Shown here: one piece after another, positions 1 through 54,762 of the stretch | Layout: each line of letters opens with the position of its first letter | Position numbering within the stretch: the stretch's first letter is position 1 | NCBI GenBank assembly: GCA_050261575.1 | Contig: JBLNDL010000063.1 | Coordinates: 1-54,762 of the forward strand | Direction of reading: 5' to 3' | DNA length: 54,762 nucleotides | DNA from: Sphingomonadaceae bacterium | GTDB taxonomy: Bacteria > Chloroflexota > UBA6077 | The notes under the pieces: generated by a model | The model's database searches: none | What the model was told of the DNA's origin: nothing | The model's input: only the letters and a program-made list of their open reading frames with translations | Made by a program: the position numbers and the translations under genes

Positions 1-79
1 CGCCCCGCGCCCCCCCCCCCCCCCCCCCCCGCACGGAAGGGGAAGGAGTAGCAATAGGCAGGCCAGGGCGAAGAAGGGC

Positions 80-108
80 TTGACCGCCCCGGTTCGGCCG
101 CCTAGAAT
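80..108 (+). promoter_or_regulatory. sigma70-type promoter of the IclR-hut cluster
   Basis: TTGACC (80-85), 17 nt spacer, TAGAAT (103-108). Confidence 0.7.
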
Positions 109-117
109 GTGGCAAAC

Positions 118-148
118 GCAACAGGGTTGCGCGGCGCAATCCTGTTGC
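118..148. promoter_or_regulatory. 31-bp near-perfect inverted repeat, probable IclR operator
   Basis: GCAACAGGGTTGCGC-G-GCGCAATCCTGTTGC immediately downstream of the -10 element. Confidence 0.6.
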
Positions 149-197
149 AGAGCTACGCCGCAGGGTGGTTCTCCGGCGGCGTCTTCTGGGGGTAGTG

Positions 198-995
198 ATG
201 GTTGGCGCTGTTGCCCAGGTGATGCAGATCTTCGAGATCCTGGTGGATTCCAGCGACGGGGCCACCGTGAGCGACCTGGGTGCCAGGCTCGGGATCAACA
301 AGGGGTCGGCCTCCAGGCTGCTCACGACCCTGGAGGCTGAGGGCTACCTGATTCAAAACCCCGTCACGGCTCGCTACGAGCTGACCCTCAAGCTGCTCGC
401 CCTCGCCAATCGCCTCACCGACAGACTGGGTTTCCCTGCCGGCGCCCAGCCGATCATCGATCGCCTTGCGGCGGAGGCCGGGGAGCTGGTGCAGCTTTCC
501 GCGGCCGACGGCGAGCGGCTTTACGTCATCGCGAAGGCCGAGGGAGACGCTCGCATCGCGGTGAAGTCGCTCATCGGGCGCCTCATGATTCCCCACGCCA
601 CGGCTGCCGGGAGGGCGTGGCTGAGCGCCTTCCCCCTGGACGAAGCCACCGCGATCGCTGCCAAGCAGGGGCTTCCAGCCTACACGGCCAACACCATCAC
701 AGACCTGGGCGTCTTGAGGGCAGAACTGGAGAGGGTCGCGGCCCAGGGGTTTGCGGTGCAGGACGAGGAGTTGATCCCCCACGTCTCGGCCATCGCCGTG
801 CCGATCCGGCATCGGGTGACCGGGGCGCCCCTGGGGGCTCTGGACATCGTGGCGCCGACCTTTCGCTTTCCCCGGGGGCGTCGACTCGGTTTCTTGGACT
901 CCTTGAAGGCAGCGGCGGAGGAGATCGAAACCCTGTGGCCGGAGGGCTTCGCCCAGCGGTGGCGGATTGGAAGGGGTACCGGCCGGAGGGAGTAG
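198..995 (+). CDS. IclR family transcriptional regulator
   Basis: N-terminal HTH (VSDLGARLGINKGSASRLLTTL), C-terminal IclR motifs (HATAAGRAWL, GFAVQDEE, AIAVPI); start could be 165, 195 or 198. Confidence 0.9.
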   Translation: MVGAVAQVMQIFEILVDSSDGATVSDLGARLGINKGSASRLLTTLEAEGYLIQNPVTARYELTLKLLALANRLTDRLGFPAGAQPIIDRLAAEAGELVQLSAADGERLYVIAKAEGDARIAVKSLIGRLMIPHATAAGRAWLSAFPLDEATAIAAKQGLPAYTANTITDLGVLRAELERVAAQGFAVQDEELIPHVSAIAVPIRHRVTGAPLGALDIVAPTFRFPRGRRLGFLDSLKAAAEEIETLWPEGFAQRWRIGRGTGRRE

Positions 996-1049
996 TTGGC
1001 ACGAGGTCAGCAGCCATTCCCGTTGGCTAGGGAGTAGGGAGGTACAGCC

Positions 1050-2717
<1,668 letters not shown>

Positions 2718-2977
2718 ACCGCCGGAGCGGCCAGCGCTGGATCGGCTCTCCATCTCGCGGGAGGTCGATCGCTACCGGCGCGAGGCTAGCTGGGAGGTGC
2801 AAGCTGAGATTGGCGCGTGCGTCGAACGCAACTGACCGGCAAGGGAGCTGGTCGAGGCTGGTCACGATGGCCTGGTGGACCCGGTTGTCTTGGAGCCGTT
2901 TGCGAACGAAGGGCTGCCTCGTGGAGGAGGTAGCCCGAGGGTTCAGCAGAATGCATCAAGAAGAGGGAGGATTCCCG

Positions 2978-4165
2978 ATGAAGGTTTCGATGCGATGGCG
3001 ATTGTCTGGGTTAGCTGGGCTCATGGTGTTCGTGGTAGTGCTCGTGAGCGCATGTCAGGCGCAGCAGCCTGCAGGGTCGACAGGTGGTGGTGGTGGGACC
3101 GGAGCTGCTAAGGAGGTCAAGATCGGGTTCTTCGGCCCGCTGACCGGCGACTCGGCCTCGGACGGCACCAGCGCCAAGAACGGCGCGGAGATGGCGGTCA
3201 ACGAGCTGAATGCCGCCAACGTGGTACCGGGCGTGAAGCTCACCTTGGTGCCCTATGACGATCAAAACAAGTCGGAGCAGGCGTCCAGCATCGCTCAGAA
3301 GCTGATCGAGCAGGACAAGGTGGTGGCGGTGGTGAACGGCTCCTACAGCACGCCTTCCCGTGCCGCGGCCCCCATCTTCCAGCGTGGCAAGATCCCCATG
3401 ATCGTCGCCTATGCGGTGCACCCTGAGATCACCAAGGCTGGGGACTACATCTACCGCATCATCTACGTTGGCCAGGTTCAGGGCAAGGCGATGGCCGAGT
3501 ACGCCACGACTAAGCTGAACTACAAGAAGATCGCGATGCTGAACGTGGACAACGACTACGGCAAGAGCATCGGGGAGGGCTTCACCGATGCCATGAAGGC
3601 GGCGGGTGGATCGGTGCCGGTGGCCCGAACCTTCTCCATCGGCCAGAAGGACTTTGCCCCGTTGATCACGGCGGTGAAGGACTCCAATCCCGATGCCCTC
3701 TACCTTGTGGGGTACTACGCCGAGGCCTCCCTTCTGGTCCAGCAGGCCCGGCAACTCGGCTTCACCAAGCCGATCCTCTCTACCGACGGCGTGGACTCCC
3801 CCAAGTTCCCTGAACTGGCCGGCAAGGATGCGGAGGGCGTGATCCTGACCACCGACTTCTCCCGGCAGGACCCGCGACCAAAGGTGCAGGACTTCATCAA
3901 GAACTACAAGGCCAAGTACGGCGGTGGGACCCCCGACTTCATCGCGGCATCGTCCTACGACTGCGTGGCCGTCCTGGCCGATGCGATCAAGCGGGGTGGA
4001 GCGACTCCGGATCAGATCAAGAGCGCCCTGGCTCAGACCAAGGATCTGGAGGGGGTCGCTGGCAAGGTCAGTTTCGATGCGAACAGAGAGGTGGTGAAGA
4101 CCATCTTCCTCGTCAAGGTGGAGAAGGGCGAGTTCCAGTACGTGGACAAGCTCGATCTCAAGTAG
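2978..4165 (+). CDS. branched-chain-amino-acid-type ABC transporter substrate-binding lipoprotein
   Basis: Lipobox VSAC, KIGFFGPLTGD, NDYG, LivJ/K-like fold; GGAGG before ATG 2978. Confidence 0.92.
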   Translation: MKVSMRWRLSGLAGLMVFVVVLVSACQAQQPAGSTGGGGGTGAAKEVKIGFFGPLTGDSASDGTSAKNGAEMAVNELNAANVVPGVKLTLVPYDDQNKSEQASSIAQKLIEQDKVVAVVNGSYSTPSRAAAPIFQRGKIPMIVAYAVHPEITKAGDYIYRIIYVGQVQGKAMAEYATTKLNYKKIAMLNVDNDYGKSIGEGFTDAMKAAGGSVPVARTFSIGQKDFAPLITAVKDSNPDALYLVGYYAEASLLVQQARQLGFTKPILSTDGVDSPKFPELAGKDAEGVILTTDFSRQDPRPKVQDFIKNYKAKYGGGTPDFIAASSYDCVAVLADAIKRGGATPDQIKSALAQTKDLEGVAGKVSFDANREVVKTIFLVKVEKGEFQYVDKLDLK

Positions 4166-4173
4166 TAGACGGA

Positions 4174-4205
4174 GCGTGGAGGAGGGGGCAACCCCTCCTC
4201 CACGC
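4174..4205 (+). terminator. GC-rich stem-loop after the SBP gene (terminator or mRNA stabiliser)
   Basis: GCGTGGAGGAGGGG-GCAA-CCCCTCCTCCACGC. Confidence 0.55.
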
Positions 4206-4285
4206 TGAGGGCGTGAACGTGCCTGTCTGGACGCGTTCGTGGGGTGAGGTCGATTCGCGCCCTGTACCTTCCATCACGAGGAACA

Positions 4286-5152
4286 ATGCTCCAACAGCTT
4301 GCTAATGGCCTCACAATTGGCATCGTATACGCACTAATAGCCACTGGGCTTGCTCTGGTCTACGGTGTGCTCCGAATCCTGCACTTCGCCCACGGCGGCG
4401 TCTACATGGTGGCCGCCTACGTGGCGCTGTTCCTGATCGGGGCGACTGGCCTCGCGTTCTGGCCGGCCTTCGTCCTGGCCCTTCTGGCGGCCGGCCTGCT
4501 GGGTGTGCTCATCGAGAGGCTGGTCTATCGGCGGCTACGGGGCGAGTCTCCCATCGCACCGCTTATCGCCGGTGTGGGAGTCTACATCTTCCTCGAAGAC
4601 ATGCTGCGCCGCGCCGCGGGCCCATACACTCGCCCGTTCCCAGCCGATTTCCCGGGGGTTCTCTCCCTTGGTCCGCTGCAACTGACACTCGAACAAGGAC
4701 TGGTCTTCGCTGCCAGCCTCTCTGGACTTGCGCTGTTGGTGTGCCTGATCCGGGGGACCAAGGTCGGGCTGGGGCTGCAGGCGGTCGCCCAGGACACTCA
4801 GACCGCTGCCTCCATGGGGGTCGACGTGAACCGAGTCGTGGCCCTCAGCTTCTTCGTCGGCAGTGCTTTGGCCGGTCTGGCCGGTGTCCTGGTCGGTCTC
4901 TACTTCAACGCGGTCGAGCCAGGCATGGGGGCGATCCCCGGGATGAAGGCATTCGCGATCGTGGTGCTGGGGGGCTTGGGCAGCGTCCCGGGCGCAGCTC
5001 TCGCCGCGCTGACCCTCGGGCTGGTGGAGACCCTGGTGACTGGCTACTTCGATCTGCCCCTGGGACGCGATGCCATCGCTTTCGTGCTGTTGATTGCCAT
5101 TCTGCTGTTTAGGCCTCAGGGTCTCTTTGGGCGGCAATTGGAGAAGGTGTGA
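4286..5152 (+). CDS. ABC transporter permease, LivH-like
   Basis: QQLANGLTIGIVYALIATGLALVYG, FAHG, RPQGLFG. Confidence 0.93.
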   Translation: MLQQLANGLTIGIVYALIATGLALVYGVLRILHFAHGGVYMVAAYVALFLIGATGLAFWPAFVLALLAAGLLGVLIERLVYRRLRGESPIAPLIAGVGVYIFLEDMLRRAAGPYTRPFPADFPGVLSLGPLQLTLEQGLVFAASLSGLALLVCLIRGTKVGLGLQAVAQDTQTAASMGVDVNRVVALSFFVGSALAGLAGVLVGLYFNAVEPGMGAIPGMKAFAIVVLGGLGSVPGAALAALTLGLVETLVTGYFDLPLGRDAIAFVLLIAILLFRPQGLFGRQLEKV

Positions 5153-5153
5153 A

Positions 5154-6047
5154 TTGGATAGCTACGCGCTGTCTGTTGGGATAGTAGTGGGCATCTGGGT
5201 GTTGATGGCGTTGGGCCTCAACATCATCACGGGCTACGCTGGCCAGGTGAGCCTGGGCCACGCGGCCTTCTACGCCTTCGGGGCATACACCACGGCGATC
5301 CTGACCACCAATCTCGGCTGGCCCTGGTTCGTCACCATGCCCCTGGCCGTGGTGGTCGCCGCCGTCTTGGGGGTGCTGCTGGGGCTTCCCAGCCTCCGGC
5401 TGAAGGAGGACTTTCTGGCCATCGTCACCCTCGGCCTTGGTCTGGTTACCCAGAGCCTTGCCCTCTACCTGCCATTCACAGGTGGGTCGCTGGGGATAGG
5501 CGGCATCCCGTATCCCAGCGTGGGTGGGTTCAGCTTCGGCACCGACAGCTACTTCATGATGGTGCTGCTCTTCGCTCTCCTCGGCACCGCTCTCAGCCTG
5601 TGGCTCGATCGCTCCTGGATAGGTCTGGGCTGGCGTGCGCTGCGGGACGACGAGCTTGCCGCCCGGTCCATGGGGATAGACGTCACCCGCTTGAAGGTGC
5701 TGGCCTTCGCCATAGGGGCAGGCTACGCAGGATTGGCCGGCTCGCTGCTTGCCCACCATCTGGGCTTCATCATCGCCTACAACTTCGGCTTCAATGAGAG
5801 CATCACTGCCCTGGCGATGATCGTCGTCGGCGGGATGGGTACCGTCCGTGGCGCCCTGGTGGGAGCGCTGCTGCTGGGCTTGGCGCCAGAGCTGTTCCGT
5901 CCCCTCGCGGAGTACCGTATGTCGATTTACGGGGCACTCATCGTGGCCGTCATGGTCTTCCAGCCCGGCGGGCTGCTGGGGGAGCGTTCCTTGATCGCCC
6001 GGAGGTTGCGGGCGCGATCTCTTCGGTTGCGGGTGAAGCATGGCTGA
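5154..6047 (+). CDS. ABC transporter permease, LivM-like
   Basis: GYAGQVSLGHAAF, LRLKEDFLAIVTL, PGGLLG; TTG start directly after the LivH stop. Confidence 0.92.
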   Translation: MDSYALSVGIVVGIWVLMALGLNIITGYAGQVSLGHAAFYAFGAYTTAILTTNLGWPWFVTMPLAVVVAAVLGVLLGLPSLRLKEDFLAIVTLGLGLVTQSLALYLPFTGGSLGIGGIPYPSVGGFSFGTDSYFMMVLLFALLGTALSLWLDRSWIGLGWRALRDDELAARSMGIDVTRLKVLAFAIGAGYAGLAGSLLAHHLGFIIAYNFGFNESITALAMIVVGGMGTVRGALVGALLLGLAPELFRPLAEYRMSIYGALIVAVMVFQPGGLLGERSLIARRLRARSLRLRVKHG

Positions 6048-6801
6048 GCAACAACCGATCCTGCTGGAGGTTCGGGGGCTCACTCGCCGTTTCGGCGGCG
6101 TGACCGCCCTCGCCGACGTGAGCTTCGGGGTCGCCGCTGGCTCCATCACCTCCCTCATCGGCCCCAACGGAGCCGGCAAGACCACCCTCTTCAACGTGGT
6201 CACCGGTATCCTGAGCCCCACCAGCGGGCAGGTGGTCTTCGACGGGCGTGACGTGACCGGATGGGCGGCCCACCGCCTGGCTCGCGCCGGGCTGGCCAGG
6301 ACCTTTCAGAACCTGAGGCTTTTCGGCACCCTCACGGCTCGAGAGAACGTGATCGCGGCGCTGGGTGGAAGGTTGAACCACGGCCTCCTGGGGGCGCTCC
6401 GCAGGAGCAGCGATCCCCTGCTGGTGAACGAGGCCGAGAGGATTCTCGCCTTCACGGGTTTGGAGGCGCATGCGGATGAGCTGGCGCAGGAGCTCCCCTA
6501 CGGGTTGCAGCGCCGCCTGGAACTGGCGAGAGCGATGGCCCTGGAGCCGCGACTGCTGCTGTTGGACGAACCCACCGCCGGACTGGTGCAGGCGGAGATC
6601 GAGGACCTGCTGCGGCTAATCGACGGTCTGCGCCAGCGAGGGGTCACGGTGCTGTTGATCGAGCACAACATGGCATTGGTCATGGGGCACAGCGACCATG
6701 TGGTCGTGCTGGACCACGGCGCTAAGATCGCGGAGGGCGATCCCTCCACTGTGGCCGCCGATCCCAAGGTGATCGAGGCCTACCTGGGGCACGAGGACTA
6801 G
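6040..6801 (+). CDS. ABC transporter ATP-binding protein, LivG-like
   Basis: Walker A GPNGAGKTT, RTFQ, LLLLDEP, IEHNM, VIEAYLG. Confidence 0.95.
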   Translation: MAEQQPILLEVRGLTRRFGGVTALADVSFGVAAGSITSLIGPNGAGKTTLFNVVTGILSPTSGQVVFDGRDVTGWAAHRLARAGLARTFQNLRLFGTLTARENVIAALGGRLNHGLLGALRRSSDPLLVNEAERILAFTGLEAHADELAQELPYGLQRRLELARAMALEPRLLLLDEPTAGLVQAEIEDLLRLIDGLRQRGVTVLLIEHNMALVMGHSDHVVVLDHGAKIAEGDPSTVAADPKVIEAYLGHED

Positions 6802-6803
6802 GA

Positions 6804-7520
6804 ATGACCGAGTTGTTGCGGATTGACCATCTCTCCGTTCGCTACGATCGGGTGGAGGTGGTCCACGGCATATCCCTGGACGTGGCCGCCGGCGAACTGG
6901 TGACCATAATCGGCGCCAACGGGGCTGGCAAGACCTCGACCCTGCGGGCAGTGGCCGGACAGATCGCTCCGGCGGGCGGCAGCATCCTGCTGGAGGGGCG
7001 AGACGTGACCCGGCTGCCGGCTCACGAGCGGGCGCGTCTCGGGATCGCCCTGGTTCCAGAGGGACGGCGAGTGTTCCCTGCGCTCTCCGTGGACCAGAAC
7101 CTCCTGATGGGGGCCTACGTTCGGCGGGATCGGGATGTCTCGAAGGATCTCGCACGGGTCAAGGACCTCTTCCCCATCCTGAAAGAGCGGGCAGGCCAGG
7201 CGGCGGGCACCCTCAGCGGCGGGGAGCAGCAGATGCTGGCCATCGCTCGGGCCCTCATGGCGCGGCCGAGGATCATGCTGATGGACGAGCCCAGCATGGG
7301 CCTGGCCCCCCGGGTGGTGGCCGATATCTACCGCACCATCGCGGAGTTGAAGCGGCAGGGGGTCACGATCCTGCTGGTGGAGCAGAACGCGAGGAAGGCG
7401 CTGCAGGTGGCGGATAGGGGCTATGCGCTGGAGGCGGGGCGGCTCACACACCACGCGCCGGCCGCCGAACTGGCCAACACCCCCGAGGTGCGCCGAGCCT
7501 ACCTGGGCATGGGCGCCTGA
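6804..7520 (+). CDS. ABC transporter ATP-binding protein, LivF-like
   Basis: GANGAGKTS, LSGGEQQML, DEPSMGLAP, VEQN. Confidence 0.95.
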   Translation: MTELLRIDHLSVRYDRVEVVHGISLDVAAGELVTIIGANGAGKTSTLRAVAGQIAPAGGSILLEGRDVTRLPAHERARLGIALVPEGRRVFPALSVDQNLLMGAYVRRDRDVSKDLARVKDLFPILKERAGQAAGTLSGGEQQMLAIARALMARPRIMLMDEPSMGLAPRVVADIYRTIAELKRQGVTILLVEQNARKALQVADRGYALEAGRLTHHAPAAELANTPEVRRAYLGMGA

Positions 7521-7587
7521 GCAGGTATCTCTACATAGGGTACACGTTTCCCGCCAGAGAAGTTGACATGAACTAGAGACACCTGCT
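7520..7587 (+). repeat. 68-bp MITE/REP-like element, copy 1
   Basis: Ends AGCAGGTATCTC...GAGACACCTGCT, internal GTTGACATGAACTAG; further copies at 27279 and 38716. Confidence 0.85.
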
Positions 7588-7692
7588 TGAGGAGTGCTGC
7601 GTGCTGAGTGGCCTCCCCCTCTCAATAGGGGGAGGCGGCGAGGTGGACTGTCTTCTCCAAGGGGGAGCAGCGAGTATCAGGAGGCGGATACC

Positions 7693-8961
7693 GTGACTCA
7701 GGCGACGCTATTGATCGAACACGCGGATGAACTGGTCACGCTGGCTGGTCCTCCCGGACCCCGCCGAGGCCCCGCCCAGGGAGATCTGGCCATCATCCGC
7801 GATGGCGCCCTGGCGGCTGGAGCCGACGGTCGGATCCTGGCCGTGGGCCCCACCTCCCAGCTTCTGGCATCCGTGGATCTGGCCGCTGGCGCTCGGGTGA
7901 TCGATGCCTCGGGCCGCGCCGTGCTGCCGGGCTTCGTGGATCCCCACACACACGCCGTCTTCGCTGGGGACCGTGCGGAGGAGTTCAGCCGGCGGCTGGA
8001 GGGCATCGACTACCTGGAGATCCTGGCAGAGGGAGGCGGCATCCTGAACACCGTGCGGGCGACCCGCGCCGCCTCGGAGACCCATCTTCGGGAGTTGGCG
8101 GCCGGCTACCTGGCTGAGATGCTTAGCCACGGCACCACCACGGTGGAGATCAAGAGCGGCTACGGCCTTGCCACCGGGGACGAGCTGAAGATGCTTCGGG
8201 TGGCGGCCGATCTGGCCCGAGAGGGGACTCAGCGGGTGGTGGCCACCTTCCTCGGGGCCCACGCGGTGCCGCCGGAGTACCGCGACCGGCCGGACGGATA
8301 CGTGGACCTGGTGGTGGAGGATACTATTCCGGCGGTGGCCGAGTCGGGGCTGGCCCGCTTCTGCGACGTCTTCTGCGAGCGGGGCGCCTTCTCGGTGGAG
8401 CAGAGTCGGCGGGTGCTGGAAGCTGGCCTGGCCCACGGTCTCGCGGCGAAGATCCACGCGGAGCAGAAGTCCTCCCTGGGCGGCGCCCGCTTGGCCGCCA
8501 GCCTCGGGGCGGTCTCGGCCGACCACCTGGAGTGCGCGACGGAGGCCGACATCCTGGCGCTGGCGGAGGCGGGGACCGTCGCTGTGCTGCTGCCGGGTGC
8601 GGCGCTGATGCTGATGGAGAGCCAATGGGCCCCGGCCCGACGGATGGTCGAGGCGGGCGTTCCCGTGGCGCTGGCCACGGATTTCAATCCCGGAAGCTGC
8701 CCGATCCTCTCGATGCCCCTCATCCTGGGGCTGGCCTGCCTTCGTCGATTGCTGACGCCCGCGGAAGCGCTCGTGGCGGCCACACTGAACGCCGCCCACG
8801 CCGTGGGCCTCGGCCAGGAGGTGGGCAGCCTGGAGCCGGGCAAGCGCGCCGACGTGGTTATCCTGGATGCCCCGTCCCACCTCCACCTGGCATACTGGTT
8901 CGGGCGGAACCTCATCCGCACCGTCATCAAGGACGGTCGGGTGGTGTGGGAGAGACACTGA
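7693..8961 (+). CDS. hutI: imidazolonepropionase
   Basis: PGFVDPHTH, GGGILNTVRATR, GTTTVEIKSGYGL, FLGAHA, ATDFNPG. Confidence 0.97.
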   Translation: MTQATLLIEHADELVTLAGPPGPRRGPAQGDLAIIRDGALAAGADGRILAVGPTSQLLASVDLAAGARVIDASGRAVLPGFVDPHTHAVFAGDRAEEFSRRLEGIDYLEILAEGGGILNTVRATRAASETHLRELAAGYLAEMLSHGTTTVEIKSGYGLATGDELKMLRVAADLAREGTQRVVATFLGAHAVPPEYRDRPDGYVDLVVEDTIPAVAESGLARFCDVFCERGAFSVEQSRRVLEAGLAHGLAAKIHAEQKSSLGGARLAASLGAVSADHLECATEADILALAEAGTVAVLLPGAALMLMESQWAPARRMVEAGVPVALATDFNPGSCPILSMPLILGLACLRRLLTPAEALVAATLNAAHAVGLGQEVGSLEPGKRADVVILDAPSHLHLAYWFGRNLIRTVIKDGRVVWERH

Positions 8962-9027
8962 TCCCGCAACGCGAGCGAGCACAAGGTTGCGCTTCTCGCG
9001 TTGGGTGAGGGAAATGGAGGACGATTG

Positions 9028-10626
9028 ATGCCGGGTTTGGTCGAGTGCGTGCCGAACTTCAGCGAGGGAAGGGACCCATCCGTGGTGGACCGCATCGTGG
9101 CGGCGATGACGGCGGTTCCGGGGGTGCGGCTGCTCGATAGGAGCATGGATGCCGGGCACAACCGATCGGTGGTGACCATCATCGGGAGCCCGGAGGCGGT
9201 GGGCGAGGCCGCCTATCGAGGGGTGGCGCAGGCCGCCCAACTGATCGATCTGCGTGTCCACCGTGGGGAGCATCCGCGCATGGGCGCGGCAGACGTGGTC
9301 CCCTTCATCCCCCTGCGCAACGTGACGATGGAGGAGTGCGTGGCGCTGGCCCGAGCCGTGGGAGAGCGGATCGGTCGCGACCTCTCCATCCCCGTCTTCC
9401 TGTACGAGGAAGCGGCAACCCACGCGGAGCGCCGGAACCTCGCGGACGTGCGTGGCCCCCAGTTCGAGGGGTTGCTCTCCCTGGTGGGGACCGATCCCTC
9501 CAAGACGCCTGACTTCGGCCCCAACGCGCTGCACCCCACCGCCGGTGCGGTGGCGGTAGGCGCCAGGCATCTGCTAGTGGCCTACAACGTCTACCTGAAC
9601 ACCGCCGACCAGTCGATAGCCAAGGCGATAGCCAAGGCCGTCCGCCACCAGGGCGGCGGGCTGCGCTTCGTGAAGGCCCTCGGCATCGCCCCCAACGAGG
9701 CTGGCCGCGTTCACGTTTCCATGAACCTGGTCAACACCTCTGGCACGCCGATCCACCGAGTGATGGAGCTGATCCGCTCCGAGGCGGCCCGGTACGGGGT
9801 GACCACGGTGGAGAGCGAGATCGTGGGGCTCGTCTCCGCCGATGCGCTGCTGGATGCGGCGGAGCACTATCTGCAACTCAATGCCTTCTCCCGTTCGCAG
9901 GTGCTGGAGTACAGGCTGCTGGAGGAGGAGCCTTCGGACCCGTCTCCTCTCCCAAAGGGAGAGGCTGCATGCCAATCCACTCTGCGAGAGGATCGAGGTG
10001 AGGCTGCCTCCGGCGAGGCCCTGCTCCAGGAGTCGGTGGCCGGCTTTGCCGATCGCGTGGCCTCGGGCGACGCCGTGCCCGGGGGAGGGAGTGTCTCCGC
10101 CTTCGTGGGGAGCCTTGCCGCTGCCCTGGTGGCGATGGTCTCCCGTCTGACGCTGGGGCGAAGGCGGTTCGCCGACGTGGAGGGGCGGATGAAGGAGCTG
10201 GAGGAGCGCGCCGAGTCGATGCGGACGCGGCTCCTGCGGCTGGTGGAGGAGGACTCCGCCGCCTACGCCACCTACATGTCGGCTGCACGTGAGGCGAAGC
10301 GAGGCGCAGACGGGGCGACGGCGGCGCTCCAGGAGGCGGCGCTCCAGGCGGCCAGGATACCACTGGAGACGGCTCGGGCCTCCCTGGGCGCCATCGAGTT
10401 GGCGCTGGAGGCCAGCAGGCTCGGCAATCCGGTCGCCCGCACCGACGCCTGTGTCGCCGCGCTTGCGGGCCACGCCGCCGTCCTGGGGGCGTGCCTCAAC
10501 GTGCGGGCGAACCTTCCCTCTCTGGCTCCGGAGCAGCGGCCCGAGCTGCTGGAGGCCGAGGTGAGCGCCCTGGAGCAGAGGGCGGCGGCTCTTCTTTCGG
10601 AAACGCTGGCGCTCGGGAGATCGTAG
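9028..10626 (+). CDS. ftcd: glutamate formimidoyltransferase / cyclodeaminase fusion
   Basis: ECVPNFSEGRD, HNRSV, HPRMGAADVVPF, then cyclodeaminase domain PGGGSVSA. Confidence 0.95.
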   Translation: MPGLVECVPNFSEGRDPSVVDRIVAAMTAVPGVRLLDRSMDAGHNRSVVTIIGSPEAVGEAAYRGVAQAAQLIDLRVHRGEHPRMGAADVVPFIPLRNVTMEECVALARAVGERIGRDLSIPVFLYEEAATHAERRNLADVRGPQFEGLLSLVGTDPSKTPDFGPNALHPTAGAVAVGARHLLVAYNVYLNTADQSIAKAIAKAVRHQGGGLRFVKALGIAPNEAGRVHVSMNLVNTSGTPIHRVMELIRSEAARYGVTTVESEIVGLVSADALLDAAEHYLQLNAFSRSQVLEYRLLEEEPSDPSPLPKGEAACQSTLREDRGEAASGEALLQESVAGFADRVASGDAVPGGGSVSAFVGSLAAALVAMVSRLTLGRRRFADVEGRMKELEERAESMRTRLLRLVEEDSAAYATYMSAAREAKRGADGATAALQEAALQAARIPLETARASLGAIELALEASRLGNPVARTDACVAALAGHAAVLGACLNVRANLPSLAPEQRPELLEAEVSALEQRAAALLSETLALGRS

Positions 10627-10719
10627 CTGGCGGCAGCGGGCGAGGCGCAGGCGCTTACCTGCACCTCGCCCTTCCCCCACATCGAAAGGCCCCACCTCGA
10701 TTCTCGCGCCAACAAGCCC

Positions 10720-10748
10720 TTGACAGTCCATCCCCCGATTGGTACAGC
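10720..10748 (+). promoter_or_regulatory. sigma70-type promoter of iolB-like gene
   Basis: TTGACA, 17 nt, TACAGC with upstream TG. Confidence 0.5.
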
Positions 10749-10860
10749 TTAGAACGATAGGAGGCCGTGCCGCTCGGCCCGGTGGATTGTGTTCCCTCTG
10801 GCGAGAGCGCAGGCGACAGGCTGGGCTGCTCCTGACATGGAGAAGGGAGGAAGGTTCGGG

Positions 10861-11652
10861 GTGGAGAGAAACGCCTGGTTGTTTCGCGGCACCAACGACG
10901 GCAAGGGCCGAAGGAGGATCATCGATCAAACCAACAGCGGACTCCAGTACCTGCGCTACGGCCGTATCCTTCTGGAGGACGGGAAGTTGGGCTTAGCCAC
11001 CGAGGGGGAGGAGGTGGTCCTCCTCTGCCTCAACGGGGAGGGGGTGGTCGAGATTGCCGGCCAGAGCTACCGGTTGGGGAGGTACGATGCCATCTACCTG
11101 CCCAGGGATTCGGAGTGCGCGGTCGTATCCGGAGGGCTCTTCGACCTGGCGGAGGTCTCGGCTCCAGTCGCAAAAGGCTACCCCGTCCAGTTCGTTCGCT
11201 TCCAGGATGTGCTGAAGGACGAGTCGCTGGTGAAGAGGGCCGGGTTCGAGCCGTACGCGCGGACTATCCACACCATCATCGGTGAGGGCAACACCCAGGC
11301 GGGCAGGTTGCTCGTGGGGGTAACGGTCAGCAAGGACGGCAACTGGACCAGTTGGCCACCCCACGACCACTCCGAGCAGAAGGAGGAGATCTACCTGTAC
11401 GTAGATATGCCGCGGCCCAGCTTCGGGATCCATCTCAACTATACGAAGATGAACGAGATGGAGATGGTGGTCCCCGTGTGGGAGGGAGATGCGGTTGCCA
11501 TCAAGAAAGGGTACCACTACAACGTGGCGAGCCCGGGCACCCAAATAGCCTTCGTCTGGATGATGGCTGCCATCCGCGAGGAGGAGGATCGACTCTTCGG
11601 GACCGTCACGGTCCAGCCGGAGTTCGCGGGGGGCAGGTTCAAGCTGTTCTAG
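10861..11652 (+). CDS. iolB: 5-deoxy-glucuronate isomerase, IolB/KduI family
   Basis: GNWTSWPPHDH, EEIYLY, GYH cupin motifs. Confidence 0.85.
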   Translation: MERNAWLFRGTNDGKGRRRIIDQTNSGLQYLRYGRILLEDGKLGLATEGEEVVLLCLNGEGVVEIAGQSYRLGRYDAIYLPRDSECAVVSGGLFDLAEVSAPVAKGYPVQFVRFQDVLKDESLVKRAGFEPYARTIHTIIGEGNTQAGRLLVGVTVSKDGNWTSWPPHDHSEQKEEIYLYVDMPRPSFGIHLNYTKMNEMEMVVPVWEGDAVAIKKGYHYNVASPGTQIAFVWMMAAIREEEDRLFGTVTVQPEFAGGRFKLF

Positions 11653-11673
11653 AAGAGACCGGTCGAGCCGTGG

Positions 11674-11741
11674 AACCGCGGAGGCACGGAGGAGCGGAGA
11701 GCAGCACGAACGAGTCTCCATGCCTCCGTGCCCCGGCGGTT
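11674..11741. repeat. intergenic palindromic REP-like element between convergent genes
   Basis: GGCACGGAGG...CCTCCGTGCC stem; related element at 32004-32045. Confidence 0.5.
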
Positions 11742-11751
11742 TCGGCGCGCG

Positions 11752-12414
11752 TCAGAGGATGCCGAAATCCCGAAATACCTGCTGGATGCTGGCTCCCCGG
11801 CTCAGCAGCTCCCGCACCTTGTTCTCCCCCGTGACCTTCTCCATCGCTTGCGCGATCACCTCGTCCTCGATGGCCTGGGGGATGGCCAGGCAGCCATCCT
11901 GATCGGCGAAGACCAGGTCCCCATCGTGAACGATCACGCCGCCCACCTCGATCGGCTGGCGTATGGAGATGATGTCGCAACGTCCCTTGGAGTCGGCCGG
12001 GGTCAGGCCGGTGGCGAAGACCGGGAACTTCATGGCGATGATGCCCCAGGCGTCCCTCGTCAGGCCGTCGATGATGGCTCCGCGGCCTCCCTTGGCGCGG
12101 GTGTGGGTGCTCAGCAGCTCTCCCCACACGGAAGAGGTTTTGGGGCCCTGCATGGTGCACAGCACCACCTCGCCGGGCTTCAGATCGTCCAGCAGCGCCA
12201 GCTCCAGCTTGTAGGGTTCTGCCGGGATCGTGTATGCCTGGACTCCCAACATCGTGGCAGCTCTGCCCACGATCTTGGCCTCCGGATACAGTGGGCGGAT
12301 GTCGTAGCGCATCACCTGGTTGCGATAGCCCATGTCATCCATGGTGTCGGCCAGGACGGCGGTGTACAACTTCTCTTCGATCTGGTCGTAGTAGCGTTGA
12401 CCGAACTTCTCCAC
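11752..12414 (-). CDS. RraA family / HMG-CHA aldolase-like protein
   Basis: WGELLS, GAIIDGLTRD, GDLVFADQDG. Confidence 0.9.
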   Translation of the reverse strand: MEKFGQRYYDQIEEKLYTAVLADTMDDMGYRNQVMRYDIRPLYPEAKIVGRAATMLGVQAYTIPAEPYKLELALLDDLKPGEVVLCTMQGPKTSSVWGELLSTHTRAKGGRGAIIDGLTRDAWGIIAMKFPVFATGLTPADSKGRCDIISIRQPIEVGGVIVHDGDLVFADQDGCLAIPQAIEDEVIAQAMEKVTGENKVRELLSRGASIQQVFRDFGIL

Positions 12415-12955
12415 CCTCTACTCCTTTCCTGCCCCGCGCCGTGCTGGCTGGGACGATGTTCATTCTAGGTGCAACCTGCCGCTGAGGCAACAGTTGACCG
12501 GCAACGGCGAACCTGATACGCTCTCCGCGACTTCTTCGCATCCGTACGAGGACGAAGCGCCCTGCGTTTGTGCGAGGGCCGCACGGAGCCCCCTCTGCCC
12601 CGGCGGTGAGTCAGCCTTCTTACGCGCCGATCCAGGGAGGTCCCAGCAGCAGACGATGCAGCCATCCGGACGGGCCGTAAACAGTAGCGCGCGTCCCAGT
12701 TGGCCGGCGGCTCGGCCGGGTGGTGTTGCCCGATGGCGCCGAGCGGAGCATGGTCGTGCATGCGTTCGTTCAGGCCCACAAGGCAGCGTTCACCCTCGCG
12801 CTTCACGCGGGCTGCAACCGGTGTTTCCCTCCCGCGCTCCTCCCATCGCCGTTCCAAGCTGACTGTAGAACCGGTACTTGCCACTGGAGAGCCAACGGTA
12901 CCCCATTCTGCTGGCATCCGCAGCGGTTGCCAGTACGATCCTGAGGAGGTTTTCT

Positions 12956-14044
12956 GTGAAGCACTCGATGACTCGTCGCGACTTCATGCGCCTGCTCGCT
13001 CTGGGATCTGGAGGGGTTATCCTGGCGGGTTGTGGCCAGGGGGCGCCCGCGCCCGCGGCGACCAAAGCACCGGCCGCGCCCGCGGCAACCTCGGCGCCCG
13101 CCGCGCCTGCTGCTGCCACGGCGGCTCCTGCGGCCCCTGCTGCGGCGGCCTTCAAGCCGACGCGACCTGTCACCCTGATCTGCCCCTGGGCAGCGGGTGG
13201 AGGCACCGACCGAGTTGCCCGCATGGTGGGCACCTTGCTGGAGAAGGAGTTCGGTCAGCCCGTCAACGTGGTCAACCGGACGGGCGGTGGCGGCGCCGTC
13301 GGCCACACGGCGGGATCCACGGCAGAACCGGACGGCTACACCTTCACCATCGTGACCGTCGAGATCGCCATGATGCATTGGATGGGGCTGGCGCAGGTGG
13401 GGCCCAAGGACTTCGTGCCCATCGCCCAGGTCAACTTCGATCCATCGGGCGTGCAGGTGAAGGCCGACGCCAAGTGGAACACCCTGAAGGAACTCCTGGA
13501 CGACGTGAAGGCCAATCCCGGCAAGTACAAGGCATCGGGCACGTCCAAGGGAGGCATCTGGGATTTGGCCAGGGCGGGGATGCTGAAGACCGCTGGAATC
13601 CCCGTGGACGCCATGCCGTGGGTGCCCTCGGAAGGTGCCGCACCGGGCCTCCAGGAGTTGGTGGCCGGTGGCGTATCCGTGGTTACCGCCAGCCTGCCGG
13701 AAGGCGCCTCCCTGATCGAGGCGAAGAAGGTCAAGGCCCTCGCCTTGATGGGCGAGAAGCGGGATCCCGCGTTTGCCGACGTCCCGACCCTGAAGGAGTT
13801 GGGCTTCGACTGGGTTATGGGCGCCTGGCGCGGCTTCGGCCTGCCCAAGGGGACCAAGCCCGAGATCGCCTCCGCCTACGAGGCTGCCATCAAGAAGGCA
13901 TACGACTCTGCGGAGTTCCAGGACTTCATGAAGAAGAACGGCTTCGGCCTCACGTGGCGCAACTCCAAGGAGTTCGGCGACTTCATGAACCAGCAGGACG
14001 ATACCATGGGCAAGATCATGAAGGACGTCGGCCTGATCAAGTAG
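12956..14044 (+). CDS. tctC: tripartite tricarboxylate transporter substrate-binding protein, Tat lipoprotein
   Basis: TRRDFM twin-arginine, LAGC lipobox, Ala/Pro linker, PWAAGGGTD, VPTLKE; GAGGAGG RBS. Confidence 0.92.
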   Translation: MKHSMTRRDFMRLLALGSGGVILAGCGQGAPAPAATKAPAAPAATSAPAAPAAATAAPAAPAAAAFKPTRPVTLICPWAAGGGTDRVARMVGTLLEKEFGQPVNVVNRTGGGGAVGHTAGSTAEPDGYTFTIVTVEIAMMHWMGLAQVGPKDFVPIAQVNFDPSGVQVKADAKWNTLKELLDDVKANPGKYKASGTSKGGIWDLARAGMLKTAGIPVDAMPWVPSEGAAPGLQELVAGGVSVVTASLPEGASLIEAKKVKALALMGEKRDPAFADVPTLKELGFDWVMGAWRGFGLPKGTKPEIASAYEAAIKKAYDSAEFQDFMKKNGFGLTWRNSKEFGDFMNQQDDTMGKIMKDVGLIK

Positions 14045-14081
14045 ATGGTTCGCAGGCTTTGTTAGGTAGGCGGTCCACGAT

Positions 14082-14528
14082 ATGAAACGGTCGGATGCTG
14101 TGCTCGGCGGCGCCGCGGTGCTCCTTGGCGCCGCCGTCTACCTCAACACCCTTGCATTCCCTACGATGCCCGACGGCGCGCCCGGGCCGGCCCTGTTTCC
14201 GCAGATCCTGTCGGCGTTGCTGATACTGTTCGGCGGTATCATCGTAGCCCAGTCCATCCGTCCCCACGTCCAGGAGGAGCGCCACTACGAGCCCAAGGCG
14301 ATCCTCAAAGCGGGCGGGGTGCTGGTGGCCATCGCCCTGTACGTGATGGTGGTGCAGAAGGTGGGTTTCCTGATCACCGCCGCCGCGATCCTGTTCGGGC
14401 TGATGATGATGCTCGGTGTGCGGGTGAGGGTGGGGTTACCCGCTTCGGTGGCCATCGCCCTGTTCTGTGTCCTGCTGTTCGAGAAGGTGCTGCGCGTACC
14501 TCTGCCGCCGGGCGTTCTGGGGGGCTGA
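14082..14528 (+). CDS. tctB: tripartite tricarboxylate transporter small membrane subunit
   Basis: PGPALFP, four TM segments, LRVPLPPG. Confidence 0.9.
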   Translation: MKRSDAVLGGAAVLLGAAVYLNTLAFPTMPDGAPGPALFPQILSALLILFGGIIVAQSIRPHVQEERHYEPKAILKAGGVLVAIALYVMVVQKVGFLITAAAILFGLMMMLGVRVRVGLPASVAIALFCVLLFEKVLRVPLPPGVLGG

Positions 14529-14531
14529 GTC

Positions 14532-16025
14532 ATGGATGCTGCCTTACGCGGTGTCACTCAACTGGCCGACCCTATGGTCATCCTCACCATCGTCCTCGGG
14601 TCGGCCATGGGCTTGCTGTTCGGGGCTATCCCCGGACTCACGGCCACCATGGCCGTGGCGCTCCTGGTCCCGTTCACCTTCTTCATGGACCCCCTGCCCG
14701 CCCTGGTGGCCATGGTCACGGTGTCGGCCATGGCCATCTTCGCGGGGGATATCCCAGCGGCCCTAGTGCGGATACCCGGAACGCCCTCCTCGGCGGCCTA
14801 CACCGACGAGTCCTACAAGCTCACGCAAAAGGGGAAGGGCGAGTTGGTGCTGGGGGTCGACGTGGTCGCCTCGGCTATCGGCGGGGTCTTCGGTGCCCTG
14901 GTGCTGATGGTGGCAGCCTCTCTACTGGCCGAGGTGGCCATGCAGTTCACCTCCTTCGAGTATTTCTGGCTTGCGGCCCTCGGGCTGTCGGCCACGGTGA
15001 TGGTCGCCTCGGAATCCCAGGCCAAGGCGGCCATCGCCATCATCCTCGGTCTGCTGCTCTCCACGGTGGGGCTGGACATCACCCTGGGCTATCCCAGGTT
15101 CACCTTCGGTGAGGTGGAGCTGCTCAACGGTCTCAACTTCATCCCCGCCATGATCGGCCTCTTCGGCGTGGCGGAGGTGATCCGCAACGTGCTGTCCGGC
15201 AGTTTCAACCTCCAGCCGATACGAGTGAGATCGGAGAGTATCTTCAAAGGGGTGGGGTCCACCTTGTGGCGGTACCGGGGTAATATGGTGCGGTCGGGCT
15301 TCCTCGGGACCGTCATAGGGGTCCTGCCTGGCGCCGGCGCCGACATCGCAGCCTGGCTGGCCTACGCCGTCTCGCGCCAACGCTCCAAGGAGAAGGAAAA
15401 GTACGGCACGGGCCACATCGAGCCGATAGTGGATGCGGGCACTGCCAACAACTCCTGCCTCGCCGCCGACTGGGTGCCCGCCCTGGTGTTCGGCATCCCG
15501 GGCGACTCCATCACGGCCATCGTGATCGGAGTGCTGTTCATGAAGGGGCTGAAGCCCGGCCCGCAGATCTTCGAGACTTCGCCGGAGCTAATCTACTCGG
15601 TGTACTTCTCCTTCATCCTGGCGAACGTCCTGATGATCTTCTTCGGCTATCTGGCAATCAAGGGATCGACCTACATCCTGAGGGTGCCGCGGAACGTCCT
15701 CCTGCCGGCCATTCTGCTGTTCTGCATCGTCGGTGCCTATGCCATCAACAACTCCCTGTTCGACGTGGGCCTGATGCTGGCCATGGGGCTGCTGGGGTAC
15801 TACCTCGAGCTGAACGGCGTGCCCGTGGCGCCGGTGGTGCTGGGAATGGTGCTGGGGCCGATCCTGGAGAAGAACTTCATGTTCAGCGTGATCAAGACCA
15901 ATTGGGACATGACCCTCTTCTTCAGTCGGCCCGTGGCGGCGGTGCTGGGTGCCATCACCATCGCCATCTGGCTGGTGCCGCTCTACCCGAAGCTGTTACG
16001 CAGAAGGAAAGGGGCGACGATGTAA
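14532..16025 (+). CDS. tctA: tripartite tricarboxylate transporter large membrane subunit
   Basis: GAIPGLTATMAVALLVP, RIPGTP, GIPGD. Confidence 0.95.
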   Translation: MDAALRGVTQLADPMVILTIVLGSAMGLLFGAIPGLTATMAVALLVPFTFFMDPLPALVAMVTVSAMAIFAGDIPAALVRIPGTPSSAAYTDESYKLTQKGKGELVLGVDVVASAIGGVFGALVLMVAASLLAEVAMQFTSFEYFWLAALGLSATVMVASESQAKAAIAIILGLLLSTVGLDITLGYPRFTFGEVELLNGLNFIPAMIGLFGVAEVIRNVLSGSFNLQPIRVRSESIFKGVGSTLWRYRGNMVRSGFLGTVIGVLPGAGADIAAWLAYAVSRQRSKEKEKYGTGHIEPIVDAGTANNSCLAADWVPALVFGIPGDSITAIVIGVLFMKGLKPGPQIFETSPELIYSVYFSFILANVLMIFFGYLAIKGSTYILRVPRNVLLPAILLFCIVGAYAINNSLFDVGLMLAMGLLGYYLELNGVPVAPVVLGMVLGPILEKNFMFSVIKTNWDMTLFFSRPVAAVLGAITIAIWLVPLYPKLLRRRKGATM

Positions 16026-16272
16026 GCTGCTCTTCTCCCGGAGGGCGAGGCTTTCTCCTCGTCGCGCTGGGCCGCAAGCGAAGGGTCTCCACGTGGCAAT
16101 TGGTGCGCCCCCACGCGGAGATGCTGAGCGTAGCGAGGCATCGCAGGTGTAGCGGGTCTTGCGCACCCCAGCGGGACCGCGGCGAGGGTCACGCGATGCT
16201 CGGCACGACGGTCTGGGCGACTTCGAGAAAGCCTTGCTCCTCCTGGGGGAGGGAGTCCCCTTGTCCCCAGTG

Positions 16273-16785
16273 TCAGGGCACCACCTGATTCTCGAAGCGG
16301 CCGCGGTAGTGGGCTCGCCCCTTGCACTCCTCGAAGATGAACTGGCAGATGGCGGTGCCCGGGTAGATGGCTAGAGGAACCGGACCCACGTTGATCATCT
16401 CCAGCACCTGTTTGTTGGAGATACCCGGCTGCATGAAGCCGGCCGTCATGTGCACCATGAGCCCCACCCGGGCGAAGCGGCTCCGCCCCTCCAGCCATCC
16501 GCAGATGTTGTCCGGCAGGGTTATCCTCTCCAGGGTGATCCCGTGGACGGCCTGGCCGGGCATCAGCAGGAGGTGGTCGTCCACCTCGATCAGCTCGGTG
16601 ACGTCCTCGAAGCTGGCGTCCTCGGTGACGGGGTGGATGTGCGGCAGGGCGCGGAAGACGCGGAACTTGTTGTCCAGGTGGAGGTCCACCGAGGCCGGCC
16701 CAACCTGATCCTCGGAGAAGGGCTCTATCCTGATCTCGCCTTCCCGGATCAGCCGGAGGATCTCGTCGCGGGTTAGCACTGCCAT
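16273..16785 (-). CDS. dcd: dCTP deaminase
   Basis: QVGPASVDLHL, GRSRFARVGL, TAGFMQPG, ICQFIF. Confidence 0.9.
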   Translation of the reverse strand: MAVLTRDEILRLIREGEIRIEPFSEDQVGPASVDLHLDNKFRVFRALPHIHPVTEDASFEDVTELIEVDDHLLLMPGQAVHGITLERITLPDNICGWLEGRSRFARVGLMVHMTAGFMQPGISNKQVLEMINVGPVPLAIYPGTAICQFIFEECKGRAHYRGRFENQVVP

Positions 16786-16909
16786 CTCTACCTCTGAAAG
16801 CGCCCAACAGGCCAGATCCGCGGGCGTGCGCCGAACCCCGCCACGCGATTGCGAAAGCATCCCTCCACGTCGATCGGCGCACGCCCGCGGGCCTGTTGGG
16901 CTGTCTCGA

Positions 16910-17599
16910 TCACGCGGCCGCCGGCCGCTGCCGCCTACCAGCGATGGTCAGCAGGTTCTCCACGTAGACCACGCCGGCGGTGTACCAGGCGTCCCTTTCG
17001 GCGGCCTGCCGCTCCTCCACGTTGGTGACCTGGCCCTGGAGCCGGACGGTGCCCGCCACCGACTTCACGGTGATCTGAGTGGGATCGGCGATGCGGGCAT
17101 CGCTGTCCAGGGCTGCGCGCACGTCCTGCTCGATCTCCGCATCGGGGCGCCGCCTGTCTGCGGAGACGGTGAGCTCGTTGGAGACGTCCACGACTCCATC
17201 CGTCTGCCAGGCGTCCTCCTCCGCGGCCCGCCGTTCCGCCTCGCTGGAGACGGTCCCCGAGAGGCGGACGATCCCTTCGGCGACGTTGACCACCACGCTC
17301 CGGTCGTCAACCCGGGGATCACGTTCCAGGGCGGATGCCACGTCGGCGGCGACCTGTTCCGCCGGCCGCAGGATGTCGGGCTTCACCTGGAGTTCGTTTC
17401 TCACCTCGGTGACCCCTTTGATCCGCCAGGCATCCTCGGCTGCCACCAGCCTGTCGACGTGGCGCGCTACCGTTCCGGAGAGGGTGACTATCCCTCGCTG
17501 TACCCGAACCGAGATGCCCTCGGGCCGGAGACGGGAGTCGTGATTCAGGACTTCGAGGACCTCGCTGGCTATCCTCTGGTCGCTCTGGCTCTCGGGCAT
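16910..17599 (-). CDS. triple BON-domain protein
   Basis: Three repeats of GIVTLSGTV...AAEEDAW..GV..V.NEL; GGAGG upstream of ATG 17599. Confidence 0.92.
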   Translation of the reverse strand: MPESQSDQRIASEVLEVLNHDSRLRPEGISVRVQRGIVTLSGTVARHVDRLVAAEDAWRIKGVTEVRNELQVKPDILRPAEQVAADVASALERDPRVDDRSVVVNVAEGIVRLSGTVSSEAERRAAEEDAWQTDGVVDVSNELTVSADRRRPDAEIEQDVRAALDSDARIADPTQITVKSVAGTVRLQGQVTNVEERQAAERDAWYTAGVVYVENLLTIAGRRQRPAAA

Positions 17600-17698
17600 T
17601 GGTGAACGGCCCTCCGCAATAGAGCTCTCAGCCTTCAGCGATCCGCTTCCGACTCCTGCCCCGAGGCTGTCTGCGGATCGCAGCGCTGTAGCCACTCG

Positions 17699-17714
17699 AG
17701 CAACGAGTATGCCA
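17699..17714 (-). promoter_or_regulatory. sigma54 (-24/-12) promoter of the BON gene
   Basis: Minus strand TGGCATACTCGTTGCT. Confidence 0.8.
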
Positions 17715-17942
17715 CCGGCGAACGGCGGGGAACGATCCAACGATCGGCCCGTTCCCAGCCGTCGAACGGCTGGCCGTCCACTCGCCCGAGTGGGGTGGCG
17801 GGGAACGCAGCCATCGGCCTTTCCGTGGGTGTGCTTGGCGGGCGAGCGGATGCCCCCTCGCAAGCTGTCTGAATGGGAGACGATTCGGTCGCCGGACCAC
17901 ATCAACGTTGATGCATCGACTGTGCCAATGGGCAAACCGGGT

Positions 17943-17958
17943 GGGCATCGATCGTGCG
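17943..17958 (+). promoter_or_regulatory. possible distal sigma54 promoter of the rRNA operon
   Basis: GGGCATCGATCGTGCG, GG-N10-GC. Confidence 0.45.
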
Positions 17959-18018
17959 GTGCCTGCCCGGTCCGTGAGAAGGGGCACTGGCCCCGGGGGC
18001 ATCCCGAGGCGGAACCCC

Positions 18019-18034
18019 TGGCACGGTCCCTGCT
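18019..18034 (+). promoter_or_regulatory. sigma54 promoter P1 of the rRNA operon
   Basis: TGGCACGGTCCCTGCT. Confidence 0.75.
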
Positions 18035-18111
18035 TAAGTCAGAGGTCTTTCCGGCCGATGGGTCGGAGGGGCGGTTCCTCCAGAGAAGGGGGGACGGGGC
18101 AGGGGTTCCGG

Positions 18112-18127
18112 TGGCACCGATCGTGCA
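18112..18127 (+). promoter_or_regulatory. sigma54 promoter P2 of the rRNA operon
   Basis: TGGCACCGATCGTGCA; predicted +1 near 18138, just ahead of the leader hairpin and boxA-like GAACCTTAACAG. Confidence 0.75.
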
Positions 18128-18220
18128 CTTGACATAACCGGTCAGGGTCGCGAGGGGCGACCGGCGCGAACCTTAACAGCCGAACAGTGGTGAGAGGGTG
18201 TGGCGCCTCGAAGAGAGGCT

Positions 18221-19823
18221 TTTCCGGTGGGTTTGATCCTGGCCCAGGACGAACGCTGGCGGCGTGCCTAGTACATGCGAGTCGTACGGGCCGGCGAAAG
18301 CTGGCCAGTGGCAGACGCTCGAGTAACACGTGGGCAACCTACCCCCAAGCGGCGGACATTCGGCCGAAAGGCCGGTAAATCCGCCATGTGGTCGCCTGGC
18401 ACTAGGCCTGGCGGCTAAAGCCGATGAGGCGTTTGGGGAGGGACCCGCGGCCCATCAGGTCGTTGGTGGGGTAACGGCCCACCAAGCCGATGACGGGTAG
18501 CTGGTCTGAGAGGACGGCCAGCCTTGCGGGGACTGAGACAGGGCCCCGACTCCTACGGGAGGCAGCAGTATGGGATCTTGCGCAATGGGCGAAAGCCTGA
18601 CGCAGCGACGCCGCGTGGAGGAAGAAGGCCTTCGGGTCGTAAACTCCTTTTGCCGGGGAAGAAGGCCCGATACCAGCGCTCGAGAGCGGGCCATTAGCGT
18701 CCGAAGCTGATGGCCGGAGCGATGGTTCACGTCGGGCTTGACGGTACCCGGCGAATAAGCCCCGACCAACTACGTGTCAGCAGTCGCGGCAATACGTGGG
18801 GGGCGAGCGTTGTCCGGATTCATTGGGCGTAAAGAGCGCGTAGGTGGTGGCACCCGTCGGCCGTGAAAGCCCTCGGCTCAACCGAGGAAGGGCGGCCGAT
18901 ACCGTGTCGCTTGGAGGACGGCAGGGGGAGGCGGAACTCCCGGTGGAGCGGTAATATGCGTTGATATCGGGAAGAACCTCAGTGGCGAAGGCGGCCTCCT
19001 AGACCGTTCCTGACGCTGAGGCGCGAAGGCGTGGGGAGCGAGCGGGATTAGGAAACCCCGTTAGTCCACGCAGTAAACGATGGGCACTAGGTCCGGGGGG
19101 CATTGACCCCTTCCGGGTCGAAGCTAACGCGTTAAGTGCCCCGCCTGGGGACATACGGCCGCAAGGCTGAAACCCAAAGGAATTGACGAAGACCCACACA
19201 AGCGGCGGAGCACGTGGTTTAATCCGAATCGGACCGTAGAACCTTACCAGGGCTGGATGTCGGGAGTAGGAACCGGAAACGGGGACGACCCGTAAAGGCG
19301 GGGACCGGCACAGGGCTGAATGGCTGTTGTCAGTTCGTGTCGTGAGACGTTGGGCTCAGCCCCACAACGAGCGAAACCCTCGCTGCTAGTTAGCCGTCGT
19401 CAAACGGCTTCTCTAGCGGGACCGCCGGGTAACCGGGAGGAAGGAGGGGATGACTTCCAGTCGGCATGGCCTTGATGCCCTGGGCCTCACACGTGCTACA
19501 ATGGCCGGTACAAAGGGCTGCCAAGCCGCGAGGCGGAGCTAAACCCAAAAAGCCGGCCTCAGTTGGGATTGCAGGCTGCAACTCGCCTGCATGAACGTGG
19601 AGCCGCTAGTAACCGCCGGTCAGCGAAACGGCGGTGAATGTGTCCCTGGGTCTCGCACACCTAGTCCGCCGTGTCCTGGGTGCCTTCCCGCGCCGAAGCC
19701 CCGCTTGCCCCCACTGTCTGAGTGGACCATGGGGACGGCAGGGCGAGGGCGGGACAGGTGACCGAGGACACGGGCGTAGCAAGGTGGTCGTACCGGAAGG
19801 TGCGGCGGAAATCTGCCTTTTCC
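18221..19823 (+). rRNA. rrs: 16S rRNA, highly divergent variant
   Basis: Colinear 16S landmarks (TTTGATCCTGGC, ACTCCTACGGGAGGCAGCAG, 530 loop, AAAGGAATTGAC, h45 GGAA loop) with many substitutions at invariant sites; ends approximate. Confidence 0.95.
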
Positions 19824-19988
19824 GGCAGAACGGCCGGGTCGATCCCCGGCGTTCCGTCCGGACAGTCTCGAAGCCTCTGATGCAGTCTCTCCAAGAGGCG
19901 CTCCACCCTCTCACCATTGTCGGCCGAGGGGTCGCATGTCCAGCACCTTTACAACCAGATAGCTTTCATTCCGCTCACGAGTCAGCAG

Positions 19989-23017
<3,029 letters not shown>

Positions 23018-23087
23018 TGGTGCTCGGCGGCAATGGAAGCTATCTGGTTGGAAAGGTGACGGTACAGCGGCCCTTACACTCTTTGCT

Positions 23088-23126
23088 CAGGGGCGCCACC
23101 TGCGTTAGAGGCTGGTGGCGCCCCTG
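23088..23126 (+). terminator. 13-bp stem hairpin after 23S, no U-tract
   Basis: CAGGGGCGCCACC / GGTGGCGCCCCTG. Confidence 0.5.
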
Positions 23127-23154
23127 CGTCTGTCGAGCGGCGGAGGAGAGCAGA

Positions 23155-23445
23155 ATGGCCATGCGACTCTACGTCGGGAACCTCCCCGACGACGTGAAGG
23201 ACGAGGACCTCATTGCCCTGTTCGGGCAGGCGGGCACCGTGCAGTCGGCTGAGGTGGTCCGCCAGACCACCGGACAGTCCGCCGGATACGGTTTCGTCGA
23301 GATGGCATCCGACACCGAGGCCGAGGATGCCATCCGGGCCTTCAACGGCTACATGTTGGACGGCAACGAGATCGAGGTGAGGGTCGCGACTCCGGAGGGG
23401 ATCGGCTATCCCCCCAGCTACGGGGGGCTCACCTCGGAGGGGTGA
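23155..23445 (+). CDS. RRM (RNP-1/RNP-2) RNA-binding protein
   Basis: RNP2 LYVGNL, RNP1 AGYGFVEM, AIRAFNG; GGAGGAG RBS. Confidence 0.95.
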   Translation: MAMRLYVGNLPDDVKDEDLIALFGQAGTVQSAEVVRQTTGQSAGYGFVEMASDTEAEDAIRAFNGYMLDGNEIEVRVATPEGIGYPPSYGGLTSEG

Positions 23446-23591
23446 GCCGAGGCCGTAGCGGCCGACACGGCGAAGGCGATACGCACCGTCGCGCCGATCG
23501 ATTCGACCGTCATGCTACGCTCAGCATCTCCTCGACGCGGAGATCCTTCGCTGTCTCTCGAGGATGGCCAGTGGCGATCTTGCAGGCCACG

Positions 23592-24761
23592 TTACCGGTA
23601 CTGCATCGCGAGTTCCGCGTAGACCTCCGCGGCGGCTGCAACCTCCTCGACGTCTACCCACTCGTCGGATGTGTGAGCCTGGGAGATGTCGCCGGGGCCC
23701 AACACGACGCACGGAATCCCTCCGGCCACCAGTTCGCTCGCGTCGGTGCCGTATGCCGCGCCGGCCGGCGCGGCCCTGCCGAGGATATGCCTGCACGCCT
23801 CCAGGGCGGCTTGGACGATTGGGGCGTCCACGGGGGTATCCAGACCCCGATACTCCTTCAAGATGGCGGCGACTTCGGCACGTATCCAGGGCCGGTCTTG
23901 GCGCAGGCCTGCGACGAATGCACGCAGCCTGTCCGCCGCCCGGGCGGGCTCCTCCTCGGGCAGGGTCCGCATGTCCACGTCGATGCTGCACTCGGACGGC
24001 ACCACGTTGATCTGTACCCCCCCGGAGATGCAGCTAACGCTGAGGGTGGCCGGCCCGCACAAGGGATGCCGACGCTCGGCCAGTTGGGCTTCCACTCGTT
24101 CCCGCAGCGCCTGGATCAGATCCACCATCTGGTAGATGGCGTTGTCGCCCAGTTCCGGGCGGGAGCTGTGGGCGCTCCGCCCGCGAGTGACGAGCCTAGC
24201 TCTCAGCCCGCCCTTGTGGGCGACCACAGGCTGCAATCCAGTCGGCTCGAACACCACGGCCGCGTCTGCCCTGCCTCCTCCCTCGACGAACGCCCGCGAT
24301 CCTGTGAACCCTATTTCCTCGTCCATGGCTCCGAGGAAGAGCAGGTCGGCCGGCAGCCGATCTCGGTGGGGTGCAAGCAGCTCCAGTGCGTGGAGGAAGG
24401 CCGCCGCGGAGCCCTTGACGTCGCAGGCGCCACGGCCGCGCAGGCGGCTGCCCTCCAGTCGAGGCGTTAGTCCGTCCGGCATGTTGGCAACCGTCACGGT
24501 GTCCATATGGCACTCGAACAGCAGCCTCCGGCCCGGATTGCCCGTCCTCAGATGGGCCAGGAGATTCGGCCTGCCTGGCATCACCTCATCCATCGATGTC
24601 TCGAAGCCGAGCCTCTGGAGGTGGCCTGCCAGATGCCTGGCCAGCTCGACCTCGCCCGGCCCACCACCCTCGACCGCTGGATTCACGCTGTTGATGGCGA
24701 CTAGCTCGCTCAGCAGTTGGACCACTCGCCGGCGGTTGGCGCGCCCCTTGAAGCCGATCAT
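23592..24761 (-). CDS. M20 family metallopeptidase/deacylase, ArgE/DapE-like
   Basis: HMDTV, GRGACDVKG, DEE, EPT, AHSSRPELG, AHTSDEWV. Confidence 0.93.
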   Translation of the reverse strand: MIGFKGRANRRRVVQLLSELVAINSVNPAVEGGGPGEVELARHLAGHLQRLGFETSMDEVMPGRPNLLAHLRTGNPGRRLLFECHMDTVTVANMPDGLTPRLEGSRLRGRGACDVKGSAAAFLHALELLAPHRDRLPADLLFLGAMDEEIGFTGSRAFVEGGGRADAAVVFEPTGLQPVVAHKGGLRARLVTRGRSAHSSRPELGDNAIYQMVDLIQALRERVEAQLAERRHPLCGPATLSVSCISGGVQINVVPSECSIDVDMRTLPEEEPARAADRLRAFVAGLRQDRPWIRAEVAAILKEYRGLDTPVDAPIVQAALEACRHILGRAAPAGAAYGTDASELVAGGIPCVVLGPGDISQAHTSDEWVDVEEVAAAAEVYAELAMQYR

Positions 24762-24881
24762 CCTCACTCCTCCTGCGCCGCGTGGTGTCGTCGCGCGCCC
24801 GGTCCCATCGAGGCGCGATCGCTTTCCCCACAGCCATTATAGATATGGTTGATGGAGGAGTGTACGGGGGGAGTGAAGCGC

Positions 24882-25067
24882 CTACGCGGCCGGGCGGGAG
24901 GATGCTCGCAGCAGGGAGAGCACCTTCCTCCGTCGCTTCATCTGACCGGCGATGGTGTGGCTTGGCTCTGGGCGGTGGAGGGTCTTGCGCAGCCTTTCCG
25001 TCGCCTTCTTCTGCTGCTTCTCCGTGATTGCCTCTTGTACCAGGCGTTCGATCGTGGGCTCTTCCAT
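24882..25067 (-). CDS. small basic protein (61 aa), possible divergent bS21 paralogue
   Basis: AAGGAG RBS before ATG; MEEPTIERLV...LRKTLHRPEPS...KRRRK; last gene of the BON-BCAM0308-HPF run. Confidence 0.7.
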   Translation of the reverse strand: MEEPTIERLVQEAITEKQQKKATERLRKTLHRPEPSHTIAGQMKRRRKVLSLLRASSRPAA

Positions 25068-25179
25068 AGCTCTCCTTGCGATTGGTGGAGTATGGCAGGG
25101 CCTGGCGTCCTGCGCCAGGTCCCTTGGCTTCGACGGCGGGGCATGAGGCCCCGCCCTGCGCTTCGGGGATGAGTGTGCC

Positions 25180-25635
25180 CTACGCCGCCTTCTCGGCGGG
25201 ACCTTCTCGGTGGGCTTGCTGCTCGGTGCGGCTGCGCACCTCTTCCTGGATGTCCAGCAGCTCGTCGACGTCGACGGGAACGGTGCGCCGGACCGTCTCG
25301 CTCGGGTGGCTGAGCCGCTTCCAGTGGGTTTCGTTTCGCTTGTCGGAAAGGAGGTGCTGGACTTGCCTCTCCAGCTCGGCCGCCACATTGACGAGGCCGC
25401 TCTCCAGGGTCTCCGCGTTCGCGCTGGCGAAGAACCGGTCGCCGGGGAGTTCCAGCACCACTCTGACGTTGTAGAACAGGTCGGTCACCGGTAGGCGGAT
25501 CAGCCGGACAGCGGCCATAACCGAATCGGACGGGTAGTCCTGGAGAAGGTGGTTCAGCAGCCCCAGCTTCTCGCGCACCAGCGCCTGCACCGCATCGGTG
25601 AGGTCCAGATCCTTGACGTGGATTTGAAAGTACAT
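25180..25635 (-). CDS. HPF/RaiA (ribosome hibernation factor) family protein with C-terminal extension
   Basis: IHVKDLDLTDAVQALVREKL, LELPG..FFASANAETLESGL...LERQV. Confidence 0.85.
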   Translation of the reverse strand: MYFQIHVKDLDLTDAVQALVREKLGLLNHLLQDYPSDSVMAAVRLIRLPVTDLFYNVRVVLELPGDRFFASANAETLESGLVNVAAELERQVQHLLSDKRNETHWKRLSHPSETVRRTVPVDVDELLDIQEEVRSRTEQQAHREGPAEKAA

Positions 25636-25678
25636 GGCGCCCCCTTTCTCCCTTACCCTCTGGGAGGAGGTTCGATTG

Positions 25679-26260
25679 TCAGTCGCGTGCCCATCTCACC
25701 CGTGTGAAGGTCTCGAAGGGCAGCCGCTGCACCGTTAGCCTGCCCTTGAAGGCGCTTCTGAGCCCGCTCCCTATCCGTCGCGCCAGCGCCTGGCTGGTGG
25801 TGAGGATGTAGATGTAGTCTTCTCTGTCGTGAACGGCGGCAAGCCGGGCCGTGGGATTCGTGGCGCGCGCACGCTTCTCCTCGTTGCGCACCCAGTTCAG
25901 CACCTCCTCCTTGTGGTCCTGCATCCACTTCCCCCGAAGCACCACCTCTCCGTCGTACATCTGGCGCTGGATCCGCTGGTCGGCCGGGCACAACTCCACC
26001 CGCACGTTGGGGTCGTGCCGGAGGCGCCGGTACTCCTCCTCGTCCAGATGCCAGAGCTTGCCGTCGGAGATGGCGTGGCACACCGGGCAGATCGTCCGGC
26101 GGGGCGCGGCATTGGGGCCTTCGAACCCCTTGGCTGGGTAGTTCCACTTCTGCGTCTCGCCTTCCACCGGCCACTGGGCCTCGTGCCAGGTTGGCTCAAC
26201 TCGCCCCGGCAGGATCGGCCGGGTCCCCGACTTGACCGCGGGGGTGCGAACTCTACGCAT
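25679..26260 (-). CDS. BCAM0308-family zinc-ribbon protein
   Basis: CPVCHAI..GKLW, CPADQRI, GEVVLRG, NPTARL, TTSQALARRIG, RVRW. Confidence 0.8.
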   Translation of the reverse strand: MRRVRTPAVKSGTRPILPGRVEPTWHEAQWPVEGETQKWNYPAKGFEGPNAAPRRTICPVCHAISDGKLWHLDEEEYRRLRHDPNVRVELCPADQRIQRQMYDGEVVLRGKWMQDHKEEVLNWVRNEEKRARATNPTARLAAVHDREDYIYILTTSQALARRIGSGLRSAFKGRLTVQRLPFETFTRVRWARD

Positions 26261-26263
26261 GTC

Positions 26264-27106
26264 TTACCTCCCCGTCGAGAGATGGGTTCTGGCCTGGAAA
26301 TCGCGGAACAGGGTGTGGTCCACCTCCAGGTGGGCTCGAACGGCGCGGATACCGGCGATGTCGCTGAGGATGCGACGTATCCGCCGGGCGTCGGCGAGGG
26401 ACTGGACCTTGCCGTTGATCTCGACCGCTCCGTCGACGACGCGCATCTCCTGATCCATCACCACGATGTCGTTCGTAGCCAGGGCCTGGGAGGCCAGGCT
26501 GAACAGGTCGATGTCGTCCGTGTACTCGGGCATGGCAACCTTGATGTTGGAGACCACACCGCGTATCCCCTTGACGTCGGCGGCCGTTCGGACGGCGCGC
26601 TCCTGGTCGGACAGCTTCTGTGCGGTCCCCATCAACCGGGCTATGCCGTGGGAGACTCGGGATCCGACCCACTCGAAGCCGGAGGAGTCCAGCCGCGCCC
26701 GCACCTTCTCGTCGAGGTCTTCGTCGCTGAGGTAGCCGTCCGCCGCCACGGTGAGGGCATTCTGGACCAGCTCGACGCCCGGGATCGACTCCACCAGTTC
26801 CTCTGCGTCCATCTTCTGGCCCGCGCAATCCACCACGCCGGAGAGGATGGCGATGCGACCCTCGGTCTTGACGGTTATCCGGTCGTCCAGCCCGTCGCCC
26901 AGATCCACCCGGCCGTCCGCGGCCAGGGCAATGAGTGCCTGACCGGAGATCTCCTGATCCGCCAGGCTGCTACCTACCTTGCGGTCGGCCAGCCGTCGAT
27001 CGTCCAGGCTTCCTCGCTCATCGGGCTCGTGGAGGGTGGTGTCGGTGGGAGGGTAGGGTTCCCGTGCGAGTGCATCCTTCTCGTACTCTCGTGGTGACTC
27101 CATCAT
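26264..27106 (-). CDS. triple BON-domain protein
   Basis: Three BON-like repeats (LSGVVD...IPGVELVQNAL; GIRGVVSNI; GIRAVRAHL). Confidence 0.88.
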   Translation of the reverse strand: MMESPREYEKDALAREPYPPTDTTLHEPDERGSLDDRRLADRKVGSSLADQEISGQALIALAADGRVDLGDGLDDRITVKTEGRIAILSGVVDCAGQKMDAEELVESIPGVELVQNALTVAADGYLSDEDLDEKVRARLDSSGFEWVGSRVSHGIARLMGTAQKLSDQERAVRTAADVKGIRGVVSNIKVAMPEYTDDIDLFSLASQALATNDIVVMDQEMRVVDGAVEINGKVQSLADARRIRRILSDIAGIRAVRAHLEVDHTLFRDFQARTHLSTGR

Positions 27107-27141
27107 CTGGCCTCCTTGCCGCGAACGGATTCACCGGACCG

Positions 27142-27157
27142 CGCAAGATCTGTACCG
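27142..27157 (-). promoter_or_regulatory. sigma54 promoter of the BON-BCAM0308-HPF operon
   Basis: Minus strand CGGTACAGATCTTGCG, 36 nt before ATG. Confidence 0.7.
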
Positions 27158-27207
27158 GGTGGGCGCGGCCCGGGTATGGGCCATCGTGGGGCAAGGGGGT
27201 ATGAAAC

Positions 27208-27231
27208 AGGGGCGCTCACCCGAGCGCCCCT
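27208..27231 (-). terminator. probable intrinsic terminator of the pdh operon
   Basis: AGGGGCGCTC-ACCC-GAGCGCCCCT hairpin with short T runs on both strands. Confidence 0.55.
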
Positions 27232-27278
27232 TTGATATGTGAACCCGGCTGATCGCCGGGGGTTGTCCGATCCGGCTA

Positions 27279-27346
27279 AGCACGTATCTCCAGGTCGAGT
27301 ACACGTTTCCCGCTATAAGAGTCGACATGAACTAGAGATACCTGCT
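27279..27346 (+). repeat. 68-bp MITE/REP-like element, copy 2
   Basis: AGCACGTATCTC...GTCGACATGAACTAGAGATACCTGCT, abuts the pdhC stop. Confidence 0.85.
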
Positions 27347-28701
27347 TAGAGGAGCAGTTGGGCGGGGCTTTCCAGCAGTCGACGAAGCTCGCCCAGGTAT
27401 CGGGCGGCGTCGGCGCCGTTGGCCACCCGATGGTCCGCCGAGAGGGTGGCCTTCATCGTGTTGGATACCGTCAGCACCCCCTCGCGCACCACAGGGCGCA
27501 GGGCCACCGTCCCAACAGCCAGGATGGCAGCCTGAGGTGGGTTGATGATGGCGGCGAACTCCTCCACGCCCAGCATACCCATGTTGGTCACGGTGAATGT
27601 GCCGCCGGTGTAGTCTTCCTGCCGAAGGGTGCCCTTGCGGGTCCGTGCCACCAGATCCCGCGATTCCTTCGCAATCTGCATCAGTGGCTTGCGGTCGCAC
27701 TCCCGGATCACCGGGGCGATCAATCCGTCCTCCAACGCGACAGCCATGCCCAGGTTGATCTGCTGGTAGAGGTTCCGCTGCCCCTCGGTGTAGTAGCTGT
27801 TCAGGATTGGGAACTTGGTCAGTGCCATGGCGGCTGCCTTCATGATGAAGTCGTTGAAGGAGAGCCTCTCCTCCTCGGGCATCACCTGGTTCAACTCCTC
27901 CCGCAGTTGGGCAACCCGCTCCATGTCGATCTCGACGGTGGTGTAGAAGTGGGGGATGCTCCGCTTGCTCTCGGCCATGTGCCGGGCGACGGCTTGGCCC
28001 ATCCTGGAGAGCGGTTGGGCCTGCGTCGGCACCCCTTCGGGTGGAACGATGGGCGGTGCCTCAGGGGCGGGGGCGGGCGCAGCAGCGGGCTGGGGCGCTG
28101 CCGGAGGTGCGGGCGCGGGGCGCTCGGCCGCAGGTGGTCGCGCGGGGGCTTCCCTCTCCGGGGCACGCTGGCGGCGCGCCACCTCGGTGAGGAATCGCTC
28201 CACGTCCTCCTTGGTGATTCGGCCGCCTGGGCCCGTACCCGGGACCTGGGTGAGCTCGACCCCTTGCTCCTCGGCGATCCGGCGAGCCACCGGGGACGCC
28301 TTGACCCGCTCCGCCGCCGTGGTGGGTGCGGGCGCTGGGGCTGCCTCGATGGGCGGGACTTGGCCGGTAACCTCCTCGGGGGCTGCCTCCGCCCCCTCGC
28401 CGGCGCCTACCTCCTGTTTGGGGAGGATCTCCGAGGGGGGAACCTCTGCCGGCCTCTCGCCGGGCTCTCCGATCTCGGCGATCGGCTGGCCGACCGGCAC
28501 CGTCTCACCCTCCGGAACGAGGATCCTCAGCAGCGTCCCCCAGGCGAAAGCCTCGATCTGAATGTTCACCTTCTCGGTCTCGATCTCGGCTATCGGCTCC
28601 CCCTTCTGTACCTTGTCCCCCTCGCGCTTGAGCCAGCGGACGATCTTCCCCTGGGTCATGTCGTAGCCCATCTTGGGCATGACTACAGTAGTGGCGGGCA
28701 C
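27346..28701 (-). CDS. pdhC: dihydrolipoamide acetyltransferase (E2)
   Basis: Lipoyl domain EIETEKVN, E3-binding GTGPGGRITKED, catalytic DHRVANG. Confidence 0.95.
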   Translation of the reverse strand: MPATTVVMPKMGYDMTQGKIVRWLKREGDKVQKGEPIAEIETEKVNIQIEAFAWGTLLRILVPEGETVPVGQPIAEIGEPGERPAEVPPSEILPKQEVGAGEGAEAAPEEVTGQVPPIEAAPAPAPTTAAERVKASPVARRIAEEQGVELTQVPGTGPGGRITKEDVERFLTEVARRQRAPEREAPARPPAAERPAPAPPAAPQPAAAPAPAPEAPPIVPPEGVPTQAQPLSRMGQAVARHMAESKRSIPHFYTTVEIDMERVAQLREELNQVMPEEERLSFNDFIMKAAAMALTKFPILNSYYTEGQRNLYQQINLGMAVALEDGLIAPVIRECDRKPLMQIAKESRDLVARTRKGTLRQEDYTGGTFTVTNMGMLGVEEFAAIINPPQAAILAVGTVALRPVVREGVLTVSNTMKATLSADHRVANGADAARYLGELRRLLESPAQLLL

Positions 28702-28770
28702 CGAAATCCCTCCTTACGAGCTGCCAGCTCGCTCAGCATGGCAATCCACTGACCGCTGAAGGCCGACAGC

Positions 28771-29748
28771 CTATCCGCTCATCAGTTCTTTGACGGCCTG
28801 GACGATATCCTCCTCGTCCGGGATCGCCTGCCTCTCCAGTTTCCGGTTGTAGGCGATGGGAACCTCCGGGGCCGCCACTCGTTTGACGGGCGCGTCCAGA
28901 TAGTCGAAGGCTCTCTCGTGGATGCGGCTGGAGATCTCGGCTCCCATGCCGCAGCTTCGCCAGCCCTCCTCGGCCACCACGGCACGGTTGGTGCGCCGGA
29001 CCGATTCCAGCACCGACTCCATGTCGATCGGTCGGAGGCAGCGCAGGTCGATGACCTCGGCCTCGATCCCGTCGTTTGCGAGGCGCTCGGCGGCCCGCAG
29101 GGCGGCGATGGCCATGCGAGAGTAGGAGACGATGGTCACGTCTCGCCCCGAGCGCATCACCTGGGACTTGCCCAACTCCACGACGGCGTCGCCGCCGTCG
29201 GGCACCTCTCCTCGCATGCTGTAGAGGAGGCTGTGCTCCAGGAACACCACCGGGTTGGGGTCTCGGATCGACGCCTTCAGCATCCCTTTGGCGTCCTTGG
29301 GGGTCGATGGGGCCACCACGACCAACCCGGGAACGTAGGCAAAGTAGCTGTCGAAGGTCTGCGAGTGGGTTGGGCCTAGCTGCCCCCAGCCAGAAGCCGT
29401 GCGAATCACCATGGGAGCGGTGACCTGCCCGCCAAACATGAAGTGCAGCTTGGCCGCATGGTTGACGATCTGGTCCAGCGCCAACAGGGAGAAGTTGACG
29501 GTCATCAACTCGGCCACTGGCCGAAGCCCGGCCATGGCTGCCCCAATGGCCGCGCCGACTATGGCGGACTCGGCGATGGGTGTGTCGCGAACCCGCTTCT
29601 CGCCGAACTCCTCGACCAGCCCCTTGGTCACCGCATAGGTGCCGCCGTAGGCAGCCACGTCCTCGCCCATGATGAAGACTCGATCGTCCCGGCGCATCTC
29701 CTCCTGGAGCGCCTGTCGTAGTGCCTCGCGGTATGTGAGATCGGGCAT
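28771..29748 (-). CDS. pdhB: pyruvate dehydrogenase E1 beta subunit
   Basis: GEDVAAYGG, DTPIAES, HSQ, EVIDLR. Confidence 0.95.
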   Translation of the reverse strand: MPDLTYREALRQALQEEMRRDDRVFIMGEDVAAYGGTYAVTKGLVEEFGEKRVRDTPIAESAIVGAAIGAAMAGLRPVAELMTVNFSLLALDQIVNHAAKLHFMFGGQVTAPMVIRTASGWGQLGPTHSQTFDSYFAYVPGLVVVAPSTPKDAKGMLKASIRDPNPVVFLEHSLLYSMRGEVPDGGDAVVELGKSQVMRSGRDVTIVSYSRMAIAALRAAERLANDGIEAEVIDLRCLRPIDMESVLESVRRTNRAVVAEEGWRSCGMGAEISSRIHERAFDYLDAPVKRVAAPEVPIAYNRKLERQAIPDEEDIVQAVKELMSG

Positions 29749-29750
29749 GG

Positions 29751-30755
29751 CTACCTCCCCGCCCCCACGTACTCGGGAGGGCCAACCTCCTGGCCCTCGG
29801 GTCCCGCGTAGACGTCCTCACAGATGGCCGAGTCGGGGGGATCCGGGCTCCGCTCCGCGAAGTCGACGGACTCCTGGACCACCTGGTCCACCTGGCGGGA
29901 GATCGCCTCCGCCTGCTCGGGGGTGAGGAATCCACCCAACTCCAGGCTGGTCTCGAAGTGGCGGACCGGATCTCGCAGCTTCCAGGTCTCCACCTCCTCG
30001 TGGTGGCGGTACAGCTCCGGGTCCGCCATGGAGTGTCCCCGGTAGCGGTAGGTCATCGCCTCGACGATGCTGGGCCCCAGCCCGTCGCGTGCGTACTCCA
30101 GGGCGCCTGAGATCGCCTCCCTGACCAGCAGGACGTCCATCCCGTCCACCTGGCGGCTCGGCATCCCGTAGGCGCACCCCTTGGCGTGGATCGCCTTGAG
30201 CGCCGAGGCGCGGGCCAGGTGGGTGCCCATTCCATAGGAGTTGTTCTCCACCAAGAACACCACGGGCAGCCGCCAGAGCGCCGCCAGGTTCAGCGATTCG
30301 TGGAATTCCCCTATGTTGGTGGCACCCTCCCCCATGACGCACAGCACCGCCTGCTGGTTGTTCTGGTACTGGCATGCCAGGGCGATGCCGGTGGCCAAGG
30401 GCAAGTGGCCACCCACGATCGCGTAGCCGCCCCAGAAGTGGCGGCCGACGTCGGCGAGGTGCATGGACCCCCCCTTGCCCCTGGACACGCCCGTCTCCTT
30501 ACCGAATAGCTCTGCCATGACGGCTTTGGGGTCGGACCCCTTGGCCAGGGCGTAGCCGTGGTCCCGGTAGTGGGTCACCAGGTGATCCTCCGGGCGCATG
30601 GCAGACACGGCGCCGACGGCCACGGCCTCCTCCCCTATGTAGAGGTGGAGGAAGCCGCCGATCTTGCCGAGGGCGTACATCTCCGCTGCCTTCTCCTCGA
30701 AGCGGCGGATCAACAGCATCTGGTAGTACAGCTTGATCAGCTCATCCTGGTTCAT
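29751..30755 (-). CDS. pdhA: pyruvate dehydrogenase E1 alpha subunit
   Basis: GKIGGFLHLYIGEEA, GKGGSMH, GEGA...ENN TPP motif, TYRYRGHSMADP. Confidence 0.95.
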   Translation of the reverse strand: MNQDELIKLYYQMLLIRRFEEKAAEMYALGKIGGFLHLYIGEEAVAVGAVSAMRPEDHLVTHYRDHGYALAKGSDPKAVMAELFGKETGVSRGKGGSMHLADVGRHFWGGYAIVGGHLPLATGIALACQYQNNQQAVLCVMGEGATNIGEFHESLNLAALWRLPVVFLVENNSYGMGTHLARASALKAIHAKGCAYGMPSRQVDGMDVLLVREAISGALEYARDGLGPSIVEAMTYRYRGHSMADPELYRHHEEVETWKLRDPVRHFETSLELGGFLTPEQAEAISRQVDQVVQESVDFAERSPDPPDSAICEDVYAGPEGQEVGPPEYVGAGR

Positions 30756-30766
30756 CTTCGGTCCAA

Positions 30767-31177
30767 TTACAGCGCCAATTCGCGGCGCAATCTATCGGTC
30801 AACTCGGCGAGGCTGCCGATGCCGATCCAATGGATATCCCCGGCCGGTACCTTGTCCTCGATTGTCTCGGGTGCCATCACCAGCGCCACCTTCTCGATGA
30901 TCTGCACCCGCGGGTCAGACTCGGGAGTGTTCTGCTCTACCGCATCGTTGAAGTAGCTCTGGATGGCCTCGATTTCCTCCAGGAACTCGCCCTCCTTAGG
31001 GAAGACAAATACGCCGAACACGAGGAGCCGGCCCGACCTGAGCGCTGCCAACCCTGGCATGAAGTATGGGAATAGGATCTTGTCCTCGGTGACGATGTCG
31101 AAGCCATGCCCCTTGAGCAACTCAGTGGTGTTGTTCACGATCATCTGCAGGGTCTTGTCGATTTCCGTGTGCGACAT
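30767..31177 (-). CDS. hypothetical protein, possible degenerate PD-(D/E)XK-like fold
   Basis: GGAGG RBS, first gene of the pdh run; LLKGHGFDIV...PGLAALRSGRLLVFGV pattern. Confidence 0.75.
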   Translation of the reverse strand: MSHTEIDKTLQMIVNNTTELLKGHGFDIVTEDKILFPYFMPGLAALRSGRLLVFGVFVFPKEGEFLEEIEAIQSYFNDAVEQNTPESDPRVQIIEKVALVMAPETIEDKVPAGDIHWIGIGSLAELTDRLRRELAL

Positions 31178-31271
31178 CGGGATCCTCCAGCTCTAACCGC
31201 GTAAGGGCGGCCTGAGGTGCGTGCTGACTGCTGGAAGGGCTGTCCAGGGCGGCGCTCCAACCTGGTAGTAC

Positions 31272-31287
31272 CGCAAGGGTCGTGCCC
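31272..31287 (-). promoter_or_regulatory. sigma54 promoter of the hypothetical-pdhABC operon
   Basis: Minus strand GGGCACGACCCTTGCG. Confidence 0.7.
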
Positions 31288-31351
31288 AGGCCGCCCCTCG
31301 ACCTGCCCCGTGGCAACTCCTGCATAAACACGGCCCGCCGCGGCCCTCATT

Positions 31352-31367
31352 CGGTATCGATCTTGCT
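31352..31367 (+). promoter_or_regulatory. sigma54 promoter of hsp20
   Basis: CGGTATCGATCTTGCT. Confidence 0.7.
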
Positions 31368-31465
31368 GGACCCGACGGTAGGGATGCTGTTCCCCAGAGA
31401 GTGGGGGCGTGCTTGGTGGTTTCGGCCGCACCCACGTTCCCAAGTAACACGGAGGTTGAGAGGAG

Positions 31466-31957
31466 ATGTCAATCAGCAGGTACGATCCCTTGACCCGACT
31501 GATGACTCTGCGGGACGCCGTCGATAGGATATTCGATGAGGCGTTTGGCCGAACCGGCATCGCGCGGATGGCAACTGGCACACTCCCTATCGACATGTTC
31601 GAGCGGGACGACGAGTTGATCATTCAGGCCGCCGTCCCCGGCGCTCGTCCGGAGGACGTGGACATCAGCGTCACCAGCGATACCCTGACAATCAAGGCCA
31701 CCGTCCACACCGAGGCCGAGAAGGAGGAATCCAAGAACTGGAACTGGTACTTCCACGAGTTGGATCACGGCCAGGTCACCCGCACCGTTTCCCTCCCGTT
31801 CCAGGTTTCCTCCGATCAGGCCGACGCGCGATTCGAGAACGGCATGCTCCACTTGAGGCTGCCCAAGTCGAGGGAGGCGATGCCTCGTCGGATAAAGGTT
31901 CAGATGGGTTCGGGGCAGGCTCAGCAGATCGGGGTGACCCAACAGGGTGGCGACTAG
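31466..31957 (+). CDS. Hsp20/alpha-crystallin small heat-shock protein
   Basis: LPIDMFE, PGARPEDVDISV, ARFENGMLHLRLPK. Confidence 0.95.
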   Translation: MSISRYDPLTRLMTLRDAVDRIFDEAFGRTGIARMATGTLPIDMFERDDELIIQAAVPGARPEDVDISVTSDTLTIKATVHTEAEKEESKNWNWYFHELDHGQVTRTVSLPFQVSSDQADARFENGMLHLRLPKSREAMPRRIKVQMGSGQAQQIGVTQQGGD

Positions 31958-32003
31958 TAGTCCATGGGTGCGTAGCCAACCCGATGGACCGAGGGTATTG
32001 ACC

Positions 32004-32045
32004 CACCGAGACACGGAGGCGCAGGATCACCCCCGTGTCTCGGTG
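32004..32045. repeat. palindromic REP-like element
   Basis: CACCGAGACACGG / CCGTGTCTCGGTG 13-bp stem. Confidence 0.55.
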
Positions 32046-32050
32046 TCTCG

Positions 32051-33307
32051 ATGGTGCAGCCAGGTGGGCGGATGGAAGCAGACGAGCAGCGACTGGAGTG
32101 GATACGTCGCCGGATGCGGACGGCGGGTCTGGATGCTCTTCTCTGCCGTCTACCTCACAACGTCCTGATGCTCACCGGATACGCCCCGGTCATGGGCAAC
32201 TCCTTCGCGCTCTTCCCCCTGGACGGGGCCCCCGCCCTGGTGGTCCCCGAGTCGGAGGAGGACCTGGCCCGGCTGGGATGGGTTTCGGACGTTCTGGTCT
32301 ACACTAGCTCCACGCTGCTTCGGCTGGGAAAGGTGGATGAGGCGGTGGAGCCGCTGCTCGCCCAACTGGTACGCGACCGCGGGCTGCTGGGTCGGGTGAT
32401 AGGCTACGAGCACGAGTACGGGACGGTTCCAGCCAGCTACACCCAATTCGCGGTCACCTCGCCGGGCACGCTCCAGTTGTTCCAGGAGTCCTTCGGCGAT
32501 GCCTACTGGAGAGCGGCCGACCGGGAGTTGGAGGAACTGGCGGCGGTGCTCACGGAGCGGGAGGTGGACATGGTGCGTCTGGCGAACCTGGTGGCGGCCC
32601 AGGGGATGCTGGCCGCCAGGCAGGCGATCCGCACCGGCGCCCGGGAGTGCGACGTGGCCGGCGAGGTGAGCAGCGCGGTGCTGGCGACAGGCTACAGGCT
32701 CGAGCCCGTGAGACGCGTGGTGGCCTACCCGCACGTCCTGTCGGGTCCGAGGACCGAGAGCGCCCACCAACCCTACAACACCACCTCCGGCCGAAGGATC
32801 CTTCGCGGTGAACAGGTGCTGGTTCAGTTGGAGGTGTTCCTGGACGGCTTCTGGGCGGAGATCACCCGCACCTTCCTGGTGGGAGAGCCGAGCGCTGAGC
32901 AGAGGGCTGCCTACGAGGCTTGCCTGGAGGCGATGGAGCGGATGCGCCAGGTGGAGCGACCCGGTGTGCAGGCGGCTGGGGTGGACATCGCAACTCGCAC
33001 CGTCCTCACCCGCCGGGGTTACGGGGATGCCTTTCGCCACGGGCTGGGCCACGGGGTGGGTTTCCAGGCCATATCCCGCGATCGGATCCCGCGACTGCAT
33101 CCTGCCTCCCCCGACGTCCTTCTCGCGGGCATGGTCCACAGCGCGGAGCCGGCGATCTACATGGAAGACTTCGGGATCCGCATAAGCGACGACCTTCTGG
33201 TGACCAACGGTCCGCCGGATCAACTGACCCCCCTGGAGAAGGAGTTGGACTGGGCGATCTGCGGGCGCCGCAAGAGGAGTGTCTCTGCAGGCAGCACCGC
33301 CGCGTAG
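32051..33307 (+). CDS. M24 (Xaa-Pro peptidase/creatinase-like) family protein with atypical metal ligands
   Basis: Creatinase N-domain (NVLMLTGY), ITRTF, HGLGHGVG, EPAIY. Confidence 0.88.
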   Translation: MVQPGGRMEADEQRLEWIRRRMRTAGLDALLCRLPHNVLMLTGYAPVMGNSFALFPLDGAPALVVPESEEDLARLGWVSDVLVYTSSTLLRLGKVDEAVEPLLAQLVRDRGLLGRVIGYEHEYGTVPASYTQFAVTSPGTLQLFQESFGDAYWRAADRELEELAAVLTEREVDMVRLANLVAAQGMLAARQAIRTGARECDVAGEVSSAVLATGYRLEPVRRVVAYPHVLSGPRTESAHQPYNTTSGRRILRGEQVLVQLEVFLDGFWAEITRTFLVGEPSAEQRAAYEACLEAMERMRQVERPGVQAAGVDIATRTVLTRRGYGDAFRHGLGHGVGFQAISRDRIPRLHPASPDVLLAGMVHSAEPAIYMEDFGIRISDDLLVTNGPPDQLTPLEKELDWAICGRRKRSVSAGSTAA

Positions 33308-33395
33308 CACCGGATAGCCCCCATGTGTGTTACAATTAGAGTCACGGCGGCGTCCGATGGACGCGCCGCATTCGTCAGGGTCTATCGCCCCTCAT

Positions 33396-33466
33396 TGCGG
33401 GGTCGTCTAGTGGTAGGACGGCGGACTTTGGATCCGCCTACCCAGGTTCGAATCCTGGCCCCGCAG
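33396..33466 (+). tRNA. tRNA-Gln(TTG), CCA not encoded
   Basis: Acceptor TGCGGGG/CCCCGCA, anticodon arm GCGGA-CT-TTG-GA-TCCGC, GGTTCGAATCC; TACAAT -10 at 33331. Confidence 0.95.
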
Positions 33467-33490
33467 CCTTCGATCTGCCATGTGGGTCGT

Positions 33491-33563
33491 GGGCCGCTAG
33501 CTCAACTGGCAGAGCAAGTGACTCTTAATCACTGGGTTGCAGGTTCGAGTCCTGCGCGGCTCA
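33491..33563 (+). tRNA. tRNA-Lys(CTT), CCA not encoded
   Basis: Acceptor GGGCCGC/GCGGCTC, AGTGA-CT-CTT-AA-TCACT, GGTTCGAGTCC. Confidence 0.95.
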
Positions 33564-33746
33564 CCCACTCTCCCTTCGTTCCCCGCTTTCTCTTGACCTC
33601 TTGCCTCCGAGTTTGCGTGGCCCTGCATGTGCCTTGGCGTCCCACCGCCGGGTATGCTCGCACTCACGGGTTTAGTCGCCCTGTTCGTCCCTTGATCGCG
33701 ATGTCGAGAGGGAAGCCGAACAGACGGCGCGGTGGGGTGACGCGGT

Positions 33747-34196
33747 ATGAAAAGGGGCTCGACTTCGGTGCACTTCTACAAGCGGATACTGATTCCCTTC
33801 GATGGCTCGGAGGGCGCCACAAAGGCGCTGCGGCGGGCGCTCCAAGTTGCCAAGGATCAGGCTGCCGCTGTCACGGTCTTCTACGTCGACGAGCACCTGC
33901 CTCGCTATGCGAAGGGGGTGGGAGAGATCCGGGAAAGCCAGGAACTGAGGGAGGCGGAGGCGGCCGAGCTTGAATCTCGGGCTCGCGCCGTTGCTGCTGA
34001 GTATGGTGTGAGGATCAAGTTCGAGACCGTCGCTGGACACGCCGCCCTTGCGATCCTGAGCCGTGCGCGGGAGGGGGGCTTCGATCTCATCGCCATCGGC
34101 CGTAGTGGGCGCTCGGGTCTGTGGGGGATGCTGCTAGGAAGCACCACGGCCAGGGTGGTGGATCAGGCCGCCTGCGACGTGCTGGTGGCGCGCTGA
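33747..34196 (+). CDS. universal stress protein
   Basis: YKRILIPFDGSE, DLIAIGRSGRSG, LLGSTTARVV; start may be GTG 33768. Confidence 0.95.
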   Translation: MKRGSTSVHFYKRILIPFDGSEGATKALRRALQVAKDQAAAVTVFYVDEHLPRYAKGVGEIRESQELREAEAAELESRARAVAAEYGVRIKFETVAGHAALAILSRAREGGFDLIAIGRSGRSGLWGMLLGSTTARVVDQAACDVLVAR

Positions 34197-34221
34197 GGGG
34201 CTTCGACAGCTTCAACTTGGT

Positions 34222-34237
34222 TGGCACGGAACCTGCT
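34222..34237 (+). promoter_or_regulatory. sigma54 promoter of the ABM gene
   Basis: TGGCACGGAACCTGCT. Confidence 0.75.
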
Positions 34238-34280
34238 CGACCGGGCTTGATGTTCCCGATTCCCCCAGCGGAGGTGAGAC

Positions 34281-34613
34281 ATGGCCGGCAGGGCGATGTT
34301 TCTGTTGCGCATCAAGCCGGGCGAGGAGGCCGAGTTCGAGCGCCGGTGGATGGAGGCTCTGGACGACCTCCGAGCCCACAAGGGCTTCCGGTCGCGCGAG
34401 TTGATCCGAGTCATCGATGGGGACGGAAGCTACGTGGTGCTCTCCGAGTGGGACACTCCCGAGGACTACTTCGAGTGGCGCAACAGCCTGGATCGGGCGC
34501 GCATTTACGGCGACGAGCTGTCGCCCCACTTCGCCGCGCCCCCTGTCACGGGTGTGGGCGAGGTGCTCGTCCGCATGGAGGCGACGGCTCCGCTACCGGG
34601 CGAGCCTCAGTAG
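34281..34613 (+). CDS. antibiotic biosynthesis monooxygenase (ABM) family protein
   Basis: IKPGEEAEFE, GFRSRELIR, YVVLSEWDT..F.EW. Confidence 0.88.
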   Translation: MAGRAMFLLRIKPGEEAEFERRWMEALDDLRAHKGFRSRELIRVIDGDGSYVVLSEWDTPEDYFEWRNSLDRARIYGDELSPHFAAPPVTGVGEVLVRMEATAPLPGEPQ

Positions 34614-35117
34614 CTCCAGGCCGAGGTTCATCGCGTCCAGCGCCCGGTTGATCAGGACGTTCCTTCTCTGGTTCTGCAAGCGGTGTACGCACCAGGTGCT
34701 CTCTATTGGCTCGCCTTTCTGTGCGTCGAAGGTGTCGGTGCGCTCGATGACGATGTGAGGAAAGCGAGTGGGGAAATCCCTCCGCAGGAGCGTGACTCCC
34801 CGCTCGGTATCCTCCCATTGGGCAGTCGGGCCTCCCTCGGACCCATCGTGCAGAAACCGGATGGTGGATGAGAGGATCTCCTCCACCTTGGAGAGCCGCA
34901 GCGCCCTGGGGTCCACCGTGGCAGGCAGGGGCAGGGCGCCCAGCCGATTCGGCTCACGGTAGTACTTGGCCAGAAGGTCCAGGGTGTCGTGTTCGCCCTT
35001 GAGCAGCTTCATCAAGGTGTTCCGCACGTGGACCCCGTAGCGGCGCTCGTCTTCGTTGAAGTCTGGCAGCGGATTCGATCCCAGCAGTTCGTCTCTGTCG
35101 ACCCGCGTCTGCGCCAT
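34593..35117 (-). CDS. hypothetical protein (174 aa)
   Basis: GAGGA RBS, normal composition; no family recognised. Confidence 0.7.
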   Translation of the reverse strand: MAQTRVDRDELLGSNPLPDFNEDERRYGVHVRNTLMKLLKGEHDTLDLLAKYYREPNRLGALPLPATVDPRALRLSKVEEILSSTIRFLHDGSEGGPTAQWEDTERGVTLLRRDFPTRFPHIVIERTDTFDAQKGEPIESTWCVHRLQNQRRNVLINRALDAMNLGLELLRLAR

Positions 35118-35200
35118 TGCATCGTCCTCGCATTCAGACGTGAGCTATCAGCCACGAACCGGCAGCTTGCGGCTGATAGCCGCTCGCCGACTGCCGGCTG

Positions 35201-35494
35201 CTACGCGTAGGGGGCAACCAGCTTGTCCCACAGCCCCTGGCTGATCTCACTCTTCGGCACGTAGCAGGATCCCTCTGGGATTCGCTCTCCCGATTGGCCC
35301 TGGATTATCCCTCTCTCCGGATGGGAGATGTCGAAGTAGAGTTCGTCATCCCTCATGGGCTCGCCCGTCGTGCAGTAGTTGATATCCCTCAGCTCGTCGT
35401 CGGAGAAGCTCTGAAGCCACTCGAAACGCTCCTTCAGCTTCTCGGCCGTCTTCCTGCGGGCAACCGGCCCCTTCGACCCCATGCCTTGGCTCAT
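35201..35494 (-). CDS. hypothetical protein (97 aa)
   Basis: AGGAGG RBS; SDDELRDI...YFDI..PERG...YVPKSE...LWDKL. Confidence 0.8.
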   Translation of the reverse strand: MSQGMGSKGPVARRKTAEKLKERFEWLQSFSDDELRDINYCTTGEPMRDDELYFDISHPERGIIQGQSGERIPEGSCYVPKSEISQGLWDKLVAPYA

Positions 35495-35573
35495 CGTTCC
35501 ACCTCCTAGCCGCCCCTGACCCTTGCGAGAGGGGCACTGTTGCATCGCCCTGTGGCTGCGAACCAGCCAGGGG

Positions 35574-35589
35574 AGCAACGGCCGTGCCA
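35574..35589 (-). promoter_or_regulatory. sigma54 promoter of the two hypothetical genes
   Basis: Minus strand TGGCACGGCCGTTGCT, full consensus. Confidence 0.85.
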
Positions 35590-35595
35590 GCAAAC

Positions 35596-35611
35596 TGGCA
35601 CTGGACTTGCT
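35596..35611 (+). promoter_or_regulatory. sigma54 promoter of the GH94 gene
   Basis: TGGCACTGGACTTGCT, full consensus. Confidence 0.85.
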
Positions 35612-35692
35612 CTCTCGGCCTCTCTGCTTGCCAGCGTGTCACGCTCCAGACCGGAGCGGCTTGCAGCTAAGGACGACTGGGGGTTCGGGTCG

Positions 35693-38116
35693 ATGGTGCA
35701 GCAGGTTGTTGAGAAGCCCCTCATCGAGACGGAATACGGGCGTTTCTCCGACGATGGGCTGGAGTACATCATCAAGCGGCCGGACATCCCGCGGCCGTGG
35801 GTCAACTACCTCTCCAACGAGGAGTTCTGTGCCCTCATCTCTCACACGGGGGGGGGTTACTCCTTCATCCACGGGTCGGGATACGACCGTATCCACCGGT
35901 GGTTCCCTGGGGAGGCCATCCACCAGGACCGCCCTGGCAGGTACGTCTACGTCCGAGACGGCGATACCGGCGAGTACTGGAGCATCAACTGGCAGCCCTG
36001 CCTGAAACCCTACCAGTCCTGGGAGGCCCACCACGGCCTCGGTTACACCTGGATTCAGTCGCAGACCGAAGACATTCAGGGTGAGATCCTGTACTTCGTT
36101 CCGCAGGACGAGAACGTGGAGTTCTGGGTCGTGACCCTCCGGAACCGGAGCGACCGCCGTCGCCGGATCAGCGTCTTCCCCTACGCGGAGTGGACGCTCT
36201 CCAGCTACGCCCCGGATCTGACGGAGCGCAGCTTCCACGTGCTCTTCAACGAGGTGAGGCAGGACAACGGGATCATCTACGCCACCAAGCGCTACTGGCC
36301 GACGGTGAGCCTGGTGGTGGGCCAGACCCCCAACATCGAGTGGAACAAGTACGCCTTCATGACCACCAGCATCCCGTTCCAGGGGTTCGACTGCGTGCGC
36401 CAGGCCTTCATAGGCGATTACAGGGACTGGCAGACGCCCATAGCCCTGGAGCAGGGACGCCTGAAGAACAGCCAGGGCGACGGGTACGATTCCATCGGCG
36501 CCTTCCAGCACGATTTCGAGCTGGATCCGGGCGAGGAGATGCGCTTCCACGTCATCATCGGCGCCGTTCCCAAGGATAACCGCGAGGAGGCCGCCCGGAT
36601 CAAGAGCAAGTACACGGACACCACCGACGTGATGTACGAGTTCGGCCGGTTGCGGGAGTTCTGGGGCGACTACATCAACAGGTTGTGGGTCAGCACCCCC
36701 GATCCCGAGTTCGACCTGTCGGTGAACGTCTGGAACAAGTACCAGACCTGGATAACTGCCCACTGGGCTCGGATGGCCTCCTACTACATCGGGGGCGGCT
36801 CCATCATGGGTTTCAGGGACCTCTCCCAGGATATCCTCGGTGTCCTGCCCAACGACCTGCAGATGGCCCGCCGGCGGACGATGAGCATAGTCTCCCATCA
36901 GTTCGCCAACGGCAGCACTGTCCACAACTGGGACCCCCTCACCAACACGGGCGCGGTGACCGGCCACTCCGACGACCCCCTCTGGCTGGTGATGTGCATC
37001 CTGAACTACGTCAAGGAGACCGGCGACTTCAGCTTCCTCCAGGAGAGCGTACCCTACCTGGACGTCGGCGAGGGGACCGTGCGGGAACACATGGTGAGGG
37101 GACTGTTCTACGCTCTCAAGCAGCGCAGCCCCCGCGGACTCTCCCTGATCCGGTCGGGCGACTGGAACGACGGCCTCAACTACGTTGGCGTGCTCCAGCG
37201 GGGTGAGAGCGTGATGAACAGCCACTTCCTCGCCTGGATGCTCAGGGAGGTCGCCGACCTGTTCGACGTCCTGGGAGATACCCGAGCCAGGGACCGCGTG
37301 CTGATCGAGTACAACCGGACGCGTGACGCGATCAACCGGTACGCATGGGACGGCGAGTGGTACTGGCGGGCAACCAAGGATACAGGCGAACTGCTCGGGA
37401 GCCGTACCAATGCCGAGGGCAGCATCTACTTGAACGCTCAGACCTGGGCAGTCCTGGGTGGGGTGGCAGAGGGCGAGAGGGCGATCCGAGCCATGGACTC
37501 GGTGAAGCAGCGCCTGGACACCCCGTACGGCCCCGCCCTGTTCCTGCCGGCCTACCGTGAGCCGGACAGCACTATCGGGATCATCACGCGGTTCGCCCCG
37601 GGCACCAAGGAGAACGGCACCATATTCAACCATGCCGTGGCCTGGACCGTCATCGCCGAGGCCACCCTGGGGAGGGGGGATATGGCCTATCACTACTGGA
37701 AAGAGACCTCCTTCCTCATTCGGGGCAAGAACCCCGGACTCTACAAGGTCGAGCCCTACGTCTACGCCGAGTACGTCTACGGGCCCGACCACCCCGGCTT
37801 CGGCGAGGGTGAGTTCACCTGGACGACGGGCACAGCCGCCTGGATGTGGAGGGCGTGCACCGACTGGATCCTGGGGGTGCGCCCCACCGTCCGAGGGCTG
37901 GTGGTGGACCCCTGCCTGCCGACGGCCTGGGACCGCGGCTGGCTGACGCGCAACTTCCGAGGCTCCACCTACCAGGTGGAGATCGCCAACCCCGACCGCG
38001 TGTCCAAGGGGGTCGTTCGGGTGCGAGTAGATGGAAAGGAGATCCAGGGCAACCTCCTGCCGGACTTCCGGGATGGCGCCACCCATCGGGTAGAGGTTCT
38101 GATGGGCCGGCGGTAG
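35693..38116 (+). CDS. GH94 glycoside phosphorylase (cellobiose/chitobiose phosphorylase family)
   Basis: PRPWVNYL, GFRDLSQD, SDDPLWL, GDWNDGL, ENGTIFNH, WTTGTAAW. Confidence 0.95.
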   Translation: MVQQVVEKPLIETEYGRFSDDGLEYIIKRPDIPRPWVNYLSNEEFCALISHTGGGYSFIHGSGYDRIHRWFPGEAIHQDRPGRYVYVRDGDTGEYWSINWQPCLKPYQSWEAHHGLGYTWIQSQTEDIQGEILYFVPQDENVEFWVVTLRNRSDRRRRISVFPYAEWTLSSYAPDLTERSFHVLFNEVRQDNGIIYATKRYWPTVSLVVGQTPNIEWNKYAFMTTSIPFQGFDCVRQAFIGDYRDWQTPIALEQGRLKNSQGDGYDSIGAFQHDFELDPGEEMRFHVIIGAVPKDNREEAARIKSKYTDTTDVMYEFGRLREFWGDYINRLWVSTPDPEFDLSVNVWNKYQTWITAHWARMASYYIGGGSIMGFRDLSQDILGVLPNDLQMARRRTMSIVSHQFANGSTVHNWDPLTNTGAVTGHSDDPLWLVMCILNYVKETGDFSFLQESVPYLDVGEGTVREHMVRGLFYALKQRSPRGLSLIRSGDWNDGLNYVGVLQRGESVMNSHFLAWMLREVADLFDVLGDTRARDRVLIEYNRTRDAINRYAWDGEWYWRATKDTGELLGSRTNAEGSIYLNAQTWAVLGGVAEGERAIRAMDSVKQRLDTPYGPALFLPAYREPDSTIGIITRFAPGTKENGTIFNHAVAWTVIAEATLGRGDMAYHYWKETSFLIRGKNPGLYKVEPYVYAEYVYGPDHPGFGEGEFTWTTGTAAWMWRACTDWILGVRPTVRGLVVDPCLPTAWDRGWLTRNFRGSTYQVEIANPDRVSKGVVRVRVDGKEIQGNLLPDFRDGATHRVEVLMGRR

Positions 38117-38172
38117 GCTGCCCGCATACCCCGGCGCGATCCACGGCGCCGCACCCCCCAAGGCGAGCCCAG

Positions 38173-38204
38173 AGGGCGGTCGTGAGACCGCCCTTTCATT
38201 TTTT
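38173..38204 (+). terminator. intrinsic terminator after GH94
   Basis: AGGGCGGTC-GTGA-GACCGCCCT then TTCATTTTTT. Confidence 0.75.
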
Positions 38205-38309
38205 CAATTTCAGCCGCGTAACCCCTTGACAATCTCTAGTGGAATGTGAAGAATATGCATGTTCCGCTTGATGGTCTTTGTAGGGCGGCGAAAGCGAGCT
38301 GAGGTGGCG

Positions 38310-38684
38310 ATGATGCGGACGGTAATTGGCCGTTGCCCCGTGTGTGAAGGGGAGTTGGAGGTGGTTCGGCTGAGCTGTCGCGGCTGCGGCACCTCCCTGG
38401 AGGGGCGGTTCGCCCTGGGGAAGTTCCACTCCCTCAGTAGGGAGCAGTTGCAGTTTGCCGAGGTGTTCATCAGGAACCGGGGCAACATCAAGGACGTGGA
38501 GCGGGAGCTGGGCATCTCCTATCCAACCGTCCGAGGACGGCTGGATGCCCTGATACGGGCGCTGGGTTACGAGGTCCCTGAAGAGCCGAAGCAGGCGCCA
38601 GTGGGTAGGAGGGATGTCCTGGCCCAACTGGAGCGGGGCGAGATCACCTCGGAGGAGGCGATCAAGCTGCTACGCGGGCGGTAA
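38310..38684 (+). CDS. DUF2089-family zinc-ribbon/HTH protein
   Basis: CPVC...CRGC, GNIKDVERELGISYPTVRGRLD, LERGEITSEEA; TTGACA at 38226. Confidence 0.9.
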   Translation: MMRTVIGRCPVCEGELEVVRLSCRGCGTSLEGRFALGKFHSLSREQLQFAEVFIRNRGNIKDVERELGISYPTVRGRLDALIRALGYEVPEEPKQAPVGRRDVLAQLERGEITSEEAIKLLRGR

Positions 38685-38715
38685 GCAGGTGTCTCTGGAC
38701 AGGTCGGCTGCTCTG

Positions 38716-38783
38716 TGCGGGTATCCCTAGTTCATGTCGACTGCTCTAGCGGGAGACTTGCGCTCTATCTGGAGATACCTGCT
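38716..38783 (-). repeat. 68-bp MITE/REP-like element, copy 3, with an extra half-site at 38684-38695
   Basis: Reverse strand AGCAGGTATCTC...GTCGACATGAACTAGGGATACCCGCA. Confidence 0.85.
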
Positions 38784-39152
38784 TCGTGCGCCCTGCCGCA
38801 AGCCCCATGCAGTTGAGCGGGGGGCATCCCCCGGCGCGGGGCAGCGGGGCACACGTGACGCGAGCGTGCGCGCGAGGCGAGCGAGCGCAGCCCCGCGGCC
38901 ACGCCCCATGGGCGCCGCATTCATGGAACGACGCACTCAGCCGGGAGAGTGGGAGGAATGGAAGTGCATCGCAGGATTGGGCAGTACCTCTGGGGGCGGC
39001 GGCCGAGCCCTGCAGTGGTGCCGGAGGGGACGATGGCGTTGGCCGGGGCTGCTCTGGAGGCTCACGAAGTTCGGCACTCGGTTGGATCCGACGTGGCTGG
39101 TGAGAGACACCTGCTCGACGAGAGGTCGGGGCAGGGGGAGAAGGAGACGGGA

Positions 39153-39533
39153 ATGGCGGACGACGAGCGGATGCAGATCCTGAAGATGGTGGAGGAGCGC
39201 AAGATCACTGCCGAGGAGGGGGCGAGGCTGCTGGACGCGCTGGAGACGGGTAGCAGGCAGTTGGAGCACCCCGCGGGCCGAACTCCACGCTGGATCCGGG
39301 TGCGGGTGACCGACGTCGCCACCGGCCAGTGCAAGGTGAACGTGAACGTGCCGATGGGCGTCGTGACCGCCGCTGGCAGGCTGGGGGCTCGCCTGGGCCT
39401 GGCAAAGGTGGCGGAGAAGGAGGGCATCGATCTCGAGGAGCTGTTCCAGGCGATCCAGAGCGGTGCCGAGGGGAAGCTGGTGGACGTCACCGACAACGAG
39501 AATCGGGAGCACGTCGAGGTCTACGTGGAGTGA
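39153..39533 (+). CDS. SHOCT-like domain protein, DUF2089 partner
   Basis: ERMQILKMVEERKITAEEGARLLDAL, RWIRVRVTD, VNVNVP; AAGGAG RBS. Confidence 0.85.
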   Translation: MADDERMQILKMVEERKITAEEGARLLDALETGSRQLEHPAGRTPRWIRVRVTDVATGQCKVNVNVPMGVVTAAGRLGARLGLAKVAEKEGIDLEELFQAIQSGAEGKLVDVTDNENREHVEVYVE

Positions 39534-39864
39534 CGAGCCTCGCGAGGGGGCAGTGAAGCCGCGAGTCTCGTGGGAGCCCGGTACCTTGCCCGGGCGCGCC
39601 GCACCCCCCTCGTGCAGCCCCTGGCCGGGCGCGAGTTCCGGCTGGCCGGCCAGGAGCTGCGATGGGTGTTGGCGTGCCCGGGGCTCGCCCCCAGGGTCGT
39701 CGCCGCTGCCGTGCCATGGTGCTGCTGTCAGCGGCCGTTACCGCGGCGAATCCACCCGTGCGCCCCATCGACTGAGACGCGTCGCCAACCCCTGCGCAGC
39801 CCTCTCTTGTGCCTTCGTCTTCCCCCGCATCTCTCGCACTGCCGGTTTTGCGCGCTAAACCTCG

Positions 39865-39893
39865 TTGACAGCATTCACCTGGTACCCTACACT
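39865..39893 (+). promoter_or_regulatory. sigma70-type promoter of yvlD-yvcK
   Basis: TTGACA, 17 nt, TACACT. Confidence 0.75.
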
Positions 39894-39960
39894 GCTTTCA
39901 ACCCCCTCTCACGTGTAGTCGGAATGCTTCTTGCTTTCCATCCCCACCCTTGGAGAAGGA

Positions 39961-40302
39961 ATGGTTGGCGCCCTGGTAAGGCTGCTCATGACGGCGATCT
40001 CGGTGGTGGTGGCGGCATATCTGCTTCCGGAGTACCTGCAGGTCGGGGGAGTTGGGTCCGTCCTGCTGTTCGCGCTCGTCCTGGGTGCCCAGAACGCGCT
40101 GGTCAAACCGATACTGCTCGTACTGACCCTGCCGCTCAACATCCTGACGCTCGGTCTCTTCACTCTGGTCGTCAACGCTGCCGTCTTCTGGTTGGCGGCG
40201 CAGTTGCCGCTGGGTGTCAGGGTGAGTGGGTTTCTCGGCGCATTCCTAGCGGCCCTCGTGGTGAGCGCCGTCAGCTTTATCCTCTCCAAGGCGGTACCAT
40301 GA
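39961..40302 (+). CDS. YvlD-like 4-TM (phage holin family) membrane protein
   Basis: NALVKPILLVLTLPLNILTLGLFTLVVNA. Confidence 0.9.
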   Translation: MVGALVRLLMTAISVVVAAYLLPEYLQVGGVGSVLLFALVLGAQNALVKPILLVLTLPLNILTLGLFTLVVNAAVFWLAAQLPLGVRVSGFLGAFLAALVVSAVSFILSKAVP

Positions 40303-40375
40303 TCCGGGGGCGCCCCCGGGTTAGCACATACGGGGTGATGCTCAGCCAAGGGCGTTGCCTGGAAGGGTAACAAAG

Positions 40376-41704
40376 GTGAGCTTTCTCAAGTGGCTCTACC
40401 CTGGAATGCGGATCAAGCGCTGGCTGATACTGCTGACGGTGGGGCTCGTGCTCGTCAGCCTGGGGCTGGCCTACGTGCTGGTCCACATCTACCGCACTCA
40501 GCCTTTTCCCGACTACGTGGCGTCTCTCACCCTGCAGTTCATCGATAGGCCGGTTCGCGGTGCTCTCTTCATCTCGGCGGGCATTACGGTGCTCATCGTC
40601 GCGTTCTGGCGTCTCAACGAGTCGGTGCTCTCCGCCGTGATGCCCAACGGGCGCAGCAGCAACCTGGTGGATATCGTCTACAACCACCGCCACCGACAGC
40701 GGGGTCCGAAGATCGTGGCCATCGGCGGCGGCACCGGGCTATCCACCCTGCTGCGAGGGCTGAAGGAGTACACCACCAACATCACGGCGATCGTCACGGT
40801 CGCCGACGACGGGGGGAGTTCGGGGCGGCTGCGTCGGGAGTTGGGGGTGCTGCCGCCGGGGGATTTCCGGAACTGCATCGTGGCCCTCGCCGATGCCGAG
40901 CCGTTGATGACCAAGCTGTTCCAGTACAGGTTCAGTGAGGGCTCGGGTTTGGACGGCCACAGCTTCGGCAACCTATTCATCGTCGCCATGTCCGGCATCA
41001 CCGGCAACTTCGAGCGGGCGATCCGGGAGTCCAGCCGAGTGCTGGCGGTGCGTGGGCAGATTCTGCCCTCTACCCTGGAGAACGTGACGCTGTGCGCCGA
41101 GCTGCTGGACGAGGCCCGGGTGGAGGGCGAGTCCAACATATCGAAGAGCTCCGAGCCGATCAAGCGGGTATACCTGCAGCCCGAGCATCCGGCCGCCTAT
41201 CCCGAGGCGATTCGGGCCATCCTGGACGCCGATCTGGTCGTGATCGGGCCCGGAAGCCTCTACACCAGTGTGCTTCCCAACCTGCTGGTGGAGGATCTGG
41301 CCCGGGCCCTGATCTCCTCGAAAGCCCTCAAGGTGTACGTCTGCAACGTGGCGACCCAACGGGGGGAGACCGACAACTTCATGGTGCAGGACCACGTGCG
41401 CGCCCTGCTGCACCACCTGCCCGAGAACCCGCTCCACTTCGTTCTGGCGAACGACAAGCTGGGGGCAGAGCTTCCCGCTCACTGGCGGGTGAGCCAGGTG
41501 GCTTTCGTCGGCGAGGGGAGCATCGATGGGGCGGAGGTCGTGCAGGCCGACGTCATCGATCCCCAGAATCCACTGCGCCACGATTCCAAGAAGCTGGCCC
41601 AAGCCCTGATGCGCCTCTACTACGATAAGGCCGAGGTGGCGCTGCAACGCCCGAACGGGGAAGCGCGGCACTCCGAAGCCGACGTGAGAGTGGAATCGGC
41701 TTAG
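40376..41704 (+). CDS. yvcK: YvcK/GlmR (CofD-related) protein with N-terminal membrane segments
   Basis: PGMRIKRW, IGGGTGLS, DDGGSSGRLR, GHSFGNL, GPGSLYTSV, RHD. Confidence 0.95.
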   Translation: MSFLKWLYPGMRIKRWLILLTVGLVLVSLGLAYVLVHIYRTQPFPDYVASLTLQFIDRPVRGALFISAGITVLIVAFWRLNESVLSAVMPNGRSSNLVDIVYNHRHRQRGPKIVAIGGGTGLSTLLRGLKEYTTNITAIVTVADDGGSSGRLRRELGVLPPGDFRNCIVALADAEPLMTKLFQYRFSEGSGLDGHSFGNLFIVAMSGITGNFERAIRESSRVLAVRGQILPSTLENVTLCAELLDEARVEGESNISKSSEPIKRVYLQPEHPAAYPEAIRAILDADLVVIGPGSLYTSVLPNLLVEDLARALISSKALKVYVCNVATQRGETDNFMVQDHVRALLHHLPENPLHFVLANDKLGAELPAHWRVSQVAFVGEGSIDGAEVVQADVIDPQNPLRHDSKKLAQALMRLYYDKAEVALQRPNGEARHSEADVRVESA

Positions 41705-41731
41705 CAACTCGGGGCGGTCTGCCCTCGAAGG

Positions 41732-42451
41732 TCAGATCGCCCTCACGGCCCTCCCGGCTAGCTCCCTCGCCTTGGCCTCGCTCCTCTGAACCACAGACTC
41801 CTGGAAGGCATCCCAGTTCACCTGCTCCCGATAGTCCAGGTGGTACACCACGTTGTCCTCCTGCACCAGACAGTCGCGACCCAGCGCGACGAACAGCCGC
41901 GACAGAAAGGCCGGCTCCCACACCTTATGGGGGGACGATGCCCGGTCCAGCAGGTCGACCGTGGTGCGGTAGTACTCCAGCAGGATCTCACGCACCACTG
42001 CGTCCTGGCAGAAGAGGGCTCCAGGGGTGTAGAGGGGGATCTGGGTGGAGTAGCCGGGAGGGTAGGCTGAGTGGCTGCAGAAGGGGGCGACGAACCCGTA
42101 CATCGGCGAAGCCGAGGCGACATCCAGCAAGCGCACGAGGGAGGAGGAGGGGAGCACGATGTCGTCGTCCATGAAGCAGAGGTGTCTCCCCTTGAGGGCC
42201 TCGAGGATCCGGAGCCGCCCCACGCTGAAGGCCCTCTCACGCTCCCTCAGGTACTCGTAGTTGCACTGGATCCTGCGGTCGATGGCCAGGCGGAGGGCGA
42301 AGGCCACGTCGTCCCGATTGATCACCGGCTTCTCGGCCGTGTCCACGATGTAGATGCGAATATCCTGGACCTGCTGGAGCAGCAGGCTGGAGAGGGTCAT
42401 GCCTAGGGTCGGCTTGCCGCGCGTCAGTATTCCGATTTCGACCTCGGCCAA
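41732..42451 (-). CDS. GT-A / glycosyltransferase family 2-like protein
   Basis: TLSSLLLQ, IYIVD, FMDDD, VYHL; GAGGAGG before TTG 42451. Confidence 0.7.
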   Translation of the reverse strand: MAEVEIGILTRGKPTLGMTLSSLLLQQVQDIRIYIVDTAEKPVINRDDVAFALRLAIDRRIQCNYEYLRERERAFSVGRLRILEALKGRHLCFMDDDIVLPSSSLVRLLDVASASPMYGFVAPFCSHSAYPPGYSTQIPLYTPGALFCQDAVVREILLEYYRTTVDLLDRASSPHKVWEPAFLSRLFVALGRDCLVQEDNVVYHLDYREQVNWDAFQESVVQRSEAKARELAGRAVRAI

Positions 42452-42574
42452 GGTGGCCTCCTCGACTGAAAGGGTGGGCAGAGTGGCCAGGATGGCGGCG
42501 GCGCAGCAGCCGCCGTGGGATTCTGGGGTAGTTGATGATCGCGAGTGTAACACGTTTCGGGCATGACACCAAGT

Positions 42575-42603
42575 TTGCCGCTGTGTTGGGCGTGTGTTAT
42601 AAT
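42575..42603 (+). promoter_or_regulatory. sigma70-type promoter of secG
   Basis: TTGCCG, 17 nt, TG-n-TATAAT. Confidence 0.8.
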
Positions 42604-42635
42604 CCCGGCTGCCCGAACTACTGGAGGTGCGTCAC

Positions 42636-42857
42636 TTGCAGACCTATCTAAACCTGGTGCAGATCCTTCTCTCCATCGTGCTGATCCTGGTGGTGCTCCT
42701 CCAGGCTAAGGGATCCGGCATTGGTGGGGCGTTCGGCACCGAGACGTCGGCGTACCGTAGCCGCCGGGGAGTCGAGCGGACCCTGTTCAACTTCACCATC
42801 GTCCTGTCGGTGCTGTTCGTGTTGATCAGCATCGTGTCGGTGAAGTTCTTCTCCTAA
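42636..42857 (+). CDS. secG: preprotein translocase subunit SecG
   Basis: VLLQAKGSGIGGAFG, RRGVERTLFNFT. Confidence 0.93.
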   Translation: MQTYLNLVQILLSIVLILVVLLQAKGSGIGGAFGTETSAYRSRRGVERTLFNFTIVLSVLFVLISIVSVKFFS

Positions 42858-42963
42858 CCTTTCCGGCATCGGTCGAATCCGCTTGTTTCTCGTCGCCCGG
42901 TCCCGGACTGGGCAACTGCTTTTTTGTCCCCACGACCCTTGCCTGAGCGGAGTGCAGGTTTCG

Positions 42964-44649
42964 ATGAACCCGAGGGCACGTGATGGTGGCAGAAGAGGGC
43001 CCGGCCGACGGCCGCTGCTGGTTGCCGTTGCCTTGATAGCCGTCCTGGTGCCCGTCCTCGCCGCCCGCCTGCCCAGGGAAACCACCATGGTGACGGTTCC
43101 CGACACCGGCGGCGCCTACGTCGAGGCCGTGGTGGGAAACCCCAACTACCTGAACCCGATCCTCCTGCAGTTCAACCAGGTGGACCGGGACCTCTCGGCC
43201 CTTCTCTTCACCGGTCTCACCCGCTTCGACGAGAACGGCATGATCGTCCCGGATCTGGCCGAAAGGTGGGACGTCGGAGACGGCGGCAAGATGTACGACT
43301 TCTACCTGCGCAGGGACGTCCGCTGGCACGACCGCACCCCCTTCACCTCCGACGACGTGGTGTTCACCATCAAGGCAATCCAGGCGGACGATTTCCAAGG
43401 TAGCCCGGAGGTCGCCGAGCTGTGGCGCAGCGTCACGGTGGAAGCAGCCGGGGATTACGGTGTCCGATTCACCCTGAAAGAGCCATTTGCCCCCTTCTTG
43501 GAGTACACCAGCGTGGGCATCCTGCCTCGTCACCTGTACTCCGACTCGGTCGGCAAGGAGATGCTGAACAGCCCCTACAACCTCCGGCCGATCGGGACCG
43601 GTCCATTCAAGCTCACCAAGATCACGGGCGAGGGCATCGTCCTGGAGCCACACGCCGACTACTACGGCCCGGCGCCGCGGCTGTCTCAGCTTCGCTTCCG
43701 ATTCTACACGGATTACTCCAGCGCCCTTGCGGCCCTGGAGAAGGGCGAGGTGGACGGCCTTCCGTATCTGGATCCCAAGGATGCCGTGAGGCTTGGCTCC
43801 GATGAGAAGTTGGCCGTCTACTCTGCCCCGGACTACCTGCGCTACGCCGTCCTCTTCCTGAACAACTCCATTCAGCCCTTCGCTGACAAGGCCGTGCGCC
43901 AGGCGGCGGCCCATGCCATCGACAAGGAGAGGCTCGTCAAGACGGTGATGGATGGCCAGGCGGTGCCCGGCAAGGGGCCGGTGTCGCCTGGCTCCTGGGC
44001 TTTCAACCCCAAAGCCAAGAGCTACGACTACGACCCTCAGAAGGCGGTGCAACTGCTGGAGGCGGCCGGCTGGCGCGACTCCAACGGCGACGGGATCCGG
44101 GACAAAGACGGGCAGGCCCTCTCGTTCGTGATCCTGACCAACGACAACCGGCGGCGGATCAAGACTGGCGAGCTGGTAGCCGAGGATCTGAGGAAGGTGG
44201 GATTCAAGACCGAGGTGCAGGCCTTGCCATGGGCCGATCTACTGAGAGAGTACATGGCGCCGCGCACTTTCCTGGGGACGATCGCCGAGCAGTGGCTGCT
44301 TACTGCCGATCCCGATCTGTACAGCCTGTGGCACTCCGGCCAGATCGGCGGGGGAGGCTTCAACTTCTCGGGCCTGTCCAACGAGCGGATAGACAAGCTG
44401 CTGGAGGAGGCCCGCCACACGGTGGACAGGAGCCGCAGGACCCAGCTCTACGCCGAGTTTCAGGATCTGTGGGCTGAAGAGATCCCAAGCATCATCCTCT
44501 ACTATCCTCGGTTCGGCTGGGCGGTGAACCGCAACATAAGGGACGCCCGTCTGTCCGCGCTCATCGACGGCAGCTCCCGCTTCCGCCACGTCTCGGAGTG
44601 GTACGTCAAAACGAAGCAGGTCCCGGCGACGCCGGCCGAGAGAAAGTGA
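42964..44649 (+). CDS. peptide ABC transporter substrate-binding protein (family 5)
   Basis: PDLAERW, WHD.TPFTSDDVVFT, PIGTGPFK, VRQAAAHAIDK. Confidence 0.92.
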   Translation: MNPRARDGGRRGPGRRPLLVAVALIAVLVPVLAARLPRETTMVTVPDTGGAYVEAVVGNPNYLNPILLQFNQVDRDLSALLFTGLTRFDENGMIVPDLAERWDVGDGGKMYDFYLRRDVRWHDRTPFTSDDVVFTIKAIQADDFQGSPEVAELWRSVTVEAAGDYGVRFTLKEPFAPFLEYTSVGILPRHLYSDSVGKEMLNSPYNLRPIGTGPFKLTKITGEGIVLEPHADYYGPAPRLSQLRFRFYTDYSSALAALEKGEVDGLPYLDPKDAVRLGSDEKLAVYSAPDYLRYAVLFLNNSIQPFADKAVRQAAAHAIDKERLVKTVMDGQAVPGKGPVSPGSWAFNPKAKSYDYDPQKAVQLLEAAGWRDSNGDGIRDKDGQALSFVILTNDNRRRIKTGELVAEDLRKVGFKTEVQALPWADLLREYMAPRTFLGTIAEQWLLTADPDLYSLWHSGQIGGGGFNFSGLSNERIDKLLEEARHTVDRSRRTQLYAEFQDLWAEEIPSIILYYPRFGWAVNRNIRDARLSALIDGSSRFRHVSEWYVKTKQVPATPAERK

Positions 44650-44652
44650 CGG

Positions 44653-44722
44653 ATCCGCAGATGTCGCAGATCGAGGCAGATGGGTGCTCTCTGGACCGGC
44701 ATCTGCGGGCATCTGCGTAGAT
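44653..44722. repeat. palindromic GCAGAT/ATCTGC REP-like element
   Basis: CGCAGATGTCGCAGAT...ATCTGCGGGCATCTGCG just after a stop codon. Confidence 0.55.
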
Positions 44723-44783
44723 CCGCGGATCGGTTCCGTTAGGCGTTCCAAGCGCTGGTGGCGGGGAATAGAGCAGCGGGGAG

Positions 44784-45392
44784 GTGCCTCCCGTGAACGA
44801 GTGGTTGGGGAGGAACCGCGCCAACCTTGCGGCCTTTCTGGTGGTGCTCGTCACGCTCGGGGCGGTGGGTCTGCTCCAGACGCCTCGCCGTACGGCACTC
44901 CAGGTAGTCTCCCCTGCCACGCCCCCGGCGCCCCCTTCCATCAAGGTCCACGTCGTCGGCGCCGTGCCCGCCCCTGGCGTCTATCAGTTGCCCGCCGACG
45001 CCCGCGTGGAGGATGCCCTGAAGGCGGCGGGTGGCCCCTGTGACGGAGTCGGCCTCGACTCATTGAACCTGGCGGCGCCGCTGCGCGATGGCCAGCAGGT
45101 TGTTATCCCGGCTGCGGGAGACGCGGCGGCCAACGCTCCTCTCTACTCCCCTCCGGCGTCCCTTTCCCCGGGTTCATCCCCATCCATGTCCCCGAGCGCC
45201 AAGCTGGACCTCAACAGCGCCTCACAAAGCGAGTTGGAGGCGCTGCCCGGCATCGGGCCCGTCACGGCGCGGAAGATCCTCGAGTACCGGGCGAGGAACG
45301 GTCGCTTCGTGTCGATCGAGGAGCTCAGGGGTGCAAAGCTGGTCAACGCCCCGACGTACGAGCGAGTCAAGGATCTGGTGGAGATTCGGTAG
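44784..45392 (+). CDS. comEA: ComEA family DNA-binding protein
   Basis: TM, SLBB (VHVVGAVPAPGVY, LNLAAPLRDG), HhH (LNSAS..ELEALPGIGP). Confidence 0.93.
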   Translation: MPPVNEWLGRNRANLAAFLVVLVTLGAVGLLQTPRRTALQVVSPATPPAPPSIKVHVVGAVPAPGVYQLPADARVEDALKAAGGPCDGVGLDSLNLAAPLRDGQQVVIPAAGDAAANAPLYSPPASLSPGSSPSMSPSAKLDLNSASQSELEALPGIGPVTARKILEYRARNGRFVSIEELRGAKLVNAPTYERVKDLVEIR

Positions 45393-45490
45393 GGATGCCG
45401 CCTGTCCGCGTCGAGGGCGCACACGCAGCGCGGAGCGAGTGAACACAGCCTCGCGGGCATGGCCCTCCTCCAAGGTATCGACAGTCGTCG

Positions 45491-46774
45491 TCAGTGTCGG
45501 AGGGCGAAGTACGCCAGGCCGGCGACGGCCACGCTGAGGACCACCAACAGCGTCTGCCAGGGCAGGGAGAGGGCCACCAGGGCACAGGCGAGGAGCCCGG
45601 CGGCCGGCACCCCGGCCGGATAGAGCCGCCGATCGGGTGGCAGCCGGAGGGCGCTGAGGTTCATGATCCAGTAGTACGCAAGCAGGGCCAGGCTGCTCGC
45701 CTCCAGCGCCGGCCTCAGGTCCGTCGTGGCCGTCAACGCCAGGAGCAGCGCGCCCGTTCCCCGGATGGCGTTGCTGGGGATCCGCCGGGGCTCGGAGAGC
45801 CGGCCCAGCCAACCCGGGAGGTCGCCGTTGCGAGCCATGGCGAAAGCCAGGCGCGAGACTCCCCAGATCTCCGTCAGCAGCACAGCGGAGGACGCAAGGA
45901 GAGCGCCCACCGAGATCATCGGCGGCCCGATGGGGTTGCCTGCCCAGGTCATCGCCTGCCTGAGGGGCGCGCCGGAAGCGCCGAGCCGTTCGGGCCCGAG
46001 CACGCCGAGGGCGGCGAATGCCACGCCTAGATAGAGCAGGGTTGCCACGCCGATGGCCGCGGGAACGGCTCTGGGCAGGGTTCTGCCCGGGTCCAGCACC
46101 TCCTCTGCGACGGTCACGGGGCGCGCGTAGCCGGTGTAGGCGAAGAAGAGCAGCGCGCCGGCCCTAAGTAGCTCGACCGGTCCGCCGAGGAGGAAAGGCT
46201 GGAGACGGGTTGGCTGGAAGCTGGGCAGCGCCAACGCAACGAACGCCAGCAGGATGGCTATGTTGATTAATACCAGGACTCCGTTGGCCCGGCTGGAGAT
46301 TCGGACGCCGAGCAGGTTGACTGCCACAGCTCCGGCCACTAGGGCGAGACCGACGGCGCGAGGCGGGATGCCGGGGAAGAGCGGCTCGAGGTAGGCGGCG
46401 AAGGTGAATGCGTAGGTCGCCCCGGCGGACAGGGCTGCGAACAGAAAGAGCCAGCCTGCCAGGAATCCCACCGCCGGTGCGACGAGGCGGCGGGCGAACT
46501 GGTAGGCGCCGCCGGCGCGTGGGTCGTACGCGCCCAGCTCCGCCGAGCTGAGGCCGTTGAGGGTGGCCACCACGGCCCCCACCGCCACCGCAATCACCAG
46601 GGAGCCGCCGGTGGTGGCGGCCGCCTCGCCCATGGAGACGTAGACGCCGGCACCGAGCATCGCTCCCAGCGCCAGCGCCACCGTTTGAACGAGGCCGAGC
46701 TGCCTGACGGGCCTCAACGGAGGAGATACCCAACCATCTGCATCCCTGATCGGATCTAATGCTGGATAGACCAA
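45491..46774 (-). CDS. APC family amino acid permease
   Basis: GAMLGAGVY, AGGAYQF, FFAYTGY, AEEVLDP; true start probably slightly downstream. Confidence 0.9.
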   Translation of the reverse strand: MVYPALDPIRDADGWVSPPLRPVRQLGLVQTVALALGAMLGAGVYVSMGEAAATTGGSLVIAVAVGAVVATLNGLSSAELGAYDPRAGGAYQFARRLVAPAVGFLAGWLFLFAALSAGATYAFTFAAYLEPLFPGIPPRAVGLALVAGAVAVNLLGVRISSRANGVLVLINIAILLAFVALALPSFQPTRLQPFLLGGPVELLRAGALLFFAYTGYARPVTVAEEVLDPGRTLPRAVPAAIGVATLLYLGVAFAALGVLGPERLGASGAPLRQAMTWAGNPIGPPMISVGALLASSAVLLTEIWGVSRLAFAMARNGDLPGWLGRLSEPRRIPSNAIRGTGALLLALTATTDLRPALEASSLALLAYYWIMNLSALRLPPDRRLYPAGVPAAGLLACALVALSLPWQTLLVVLSVAVAGLAYFALRH

Positions 46775-47014
46775 GCGGCACGATCCGTACCGTGTGGGAC
46801 CTGGTAGCCTGGCTCGGGCGTGTTTGAGACGCCCGGAACTGTAACGCCTTTGTTAGCCTGCCGACCGATCCAATGGTGTAGGATGAACTGCCAACGTTCG
46901 GCCGGTCTTGGCCGGCAGGCAGCGATGATGCTGCATCGGAGACCGGTTCCAGTTGCACTTCCGCAGCGGGCTTCCGCACCCGAAAGGGCACCTGGAACCC
47001 AGTAGGAGAAGGAC

Positions 47015-48535
47015 ATGGTCGTCGCTTCTAGTAGAATCCTTGCACCGAGTCTGCGCAGCAAGTTGATGCCGGCTGAGGATGCGGCTGCTCTCATTCCTGC
47101 CGGCGTCAACGTGGGAATGAGTGGATTCACCGGATCAGGGTACCCGAAGGCGGTGCCGACGGCGCTGGCGAAACGGATCGCCGAGGCCAACAACGCCGGC
47201 AAGCGTTTCAGGATCGGCGTGTGGACTGGAGCCTCGACGGCGCCCGAGCTGGACGGAGCGCTCGCGCAGGTGGATGGGATCGAGCTGCGCCTTCCATACC
47301 AGTCTGACCCGACCTGTCGCGAGCGGATCAACTCGGGCAGAATGGAGTACGTCGACATTCATCTGAGTCATGTCGCTCAGTCCGTCTGGTTCGGCTTCCT
47401 GGGCAAGCTGGATTTCGCGGTCATCGAGGTCGCGGGCATCCTGCCGGACGGGAGACTGATCCCCTCGTCGTCTGTCGGCAACAACAAGACCTGGATCGAG
47501 CAGGCCGACAAGGTGATCCTGGAGGTCAACTCCTGGCAGAGCGACCATCTGGAGGGGATGCACGACATCTACTACGGCACACGGCGGCCGCCGTATCGCC
47601 AGCCCATCCCCATCACCCGGCCCGGCGATCGCATCGGGACTCCCTACCTCACCTGTCCTGCGGAGAAGATCGTGGCGGTCGTGGAGACTCACGCGCCGGA
47701 CAGGAACTCCCCCTTCACCCCGCCCGACGAGAACTCTCGCAGGATAGCGGGCCACATCCTGGATTTCCTGGCGCACGAGATCAAGAAGGGGCGGATGCCG
47801 GAGCCGCTGCTCCCGCTGCAGTCGGGAGTGGGCAACATCGCCAACGCCGTCCTCGCGGGCCTGATGGATGGCCCCTTCGACAACCTCACGGCCTATACAG
47901 AGGTGATCCAGGACGGCATGATAGAGCTAATGAAAGCGGGCAAGCTGCTGACCGCCTCGGCAACCGCCTTCTCCCTCAGTAGCGACATGGTCAACTATCT
48001 GAACGCCCACATGGAGGAGTACCGCAAGAAGATCGTGCTTCGCCCCCAGGAGATCAGCAACCACCCGGAGGTGATCCGCCGGCTGGGCTGCCTGGCGATG
48101 AACGGCATGATCGAGGCGGACATCTACGGAAACGTCAACTCGACCCACGTGATGGGCACCAGGATGATGAACGGCATCGGTGGATCCGGCGACTTCGCCC
48201 GAAACGCCTACATCTCCTTCTTCATGACGCCGTCGGTGGCGAAGGGCGGCGCCATCTCCTGCATCGTGCCGATGGTGTCTCACGTGGATCATACCGAGCA
48301 CGACGTCCAGGTGATCGTGACGGAGCAGGGACTGGCCGACCTTCGCGGGCTCTCGCCGAGGCAACGCGCGCAGCGGATCATCGAGAACTGCGCGCACCCA
48401 GACTACCGGCCGGCGCTGCGGGAGTACTACCGGCGTGCCCTTGAGTCCTCGCCCGGTAAGCAGACCCCGCATCTACTGGAAGAGGCGTTCGGCTGGCACC
48501 TGCGCTTCCTGAGGACGGGGACGATGAGGGGGTAG
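47015..48535 (+). CDS. acetyl-CoA hydrolase / succinate CoA-transferase
   Basis: GMSGFTGSGYPKAVP, QSGVGNIANA, YTEVIQD, NGIGGSGDF. Confidence 0.95.
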   Translation: MVVASSRILAPSLRSKLMPAEDAAALIPAGVNVGMSGFTGSGYPKAVPTALAKRIAEANNAGKRFRIGVWTGASTAPELDGALAQVDGIELRLPYQSDPTCRERINSGRMEYVDIHLSHVAQSVWFGFLGKLDFAVIEVAGILPDGRLIPSSSVGNNKTWIEQADKVILEVNSWQSDHLEGMHDIYYGTRRPPYRQPIPITRPGDRIGTPYLTCPAEKIVAVVETHAPDRNSPFTPPDENSRRIAGHILDFLAHEIKKGRMPEPLLPLQSGVGNIANAVLAGLMDGPFDNLTAYTEVIQDGMIELMKAGKLLTASATAFSLSSDMVNYLNAHMEEYRKKIVLRPQEISNHPEVIRRLGCLAMNGMIEADIYGNVNSTHVMGTRMMNGIGGSGDFARNAYISFFMTPSVAKGGAISCIVPMVSHVDHTEHDVQVIVTEQGLADLRGLSPRQRAQRIIENCAHPDYRPALREYYRRALESSPGKQTPHLLEEAFGWHLRFLRTGTMRG

Positions 48536-48561
48536 GCGCCGGAGCGGTCCGCCGTCTCTGC

Positions 48562-48649
48562 GAGAGGGAGAGGGTCTCCCTCTCCCTCTGGGAGGGGCCG
48601 ACCGAGCGGCGCGGGCGCGGGAGAGGGCTGCGTCCCAAGCCCTCACCCC
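48562..48649. repeat. CCTCTCCC/GGGAGAGG palindromic REP-like cluster
   Basis: CCTCTCCCTCTGGGAGGGG, GGGAGAGGG, CCCTCACCCC between convergent genes. Confidence 0.55.
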
Positions 48650-48729
48650 GTCAACAGGTGAACAAACCCGTTGGCATGTTCACCTGGTCACGCCTCTCCC
48701 CGCTGGGATGCCGAGCGGTCGCGTCCCCG

Positions 48730-49615
48730 CTACCTCTGCACGACGACAGCCACGGTGTGTCTCTGGGCGGGTGGCTCGCTCTCCCACGGCCGCCTGTAGC
48801 TGAACCCGATGGCCGCGTTGCCGGGGTTGACGGCTTCGAAGGTCCACACCTCCTCGGCGGGCGCGCCAGCGACCGGCGGCTGGCCCGGCGACGAGGTCTG
48901 TACCCTGACCGTGGAGCCCACGAGCTTCACCACGCTCTCGTTGGGCGGCCAGCTCAGCTCCCACTTGAAGCCGGTGGTGGGGTTGGACTTCAGCACCACG
49001 TCGAACCTCTCGCCCACCTTCACCTTCTTCTGCTCGGCCTGGGCTTGGAGGTACTCCGCGGGCAGCATCGCGTACCAGAAGTTCGTGCCGAAGCCCTGGT
49101 CGTCCACCCCTACCCACTGCTGTTCGATGGTCGGGGTGGTGCCGGTGCACCTCCAGGAGTAGACGGTGTCGTGGCCCGTCACCGCGGCCGGGATGAAGTC
49201 GGAGTCCGGATTCGCCGCCGGGCGAGTCGACGTTGCCGACGGCAGCGCAGTAGGCGAACGGGTCGGAGTAGACCTGCTTCGCATTCGTCGTCGACTCCCA
49301 TGGGAAGCGCTCGCTGTTGGGTCGGCTCTGCAGCCCCTGCGGGCCGTTGATCCAGGTTCGACTGCCGTCGGTGAAGGCCGTCCAATTGTCCGCCTTGCGC
49401 CACACCATCAGCCCCTTGGTGGTCTGTTGGAGTGCGTCCCCGTTGAGCGGGTTGTGGTGCTCGTTCTCGATTGGTTGCCCGACGATGTCGGGGATCATCC
49501 CCGCCAGGGTCCGGAAGCCGAGCTTGAACTCCGGCTGCTGCTGGGCCGAGGCAACGCCGCCGATGGCGAGGATGGAGACCAGGACTGTAACCAGGAGACA
49601 CAACACGCCTTTCAT
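48730..49615 (-). pseudogene. secreted multidomain protein ending in an I42 (chagasin) inhibitor domain, frameshifted near 49215
   Basis: Signal peptide and QQTTKGLMVWRKADNWTAFTDG domain in one frame; NPDSDFIPAAVTG...SNPTTGFKW...YRRPWE in another. Confidence 0.75.
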
Positions 49616-49763
49616 CACGATACCTCCTCTGATCTGCCGCAGCATCGAGAATAGTAACGACCTGATTGCCAATCCGAGAGCGATGCCTCCCAACCTCCCC
49701 GGTCCGGGGACGCGCCACGTGGAAGCCCGCCAGGGGCTCTTCACGTTGCGAAACTGTAAGGGG

Positions 49764-50201
49764 TCAGCCTCCGACGCGATGCCACAGCCACATAGCCCCG
49801 CCGCCCACCACGACGCCGGCCAGGAACAACATCCAATCGCCGTCGGCACCCCAAGCGGCAGCCGTACCCATCAGGCCGGCGGTCGGCCCGGGTGGTTGGT
49901 AGACGATCACGCCCAGGCAGAGCAGCAGCGCTGCCGCAACGCCCACCAACTGCAGCCTCTGCCTGAGCACCCACCCCATCCGCGGGAAGGCCTGCGCGGC
50001 CCGGCCGATGGGCCTCTCAGGCGAGAGCGAGCCGAGGTGCATCTCCACGAACTCCATCGCCTGGCTCAACCGGGTGAAGCCGCGCTGGGATCGGCTCTGC
50101 ACGTGCCGGATACTTCCCCTTCGCTCGCCGGGCTCCTCCTCCCAGATGCGGAGGACGAAGGACTGCGTGCTGTCCTCGGACGCAAGCATGGGATCGTTCA
50201 T
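49764..50201 (-). CDS. small SFVLRIW-motif protein with two C-terminal TM segments
   Basis: SFVLRIWEE...RGSIRHVQS...F..L; GGGAG RBS. Confidence 0.7.
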   Translation of the reverse strand: MNDPMLASEDSTQSFVLRIWEEEPGERRGSIRHVQSRSQRGFTRLSQAMEFVEMHLGSLSPERPIGRAAQAFPRMGWVLRQRLQLVGVAAALLLCLGVIVYQPPGPTAGLMGTAAAWGADGDWMLFLAGVVVGGGAMWLWHRVGG

Positions 50202-50335
50202 GGCTTCACTCCCCCCCGAGGTGTGCCCATCGCCCCCACCCCGGGCTGCGGTATCCTCTTCTACGTTGCGCACACCATACCGGCGGTAGCCTCCTTCGTC
50301 GGCGTGTCACCGAGCGTGTCACTACCTGAGCTTTT

Positions 50336-51355
50336 CTATGTCTTCGGGATGAGCCTGCTCAGGGTCTGTCGGGCTGCCTGCAGCAACCTCATCGACTCTC
50401 CAGACCTCCCCTCGGCCATCGCGATCTCGGCTCGCAGCAGCGCGGCCTGGCTGCTGATCAGGGGATCGGCGCCCATGGCCTCGGCGGCAGCGCATGCGGC
50501 CCTCGCCTCCCGGTAGCGGCGCTTCTGCACCAACTCCGAGGCTCGCTGGAGCTGCGCGGCAGCGGCCTGGGGGGTTCCCTTGGTTATCATTTCGAACAGC
50601 AACTGAGTCTGCGAGGACGGAGACACACCGATCTCCGCGGCGAGCGCTGCCGAGCGCTGCTTGTACACCCGCAGGGCGGATGAGCGGTCGCCGACCCGCA
50701 GATACACCGTCATCAGTGCGCGGTAGCTGCGCTCCCGCAGGGGATCTGCCTCGATGAGCCTGCTCAGGGTGTGAACCGCATCCGAAAGGTGGTTGGAGTC
50801 GATCTGCGCCCGGGCCAGGGTCCAGAGACCCTCCATGTAGAGGAGCTGCAGCCGCTCGCGCTCCACCAGCAGCCATTCCTCGAAGAGGGGCGCATCCCGG
50901 ACCACCAGCCCCTCCAGCAACTCGCCCCGATACAGGAGTAGCAGCGCGGCGAAGGCGGCCAGATCGGCCGGGGGTTGGCCTCCTTTCGCGCCCACCCCCT
51001 GCCGGCGAAGCCCGCGCGAGAACTCCTGTGCATCTACCCAAGCGCCCTCGTCCACGTTGAACCAGCATGCCTGGTCGTCCGCCTAGATGTGGTCCCTGCC
51101 TAGGATCTTCCGAAGCTCCCACAGGGTGTGCCGGAGCCGGTATCGGGATGCCTCCTCCGACTTGTCGGTCCAGAATGTGCCCGCCAACTTCGGTCGGGGA
51201 ACCCGGTCCGGGGCGTTCATGGCCAGGTAGGCCATCAACGCAAGCGGCTTGGGCCCGATCTCCGATGTCAGGTTGGTGCCCTGCTTCAGGAGCTGGGGGC
51301 GCCCGAGCATCCGAAACTCGAGGTCGGGCCGGAGGACCGTGCTATCCGTGCTCAT
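50336..51355 (-). pseudogene. SARP/BTAD transcriptional regulator with an in-frame TAG at 51083-51085
   Basis: wHTH (ALMAYLA, LRHTLWELRK) and BTAD (YRGELLEG, FEEWL, DPLRE) share a frame across one stop. Confidence 0.85.
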
Positions 51356-52448
51356 GGCTTGCCCTCCTCTTTCCTCTCCAGCCTTTCTCCCAGACTGCTC
51401 CAGAGGCTGGGCTTGGATGGTGTGGCCTCCCGGGCGGAGAGGACCTCTCCCAGGCGAGCCCACACCGGCTCGGTCTCTGGCGGGAGGATGGAGCGGAGGT
51501 AGGACATACAGTAGACCCCCACGTCCCGGCGCAGTAGGTCCATCTCCTGGCGAAGGGCAGCGATCTGCTGCGCCAGCTCGCCCCGCAATCCGGCGTCCGG
51601 GGTCAGGGCCTGGACCTTGAGCTTCAGCCCCAGCCGGGCCTGGAGCTGCAGGAATGCCTTCACCTGCTCCCTCTTCCGCTGCCCGAAGCGCGCGCCTATA
51701 GGCTCCAGCAGGATGTCCAGGTCCTCCATCTTCTGGATGACGGCCGACTCGACGGAGGAGACCCCTGCCTCCAGCCCGAGGGTCTGCTGGAGCCAGATCC
51801 TCTCCTCGCGGAGCCCACAGAGGATGAAGGCGGCGGTGAGCGCGAGGCCACCGAACCCGATGCCCATAGCGGCCAGCAGGGTGACCGCCCCCTCGCTCCC
51901 CATGACGGCGTTGTTGTAGCCCATGTGCAGGGCGATGGCGGCCGACCACCCCAGCAGCAGCGACCCGACCCGGCTGGGCCCTCGGGTGAATCGGAGCCTG
52001 CGAGGGCCACGCCCACTAGGACGCTGGCGCTGCCGTGCATGAGGGCGGTGGAGAACGCGCGGCCGAGGGCCACCGATATTTCGGCCTCCTCACCTAGGCG
52101 GCCGAGATAGAGCAGGTTCTCCAGGACGGCGAAGGCGGTGCCGGAGGCGAAGCCGTAGATGGCGCCATCCACGAAATAGGTGAACTGCGGTCGCCGAACC
52201 AGGTAGACCAGCGCTAGCGACTTCAGGAACTCCTCCACCACCGGCGCGACCACGGTGGTCAGGATGGTGAAGCCGACGGCGCTGAGGACGAAGCTGTTGA
52301 CCTGAAGGGCGCCGTAGAAGGCCACAAGGCCCCACGCAAGGCAGAGGAGCACCGTCCGGAAGCTGCCCGAGGCGTACAGGTCCAGCCACCGGACGAGGTA
52401 TAGGAAGGCGAGCGGAATCGCCACAGCTACAGCAACGGCTGCGACCAC
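51352..52448 (-). pseudogene. PrsW family intramembrane protease, 1-nt deletion near 52001
   Basis: APVVEEFLK, FAVLEN, MHG; adding one G restores ALGRLRFTRG...AIALHMGYN with the last His ligand. Confidence 0.85.
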
Positions 52449-53031
52449 GGCTGTCGGCTCCTAGGCGAAAGCTGACCGAGGGATTGAGAGAGAAGAAGAA
52501 CCTGCAGGCAGAGTCTGCACGCACCACGTTGCTTCTGCAATGTAGATTGGCATAATGTGCGGGCATTCAATACCTTCAGCAAACTGGCCCGGAGTCCCTT
52601 CGTCACAGACGGTGGTCTCTTGCCGCCCGTGGCCGACTGCCCTGATCCCATCCGGTACCATGGCAAGTGCGTGCTTCCTTAGCAGGAGTTGCATTGCGCT
52701 CATGGATCGTCCTGCAGTCGCGGGCCTTATGCCCGCGCGTCCACGTGCTGCGAGGCGCCTCCGTCCTCACGAGGACGCGCACCCGTGAAGGGTGCTGCCA
52801 CAACCTGGGCTCGACCGCGCAAGTCCTGTCTTGCGTGGTGCATGCAACCGTCTTGCGCCTGGTCACCGCGGCGAAGCCGGAGTCCACTACCCGTCGTGCC
52901 CCCGCAGTCGGGAATCCAGGGCCACTGCGCGACGGTAGGATGGCCGATTCTGCGGGCATGGCCGAACACACGGCAATCGCAGAACGACGCGGAGAGCTTT
53001 CGGAGTGCCGGGTGGATCCGGTGGAGGGTGA

Positions 53032-54150
53032 ATGGCGGGCTGGATGACCCTTCGAGCGAGCCGTCGGAGGATCGTCGCGATGGCGGCTGGGATCGCACTG
53101 TACGCTGGCATATCCTGGCTGACCAACATCTTCCCCATGTCGGCCGCACGCAACGTGGACATCCGCCCCGGCGTGGTCGTTCCCATCTTCTTCGGCCTAG
53201 TCTGCGGCCCGGGCGTGGGCTTCTTCACCGGCTTCTTCGGAAACCTGCTGGGCGACCTGTGGTCCGGAAACATCGCCTACCCCCCCGCCGATCCCACGGG
53301 CAGCCTCGCCATGGACCTGATCCAGGGCTGCTACCTCAACTGGCAGGTGGGCAACGGGCTGATGGGGCTTATCCCGGGTTTGGCTCGACTGATCGGCAAA
53401 CGATACTCCACCCTGGGCGATCACTTTCGCGCTCTGGTCTTCGCCTTTCTGGGTGTGGTCGGCGGCATGGGCTTCGCCTCCCTTCTGGATATCCCCCTCA
53501 TAGGCATGGACTTGGTCTCTGCCCTCGACCAGTCCTTCATCCCGGCCGCCCGGATCAACCTGATCAACGCGGTGGTGCTGCTACCCATCCTTCTCTTTAA
53601 CTATGACCGATTCGACCTGAAGTCAGCCGACTGGCTGAGCTCCGGCCTGATGCGCCGCATGCTGCTGGCGATCCTGGTGTCCGCGGCCCTCCCGGTGGCC
53701 CTCCTGGGGCTGTTCCTAACGCAGGAGGTATCAGGAGGGAGGAGCGATCCCACGGAGCTGAACGTCAAACTGGCCTTCACGGTCGCCATCACCCTGTTGT
53801 TCACCATCGCCAACGCGGGGTTGCTGGCCCAGAGCATCTCCCGGCCCCTGCTCAGGCTCACCAGGGCGGCGCAGCTCATGGAGCAGGACAGGCTCACCAG
53901 GGATGAGGCCCGGGAGCTCGAGGAGGCGGAGGCGTCAGACGAGGTCGCCCGGCTGAGCCAAGTCTTCGGGCGCATGGCGCGGGAGGTCATCGTCCGCGAG
54001 GAGAGACTGAGGCAGCAGGTGCAGCAACTCCGGATCGAGATCGACGAGGGCAAGAAGGCCCGCCAGGTGGCCGAGATAACGGAGACCGACTACTTCCAGA
54101 CGCTGAAAAAGAAGGCTAAGGAGATGAGGGAGAGGACGCAAGGTGAATAG
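53032..54150 (+). CDS. ECF S-component-like membrane domain plus HAMP plus C-terminal IEIDE motif protein
   Basis: IRPG...GPGVGFFTGFFGN, W.VGNGLMGLIPG, HAMP (ISRPL...DEVARL..VFGRM), LRIEIDE...EITETDYFQ. Confidence 0.85.
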   Translation: MAGWMTLRASRRRIVAMAAGIALYAGISWLTNIFPMSAARNVDIRPGVVVPIFFGLVCGPGVGFFTGFFGNLLGDLWSGNIAYPPADPTGSLAMDLIQGCYLNWQVGNGLMGLIPGLARLIGKRYSTLGDHFRALVFAFLGVVGGMGFASLLDIPLIGMDLVSALDQSFIPAARINLINAVVLLPILLFNYDRFDLKSADWLSSGLMRRMLLAILVSAALPVALLGLFLTQEVSGGRSDPTELNVKLAFTVAITLLFTIANAGLLAQSISRPLLRLTRAAQLMEQDRLTRDEARELEEAEASDEVARLSQVFGRMAREVIVREERLRQQVQQLRIEIDEGKKARQVAEITETDYFQTLKKKAKEMRERTQGE

Positions 54151-54232
54151 CTGGAGCCTGACCCACTGACACGCTCGCTGACACGCCAGGACTCCACACT
54201 CCAGGCAAAACTTCGAACGAGGGAAAAGAAAC

Positions 54233-54489
54233 ATGAAAACCTGCTCGACGCGGCGGACACGACTGTTGGTAGGCGTTGGCAGCCTGGCTGCGGTGATGGT
54301 GGCGGTGCTCATGACTCTTGCCCTCGGCGGGATGCCTAGCGGAGGAAGCCTCATGGGCGAGGCTACCGTCTCAGGTAACCGCATTCTCCTGCACAGTGGC
54401 CGCTGGGGACTGGCTACTGGTGTGATTACGTTGAAGAACAATACATCGCAGGATATCTACCTCTTTTCGCTGACGAAGGAGGGAAGTAT
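54233..54489 (+). pseudogene. secreted/membrane protein gene truncated by IS insertion
   Basis: Signal/TM segment; the frame runs into the IS terminal repeat at 54490 and stops at 54538. Confidence 0.55.
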
Positions 54490-54762
54490 GAGTCCGGTCA
54501 AGTGGTGCAAAAGGCCCGCGCAGTCTTCATCGTCGTAGCCGTAGTCGGGCCTGTGGGAATGTGGGGGGGTCGGAGCGCAGCGGAGAGCCGTCCACATTTC
54601 CACAGGCGGTCCTCTCAGCTCGCCATCAGCAGCGCCGGCATCGGCTCCGGCCTCGCCTCCTCATACAGCTTGGCCAAGGACTCGGCGCTCAGATACCGTC
54701 GGCTCACCTGCCATTCGTCGTGCTGCTCGGCCAGCACTGCCCCCACCAGCCGGATGACGCTG
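54490..54762 (-). mobile_element. IS256 family element, right end; transposase C-terminus 54615 to beyond 54762
   Basis: Minus strand [25 protein letters not shown]...MAS*; TIR-like GAGTCCGGTCAAGTGGTGCAAA. Confidence 0.88.

Follow-up and report, generated by a model that had tools for sequence, protein, structure and literature searches.

The rrn operons of bacteria are transcribed by the primary sigma factor from promoters that are under growth-rate control, and in Escherichia coli and other bacteria two such promoters, P1 and P2, lie about 100 nt apart, followed by a leader with a boxA-like element, processing helices, and the 16S and 23S genes. To our knowledge, the sigma54 regulons described so far consist of protein-coding genes together with a few small RNAs, and a full-text literature search combining sigma54 with rRNA operons or promoters found no description of an rrn operon under sigma54. 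In the available parts of a 2025 survey of sigma54 regulons (PMC12316311) rRNA appears as a phylogenetic marker only, and a term search of that text found no Chloroflexota. For the Rrp2-RpoN-RpoS pathway of Borreliella, the accessible portion of the source describes classical sigma54 promoters that depend on one master activator (PMC11109971).

Operons of differing rRNA sequence within one genome, some of them expressed under particular conditions, are found in Scytonema hyalinum, in E. coli (rrsH) and in Plasmodium. In the latter the rRNAs are stage-specific. The divergent operon of S. hyalinum is called, in the part of the article available, the highest heterogeneity in any prokaryote, indels excluded (PMC5658200), and rrsH is presented in the accessible text as a case of intragenomic rRNA heterogeneity (PMC6312700). 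A different situation is that of the genomes devoid of the anti-Shine-Dalgarno core; according to the portion of the source at hand (PMC3457768), all their 16S copies lack it and the Shine-Dalgarno sequences vanish genome-wide.

The window analyzed here is a stretch of 54,762 nt that represents contig C63 of the metagenome-assembled genome of an uncultured soil bacterium assigned to the Chloroflexota (G000; 3.72 Mb in 103 contigs). It carries on the plus strand a divergent 16S-like rRNA gene of 1600 nt (18221-19820; RF00177, 1218.9 bits over the full model) and a divergent 23S-like rRNA gene of 3031 nt (19989-23019; RF02541, 2185.1 bits). The general plan is that of the E. coli P1/P2 operons, given that two promoter-like elements about 100 nt apart precede a boxA-like leader, processing helices and the order 16S-23S; in contrast, these elements are of the -24/-12 (RpoN) class and not of the -35/-10 (primary sigma) class. 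The operon also differs from the usual bacterial one by the absence of a primary-sigma promoter, a 5S gene and a spacer tRNA; neither a 5S gene nor a spacer tRNA was found in the window, and the 5S genes of this genome are placed on contigs C74 and C56. From the comparisons described below we consider it likely, with good confidence, that this is an ancient and altered 16S-23S paralogue driven by sigma54-type promoters, and that the canonical operons of these bacteria keep sigma70-type promoters.

The 620-nt region at 17600-18220 lies between the 16S gene and a minus-strand gene for a three-BON-domain, OsmY-like protein (16910-17599; PF04972, 155.8 bits, and a match to the OsmY model), and is a divergent intergenic region because this upstream gene runs on the minus strand. 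The distal sigma54-type element, P1, is TGGCACGGTCCCTGCT (18019-18034, plus strand; exact core at 18019-18033), with a predicted start near 18045, and the proximal element, P2, is TGGCACCGATCGTGCA (18112-18127, plus strand; exact core at 18112-18126), with a predicted start near 18138. Both show the GG and GC doublets ten bases apart within a TGGCAC-N6-TGC core and point toward the 16S gene, 202 and 109 nt 5' of which they are located in the window. The first-pass annotation had proposed that tandem sigma54 promoters 93 nt apart precede the operon, and the two motifs were indeed found at this distance, on the plus strand and with exact cores. It had also proposed a weaker third site upstream. 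The sequence, GGGCATCGATCGTGCG (17942-17957, plus strand), is present, but because it has two mismatches in the -24 element, was not recovered in a screen allowing at most one mismatch, and has no counterpart in the closest relative, G004, a promoter role for it is not supported by these comparisons. On the minus strand, an exact core (17913-17927) faces the divergently transcribed BON-domain gene, and a site with one mismatch (17700-17714) lies about 100 nt before the start of the same gene.

A consensus scan with a threshold of at least 9 of 12 matches gave no sigma70 site in 17300-18300, and none therefore in the intergenic region, which bears out the earlier statement that no -35/-10 pair precedes this operon. 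The window contains 6 copies of the TGGCAC-N6-TGC core; the expectation obtained with 100 dinucleotide-preserving shuffles is 0.64 ± 0.82, and none of them reached 6. At the genomic level, the spacing of six nucleotides is clearly preferred: 85 cores have it, and the spacings N4, N5, N7 and N8 give 24, 23, 25 and 21. According to the rough ORF calls made in this analysis, about 51 of the 85 cores lie between -200 and +250 from the start of an ORF on the same strand, 40 are intergenic, and 32 fall within same-strand ORFs, many of which correspond to over-extended 5' ends. The P1 and P2 motifs are not chance occurrences.

The genome encodes a single RpoN (contig C53; 472 aa), which is complete and includes PF00309, PF04963 and PF04552 (the AID, CBD and DBD regions). 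It also encodes one convincing enhancer-binding protein, of the NtrC type with a REC-AAA+-HTH_8 organization (PF00158, 251.8 bits); three further matches to PF00158, in ORFs of 830-875 aa, have scores of 24-32 bits, and the one that was checked is a Clp-type ATPase. With the core used genome-wide, and RpoN and an activator encoded, the assignment of these motifs to the sigma54 class in the first-pass annotation is well founded. Both the GG-N10-GC architecture and the presence of a single enhancer-binding protein for the regulon are shared with the Rrp2-RpoN system of Borreliella.

The genes located 3' of sigma54 sites were annotated (n=49), and 14 of them had no Pfam match. The putative regulon includes Lon, a ClpB/C-type ATPase, HtrA, superoxide dismutase, a thioredoxin-reductase-like protein, BON-domain proteins and GreA, along with PBP1, an L,D-transpeptidase, D-Ala-D-Ala ligase, a site-2 protease, GAF/PAS kinases and response regulators; judged by these annotations, it looks like a stress and envelope regulon. 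Directly upstream of rpoN (C53:29424-32590) there is a gene for a GAF-histidine kinase, which is itself preceded by a sigma54 core. This arrangement suggests that rpoN may be autoregulated and makes the kinase a candidate for the sensor of the regulon. No k-mer that could represent an enhancer motif was convincingly enriched in the 210 nt preceding 53 sigma54 sites. Elsewhere in the window, an ORF of 130 aa (minus strand) and a gene encoding a GH94 glycoside phosphorylase (plus strand) are separated by two exact sigma54 cores in a back-to-back arrangement, one on each strand (35575-35610); this looks like a divergent sigma54 promoter pair.

Downstream of P2 the region has the organization of an rRNA precursor. 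The 16S processing helix forms between the leader (18140-18220) and the spacer (19883-19961), and the energy of this RNA duplex is -96.8, against -69.8 ± 5.7 in 200 shuffles; the 5' strand of the 23S helix (19901-19987) pairs with its 3' strand at 23020-23118 (-94.5, against -56.2 ± 5.6 in 200 shuffles). The spacer (19883-19987, plus strand) carries one strand of each helix, the 3' strand for the 16S and the 5' strand for the 23S, together with a second boxA-like element (approximately 19944-19956). An element located 3' of the proximal site and 5' of the 16S gene, CCTTAACAG (18166-18181, plus strand, with its narrower limits at about 18171-18179), is taken here to be a boxA-like antitermination element, and elements homologous to it, CTTAACAA and CTTACCAA, are present in the leaders of the relatives, in operons of both the canonical and the divergent type. 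In its architecture, the predicted transcript looks like a true pre-rRNA. Since the leader processing helix is intact, transcription should come from upstream of approximately 18140, where only the -24/-12 elements occur.

Public RNA runs were also inspected. Six of them contained 8-11% of the sampled words and four were compared with the window; no cover of 17400-18215 was found in them, only conserved rRNA stretches were covered, and the loose ends continued into sequence unlike the window, which is consistent with rRNA of other organisms. A 229-nt RNA contig (X11) matches 19122-19350 with 16 differences; it may represent the divergent 16S of a relative and is unable to show transcription of the operon in the window.

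The 16S gene of the window is 74-78% identical to the 16S genes of other genomes in its own order and 89% identical to that of G004, which belongs to the same family, and its Rfam score of 1218.9 bits is to be compared with 1380-1545 for most relatives. Across the 66 genomes of the class the scores of the full-length 16S genes are bimodal, with a canonical group at 1380-1545 bits and a divergent group at 1167-1234 bits, the latter with lengths of 1543-1761 nt; G005, at 1229.6 bits, was counted as canonical because its gene is only 1275 nt long, and it is 86-89% identical to canonical genes. Among 151 genomes sampled from the phylum, all full-length 16S genes from outside the class scored 1410-1585 bits. 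The divergent type was found in G000, G004, G039, G041 (C42), G043 (C69) and G045, and a partial low-scoring copy in G047; the closed genomes of the class (G062 and G063) have neither rpoN nor the divergent operon. Two insertions were observed in these genes: one of about 75 nt at 18660-18740 of the window, which is missing from the G004 copy in spite of its 89% identity, and a different, large one near the 3' end of the divergent 16S of G041, which reaches a total of 1761 nt.

The evidence that the two types share a genome comes from four metagenome bins. G041 and G043 have both 16S types on different long contigs. In G039 the divergent type lies within a contig of 76.9 kb, two contigs end in identical canonical 16S starts, and two open with a 23S end. 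In G000, contig C74 opens within a different 23S, truncated by the contig boundary so that its final 125 nt remain, 83% identical to the 23S end of the window; a 5S gene and two tRNAs follow. C18 opens with the same 23S end (C18:1-121), 121 nt at 100% identity to C74, and a further 5S lies within C56:51885-52001. When two contigs open with an identical rRNA end, this usually indicates canonical operons that are repeated and were left unassembled, and given that C74 and C18 share such an end, the canonical rrn of the G000 bin corresponds to unassembled repeats; no canonical 16S piece was found in the G000 assembly.

It could be argued that the sigma54 sites are real and that this is simply the sole rrn operon of a fast-evolving lineage, the canonical rRNA pieces being contamination. 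In favour of this, every genome in which the divergent type occurs is a metagenome bin, with contamination estimated at 2-9%; a canonical 16S is lacking from the G000 assembly, and in G004 and G045 the divergent type alone was found. Nevertheless, four separate bins hold both types, and G000 and G039 each have two contigs bounded by identical canonical rRNA ends, the signature of a repeat in one genome; moreover, the changes in the decoding centre and the peptidyl-transferase region (see below) are hard to reconcile with an only ribosome, and both halves of the 16S tree follow the family codes. We regard this possibility as quite unlikely.

In a maximum-likelihood tree of 20 sequences, one branch divides the divergent from the canonical genes with a support of 100/99. 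A clade of family f10 is present on both sides, and so is family f1, represented by G000 and G004 among the divergent genes and by G003 among the canonical ones. As both sides follow the family codes, the tree fits one old duplication that was followed by vertical descent. Within f10, the branch length between the divergent genes of G041 and G043 is about 0.22, and that of their canonical pair is 0.11; the paralogue therefore evolves about twice as fast, which is far from neutral evolution. A mis-assembly or a foreign contig was ruled out by the synteny of G004:C18 with the window from 8.8 to 22.9 kb, at about 57-93% identity at the protein level; the BON gene at 16910-17599 has a syntenic counterpart in G004 with 82% identity. 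For the canonical rrn locus of G003, the comparison of synteny with G000 gave only scattered matches and is uninformative. On the basis of these sequence comparisons, the operon is an ancient and strongly divergent paralogue of the canonical rrn, about 75% identical in 16S. This places its 16S divergence, of about 25%, far above that described in the available text for S. hyalinum (PMC5658200).

To compare the promoters, the operons were grouped by the Rfam score of the 16S gene and not by promoter, and one rule for each promoter class was applied to the 350 nt upstream of the 16S 5' anchor; the sigma54-like rule kept GG and GC and allowed at most one other mismatch. Each of the 7 divergent-type operons has a sigma54-like site between -115 and -136, and none has a sigma70-like site, whereas sigma70-like sites, often two in tandem, precede 25 of the 32 canonical loci. 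Only two of these 32 have sigma54-like sites, both weak (one at -313 with a CGC -12 element, the other at -220). One canonical locus belongs to G049, a genome flagged as unpublished, and when it is left out the numbers are 2/31 for sigma54-like and 24/31 for sigma70-like sites. In the comparison with the canonical rrn promoter that the first-pass annotation had proposed, the canonical operons of the relatives have clear tandem TTGACA/TAnnnT promoters, and there are none here. The rpoN gene is present in 7 of 7 genomes with the divergent type and in 43 of 66 in the class, a difference that is in keeping with sigma54 control but is not significant and involves three lineages only; G037, also flagged as unpublished, enters only this count.

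Of the upstream DNA, only the proximal site and the leader can be aligned between G000 and G004, and the flanks around the conserved -24/-12 element vary between genomes. A second site with at most one mismatch occurs in G004 at -236, compared with -216 in the window, and not at an aligned position, and the distal site P1 was not found in other families; from this, the tandem layout is common to the family of G000 and G004, and the class-wide feature is the proximal promoter only.

A working promoter of an unrecognized type, either for another alternative sigma factor or a non-consensus sigma70 promoter, could also account for transcription of the operon. A perfect TTGACA (18129-18134) lies directly 3' of the proximal site, it is kept in the same place in G004, and our promoter scans used simple consensus rules. 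However, neither genome has a TAnnnT hexamer 16-18 nt after it, TTGACA is absent from the other five divergent operons in contrast with the -24/-12 element, which is present in all 7, and the textbook sigma70 sites of the canonical operons of the class indicate that such sites are recognizable. This alternative seems unlikely to us. A further one is that the plus-strand sites serve to regulate the divergent BON gene, as a polymerase sink or a roadblock, and not to transcribe the rrn operon. The two minus-strand sites in the same intergenic region do face the BON gene, and BON genes flank divergent rrn operons in other genomes; still, in 7 of 7 operons the conserved sites point to the 16S gene and keep a fixed distance from it and not from the BON start, so that we give this idea hardly any credence.

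A loose pattern applied to public genomes (the core, a gap of 92-122 nt, and a 9-nt 16S anchor) corresponded, among the matches listed, to 16S starts in 2 of 120 loci. In L199 and L209, from two unrelated genomes, TGGCAC-N6-TGC lies in the leader of a canonical 16S, just 5' of boxA and downstream of a sigma70 promoter, and from this position it seems to be part of the leader and not a promoter; the motif can therefore occur in rrn leaders with no promoter role. As a separate observation, contig C19 of G010 carries a second copy of rpoN about 8 kb upstream of a canonical 16S start at the contig end, and the leader region of this 16S contains TGGCAC-N6-CGC at -313.

The rRNAs themselves have changed in their functional centres. 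The sites inspected were the 16S 3' domain and the 23S domain V, using Rfam alignments, together with class-wide column statistics. The 3' tail common to six canonical 16S genes is missing in the alignment from all six full divergent copies, and the tail of the window 16S reads CUGCC where the Rfam consensus has CCUCC, so the anti-Shine-Dalgarno sequence is lost. In the decoding region of helix 44, upper-case positions of the Rfam consensus are altered, presumably including 1492/1493 and the 1400-1408 strand in E. coli numbering. In the 23S domain V several upper-case consensus positions of the peptidyl-transferase loop and of the A-loop are altered, among them what we take to be 2447, 2585, 2602 and 2554/2555, and the sarcin-ricin loop is kept. 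Features expected of a translation-competent rRNA are thus missing at the anti-Shine-Dalgarno tail, the decoding-site nucleotides, the peptidyl-transferase loop and the A-loop. The first-pass annotation had suspected a variant RNA, and what was found is a third, divergent rrn copy in which these same centres are altered. Such an RNA may be toxic for the cell, as was also proposed. The loss of the CCUCC core from the 16S 3' tail is shared with the genomes described in the accessible part of PMC3457768; in contrast with them, the loss affects here only the paralogue, and the canonical 16S genes of the class keep the anti-Shine-Dalgarno sequence. Compared with the known cases of intragenomic heterogeneity, with which it has in common the coexistence of rRNA operons of differing sequence, the operon of the window is distinguished by rRNAs that are altered in functional centres and by a promoter class that differs between the copies.

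When the 968 columns that are invariant in ten canonical 16S genes of the class were considered, each divergent copy altered 13.2-15.0% of them, and the canonical genes, in a leave-one-out comparison, 0-5.4%. Twenty-eight columns are altered in all six divergent copies, and 15 of these have one common derived state. In the 5' 950 nt of the six divergent 16S genes, 268 pairs are predicted, of which 73 show changes on both sides with pairing retained; these compensatory changes imply that selection keeps the fold. They also bear on the proposal that this is a decaying, unexpressed pseudo-operon in which the motifs are incidental. The disappearance of the anti-Shine-Dalgarno tail, the alterations at decoding-site and peptidyl-transferase positions, and the 13-15% of class-invariant 16S columns that have changed are what decay would produce; in contrast, besides the compensated pairs, the branches are only about twice as long as those of canonical copies of the same family, the paralogue is kept in three families that span the class, at a conserved locus beside BON and BCAM0308 genes, the processing helices and boxA-like elements are intact, and the promoter element is conserved and its flanks are not. 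Decay appears to us very unlikely.

Several genes around the operon are related to stress or dormancy. The 23S gene adjoins an ORF for an RRM-domain RNA-binding protein (23020-23445, plus strand; PF00076, 76.2 bits, residues 50-118), which begins within the 3' strand of the 23S processing helix; its true start is probably later than 23020, and by its position the gene may be co-transcribed with the rRNA. As a conserved operon partner it was discarded, since it was not found beside other divergent operons. Farther downstream, on the minus strand, there are an HPF/S30AE-like gene (25180-25635), a BCAM0308-family gene (25679-26260; NF040826, 109.7 bits for a cut-off of 100) and a second BON gene (26264-27106), and genes for Hsp20 and a universal stress protein are also found around the operon. 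The BCAM0308-family protein shows in addition a weak Pfam match, below the cut-off, to NMD3, a ribosome-subunit export adaptor. A sigma54-like site with one mismatch (31273-31287, minus strand) precedes the string of minus-strand genes that ends in the BON, BCAM0308 and HPF-like genes, and a relaxed sigma54-like site also precedes the gene for the universal stress protein. In G039, G041 and G045 a BON and BCAM0308 pair lies directly upstream of the divergent rrn. By gene content and position, the row at 25180-27106 would be a dormancy-type module linked to the divergent rrn operons.

A comparable set of genes has been described in Burkholderia cenocepacia. Its low-oxygen-activated (lxa) locus is likened by the authors to the mycobacterial DosR dormancy regulon, and BCAM0307, a "phospholipid-binding protein", belongs to the lxa genes that are strongly induced (PMC3721108, in the available part). 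BCAM0308 is not named in the text of that article that was searched. The neighbourhood of the window operon resembles lxa in having BON, BCAM0308-family, small heat-shock and universal stress proteins; this likeness is one of gene content, and the accessible text of PMC3721108 describes neither an rRNA operon nor sigma54 promoters for lxa.

Taken as a mechanism, RNA polymerase with RpoN would bind 18112-18127, and in the family of G000 and G004 also 18019-18034, as a closed complex that would stay silent until the single NtrC-type enhancer-binding response regulator of the genome is activated. Transcription would then begin near 18138, and also near 18045, about 12 nt beyond the GC doublet as is usual for sigma54 promoters, and pass the boxA-like antitermination element, giving a precursor with intact processing helices around the 16S-like and 23S-like RNAs. 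Promoters of the -24/-12 class need an ATP-dependent activator, and for this reason basal activity should be almost nil and the control by growth rate and ppGpp should be absent. In this way the operon would escape growth-rate control and be linked instead to the sigma54 stress regulon of the organism, with its proteases, chaperones, envelope enzymes, oxidative-stress genes and dormancy genes of the BON, USP and Hsp20 types. We infer the start sites, the requirement for RpoN and its activator, the inducing signal and the function of the altered rRNAs. As a more tentative proposal, in which we have limited confidence, the altered rRNAs would be made only when the sole sigma54 activator fires, along with the BON, BCAM0308, HPF-like, Hsp20 and USP dormancy genes, and the product could be a ribosome-derived particle that does not carry out ordinary translation, either a specialized machine for a few messages, or an inert particle that, in dormancy, would store ribosomal proteins and factors or act as a decoy for them.

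A practical consequence concerns the identification of these bacteria. In metagenome bins the divergent copy assembles well and the canonical copies do not, and the divergent gene may pass for the 16S of the organism; given that the only assembled 16S of G000 is the divergent paralogue, it could mislead a taxonomy based on 16S. For the biology of the class, this is an rRNA paralogue far more divergent than any published intragenomic case that we found, and its helices have been kept by selection across the class. If it is wired to sigma54, it would be an rrn operon switched by a signal-dependent ATPase and otherwise fully off, and two long-standing questions would become testable: whether bacteria have ribosome-like particles of distinct function for use in stress or dormancy, and how growing cells may be spared from such RNAs.

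Follow-up and report, generated by a model that had tools for sequence, protein, structure and literature searches.

Can a bacterial ribosome work when the rRNA nucleotides that hold its tRNAs have been replaced? The question is raised by a 16S rRNA gene in the window, the whole stretch of 54,762 nucleotides analysed here, which belongs to the metagenome-assembled genome (MAG) of a soil Chloroflexota (G000). A preliminary description of this gene proposed that the P- and E-site tRNA/mRNA contacts of the 30S subunit are replaced, and implied that the organism's 30S works in that state. The altered bases are real. The explanation considered rather probable is that they belong to an extra, hyper-divergent 16S-23S operon lying beside canonical rRNA, which is expressed and conserved and probably does not translate canonically.

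Identity and fold of the divergent 16S and 23S genes

The 16S gene (18221..19820; this and all other rRNA features are on the + strand) matches the bacterial SSU rRNA model Rfam RF00177 end to end, over model positions 1-1533, with 1218.9 bits against a gathering score of 50. The canonical 16S genes of its relatives score 1449-1543 bits. Its identity to the E. coli gene is 66.8%, rising to 73-76% for canonical relatives within the order. E. coli and five canonical Chloroflexota agree in 982 alignment columns, 141 of which are changed here; when each canonical relative is left out in turn, only 7-26 of 989-1008 such columns differ. The divergence is thus far beyond chance. These statistics set aside G005, with a 16S interrupted by a run of N, and the partial 16S genes of G030 and G013.

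The consensus secondary structure is kept: 396 of 443 consensus pairs are standard pairs, and about 11% of the consensus helix pairs are unpaired. Pairing is preserved by 46 two-sided and 49 one-sided changes and lost in 46 pairs, compared with 28 lost in E. coli.

The 16S gene is followed by a hyper-divergent 23S gene (19989..23019), which matches RF02541 with 2185.1 bits; the canonical 23S of the relative G021 scores 2628. Where E. coli and G021 agree, 399 of 2026 columns are changed. At the operon, no tRNA was found in the 168-nt spacer and no 5S gene after the 23S. Each gene is enclosed by a processing stem. The 5' arm of the 16S stem (18184..18244, inverted repeat I1, 61 nt, 70% complementary) pairs with 19860-19920, and that of the 23S stem (19929..19970, I2, 42 nt, 79% complementary) pairs with 23032-23073; the complementarity of both is conserved in G004, a genome of a different genus. 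A sigma-70 promoter scan gave no site upstream of the operon, and terminator-like matches were no more frequent than in shuffled sequence.

Four divergent-type 16S sequences were compared: those of G000 and G004, and those on two metagenome contigs, L052 and L053 (97 kb), the two returned by a search of metagenome contigs for the 790-loop pattern. L052, which ends before the 3' end of the gene, enters neither the tree nor the h44 counts. A 16-mer from h44 had 34 matches in species genomes, of which the one in an rRNA gene was on G004's own contig; a 22-mer had no match in metagenome contigs. In the 16S tree, the divergent clade attaches inside the order, with a stem branch of 0.37 and tips of about 0.05, and in its variable regions it is similar to relatives from the family.

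Of all explanations of the locus, the least probable is that it is foreign DNA, a chimera or an artefact of assembly or binning. Errors are common in MAGs, and this one has a contamination rating of 4.76%, but recurrence and synteny refute this explanation: within one family, four genomes spread over three genera have the operon in conserved synteny, and two independent metagenome contigs (L052, L053) carry it. Some of the stretch at least is present in 16 sequencing runs from 12 studies, four of these runs having at least half of its sampled words. The position of the clade inside the order and its family-like variable regions argue against this explanation as well.

Changed and retained bases along the tRNA path

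The changes were placed by a MAFFT alignment with the E. coli 16S and canonical relatives and, independently, by Infernal against RF00177. A formal alignment had been proposed as the check that could restore the canonical residues; neither method restored them. In h28, G926A (19189) is placed identically by both, adjoins G927A (19190) and is present in all four divergent-type sequences. The h31 loop (19227-19234, within 19223..19238) is rewritten as described, with U965A, G966U (19229), A968G, A969G, C970A and G971C. Position 966 is not G in any of the four: G000 and G004 have U there, L053 and L052 have C. C1400A (19663) recurs in each related divergent-type sequence that covers this position. 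The extra base of the 790 loop (19044..19059) is one G at 19051/19052, accompanied by U793A (19054) and a retained A790 (19050). This arrangement is common to G004 and is present in every related divergent-type sequence covering it, the agreement of L052 and L053 being circular since both were found with that motif. Finally, G1338 and A1339 (19600..19601) are retained, as had been noticed.

The E-site part of the proposal is weaker. G693A (18953) and A695U (18955) in the 690 loop are borne out by both alignments; they occur in G000 only, G004, L053 and L052 all keeping G693 and A695. The further E-site bases 788, 789, 794, 795 and 1382 are unchanged in G000. Replacement of the contacts thus holds for the P site (G926, G966, C1400, C1402 and the geometry of the 790 loop) and comes down to two bases for the E site. 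Among the P-site contacts expected of a translating 16S (G926, G966, C1400, A790, G1338 and A1339), three are changed.

The A site is rewritten too. The 3' strand of h28 and the top of h44 (19647..19672) carry C1384U, C1388U, A1398C, C1399U, C1400A, C1402U, U1406C, A1408G and C1409U, in states identical in G004 and L053; C1384U and C1388U compensate G933A and G929A. The 3' strand of h44 (19770..19779) carries G1491A, A1492C, A1493G, U1495G and A1500G, with which the A-site internal loop could turn into a nearly continuous helix. A1492C, A1493G and A1408G occur in all three divergent-type sequences that cover them, and C1054A also belongs to the 30S A-site changes. In the 530 loop (18774..18791, placed by MAFFT), C518U, C525U and U531C are found, C525U being compensated by G506A in the h18 pseudoknot. 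Of the decoding bases of a translating 16S (G530, A1492, A1493, A1408), G000 keeps G530, which is A in the other three divergent-type sequences. The 3' tail (19805..19820) is without the CCUCC anti-Shine-Dalgarno (anti-SD) core, while the genes of this genome use GGAGG. U1498 and the KsgA site A1518/A1519 are retained. Changes are concentrated at known tRNA/mRNA-contact positions: 14 of 32 invariant contact positions are changed, against 127 of 950 invariant positions elsewhere (odds ratio 5.0, p = 4e-5).

The large subunit is changed too; its E. coli numbering follows from applying an offset of 2, checked on known motif positions. The P loop G2251-G2253 is replaced by UUU (22371..22373), identically in G002, G003 and G004. 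The peptidyl-transferase ring (22697..22727) carries U2584C, U2585A and A2602G, and G2447A, U2449C, C2452A, A2453G and U2500C are also found. The A loop is one base shorter, and H69 carries A1913C. Of the core of a translating 23S (P loop G2251/G2252, G2553, U2585, A2602, A2451), A2451 and G2553 are kept; A2503-U2506 and the core of the sarcin-ricin loop (22774..22788) are also retained. The four divergent 23S copies (G000, G002, G003, G004) are not alike at positions 2583-2586 and 2447-2452 or in the A loop. The P- and E-site changes account for little of the overall rewiring, which extends to the decoding bases of the A site, the anti-SD and, in the 50S, the P loop, the A loop and the peptidyl-transferase centre. 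Across both subunits, the sarcin-ricin loop, A2451, A2503-U2506, G2553, A790, G1338/A1339, U1498 and A1518/A1519 stay as a working ribosome needs them.

Could the pair form a specialised second ribosome, in which the divergent 30S joins the divergent 50S to translate a subset of mRNAs, such as leaderless or stress mRNAs, by a non-standard way of holding tRNAs and reading codons? Both subunit RNAs are kept together under purifying selection, and the retained bases just listed, U1498 aside, speak for it. So do bridge B2a, altered on both of its sides (h44 1408-1410/1494-1495 and H69 A1913C), a mature transcript supported by the processing stems and RNA-library contigs, and the stress genes nearby. 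Against it, A1492C, A1493G and A1408G remove the A-minor monitors, and C74/C75 of tRNA can find no pairing partner in a UUU P loop. The bases altered by U2585A and A2602G have been reported essential in E. coli. Furthermore, the variation at 2447-2452, 2583-2586 and the A loop, together with G530 being A in three of the four 16S sequences, suggests little constraint where catalysis and decoding need it. With neither second copies of the tested ribosomal proteins, nor an unusual tRNA set, nor an enriched mRNA motif complementary to the new 3' tail (see below), such a ribosome is possible but rather unlikely.

Coexistence with canonical rRNA

The implied working 30S with replaced contacts is unsupported, as the gene sits in a second operon beside a canonical one. 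Two other contigs of G000, C74 and C18, open with the same 121 nt, the 3' terminus of another 23S that is 78-81% identical to the 23S of the window; on C74 it is followed by a 5S gene, and 5S genes are located on C74 and C56. The assembly is rated 100% complete, with 4.76% contamination, a level at which binning could in principle mix organisms. ARAGORN lists 51 tRNAs in it, among which tRNA-Ile(GAU) and tRNA-Ala(UGC) were not found; both sit in the 16S-23S spacer of the canonical relatives G003 and G021. In the sister genome G003, the coexistence is direct within a MAG: contig C86 carries the canonical start 16S-tRNAIle-tRNAAla-23S, and contig C311 a divergent-type 23S, 93% identical to that of the window and also with the UUU P loop. 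In G000 the evidence is indirect, its canonical 16S being deduced from an assembly with no full copy, and the co-occurrence in G003 rests on binning.

The SD sequences of G000 point the same way. GGAGG occurs within -20..-2 of 22.3% of the 2725 predicted starts, with a peak at -15..-6; the corresponding values are 3.4% in the more distal upstream region and 4.9% ahead of internal ATG/GTG codons. Because this motif is enriched about 6-fold at normal spacing, a CCUCC-bearing 16S must also be in use. The complement of the divergent tail is not enriched upstream of G000 starts (3.9% vs. 3.3%). Two candidate orthogonal SD motifs for the new tail, GGCAG and AGGCAG, were not enriched beyond a generic AGG effect, most AGGCAG matches being GGAGG followed by CAG.

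Duplicate ribosomal proteins and special tRNAs were sought as well, and none turned up among the genes covered. S12, S13 and S9 are single copy in G000 by Pfam search, 17 more Pfam-labelled ribosomal protein genes of the cluster gave no second tblastn match in the genome, and the ARAGORN tRNAs held no special set. The three inspected ribosomal proteins look canonical, S12 with its PNSA loop and S9 with a C-terminal K-R.

That this is the sole rRNA operon, and its product the cell's working ribosome with altered P- and E-site bases, is accordingly very improbable. It contains the only full 16S and 23S of a MAG rated complete, and the rRNA genes of G004 are also exclusively of the divergent type. 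It is contradicted by the second 23S end at two contig starts, the 5S genes elsewhere, the two missing spacer tRNAs, the canonical S12 and S9, and the presence of both operon types in G003. The strongly canonical SD usage is a further objection: in genomes in which all 16S genes lack the anti-SD core, SD-like sequences upstream of genes have been eliminated (Lim, Furuta & Kobayashi 2012, PMC3457768). A CCUCC-less 16S tail is common to both cases, but here GGAGG is abundant at normal spacing.

Constraint, expression and possible roles

The operon is under selective constraint. Between G000 and G004, identity is 89.3% in both 16S and 23S, whereas the four-fold degenerate sites of six syntenic flanking genes are 54.8% identical (n = 904; random expectation 39%). 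Where both sides of a helix pair differ between G000 and the canonical G003, 50 of 62 still pair, compared with 3-7 of 26-33 in slid controls. Covariation is also seen within the clade at 927/1390 in h28, A-U in G000 and G004 and G-C in L053, and at 507/524 in the h18 pseudoknot. Some of the constraint is relaxed: G000 and G004 still differ in 6.7% of the invariant columns, and 34 of 59 pairs varying within the clade are not kept in both sequences, compared with 12 of 63 between the canonical G003 and G021. Purifying selection on the operon shows that it has a function, not which one.

These data bear on whether the operon is a decaying duplicate that drifts after loss of function. The loss of universal functional bases in every centre would fit this, as would the 6.7% substitution at otherwise invariant columns, the unpaired fraction of consensus helix pairs, and the genome G001, in which no operon was found at the syntenic site. 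The near-neutral divergence, lost helices and truncations of a pseudogene are not what is found, however. The rate comparison between rRNA and neutral sites largely refutes decay, the double changes are compensatory, and h18 and h28 covary. Both genes match their Rfam models at full length without large deletions; 16S and 23S are complete in G000 and G004, and the 23S of G002 is whole up to the contig end. Operon, synteny and processing stems persist across three genera, and matching contigs exist in RNA libraries. Decay is hence improbable.

In RNA libraries of three soil studies, contigs of 151-317 nt match the divergent 23S exactly, the 317-nt one spanning the UUU P loop; these exact pieces have a low depth (2-9) and may include contaminating DNA. 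A contig of 229 nt is 93% identical over 19122-19350 with a depth of 378. Both flanks have zero cover. The depth in RNA runs is dominated by conserved rRNA of other organisms, so that it cannot rank expression, and uncovered bins do not mean absence.

Two neighbouring genes are of interest. An RRM_1 RNA-binding protein is encoded 135 nt after the 23S (23155..23445, + strand; Pfam PF00076, E 6.5e-22), with no match in the G002 locus. On the opposite strand (25180..25635, -) lies the gene of a divergent HPF/RaiA-like (S30AE) paralogue of about 150 amino acids, which scores 32.2 bits against PF02482, above the curated cut-off of 23.7 (E 1.8e-7); the canonical copy of the genome, on contig C50, scores 81 bits. 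The protein belongs to the hibernation-factor family but is a weak-scoring, family-restricted paralogue, with homologues only in family f1 (4 of 31 genomes), and in G002 and G003 its gene lies in synteny with the divergent 23S. Stress genes near the operon are BON, HPF-like, Hsp20 and Usp. HPF/RaiA proteins sit in the 30S mRNA/tRNA channel, on nucleotides that are changed in the divergent 16S. A link between the HPF-like protein and the divergent 30S, suggested by synteny, is only a lead.

From these elements, the following history can be proposed for the extra operon. It is probably inherited vertically in one soil Chloroflexota family, in addition to canonical rRNA operons. After a duplication, a burst of change probably rewrote the nucleotides touching tRNA and mRNA: in the 30S A site (A1492C, A1493G, A1408G, C1054A), the 30S P site (G926A, G966U/C, C1400A, C1402U, 790 loop) and the 50S (P loop GGG to UUU, shortened A loop, U2585A, A2602G, H69 A1913C). 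Retained through all this are the general fold, both processing stems and the sarcin-ricin loop, and the operon is transcribed and has since been under purifying selection. The divergent rRNAs may assemble with the cell's single ribosomal protein set into ribosome-like subunits, which probably do not carry out standard translation that is SD-led, tRNA-CCA-dependent and A-minor-monitored. The P- and E-site changes would then be part of the loss or repurposing of the whole tRNA path. Speculatively, the subunits could act in stress or dormancy together with the family-specific HPF-like neighbour.

There is about an even chance that the operon encodes a "pseudo-ribosome" under purifying selection with a non-standard role, its fold, processing signals and sarcin-ricin loop kept and its anti-SD, key A- and P-site bases and peptidyl-transferase bases gone. 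Such a particle might serve regulation, storage or dormancy in concert with a dedicated HPF-like protein. A more radical possibility is a ribosome able to select and hold its substrates with neither A1492/A1493 nor the CCA-binding P loop.

Divergent rRNA operons within one genome are known from Haloarcula marismortui (rrnB), Thermobispora bispora and the A- and S-type rRNAs of Plasmodium. They differ by about 5-12% and keep the universal decoding and catalytic bases. As in the family of G000, more than one rRNA operon type is present per genome, each transcribed and not homogenised by gene conversion. The copy described here, in comparison, is 24-27% off the canonical 16S of the same order and lacks A1492, A1493, G2251-2253, U2585, A2602 and the anti-SD. 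Engineered orthogonal ribosomes, with an altered anti-SD or tethered subunits, keep their decoding and catalytic cores and rely on a matching orthogonal SD on the target mRNAs. The shared feature is a second rRNA blind to normal SD sites beside wild-type ribosomes; here, no matching SD motif is enriched. In archaea, natural variation has been described at 23S 2447-2453 and 2500-2504, positions formerly taken to be invariant; as many as six changes occur there in a working ribosome of preserved active-site geometry (bioRxiv 10.1101/2024.11.12.623245). In contrast to that case, the P loop, U2585, A2602 and the decoding bases are also gone here, and the operon is an extra copy. Searches of the openly readable literature gave no account of an operon of this kind.

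To our knowledge, A1492/A1493, G2251/G2252, U2585 and A2602 are textbook invariants of all ribosomes. A conserved, processed and transcribed rRNA pair without them would be a natural experiment, which could show what the ribosomal scaffold is able to do without the canonical tRNA path, or how far this path can be rebuilt. The locus is also a warning. Unique divergent copies assemble well in MAGs and canonical operons often fail to assemble, so paralogues can be mistaken for the 16S of the organism; phylogeny, primer design and any claim of an aberrant ribosome would suffer from this. The locus also makes it testable whether bacteria have non-translating ribosome-like particles linked to dormancy.

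Substitutions at the tRNA and mRNA contacts of a divergent rRNA pair

The 16S (18221-19820) and 23S (19989-23019) rRNA genes identified with Rfam lie on the forward strand, separated by a spacer of 168 nt in which a tRNA was looked for and none found; no 5S gene accompanies them in the window. The 16S scores 1218.9 bits; in the same order, five canonical relatives with full-length genes reach 1449-1543 bits. The preliminary description held that contacts of the 30S P- and E-sites are replaced, and formal alignment did not restore the canonical residues. A MAFFT alignment with relatives and the 16S of the annotated E. coli record, and a second, separate Infernal alignment against the Rfam covariance model, agree on G693A (18953), A695U (18955), one extra G in the 790 loop with U793A (19054) and A790 kept (19050), G926A (19189; in addition, G927A), a rewritten h31 loop with G966U (19229) and C1400A (19663; also A1398C, C1399U and C1402U). 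Both keep G1338 and A1339 (19600-19601). The P-site substitutions are thus real, as are the E-site ones in this genome, but they are located in a paralogous rRNA pair.

These changes make up a minor share of a much wider rewiring: of the 982 columns that do not vary across E. coli and five canonical Chloroflexota, the 16S differs at 141, and the canonical relatives, each left out in turn, differ at 7-26 of 989-1008. Further changes include A1492C, A1493G, A1408G, U1406C/U1495G, C1054A, A1196C, C518U and U531C, and the 3' tail has no CCUCC core. Judged by its bases, the internal loop of the h44 A-site could close into a near-continuous helix. Of the bases that we take to contact tRNA or mRNA, 32 fall in invariant columns and 14 of these are changed, compared with 127 among the remaining 950 invariant columns (odds ratio 5.0, Fisher p = 4e-5). 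Split by site, the changes on this assumed list amount to 7/10 (A), 5/15 (P) and 2/7 (E). A 76-nt insertion in the h17 region (18663-18738) is private to this genome, being absent from the related MAG G004 and from canonical relatives, and is skipped by RNA-run contigs of other organisms. A GGCAG shortly downstream is complementary to CUGCC in the altered tail, and the two can form a small precursor hairpin (19805-19850).

The linked 23S, whose numbering is offset by 2 relative to the E. coli annotation (checked on what we presume to be the motif positions), differs at 399 of the 2026 columns that read the same in E. coli and a canonical relative. The P-loop G2251-G2253 reads UUU, the A loop is shorter by one base, and G2447A, U2449C, C2452A, A2453G, U2500C, U2584C, U2585A, A2602G, A2059G and, in H69, A1913C are found. 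The core of the sarcin-ricin loop, A2451, A2503-U2506 and G2553 are kept. The main rival to the reading proposed here, a specialised ribosome that still translates, we regard as possible, if rather doubtful. The canonical 23S of a relative (L016, G021 C1:2313116-2316843) is 3728 nt long; its H69 is interrupted after position ~1917 by an insertion of ~800 nt that resembles an intron containing an open reading frame.

Constraint, distribution and transcription

The divergent operon is also present in G004, with synteny conserved from the FTCD gene to the end of the 23S. Both rRNAs are 89.3% identical between the two genomes; in six syntenic flanking genes, codon positions 1 and 2 are 88.0% identical and four-fold degenerate sites 54.8% (n = 904; 39% expected from composition), and no alignment is obtained for the non-coding stretch 17600-18088. 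With a consensus structure of 447 pairs built from canonical sequences alone, the window 16S retains 396 of 443 pairs. By comparison with the canonical Chloroflexota pair, 46 two-sided and 49 one-sided changes preserve a pair and 46 pairs are broken. Where both sides have changed with respect to the canonical 16S of G003, a sister genome, 50 of 62 pair in both, compared with 3-7 of 26-33 in slid controls. Within the divergent clade, the h18 pseudoknot covaries at 507/524 (C-G vs. A-U), as does h28 at 927/1390 (A-U vs. G-C); the 506/525 change from G-C to A-U is common to the clade. Long processing stems flank both the 16S and the 23S and are conserved in G004.

In the maximum-likelihood tree, the three divergent 16S form one clade (support 100/100) with a stem of 0.37 substitutions per site and tips of 0.048-0.069, a burst of change followed by constraint. 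The clade joins somewhere among the canonical sequences of the order. Some observations count against full constraint: the two genomes differ at 6.7% of invariant columns (17.7% of other columns), only 25 of 59 pair changes within the divergent clade preserve structure vs. 51 of 63 between canonical G003 and G021, and the divergent copies are not alike at 2447-2452, at 2583-2586, in the A loop or at G530. A decaying pseudogene is an unlikely reading of the operon.

Among 39 genomes of the order, the divergent 23S type occurs in this genome and, with 90-93% identity to the segment 22330-23019, in G002, G003 and G004, the four representing three genera of one family; 19 others give only 72-82% and 16 have no match to this query. 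In the fifth family member, G001, the flanking genes are present and the syntenic site holds no rRNA but 9.6 kb of other DNA, within which a group II intron domain was seen (RF00029, 47.9 bits; L064 4953-5023, G001:C33). This type of 16S also occurs on two public metagenome contigs (87.6% and 88.9% identity), and their sharing of the 790-loop motif is circular, as both were retrieved with it. At least part of the window is contained in 16 sequencing runs, which come from 12 studies and are for the most part soil metagenomes; four of the runs contain half or more of its sampled words. All the genomes concerned are MAGs; with this recurrence, an artefact is improbable in the extreme.

In four soil metatranscriptome runs, RNA contigs of 151, 151, 317 and 277 nt (depths 2-9) match the divergent 23S exactly, and the UUU P loop lies within the 317-nt one. 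A 229-nt contig of depth 378 covers 19122-19350 at 93% identity, with no listed difference at 19189-19190 and an h31 loop of the type of the metagenome locus L053. The flanks 17600-18202 and 23027-23600 have zero cover in these runs. The matches support transcription of the operon, with DNA in the RNA libraries as a possible source.

Evidence for a canonical operon in the same genome

The MAG of which the window is contig C63 (3.72 Mb, 103 contigs, rated 100% complete with 4.76% contamination) probably contains a canonical operon that is unassembled, and several independent lines point to it. Two 5S genes lie outside the window, at C74:277-393 and, as an orphan directly after a tRNA in the middle of a 58.6-kb contig, at C56:51885-52001 (L014). 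Contig C74 opens on the final ~121 nt of a 23S, 78-81% identical to the end of the window's 23S, and C18 starts with the same 121 nt and continues differently, the usual mark of a repeat omitted by short-read assembly. The two 5S genes differ at only two positions, which supports a single organism; the differences look compensatory, and the orphan might be the partner of the 5S-less divergent operon. About 12 contig ends share a single repeat terminus, suggesting that a mobile element present in many copies breaks up the assembly.

ARAGORN finds 51 tRNAs and one tmRNA in the assembly, and no tRNA-Ile(GAU), tRNA-Ala(UGC) or tRNA-Tyr; its predictions include a tRNA-Gly with anticodon ACC and a tRNA-SeC. 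Ile and Ala tRNAs sit in the 16S-23S spacer of canonical G003 and G021, tRNA-Ile in that of G027, and neither was seen in the rRNA loci of G006 and G025. Upstream of 2725 starts, predicted with a crude codon-usage gene caller built for this analysis, GGAGG occurs at -20..-2 in 22.3%, compared with 3.4% in the interval -58..-40 and 4.9% ahead of internal ATG/GTG codons. The 5' end of the motif falls most often at -15..-6 (567 in those two 5-nt bins, 11-72 per bin elsewhere), and the complement of the window's 16S tail is not enriched before these starts. According to a study of anti-SD loss (PMC3457768), genomes missing the anti-SD from all 16S copies have lost SD-like sequences too. S12, S13 and S9 are each single copy, and 17 further Pfam-labelled main-cluster ribosomal protein genes give no second tblastn match; the PNSA loop of S12 and the K-R C-terminus of S9 match canonical decoding and P-site contacts.

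Both types of operon are represented in the sister genome G003; for it, as for the other MAGs, "same genome" rests on binning. On its contig C86, tRNA-Ile, tRNA-Ala and the start of a 23S follow a canonical 16S (1543 bits, with CCUCC). A divergent-type 23S is represented on contig C311 by its 3' third, which is 93% identical to the window's, shares the UUU P loop, U2585A, A2602G and the short A loop, and adjoins the same neighbour genes; C197 begins with a 124-nt fragment of the second 23S type. That the divergent pair is the sole ribosome of the cell is very unlikely.

Neighbouring genes and possible role

Upstream of the operon lie genes for a BON-domain protein (16910-17599) and a dCTP deaminase. 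Downstream are an RRM_1 RNA-binding protein gene (23155-23445, on the operon strand), an M20 peptidase gene and then a weak-scoring HPF/RaiA-like gene (25180-25635), with Hsp20 (31502-31957) and Usp (33768-34196) genes beyond; BON, RRM, the HPF/RaiA-like paralogue, Hsp20 and the universal stress protein form a group of stress- and dormancy-type genes surrounding it. A canonical HPF is also encoded, on contig C50. Of 31 related genomes, 4 have the HPF-like paralogue, all of this family, and none of the 26 from other families has it. It adjoins the divergent 23S in G002 and G003, and is present in G001 without the operon at the syntenic site; for the RRM gene, the G002 locus gives no match. The 25 database relatives of the paralogue are all of ~150 aa, and the sole source that names an organism gives Chloroflexota. 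The longest contig of one cluster is taken to be the contig bearing L053.

A literature search found such an operon nowhere described; the nearest works concern anti-SD loss (PMC3457768) and variation of the archaeal peptidyl-transferase centre (10.1101/2024.11.12.623245).

The P-site substitutions, and in this genome the E-site ones, belong to a paralogous rRNA pair in which key tRNA- and mRNA-contact bases are rewritten, and the proteins, tRNAs and mRNA signals of the cell still fit a canonical ribosome. The divergent operon would probably yield ribosome-like subunits that do not translate canonically; a role in stress or dormancy, together with the HPF-like protein, is only a lead.

Follow-up and report, generated by a model that had tools for sequence, protein, structure and literature searches.

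The window analysed here, a 54,762-nt stretch of DNA from the metagenome-derived genome (G000) of a soil Chloroflexota bacterium, carries a second, divergent 16S-23S rRNA gene pair, a paralogous operon from which the 5S gene is absent. The deviant 16S gene occupies positions 18221..19820 of the forward strand and aligns with model positions 1-1533 of Rfam family RF00177; its 1218.9 bits make it a full-length member of that family (gathering score 50), with a score about 20% under that of canonical relatives (1449-1543 bits). The deviant 23S gene follows on the same strand (19989..23019; RF02541 model positions 1-2925) with 2185.1 bits, compared with 2773.9 bits for the canonical 23S of the related genome G001. 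No tRNA was found in the 168-nt spacer between the two genes, which contains the trailer strand (19883..19960, forward strand) of a long 16S processing stem; the leader strand (18140..18221, forward strand) pairs with it at a predicted -96.4 kcal/mol. Matching stems exist in the related genome G004 and in the metagenome locus L071 (-93.5 and -94.5 kcal/mol, respectively), and both of their strands show sequence changes. A 5S gene was not detected by Rfam scan after the deviant 23S, while the canonical rRNA fragment on contig C74 of the same genome has one. Of the features of a typical rrn operon, the 16S-23S linkage and the processing stem are present here, and a following 5S is not. The h17 region of the 16S gene has gained about 63-76 nt (18663..18738, forward strand; 63 extra bases near model position 457 according to cmscan); this insertion is missing from G004 and is skipped by contigs of other organisms (18662-18739). 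Searches for a promoter upstream of the 16S and for a terminator after the 23S found none and say little, because they were limited to sigma-70 and intrinsic-terminator consensus sequences.

Four full-length deviant 16S sequences were compared, from the window, G004 and the metagenome loci L071 and L076. They share 84-91% identity with one another, and that of the window is 74-75% identical to the canonical 16S of the family. Deviant 23S sequences also form a set of four (G000, G004, G002 and a fragment from G003); that of the window is 70-72% identical to canonical 23S.

Positions in the 16S are given in E. coli numbering, obtained by direct reading and by alignment to the public-record E. 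coli 16S. A preliminary description of this DNA had reported a series of substitutions in the decoding centre, and reading and alignment bear out every one: A1492C (19771), A1493G (19772), U1495G (19774) and A1500G (19779); C1402U (19665), U1406C (19669) and A1408G (19671) on the facing strand; and C1054A (19319), C518U (18777) and U531C (18790), with G530 retained at 18789. The alignment to the Rfam covariance model agrees with these changes, which are common to all four full-length deviant 16S, and contigs from DNA sequencing run X1 support them at single-copy depth. The segments 19669-19677 and 19765-19773 are, as had been noted, exact reverse complements. Folding of the h44 segment 19655-19785 gave a single long hairpin at -77.7 kcal/mol (z -4.77) that none of 200 shuffled sequences matched in stability. 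In its minimum-energy fold the former A-site loop becomes a stack of 11 pairs from which one G bulges out, and the 9-bp complement is this same helix with the register offset by one within a GGG run. The 5′ strand of the zipped h44 top (1398-1414; 19661..19677, forward strand) combines the three facing-strand changes with A1398C, C1399U, C1400A and C1409U, all conserved in the four deviant 16S, and the 3′ strand (1486-1501; 19765..19780, forward strand) adds G1491A to the four changes listed above. The new pairs are G1408-C1492, C1406-G1495 and U1409-A1491. The first two are invariant across the four sequences, and covariation among them is seen at 1411-1489, 1414-1486 and 1402-1500. From what is established about ribosomes, it is reasonable to expect that codon monitoring and the aminoglycoside pocket are both lost in the deviant 16S.

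The changes extend beyond h44 and beyond those first reported. The 530 loop (18777..18790, forward strand) also has C525U; G926A is accompanied by a rebuilt h31 loop with G966U and changes at 968-971 (19189..19234, forward strand); and A1196C (19458) lies opposite C1054A in h34. The CCUCC anti-Shine-Dalgarno is lost as well, being replaced in a 3′ tail (19807..19820, forward strand) that is different in each of the four deviants. Thus, of the bases of a working decoding subunit, A1492, A1493, C1400, G926 and G966 are all substituted, and at position 530 the four copies have G, A, A and C. The A1518/A1519 loop and G1338/A1339 are retained. By domain, 29.3% of the invariant columns of the 16S 3′ minor domain are changed in all four deviants, compared with 4.6-9.8% in the other domains.

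A comparable pattern is found in the 23S. In the P-loop (22371..22373, forward strand) G2251, G2252 and G2253 are all replaced by U, identically in the four deviant 23S, and the H69 loop (22031..22033, forward strand) has A1913C and U1915C. Alignment to canonical 23S locates the altered peptidyl-transferase centre and A-loop at 22569..22723 (forward strand), with G2447A, C2452A, A2453G, U2554A, U2555C, deletion of C2556, U2584C, U2585A and A2602G. A2451, G2505 and G2553 are kept. Of the bases expected in a working peptidyl transferase, the deviant 23S retains A2451 and G2553 but has a UUU P-loop and has lost U2554, C2556, U2585 and A2602. Positions 2447, 2452, 2555 and 2585 differ between the deviant copies. 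The sarcin-ricin loop (22774..22788, forward strand) is intact, 2654-2665 being the same as in E. coli and canonical relatives in all four deviants. Domain V has 19.6% of its invariant columns changed, against 7.9-12.3% in the other domains. The zipped decoding centre is one part of a loss of contacts to tRNA and mRNA that runs through the whole ribosome and takes in the anti-Shine-Dalgarno, G530 (variable between copies), C1400, A1492/A1493, G926, G966, G2251-2253, the neighbours of G2553, U2585, A2602 and A1913. To our knowledge, these contact bases are needed in all ribosomes, and we know of no ribosome in any domain of life, or in organelles, that does not keep A1492/A1493, the P-loop Gs, U2585 and A2602.

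The deviant copy is the sole 16S assembled in G000, and the deviant 16S is likewise the only full one in G004. These observations would suit a reading in which the deviant operon encodes the only ribosome of the organism, decoding without A1492/A1493, with canonical fragments as contamination. Several lines of evidence make this extremely unlikely. Contigs C18 and C74 of G000 open with an identical 121 nt that correspond to positions 2801-2925 of the Rfam 23S model and are 88.4% identical to the canonical 23S of G001, compared with 79.8% to the 23S of the window. C74 runs on into 5S and two tRNAs and aligns over 657 nt with the canonical operons of G003 (83.7%) and G001 (82.5%), so that the fragments are orthologous to those of sister genomes. 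In G003 the 16S is canonical (1543 bits), and besides a 23S end of canonical type with 5S the genome has 689 nt of deviant 23S, 92.9% identical to that of the window. Both rRNA types therefore occur together in G003 and, through the canonical 23S ends, in G000, all the compared genomes being metagenome bins in which mis-binning is possible and none of which is closed. The key sites, moreover, vary among the deviants. The canonical 16S of G000 is missing from the assembly, and the case for it consists of the two 121-nt contig ends, the Shine-Dalgarno usage and the sister genomes; an absent rRNA is normal in such bins, because 21 of the 31 group genomes in the first search have no 16S at all.

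The genes of G000 also point to an ordinary ribosome. Across 2650 crude gene starts, GGAGG peaks between -16 and -9 (68, 116, 162 and 96 per 2-nt bin) over a background of 10-23 from -40 to -18. The deviant 16S cannot pair with these sites because its CCUCC is lost, and GGCAG and AGGCA, complements of its tail, show no peak before the same starts. Nor do AAGGC, GGCAC, GCAGA and CAGAT peak in the Shine-Dalgarno zone (-16 to -5), CAGAT being enriched only where it abuts the start codon. The genes for uS12 and uL16 are single-copy, and uS12 is canonical with its KKPNSALRK stretch intact. A second ribosomal-protein set was found neither for these two nor for 28 of the 29 ORFs of the S10-spc-alpha region, the exception being IF1. 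The three tRNAs of the window are ordinary. The preliminary description had taken the window 16S, by implication, as the decoding centre of the organism; its account of an A-site loop turned Watson-Crick helix, with the monitoring bases gone, holds, whereas that premise is not supported, given the canonical operon traces, the GGAGG sites and the canonical uS12. The traces found in these metagenome bins indicate that the deviant operon is probably a paralog beside canonical operons and not the only rRNA.

Metagenome assemblies are prone to errors in rRNA regions, and the operon could in principle be a chimera or another product of faulty assembly or binning. Contigs derived from the reads of X1 cover 19584-20542 at a depth of 35.3, compared with 35.5 in the flanks, and mismatch the window only at 19723 and 19729; X1 is not independent support, because it may be the source sample. 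In addition, the operon recurs with the same synteny in four genomes, as well as in separate contigs from metagenomes. The artefact reading is refuted for practical purposes and its probability is negligible: the deviant operon is real and single-copy, and it is neither a chance product nor an assembly error.

The deviant type (at least 91% identity) was detected in 4 of the 5 genomes of the family, and in none of the 34 other genomes of the order; among 11 metagenome loci that were retrieved, 4 have it. These 11 loci, 4 of them rRNA, were recovered by scanning metagenomes with an 18-nt pattern; a 22-nt pattern gave no matches. A separate scan of a genome collection with the exact 16-nt decoding-site motif returned 34 loci, 33 of which have no 16S similarity and are chance matches, the sole rRNA locus being the contig of G004 itself.

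An rRNA operon that has lost universal functional bases, has extra broken pairs and lacks 5S could be a decaying pseudogene, a dead duplicate heading for loss, and it resembles known rRNA pseudogenes and truncated copies in the first and last of these respects. Unlike them, it bears the marks of purifying selection. G000 and G004 are 89.4% identical in the deviant 16S and 89.3% in the 23S, compared with 53.5% at 980 four-fold sites of six flanking orthologs, where composition alone would give 36%; this difference argues for strong purifying selection. The upstream spacer gives no blastn alignment between the two genomes. Canonical sequences by themselves predict 476 pairs, of which the deviant 16S retain 88-90%, and of the pairs that are standard in G003 they retain 88.8-90.1%, compared with 72-73% when the changes are placed at random (500 trials, highest 77%). 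Compensatory changes on both sides of a pair number 52-54. The deviants break 46-52 of about 464 pairs relative to G003, whereas canonical pairs of sequences break 2-14, so that structural constraint is somewhat looser in the deviant than in the canonical 16S; this comparison is tilted towards the canonical set, whose sequences supplied the structure. Pairing is retained across all domains and not in one subdomain. Core variation is about twice as high as in canonical trios, with 115-147 of 1047 columns varying compared with 61. In the tree, a long deviant stem branch (0.32) is followed by short crown branches (0.03-0.07), a shape at odds with decay. Synteny and processing stems are kept across three genera plus metagenome relatives, and a recent transfer of the rRNA alone, which could give a pseudogene high identity, is spoken against by flanks that are collinear and normally diverged.

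RNA data bear on the same question. Contigs without mismatches to the deviant 23S were obtained from three soil metatranscriptomes of three studies: X11 (21304-21454 and 22147-22297), X12 (22092-22408) and X13 (21915-22191). X12 covers the UUU of the P-loop and X13 the H69 loop. These exact contigs, 151-317 nt long at a depth of 2-9, show presence in the libraries and not level or condition; they speak against a pseudogene that is not expressed. Neither flank (17500-18132 and 22986-23800) has any RNA depth. The bin 19610-19820, in the 16S decoding region, has some depth, with no listed contig assignable to the organism. Between them, the selection, the compensations, the conserved stems and synteny and the presence in RNA libraries largely refute the reading of the operon as a decaying pseudogene, which we regard as very improbable.

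A conserved operon of this kind might still encode a specialised ribosome that translates by an altered mechanism, for instance leaderless mRNAs in hypoxia. Such a ribosome would account for the conservation, the RNA-library presence, the processing stems and the setting among stress genes, and it could draw on the retained A2451, G2553, G2505, sarcin-ricin loop, A1518/A1519 loop and G1338/A1339; in Vibrio, rRNA operons of divergent sequence are reported to bias translation (PMC10697612). However, the P-loop GGG has become UUU, and A1492, A1493, C1400, G926, U2585, A2602 and A1913 are replaced. Positions 530, 2585, 2452 and 2555 and the 3′ tail appear to be free of the constraint of translation, because they vary among close relatives. 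Neither a second ribosomal-protein set nor an SD-like motif for the deviant tail accompanies the operon. Judged on its bases, then, the deviant pair seems to have lost the core of a translating ribosome and to vary there from copy to copy, and translation by it is decidedly unlikely.

The rRNA-derived transcripts could, alternatively, work outside any ribosome-like particle, as a sponge that takes up a few ribosomal proteins or factors, or as a regulatory or scaffold RNA. Conservation and RNA-library presence fit this equally well, and the twofold core variation, with its somewhat relaxed constraint, would be expected of it. On the other hand, the two full-length rRNAs have been kept side by side in one operon whose processing stems are intact, and pairing is maintained in all domains rather than in one subdomain; this possibility is accordingly rated as unlikely.

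The genes around the operon form a conserved cluster. A three-BON-domain protein (16910..17935, reverse strand; Pfam BON, E 2.3e-45) is encoded divergently from the operon. Its orthologs flank the operon in G004 and stand at the empty site in G001, and upstream of the 16S in L071 there is a 75-residue match to it with 56% identity. On the same strand as the operon, 133 nt past the 23S and with no terminator-like site in between, lies the gene of an RRM-type RNA-binding protein (23152..23445, forward strand; Pfam RRM_1, E 6.7e-22). In G003 an ortholog (53% identity) comes after the deviant 23S, and in G002 no ortholog was found in that position. Further downstream is a very divergent paralog of the S30AE/HPF family (25180..25635, reverse strand; Pfam PF02482, 32.2 bits). 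The canonical long HPF is encoded elsewhere, on C50 (81.2 bits), and the two have almost no similarity (best BLASTP E 0.029 over 24 residues). With this query, the HPF paralog was found in 4 of the 5 family genomes and in none of the 34 others of the order; in G002 and G003 it is encoded on the contig that carries the deviant 23S. The adjacent gene encodes a BCAM0308-family protein (25679..26260, reverse strand; NCBIfam NF040826, 109.7 bits, cut-off 100; ESM Atlas score 0.96) with a weak NMD3-like region, whose Pfam NMD3 match (E 7.6e-5) falls under the cut-off of that model. A BON-domain, OsmY-like protein (26264..27106, reverse strand), conserved in position in G003 and G001, and an Hsp20/alpha-crystallin gene (31466..31957, forward strand), conserved in position in G001, complete the group. 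At the syntenic site of G001, matches with E <=0.01 comprised a group II intron domain and nothing resembling rRNA; the cluster thus does not need the operon, because G001 has the neighbourhood without it. The locus lxa of Burkholderia cenocepacia is a hypoxia/dormancy locus, and the mycobacterial DosR regulon is named in the same source (PMC3721108). Such loci and the hibernation systems (HPF/RaiA/YfiA) resemble the neighbourhood in the window, which likewise encodes S30AE-family, BON ('phospholipid-binding'), Hsp20 and BCAM0308-family proteins. Hibernation systems silence normal ribosomes with proteins, whereas the cluster in the window includes an RNA pair that is apparently silent intrinsically and is linked to it through gene neighbourhood.

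Divergent rRNA types are found in Haloarcula and Plasmodium, and orthogonal ribosomes have been engineered with an altered anti-Shine-Dalgarno or with P-loop and A-loop altered to match altered tRNA ends. The deviant pair is changed in the same elements as these engineered ribosomes, namely the anti-Shine-Dalgarno, G2251/G2252 and the bases beside G2553; it differs from them in being natural, in that no matching SD motif was found and in that the altered positions are not constant from one relative to another. The rrnI operon of Vibrio vulnificus, which gives rise to 'I-ribosomes', is likewise an extra, differing and expressed rRNA operon that coexists with the main ones (PMC10697612). Variants of the Vibrio type translate, so their functional core must presumably work, whereas the deviant operon has lost decoding centre, P-loop, neighbours of the peptidyl-transferase centre and anti-Shine-Dalgarno. 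Intragenomic 23S diversity ranges from 0.01 to 4.04% across the 184 species covered by one survey (PMC2672173), against which the deviant genes diverge from the canonical ones of the family by about 25% (16S) and 28-30% (23S). No description of a conserved rRNA paralog without decoding or P-loop bases was found in the open-access and bioRxiv literature.

With moderate confidence, we read the deviant pair as a translation-incompetent ribosome-like RNA, encoded by a spare paralogous operon under purifying selection. The operon would have arisen inside one Chloroflexota family from the rRNA of that family, changed fast on a single stem branch and then been held by purifying selection. Its RNAs may fold and mature as rRNA does and would probably combine with the ordinary ribosomal proteins of the cell into inert ribosome-like subunits; the zipping of h44, together with the rebuilt P-loop and the altered H69, would exclude mRNA, tRNA and perhaps the normal partner subunits from them. 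Since nearly all the bases that hold tRNA and mRNA are lost, the particle probably does not translate, and we infer that the deviant RNAs are not translating ribosomes. More speculatively, the operon lies within a conserved cluster of hypoxia/dormancy type, with BON proteins, an HPF paralog, a BCAM0308/NMD3-like protein, Hsp20 and an RRM protein, and this gene neighbourhood suggests that the particle may act in a dormant or stressed state. It might, for example, hold ribosomal proteins and ribosome-binding factors in a stable store, or draw them off as a sink.

Being unlike any other 16S, the deviant copy assembles without trouble where the true rRNA operons collapse, and so comes to stand as 'the' 16S of its bin. 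With 74-75% identity to the 16S of its own family it would be taken for a new, deep-branching lineage, and the primer sites in it carry mutations. Paralogs of this kind could give rise to phantom lineages in rRNA surveys and mislead genome quality checks. An rRNA pair without these decoding and P-loop bases that is nevertheless under purifying selection across genera and present in RNA libraries implies either a use of rRNA outside translation or a very different way of translating, and either outcome would surprise ribosome biologists. We put forward, as a tentative possibility, that these bacteria have natural 'pseudo-ribosomes', subunits with normal proteins that are made so as to bind neither mRNA nor tRNA and are deployed with HPF-like and NMD3-like partners of their own in hypoxia or dormancy. 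If this is true, pseudo-ribosomes would parallel pseudo-enzymes at the RNA level and add a new class of particle to the ribonucleoproteins.

Rfam searches of the window matched a full-length bacterial 16S gene (18221-19820, 1218.9 bits), a 23S gene (19989-23019, 2185.1 bits) and two tRNAs, with no match to 5S. This divergent paralogous pair and its relatives are called deviant here, and ordinary rRNA genes canonical. With the 16S numbered against an E. coli 16S from a public record and cross-checked by covariance-model alignment, the decoding-centre changes listed in a preliminary description were all present: A1492C (19771), A1493G (19772), U1495G (19774) and A1500G (19779) on the 3′ strand of h44, C1402U (19665), U1406C (19669) and A1408G (19671) on its 5′ strand, and C1054A (19319), C518U (18777) and U531C (18790), with G530 retained (18789). 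Direct reading confirmed that 19669-19677 is the exact reverse complement of 19765-19773, and the suggestion that the A-site loop becomes a helix agrees with the predicted h44 fold, which places 11 stacked pairs and one bulged G there. The whole h44 segment is predicted to form a single long hairpin (-77.7 kcal/mol, z -4.77), a stability reached by none of 200 shuffles. The list had omitted A1398C, C1399U, C1400A, C1409U, G1491A, G926A, G966U, A1196C and C525U, as well as the loss of the anti-Shine-Dalgarno CCUCC. Rather than canonical bases, contigs of the DNA run X1 carry the decoding region of the window except for two bases in the h44 tip (depth 33-42 over the operon versus 35-36 in the flanks), X1 being possibly the source sample and hence not independent support. 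Altogether, 171 of the 978 columns invariant among E. coli and six canonical Chloroflexota 16S are altered in the window 16S or its nearest relative. In its h17 region (18663-18738) the window 16S also has ~63-76 inserted nt that are missing from the copy of G004, another genome of the family.

The zipped helix is common to all four deviant 16S, namely those of the window, G004 and the metagenome loci L071 and L076. Its new pairs G1408-C1492, C1406-G1495 and U1409-A1491 are invariant in this sample and so lack covariation support so far, which is seen at 1411-1489 and 1414-1486 (both U-A or C-G) and at 1402-1500 (U.G or C-G). At position 530 the four have G, A, A and C; the 3′ tail differs in each, and CCUCC occurs in none. 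A predicted stem between the 16S leader (18140-18221) and trailer (19883-19960), of -96.4 kcal/mol, is retained in G004 and L071, altered on both strands. In the deviant 23S, numbered by means of the GGGAUAACAGGC landmark, P-loop G2251-2253 is UUU in all four copies (the window's genome G000, G004, G002 and a G003 fragment). The window 23S is further changed in the A-loop (U2554A, U2555C, C2556 deleted), in the peptidyl-transferase region (C2452A, A2453G, U2585A, A2602G) and at A1913C, U1915C, A1095G and A2059G; A2451, G2505, G2553, A2060-C2063, A1067 and the entire sarcin-ricin loop, which is important for 50S assembly, are unchanged. Positions 2447, 2452, 2555 and 2585 differ between deviants. 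The altered positions cluster at the working sites of the ribosome: 29.3% of otherwise invariant columns of the 16S 3′ minor domain are altered in all four deviants (4.6-9.8% in the other three domains), as are 19.6% of those of 23S domain V versus 7.9-12.3% in the remaining domains. The lost bases make contacts to tRNA and mRNA, and known ribosomes require them.

G000 is a metagenome bin of 103 contigs with a single assembled 16S; missing rRNA in a bin tells little, since 21 of 31 genomes of the group lacked any 16S in a first search. The deviant operon is not the cell's only rRNA: canonical operons are evident from 23S ends on two other contigs, Shine-Dalgarno use, canonical proteins and a related genome. 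Contigs C18 and C74 of G000 start with an identical 121 nt corresponding to the last 125 positions of the Rfam 23S model. This fragment shares 88.4% identity with the complete canonical 23S of G001, another family member, and only 79.8% with the window 23S. C74 continues into 5S and two tRNAs and aligns over 657 nt to canonical operons of G003 (83.7%) and G001 (82.5%); beyond the shared end C18 and C74 have different flanks, which points to two or more canonical operons that collapsed where the assembly graph breaks. Upstream of 2650 crudely called gene starts of G000, GGAGG peaks sharply at -16 to -9 (68, 116, 162 and 96 per 2-nt bin, the bins between -40 and -18 having 10-23), whereas no peak is seen there for motifs that could pair with the deviant 3′ tail, and the maintained GGAGG signal needs a 16S with CCUCC. 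The genome has single copies of uS12, with its KKPNSALRK stretch retained, and of uL16, and no second copy was found for 28 of the 29 ORFs of its S10-spc-alpha region. G003 carries both types: beside a canonical 16S (1543 bits) and a 23S end of canonical type with 5S, it has 689 nt of deviant 23S (92.9% identity to the window 23S, 76.0% to canonical). All genomes compared are metagenome bins, which is the main caveat. Separately, the sole S10-spc-alpha gene with a second copy is infA (C71:22356-22568 and C95:31236-31460, 73% identical), whose product, IF1, binds the 30S A site. A ~120-nt repeat is common to at least 12 contig ends of G000 at 98-100% identity (C11, C35, C37, C45, C47, C57, C65, C68, C69, C76, C82 and C85, for example) and several smaller end groups share other repeats; high-copy repeats, probably insertion sequences, lie behind most breaks in this assembly. 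The canonical 23S of another genome (G021:C1:2313500-2317600) is split around position 1950 by ~745 nt, indicative of an intron or other intervening sequence.

The deviant 23S type, defined by at least 91% identity in a scan of 39 genomes of the order, was found in four of the five family genomes (G000, G002, G003 and G004, three genera) and in none of the 34 outside the family; in 12 genomes of the scan the only matches were of canonical type, at 70-72% identity, or short stretches of conserved sequence. The fifth member, G001, shares the gene neighbourhood and has no rRNA at that site. Where G000 has the operon, a group II intron domain (G001:C33, 953-1023; Rfam RF00029, 47.9 bits) occurs in G001, which together with ~9 kb of further DNA separates the BON gene from the HPF-like gene. 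Of 11 loci returned by a metagenome scan, four carried deviant rRNA, as full 16S in L071 and L076 (87% and 83-84% identity) and as partial copies in L072 and L069. In an exact-motif scan of ~186,000 species genomes the sole rRNA occurrence was the G004 contig, the remaining 33 of 34 matches being chance.

The G004 contig is collinear with window 8816-23058. Between the two genomes, six flanking orthologs share 79.3% protein identity, their 980 four-fold degenerate sites are 53.5% identical versus 36% expected by composition, and the spacer upstream of the operon is not alignable by blastn; the rRNA genes are 89.4% (16S) and 89.3% (23S) identical. Such a comparison indicates strong purifying selection on the deviant operon. 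The deviants retain 88-90% of 476 pairs derived by RNAalifold from six canonical sequences alone. Scored over pairs standard in G003, retention was 88.8-90.1% versus 72-73% (highest trial 77%) when the same substitutions were randomly placed among paired columns in 500 trials, and 52-54 two-sided compensatory changes were counted relative to G003. Between G000 and G004, 0.959 of the pairing was retained (null mean 0.914, null maximum 0.935). Structural constraint is looser than in normal rRNA: 46-52 of ~464 pairs are broken relative to G003 in deviants and 2-14 between canonical sequences, a comparison biased toward the canonical set by the origin of the structure, and 115-147 of 1047 core columns vary in deviant trios as against 61 in a canonical trio that is about as divergent overall. 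A maximum-likelihood tree places the deviant clade within the order, where it adjoins the family's canonical 16S (support weak, 32). The long stem (0.32) and short crown branches (0.03-0.07) of this clade record a burst of change and then stasis.

Contigs identical to deviant-specific 23S parts were found in three soil metatranscriptomes from three separate studies: X11 (21304-21454 and 22147-22297, 151 nt each), X12 (22092-22408, 317 nt, including the UUU P-loop at 22371-22373) and X13 (21915-22191, 277 nt, including the changed H69). Carry-over of DNA would be expected to cover the flanks too; depth was 2-9 over these parts and zero over the protein-coding flanks 17500-18132 and 22986-23800 in all three runs, and an RNA origin is therefore the better reading. 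The contigs attest presence in RNA libraries, as distinct from expression level, transcript ends or condition, and those assigned to the operon are 23S parts.

Upstream of the operon lies a divergently oriented gene for a three-BON-domain protein. An RRM RNA-binding gene starts 133 nt past the 23S in the same orientation, and no terminator-like site separates the two. This gene (23152-23445) has a paralog of 57% identity (G000:C39:52449-52679), and ~100 nt of DNA at C39:52440-52541 are 75% identical to window 23143-23244, spanning the gene start. Further downstream are an M20 peptidase, a very divergent S30AE/HPF paralog (25180-25635, minus strand), a BCAM0308-family protein (25679-26260, minus strand; NCBIfam NF040826, 109.7 bits), a second BON protein (26264-27106, minus strand), a 2-oxoacid dehydrogenase operon and Hsp20. 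G000 has two S30AE/HPF-family genes, a canonical long HPF being encoded elsewhere (G000:C50:60766-61050); BLASTP shows next to no similarity between the two, the best match having E 0.029 over 24 residues. With the operon-side paralog as query, an HPF-like gene was found in four of the five family genomes and in none of the 34 others of the order. HPF-like, BCAM0308-like and BON genes come after the deviant 23S in G003, and in G002 the HPF-like gene is on the same contig as it. The BCAM0308-family gene, directly after the BON gene and before the HPF-like gene, encodes a region weakly similar to NMD3 (Pfam E 7.6e-5, below cut-off; Atlas score 0.96). NMD3 is a large-subunit binding factor of eukaryotes and archaea, which makes the bacterial family a candidate for an undescribed ribosome-binding dormancy factor. 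BON ("phospholipid-binding") proteins and an alpha-crystallin also belong to the lxa locus of Burkholderia cenocepacia, which is activated by low oxygen and is compared with the mycobacterial DosR regulon in its description (PMC3721108); lxa also appears in the NCBIfam model name of the BCAM0308 family. Because G001 has the gene cluster without the operon, this dormancy link is context and not proof.

Common 16S primer sites are mutated in the window gene (515F region C518U and C525U; 27F region A8U, A10G and U24C; 1492R region rebuilt), so that amplicon surveys would miss it. Metagenome bins report the deviant gene as the organism's 16S, and at 74-75% identity to the 16S of its own family it would resemble a deep new lineage. 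Literature searches of open-access and bioRxiv texts found no conserved rRNA operon of such kind described; the nearest known systems are divergent rRNA operons that do translate (PMC10697612), and one survey put intragenomic 23S diversity at no more than 4.04% (PMC2672173). In conclusion, the window holds a conserved paralogous rRNA operon. Its processing stems are intact and copies are present in RNA libraries, but the bases that contact tRNA and mRNA have been lost. Its rRNA is very likely non-translating, and probably still folds and assembles into ribosome-like subunits with the cell's single ribosomal-protein set. More speculatively, the changes in h44 and H69, the elements of intersubunit bridge B2a, may block pairing of deviant with normal subunits, and the operon might have a role in dormancy or stress.

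Follow-up and report, generated by a model that had tools for sequence, protein, structure and literature searches.

The window, that is, the whole stretch of 54,762 nucleotides that was analysed, carries a divergent ribosomal RNA (rRNA) operon consisting of a 16S-like gene and a 23S-like gene, with promoter-like motifs and a leader upstream and protein-coding genes on either side. The features that the text relies on are the following.

16910 to 17935, minus strand: BON-domain gene, transcribed away from the operon (Pfam BON, 153 bits, three repeats)
17700 to 17714 and 17913 to 17927, minus strand: two sigma-54-type -24/-12 motifs facing the BON gene (motif)
18019 to 18127, plus strand: two tandem candidate sigma-54-type promoters facing the 16S-like gene, TGGCACGGTCCCTGCT at 18019 to 18034 and TGGCACCGATCGTGCA at 18112 to 18127 (motif)
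18171 to 18209, plus strand: leader with the boxA-like sequence CCTTAACAG followed by the 5' strand of the pre-16S processing stem (comparison)
18221 to 19820, plus strand: divergent 16S-like rRNA gene (RF00177, 1218.9 bits)
18671 to 18733, plus strand: 63-nt expansion in the helix-17 region (cmscan insert; alignment columns 450 to 530)
19663 to 19671, plus strand: 5' strand of the decoding site, with C1400 replaced by A (19663), U1406 by C and A1408 by G (19671) (alignments)
19770 to 19779, plus strand: 3' strand of the decoding site, with G1491 replaced by A, A1492 by C (19771), A1493 by G (19772), U1495 by G and A1500 by G (alignments)
19807 to 19829, plus strand: 3' tail with CUGCC instead of CCUCC (sequence, alignment, folding)
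19812 to 19817 and 19824 to 19829, plus strand: tail hairpin arms TCTGCC and GGCAGA (sequence, folding)
19806 to 19811 and 19819 to 19824, plus strand: alternative tail stem CGGAAA and TTTCCG (folding)
19895 to 19923, plus strand: 3' strand of the pre-16S processing stem, complementary to 18180 to 18209
19989 to 23019, plus strand: divergent 23S-like rRNA gene (RF02541, 2185.1 bits)
23155 to 23445, plus strand: gene of an RRM-domain RNA-binding protein, directly 3' of the 23S-like gene (Pfam RRM_1, 76 bits)

Both rRNA genes exceeded the Rfam gathering thresholds across the full models. The 16S-like gene covered model positions 1 to 1533 with the listed score against a threshold of 50 (canonical relatives, 1449 to 1543 bits), and the 23S-like gene covered positions 1 to 2925 (canonical 23S of G001, 2773.9 bits). 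The Rfam scan revealed a 16S-23S operon without a linked 5S and without a spacer tRNA. We compared four divergent lineages, namely G000 (the genome of the window), G004, L052 and L058. The helix-17 expansion is different or absent in the other three, while the boxA-like leader is nearly identical in all four operons and homologous to the leaders of the order's canonical operons, and the 3' strand of the processing stem is conserved in the alignment with G004. The same boxA-like leader and processing stems show, at the level of sequence comparison, that the operon derives from an rRNA operon of its own lineage.

A search around the operon for sigma-70 promoters returned 0 promoter-like sites, and terminator-like sites occurred at chance level only. 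Sigma-54-type motifs, defined by GG at -24 and GC at -12 with fixed spacing (TGGCAC-N5-TTGC type), were found at about -105 to -113 and -183 to -222 in all four divergent operons and in none of the seven canonical ones. The window contains seven matches to this pattern against 1.48 ± 1.35 expected, four of them in the spacer upstream of the operon, and the genome contains 54 matches compared with 19 in a reversed-sequence control. Motifs equivalent to those facing the BON gene are present in G004, L052, the G039 type, G001 and G003. The genome encodes RpoN (Sigma54_DBD, 130.8 bits in a 483-aa frame) and one NtrC-type activator (REC-Sigma54_activat-HTH_8). Sigma-54-type promoters are therefore predicted to replace the usual rRNA promoters, a call made from motif conservation only. 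No theme links the genes that lie behind sigma-54-like motifs elsewhere in the genome, which include GreA, response regulators, SOD, RNR, PrkA and a methyltransferase, and no regulon is proposed.

The true start of the BON gene probably lies near 17620 to 17700, inside the listed reading frame. A BON gene is also found upstream of the divergent 16S in G004 (75% aa identity), L052 (55%, partial) and the G039 type (36%), and it lies beside none of the canonical loci tested. This adjacency is not a universal rule, as G003 and G001 carry a BON/DCD pair without rRNA within 1.4 kb. On the other side, G003 likewise has an RRM gene after its divergent 23S fragment (53% aa identity), but G002 does not. 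Altogether, the neighbours of the operon include BON, hibernation-factor-like, Hsp20, Usp and RRM genes.

An earlier note, made from the letters of this DNA, had claimed that the anti-Shine-Dalgarno (anti-SD) sequence is replaced. At 19807 to 19821 the 3' end of the 16S-like gene reads GGAAATCTGCCTTTT where GGATCACCTCCTT is expected; in the Infernal/Rfam alignment AUCUGCCUUU is aligned to the consensus AUcACCUCCUUu, and seven of seven canonical 16S sequences of relatives have GGATCACCTCCTTT at the tail position. The replacement is thus borne out to the base. The anti-SD core (1535 to 1539) is CCUCC in all seven canonical relatives, and CUGCC (window), GUGCC, CCGAG or CCCCC in the divergent lineages.

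The same note had proposed that TCTGCC (19812 to 19817) pairs with GGCAGA (19824 to 19829), and this pairing is indeed possible at exactly these coordinates. Folding gave -9.6 kcal/mol for the hairpin as a 30-nt tail, and -19.5 kcal/mol for a 45-nt tail compared with -13.3 ± 2.9 in 300 shuffles (z = -2.1), so that the predicted stability of the 45-nt fold, taken alone, goes only marginally beyond chance. At the equivalent site G004 has GTGCC...GGCAC, one compensatory change relative to the window. L052 and L058 do not keep this type of pairing; they keep another stem, GCCGGAA/UUCCGGC, directly 3' of h45. Since the canonical pre-16S of relatives folds an equivalent anti-SD/spacer hairpin (CUCCUU/AGGGAG, -6.1 kcal/mol), the hairpin is not a special device. 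The comparison identifies it as the co-evolved counterpart of the ordinary pre-16S anti-SD/spacer hairpin, with the same tail-to-downstream pairing and paired bases changed on both sides.

We then assessed SD usage. Before the starts of 2460 ORFs, GGAGG occurs 24 to 33 times per 1000 ORFs at spacings of 5 to 9, compared with 0.4 to 4.9 farther upstream, an enrichment of about 10-fold. Among 42 crude ORFs of the window, 24 show a 5-mer SD core ahead of a candidate start, a generous count in which the best of several candidate starts per ORF was used. The genes neighbouring the divergent operon carry ordinary SD sequences. These results agree with the earlier statements that the genes use GGAGG/AGGAG and that this tail is unable to pair with them. 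The idea of an AGGCAG-type SD that matches the new tail did not hold, as GGCAG, AGGCA, GCAGA and AAGGC were flat at all spacings before the 2460 starts. A tail-complementary 5-mer precedes some candidate start in 9 of 42 window ORFs, which is unremarkable. Because no AGGCAG-type enrichment was found and the position differs in each of the four lineages, the anti-SD has not been re-aimed at a new SD.

To locate functional sites, the 16S sequences were placed in an Infernal alignment and in a MAFFT alignment that follows the numbering of E. coli K-12 rrsH, and the losses in both 16S and 23S were confirmed by Infernal. The changes in the 5' strand of the decoding site are the same in all four lineages, each of which has A at 1400, G at 1408, C at 1492 and G at 1493. 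In the predicted fold, the decoding internal loop becomes closed into a helix with one bulged G. C1054 is A/A/A/U and G530 is G/A/A/C across the four lineages, G926 is replaced in all of them, and G966 is also among the lost nucleotides. All seven canonical relatives retain the E. coli bases at the 16S decoding sites. Among the 971 positions invariant in E. coli and six canonical relatives, 208 are changed in the divergent 16S, most densely in the stretch 1401 to 1500, where 33 of 52 invariant positions are altered. In the 23S, the P-loop G2251-2253 is UUU (22371 to 22373 in the window) and A2602 is G (22723) in all four lineages; U2585 is A/A/C/A (A at 22706 in the window), the A-loop is shortened (about 22674 to 22677) with one base deleted and U2554 replaced by A, U2555 varies among the divergent members, and C2452/A2453 are among the lost nucleotides. 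A1492/A1493 and G2251/G2252 are treated as invariant across all life. The retained sites include the helix 45 GGAA loop with A1518/A1519 (4/4 lineages), G1338/A1339, G1401 and G1405 in the 16S, and A2451, G2553, U2506 and the sarcin-ricin loop 2654-2665 in the 23S, the last being identical to E. coli in all four lineages (22775 to 22786 in the window). Since other nucleotides that contact mRNA and tRNA are lost in both subunits, the loss of CCUCC is best read, from these alignments, as part of a general release from translational constraint and not as re-aiming. Judged by the same alignments, the earlier reading missed the main point, which is that the decoding centre and the 23S tRNA-binding loops are gone as well.

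These data bear on the possibility that the operon encodes a specialised, naturally orthogonal ribosome, whose divergent subunits still translate leaderless mRNAs or a small private mRNA set via the new tail or otherwise. Such a ribosome would be in keeping with an operon that is conserved, structured and apparently regulated, with the retention of A2451, G2553, G1338/A1339, h45 and the sarcin-ricin loop, and with the less derived G039 type, which keeps CCUCC, A1492/A1493, G530 and C1054; variant rRNA operons also have a reported precedent in Vibrio (PMC10697612). We nevertheless consider it unlikely, given the replacements in both subunits and the closed decoding loop described above, a tail that differs among lineages with no complementary SD enriched, and neighbouring genes with ordinary SD. 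In addition, the changes in the P-loop and A-loop match no single altered tRNA end. A specialised ribosome would be expected to have an intact functional core, and here the core bases appear, from the alignments, to be replaced. Some unorthodox activity is possible in view of the retained A2451, G2553, G1401, G1405 and sarcin-ricin loop.

We also investigated whether the operon could be a decaying pseudo-operon, a duplicated rRNA operon that is drifting and now functionless. The window 16S shares 73-76% identity with canonical 16S sequences of the order and 84-89% with the divergent ones of G004, L052 and L058. In the tree, a long stem leads to a clade of the four divergent 16S sequences with 100/100 support, whose tip branches of 0.05-0.08 are like those of canonical sequences. 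Identity among the divergent lineages, which are of different genera, is 84-91%. Between G000 and G004, both 16S and 23S are 89% identical, compared with 55%, 77% and 47% at third codon positions of flanking genes. Across 512 predicted pairs, 98.2% of cells are paired, and in 45 pairs both partners have changed, a count that none of 500 shuffles reached (19.6 ± 3.1) and that fell to 1 to 10 when partners were slid. Because these four sequences also served to predict the pairing structure, the paired cells and some of the covariation are inflated. The 530 pseudoknot covaries at 506/525 and 507/524. These findings show, as far as sequence comparison goes, that the rRNA secondary structure has been kept through compensatory changes and that the operon evolves far more slowly than third codon positions.

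Decay would account for the loss of universally conserved functional bases, for the variation of G530, U2585, U2555 and the anti-SD among members, and for the unlinked 5S and tRNA. The operon was also not found in G001, a member of the same family that is 97% complete, which is consistent with dispensability. The drift without structural or sequence constraint by which an rRNA pseudogene is recognised was not observed, however. Apart from the slow divergence and the compensatory pairs, conservation extends to the tandem promoters, boxA leader and processing stems, in a spacer that is otherwise poorly conserved, and the sarcin-ricin loop and h45 are invariant. For these reasons, decay appears slightly less probable than a specialised ribosome, although the variation of G530, U2585 and the anti-SD among members speaks against the favoured reading given below, as it also fits slow decay.

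The earlier note had argued that the host needs another, canonical 16S, and this is supported indirectly. The window's 16S-like gene is the only 16S in the G000 assembly, a MAG of 103 contigs with an estimated contamination of 4.76%. Two other contigs, C74 and C18, start with the same 121 nt, which are the end of a different 23S and 80-81% identical to the window's own 23S end. C74 continues into a spacer, 5S and tRNAs that are 83% (contig C197 of G003) and 81% (contig C61 of G001) identical over 400 nt. Ends of a canonical operon are therefore present in the MAG, but the canonical 16S of G000 is absent from the assembly. The sister MAG G003 contains a canonical 16S (1543 bits) together with a divergent-type 23S fragment (91% over 731 nt), and alongside the G039 type there are likewise canonical 16S 5' ends, located at two contig ends. 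We searched the genome with 28 ribosomal protein queries; 27 of them matched exactly one place, rpmC matched none, and a second ribosomal protein set was not found. Taken together, these sequences indirectly indicate that the divergent operon is a paralogue coexisting with canonical operons, as known from MAGs alone. Although rRNA regions are often mis-binned and the estimated contamination leaves some room for it, an artefact of binning or assembly that joined an operon from another organism to a host with one type only is very improbable. The 54.8-kb contig that surrounds the operon has a typical GC content (65.3% vs 65.4% for the genome), and syntenic orthologues of the genes flanking it occur in family members (DCD 81-87% nt in G001 and G003, BON 63-75% aa). 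The canonical fragments agree, down to the spacer, with canonical operons of the family, both types occur together again in G003 with a comparable pairing in G039, the single-copy ribosomal proteins argue against two mixed genomes, and an organism with the divergent rRNA alone could hardly translate.

The distribution of the operon was further assessed by pattern searches. In genome contigs, the 16S decoding-site pattern was found only in G004, G039 and one unrelated locus, and in metagenome contigs 7 of 10 loci were relevant. The UUU P-loop pattern was present in 4 of 66 genomes of the class, and a relaxed P-loop pattern in 3 of 401 sampled genomes of the phylum. The operon of the G039 type adjoins canonical copies, a BON gene and a sigma-54 motif. 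Together with the sites it keeps, this type suggests, on sequence grounds, an old paralogue in this Chloroflexota class that lost its translational features step by step. The best DNA matches come from soil metagenomes of one study, possibly the source sample.

When contigs from four RNA libraries were compared with the operon, most of the cover was due to conserved regions of other organisms. Contigs of 151-317 nt without differences lie over divergent-specific 23S (21304 to 21454 and 21915 to 22499) at depth 2-9 in three soil RNA libraries. The bin with the 16S tail (19770 to 19936) has zero cover in three of the four runs and a depth of 61 in one. Expression of the divergent operon is only hinted at by these shallow contigs, which could be DNA carry-over.

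On balance, the altered tail is probably part of the 16S-like gene in a highly derived paralogous operon that is additional to the canonical ones in a soil Chloroflexota family, and that would encode a conditionally expressed, translation-incompetent, ribosome-like RNA pair. The RNAs would be made only when the enhancer-binding activator fires, and they would fold and be processed like rRNA. They might bind the ribosomal proteins, of which the cell has a single set, and perhaps also GTPase factors via the intact sarcin-ricin loop, and the resulting particles would be unable to translate. Most likely, they would serve to sequester or park ribosomal proteins and factors and so lower or reshape translation in stress or dormancy, which fits the BON, hibernation-factor-like, Hsp20, Usp and RRM neighbours. 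More tentatively, the operon may encode a bacterial 'pseudo-ribosome', a two-subunit particle that neither decodes nor makes peptide bonds, is maintained by selection and switched by a two-component/sigma-54 system, and sequesters ribosomal proteins and GTPase factors to park translation in stress or dormancy; we regard this fuller picture as a possibility with the odds against it.

rRNA is a textbook molecule with a never-changing functional core. This operon replaces 'invariant' bases in both subunits, yet it is conserved across genera, with a predicted rRNA-like fold and putative, tightly gated sigma-54-type promoters. Its expression would mean that rRNA paralogues can serve bacteria as regulators or scaffolds in addition to translating, an idea supported so far only in one eukaryotic parasite. 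There is also a practical aspect. A divergent copy can be the sole 16S in a MAG, as here, and at about 75% identity this leads to phylum-level misplacement from its true relatives; because the 515F primer site is mutated in the divergent 16S, such copies escape standard primers.

A literature search found no description of such a bacterial operon, and several known systems share part of its properties. Engineered orthogonal ribosomes have an altered anti-SD with a matching SD on the target mRNA and an intact decoding centre. The changed anti-SD of the window's 16S likewise uncouples the subunit from cellular mRNAs, but neither the matching SD nor the intact decoding centre was found in this system (for engineered ribosomes compare PMC7838251). 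In Mycobacterium tuberculosis, the toxins MazF (PMC12274833) and RelE1 (PMC12620021) are reported to remove the anti-SD from ribosomes, and in Bacteroidia the anti-SD is reported to be sequestered (PMC7797042). As those reports describe them, such subunits are, like the window's, unable to use SD pairing, but they arise by post-transcriptional cleavage or protein masking on otherwise normal, translating ribosomes. The anti-SD loss in the window, by comparison, is encoded in the gene and accompanied by the loss of decoding bases.

Vibrio-type variant rRNA operons reportedly diverge by a few percent and have intact functional cores. The window 16S, in contrast, is about 25% diverged, with universally conserved decoding and tRNA-binding bases replaced. 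One such case, rrnI of Vibrio vulnificus, is described as a variant operon that gives translating ribosomes preferring a subset of mRNAs (PMC10697612; see also the review PMC9586635). According to this account, it resembles our operon in lying beside canonical ones in one bacterial genome and in being conserved among relatives. Working ribosomes with a divergent peptidyl transferase centre and rearranged base triples have been reported in Archaea, with lower variation reported in Bacteria (bioRxiv 10.1101/2024.11.12.623245). As presented there, the archaeal ribosomes share with the window natural variation at peptidyl transferase centre positions that are not mutable in E. coli. The variant in the window differs in that it stands beside canonical copies and is also without P-loop and decoding bases.

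A Plasmodium falciparum variant LSU rRNA allele is reported to act as a dominant-negative translational repressor (bioRxiv 10.64898/2026.06.17.732804). As reported, it resembles the present case in being a genome-encoded, independently evolved divergent paralogue whose peptidyl transferase centre is changed and whose rRNA fold is kept. The Plasmodium variant is described as being expressed at a defined time and as lowering translation rather than performing it, a function that here can only be inferred; it is also eukaryotic, concerns the large subunit only and, by that account, still engages mRNA at start sites. Unlike it, the operon in the window is bacterial, both of its subunits are derived, its decoding centre and P-loop are gone, and its switch appears to be a sigma-54-type promoter.

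The window carries an rRNA operon that does not supply the organism's working rRNA. This operon consists of two genes, and rRNA and tRNA searches of the window revealed no tRNA in the 16S-23S spacer and no 5S after the 23S-like gene.

18221-19820, + strand: SSU rRNA (16S-like), 1218.9 bits
19989-23019, + strand: LSU rRNA (23S-like), 2185.1 bits

The letters reported earlier for the 16S-like tail were exact, with GGAAATCTGCCTTTT at 19807-19821, TCTGCC at 19812-19817 and GGCAGA at 19824-19829. In the Infernal alignment of this gene, consensus AUcACCUCCUUu faces AUCUGCCUUU, and GGATCACCTCCTTT occupied the same tail place in 7/7 canonical 16S genes of relatives. The 515F primer site (18770-18800) reads GTGTCAGCAGTCGCGGCAA, not GTGCCAGCAGCCGCGGTAA, and the gene would therefore be missed or mis-primed in standard amplicon surveys. 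A 63-nt expansion in its helix-17 region (18671-18733) is absent from the related genome G004, and the inserts of two metagenome lineages, L052 and L058, differ in sequence and length.

The 16S-like gene is the sole 16S in the assembly of this genome (G000). Contig C74 starts with the last 125 positions of another 23S, followed by a 5S and two tRNAs, and this 23S end is 81% identical to that of the window. Contig C18 starts with the same 121 nt and diverges beyond; contig edges thus cut through at least two canonical-type 23S genes. With spacer and 5S included, the C74 stretch is 83% identical to G003:C197 in one related genome and 81% identical to G001:C61 in another, where the counterpart runs on from a complete 23S (2773.9 bits). 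G003 belongs to the same family and combines a canonical, CCUCC-tailed 16S (1543 bits) with a fragment 91% identical to the window 23S; G001 (97% completeness) showed the canonical type only. The earlier note had held that the host needs another, canonical rrs; the canonical 23S ends on C74 and C18 speak for this, but the assembly contains no other 16S. Ribosomal proteins are single copy in G000, with 27 of 28 queries leading to one place each.

Several side observations were made on these assemblies. A lone 5S gene lies mid-contig behind a tRNA (G000:C56:51885-52001; 96-98% identical to the C74 5S), and an isolated 5S also stands on C29 of G039, a genome from a different order of the class; such genes may serve 5S-less operons. 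The best G000 match to E. coli EF-Tu in tblastn had only 33% identity; canonical tuf seems absent from the assembly, probably because contig C77 breaks off after rpsL-rpsG. A canonical-type 16S in another genome (G005:C55:21686-22960, L009) measures just 1275 nt (1229.6 bits), which seems to reflect an internal deletion of ~200 nt or an assembly gap.

SD usage was surveyed in 2460 long, high-GC3 ORFs from the 3.72-Mb, 103-contig G000. GGAGG occurred in 24-33 per 1000 ORFs at spacings 5-9 ahead of the first ATG/GTG, compared with 0.4-4.9 farther upstream and 1.5-9.3 in out-of-frame controls. Host genes thus use an ordinary SD, as had been proposed, and a 5-mer SD core was present in 24 of 42 crude window ORFs. 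Tail-complementary motifs showed no enrichment, GGCAG, AGGCA, GCAGA and AAGGC being flat before the 2460 starts.

Functional sites were compared in E. coli K-12 numbering, with concordant Infernal alignments.

Functional sites in divergent 16S (order G000, G004, L052, L058) and 23S (order G000, G004, G002, G003)
16S A1492 to C, A1493 to G, A1408 to G, C1400 to A, G926 to A: each in 4/4 divergent lineages
16S C1054 to A/A/A/U
16S G966 to U/U/C/U
16S G530: G/A/A/C
16S U1406 with U1495 to C with G: divergent clade
23S G2251-2253 to UUU, A2602 to G, A2453 to G: each in 4/4
23S U2585 to A/A/C/A
23S C2452: A/A/C/A
23S U2554 to A, A-loop one base short: divergent clade
23S A1913 to C: 3/3 (site outside the G003 fragment)

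The decoding loop of the divergent 16S has become a helix with a single bulged G. E. coli shares 971 invariant 16S positions with six canonical relatives; 208 of these were changed in at least one divergent member, most densely at 1401-1500 (33/52). G1338, A1339, G1401, G1405, A1518 and A1519 were kept in 16S, as were A2451, G2553, U2506, A1067 and the entire sarcin-ricin loop in 23S. In translation, the lost bases inspect the codon-anticodon helix and anchor the CCA ends of tRNA, and single mutations at several of these positions are dominant lethal in E. coli. Since the lost bases have these roles, we infer that particles built on divergent RNAs would be unable to translate in the known way. 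The changes fit no coherent re-specification: the A-loop, through G2553, still expects C75, and the P-loop no longer does. E. coli strain SMBL (L083, NZ_CP061914.1), whose annotated 16S has 1519 nt against 1542, was left out of the numbering; the short gene looks like the product of assembly indel errors.

The divergent type is also carried by two related genomes, G004 and G002 (86% identity over ~3 kb), and pattern scans found it in metagenome contigs of two more lineages (L050/L052/L054 and L058). Of 66 genomes in the class, 4 had the UUU P-loop signature, every one in family f1, and a relaxed signature occurred in 3 of 401 genomes sampled from the phylum, Chloroflexota. Pairwise identity among the four complete divergent 16S (G000, G004, L052, L058) is 84-91%; against canonical 16S from the same order, that of G003 included, it is 73-76%. 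The four formed a clade (support 100/100) on a long stem, with tip branches of 0.05-0.08, comparable to the canonical 0.03-0.09. The rRNA-like genes of G000 and G004 are 89% identical, and third codon positions of flanking genes showed 55% identity for BON and 77% for DCD between these genomes and 47% for the M20 gene between G000 and G002. The RNAalifold structure of the four 16S contains 512 pairs with 98.2% of cells paired; both sides changed in 45 pairs, compared with 19.6 +/- 3.1 in shuffles (45 reached by 0/500) and 1-10 when partners were slid, figures that are somewhat generous because the structure was predicted from those same sequences. The 530 pseudoknot also covaries, G506-C525 and C507-G524 each becoming A-U.

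At the anti-SD position the four lineages have CUGCC, GUGCC, CCGAG and CCCCC; the site has been freed from constraint rather than re-aimed. In canonical pre-16S of relatives, the anti-SD is predicted to fold onto the spacer (CUCCUU with AGGGAG, -6.1 kcal/mol), and the window hairpin UCUGCC/GGCAGA has a predicted -9.6 kcal/mol. The latter and GUGCC/GGCAC of G004 are, on these folding models, co-varied counterparts of the canonical hairpin; tail folding of the four lineages showed no pairing of this type in L052 and L058. A stem just 3' of h45 is predicted to be possible in 4/4 (GCCGGAA-like with UUCCGGC-like; CGGAAA/UUUCCG in the window).

The leader contains CCTTAACAG, which resembles boxA, and a stem strand with homology to canonical-operon leaders of the order, and a processing stem of ~29 bp brackets the 16S-like gene (18180-18209 with 19895-19923). 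It follows that the operon arose from rRNA operons of its own lineage. The upstream region is poorly conserved apart from two TGGCAYG-N4-NTGC motifs (~-105 to -113 and -183 to -222), present in 4/4 divergent and 0/7 canonical operons. A relaxed sigma-54-type pattern gave 7 matches in the window against 1.48 +/- 1.35 expected, 4 of them in the BON-16S spacer, and G000 encodes RpoN and one NtrC-type activator. Sigma-54 control is a well-founded inference, not a fact, because the motif occurred only 54 times genome-wide versus 19 in the reversed-sequence control, and no common theme was found among genes behind the other G000 matches.

A BON gene is divergently transcribed from the 16S-like gene, with motifs of its own, and an RRM gene lies directly 3' of the 23S-like gene. 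Hsp20, Usp and the apparent operon at 25180-27106 are also near the rRNA operon; two small genes close to Usp are listed with them.

25180-25635, - strand: hibernation-factor-like S30AE protein, apparent operon 25180-27106
25679-26260, - strand: 193-aa protein, sub-threshold NMD3-like match (22.8 bits, cut-off 24.9)
26264-27106, - strand: BON-domain protein, member of the same apparent operon
34593-35144: small gene without Pfam match
35201-35638: small gene without Pfam match

No second copy of the S30AE protein was found in the G000 genome by tblastn. Further sigma-54-type motifs at 34222-34236 (+), 35575-35589 (-) and 35596-35610 (+) lie near the Usp gene (33747-34193) and the two small genes; no gene that the first might drive was called before 35510. 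BON adjoins the divergent 16S also in G004, L052 and the G039 type, and locus comparison did not find this adjacency in G003 or G001.

The G039 operon (G039:C34:68612-73180; L010, L087; 1167.7 and 1867.2 bits) represents a second type of divergent rRNA operon, less derived than the first. It keeps CCUCC, A1492/A1493, G530 and C1054, carries G2252A, C2452G and G926U, and, like the divergent clade, has U1406C/U1495G and A1500G. Behind its CCUCC comes GGAGG, in a tetraloop hairpin; a BON gene and, at -122, a sigma-54 motif accompany the operon. Canonical 16S 5' ends lie at two contig ends of G039, and operons of its type also occur in metagenome contigs L049, L053 and L057.

In three soil RNA libraries, contigs of 151-317 nt (depth 2-9) were identical to divergent-specific 23S parts, which is only a hint that the operon is expressed. 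The earlier note was right about the altered tail and hairpin letters and partly right in what it concluded from them; the real object is a conserved rRNA operon paralogue, probably translation-incompetent and probably sigma-54-gated. Our best guess is that the divergent RNAs would soak up or park ribosomal components. No bacterial precedent for such an operon was found in the literature searched. The nearest case is a variant LSU rRNA of Plasmodium, reported to act as a translational repressor (bioRxiv 10.64898/2026.06.17.732804).
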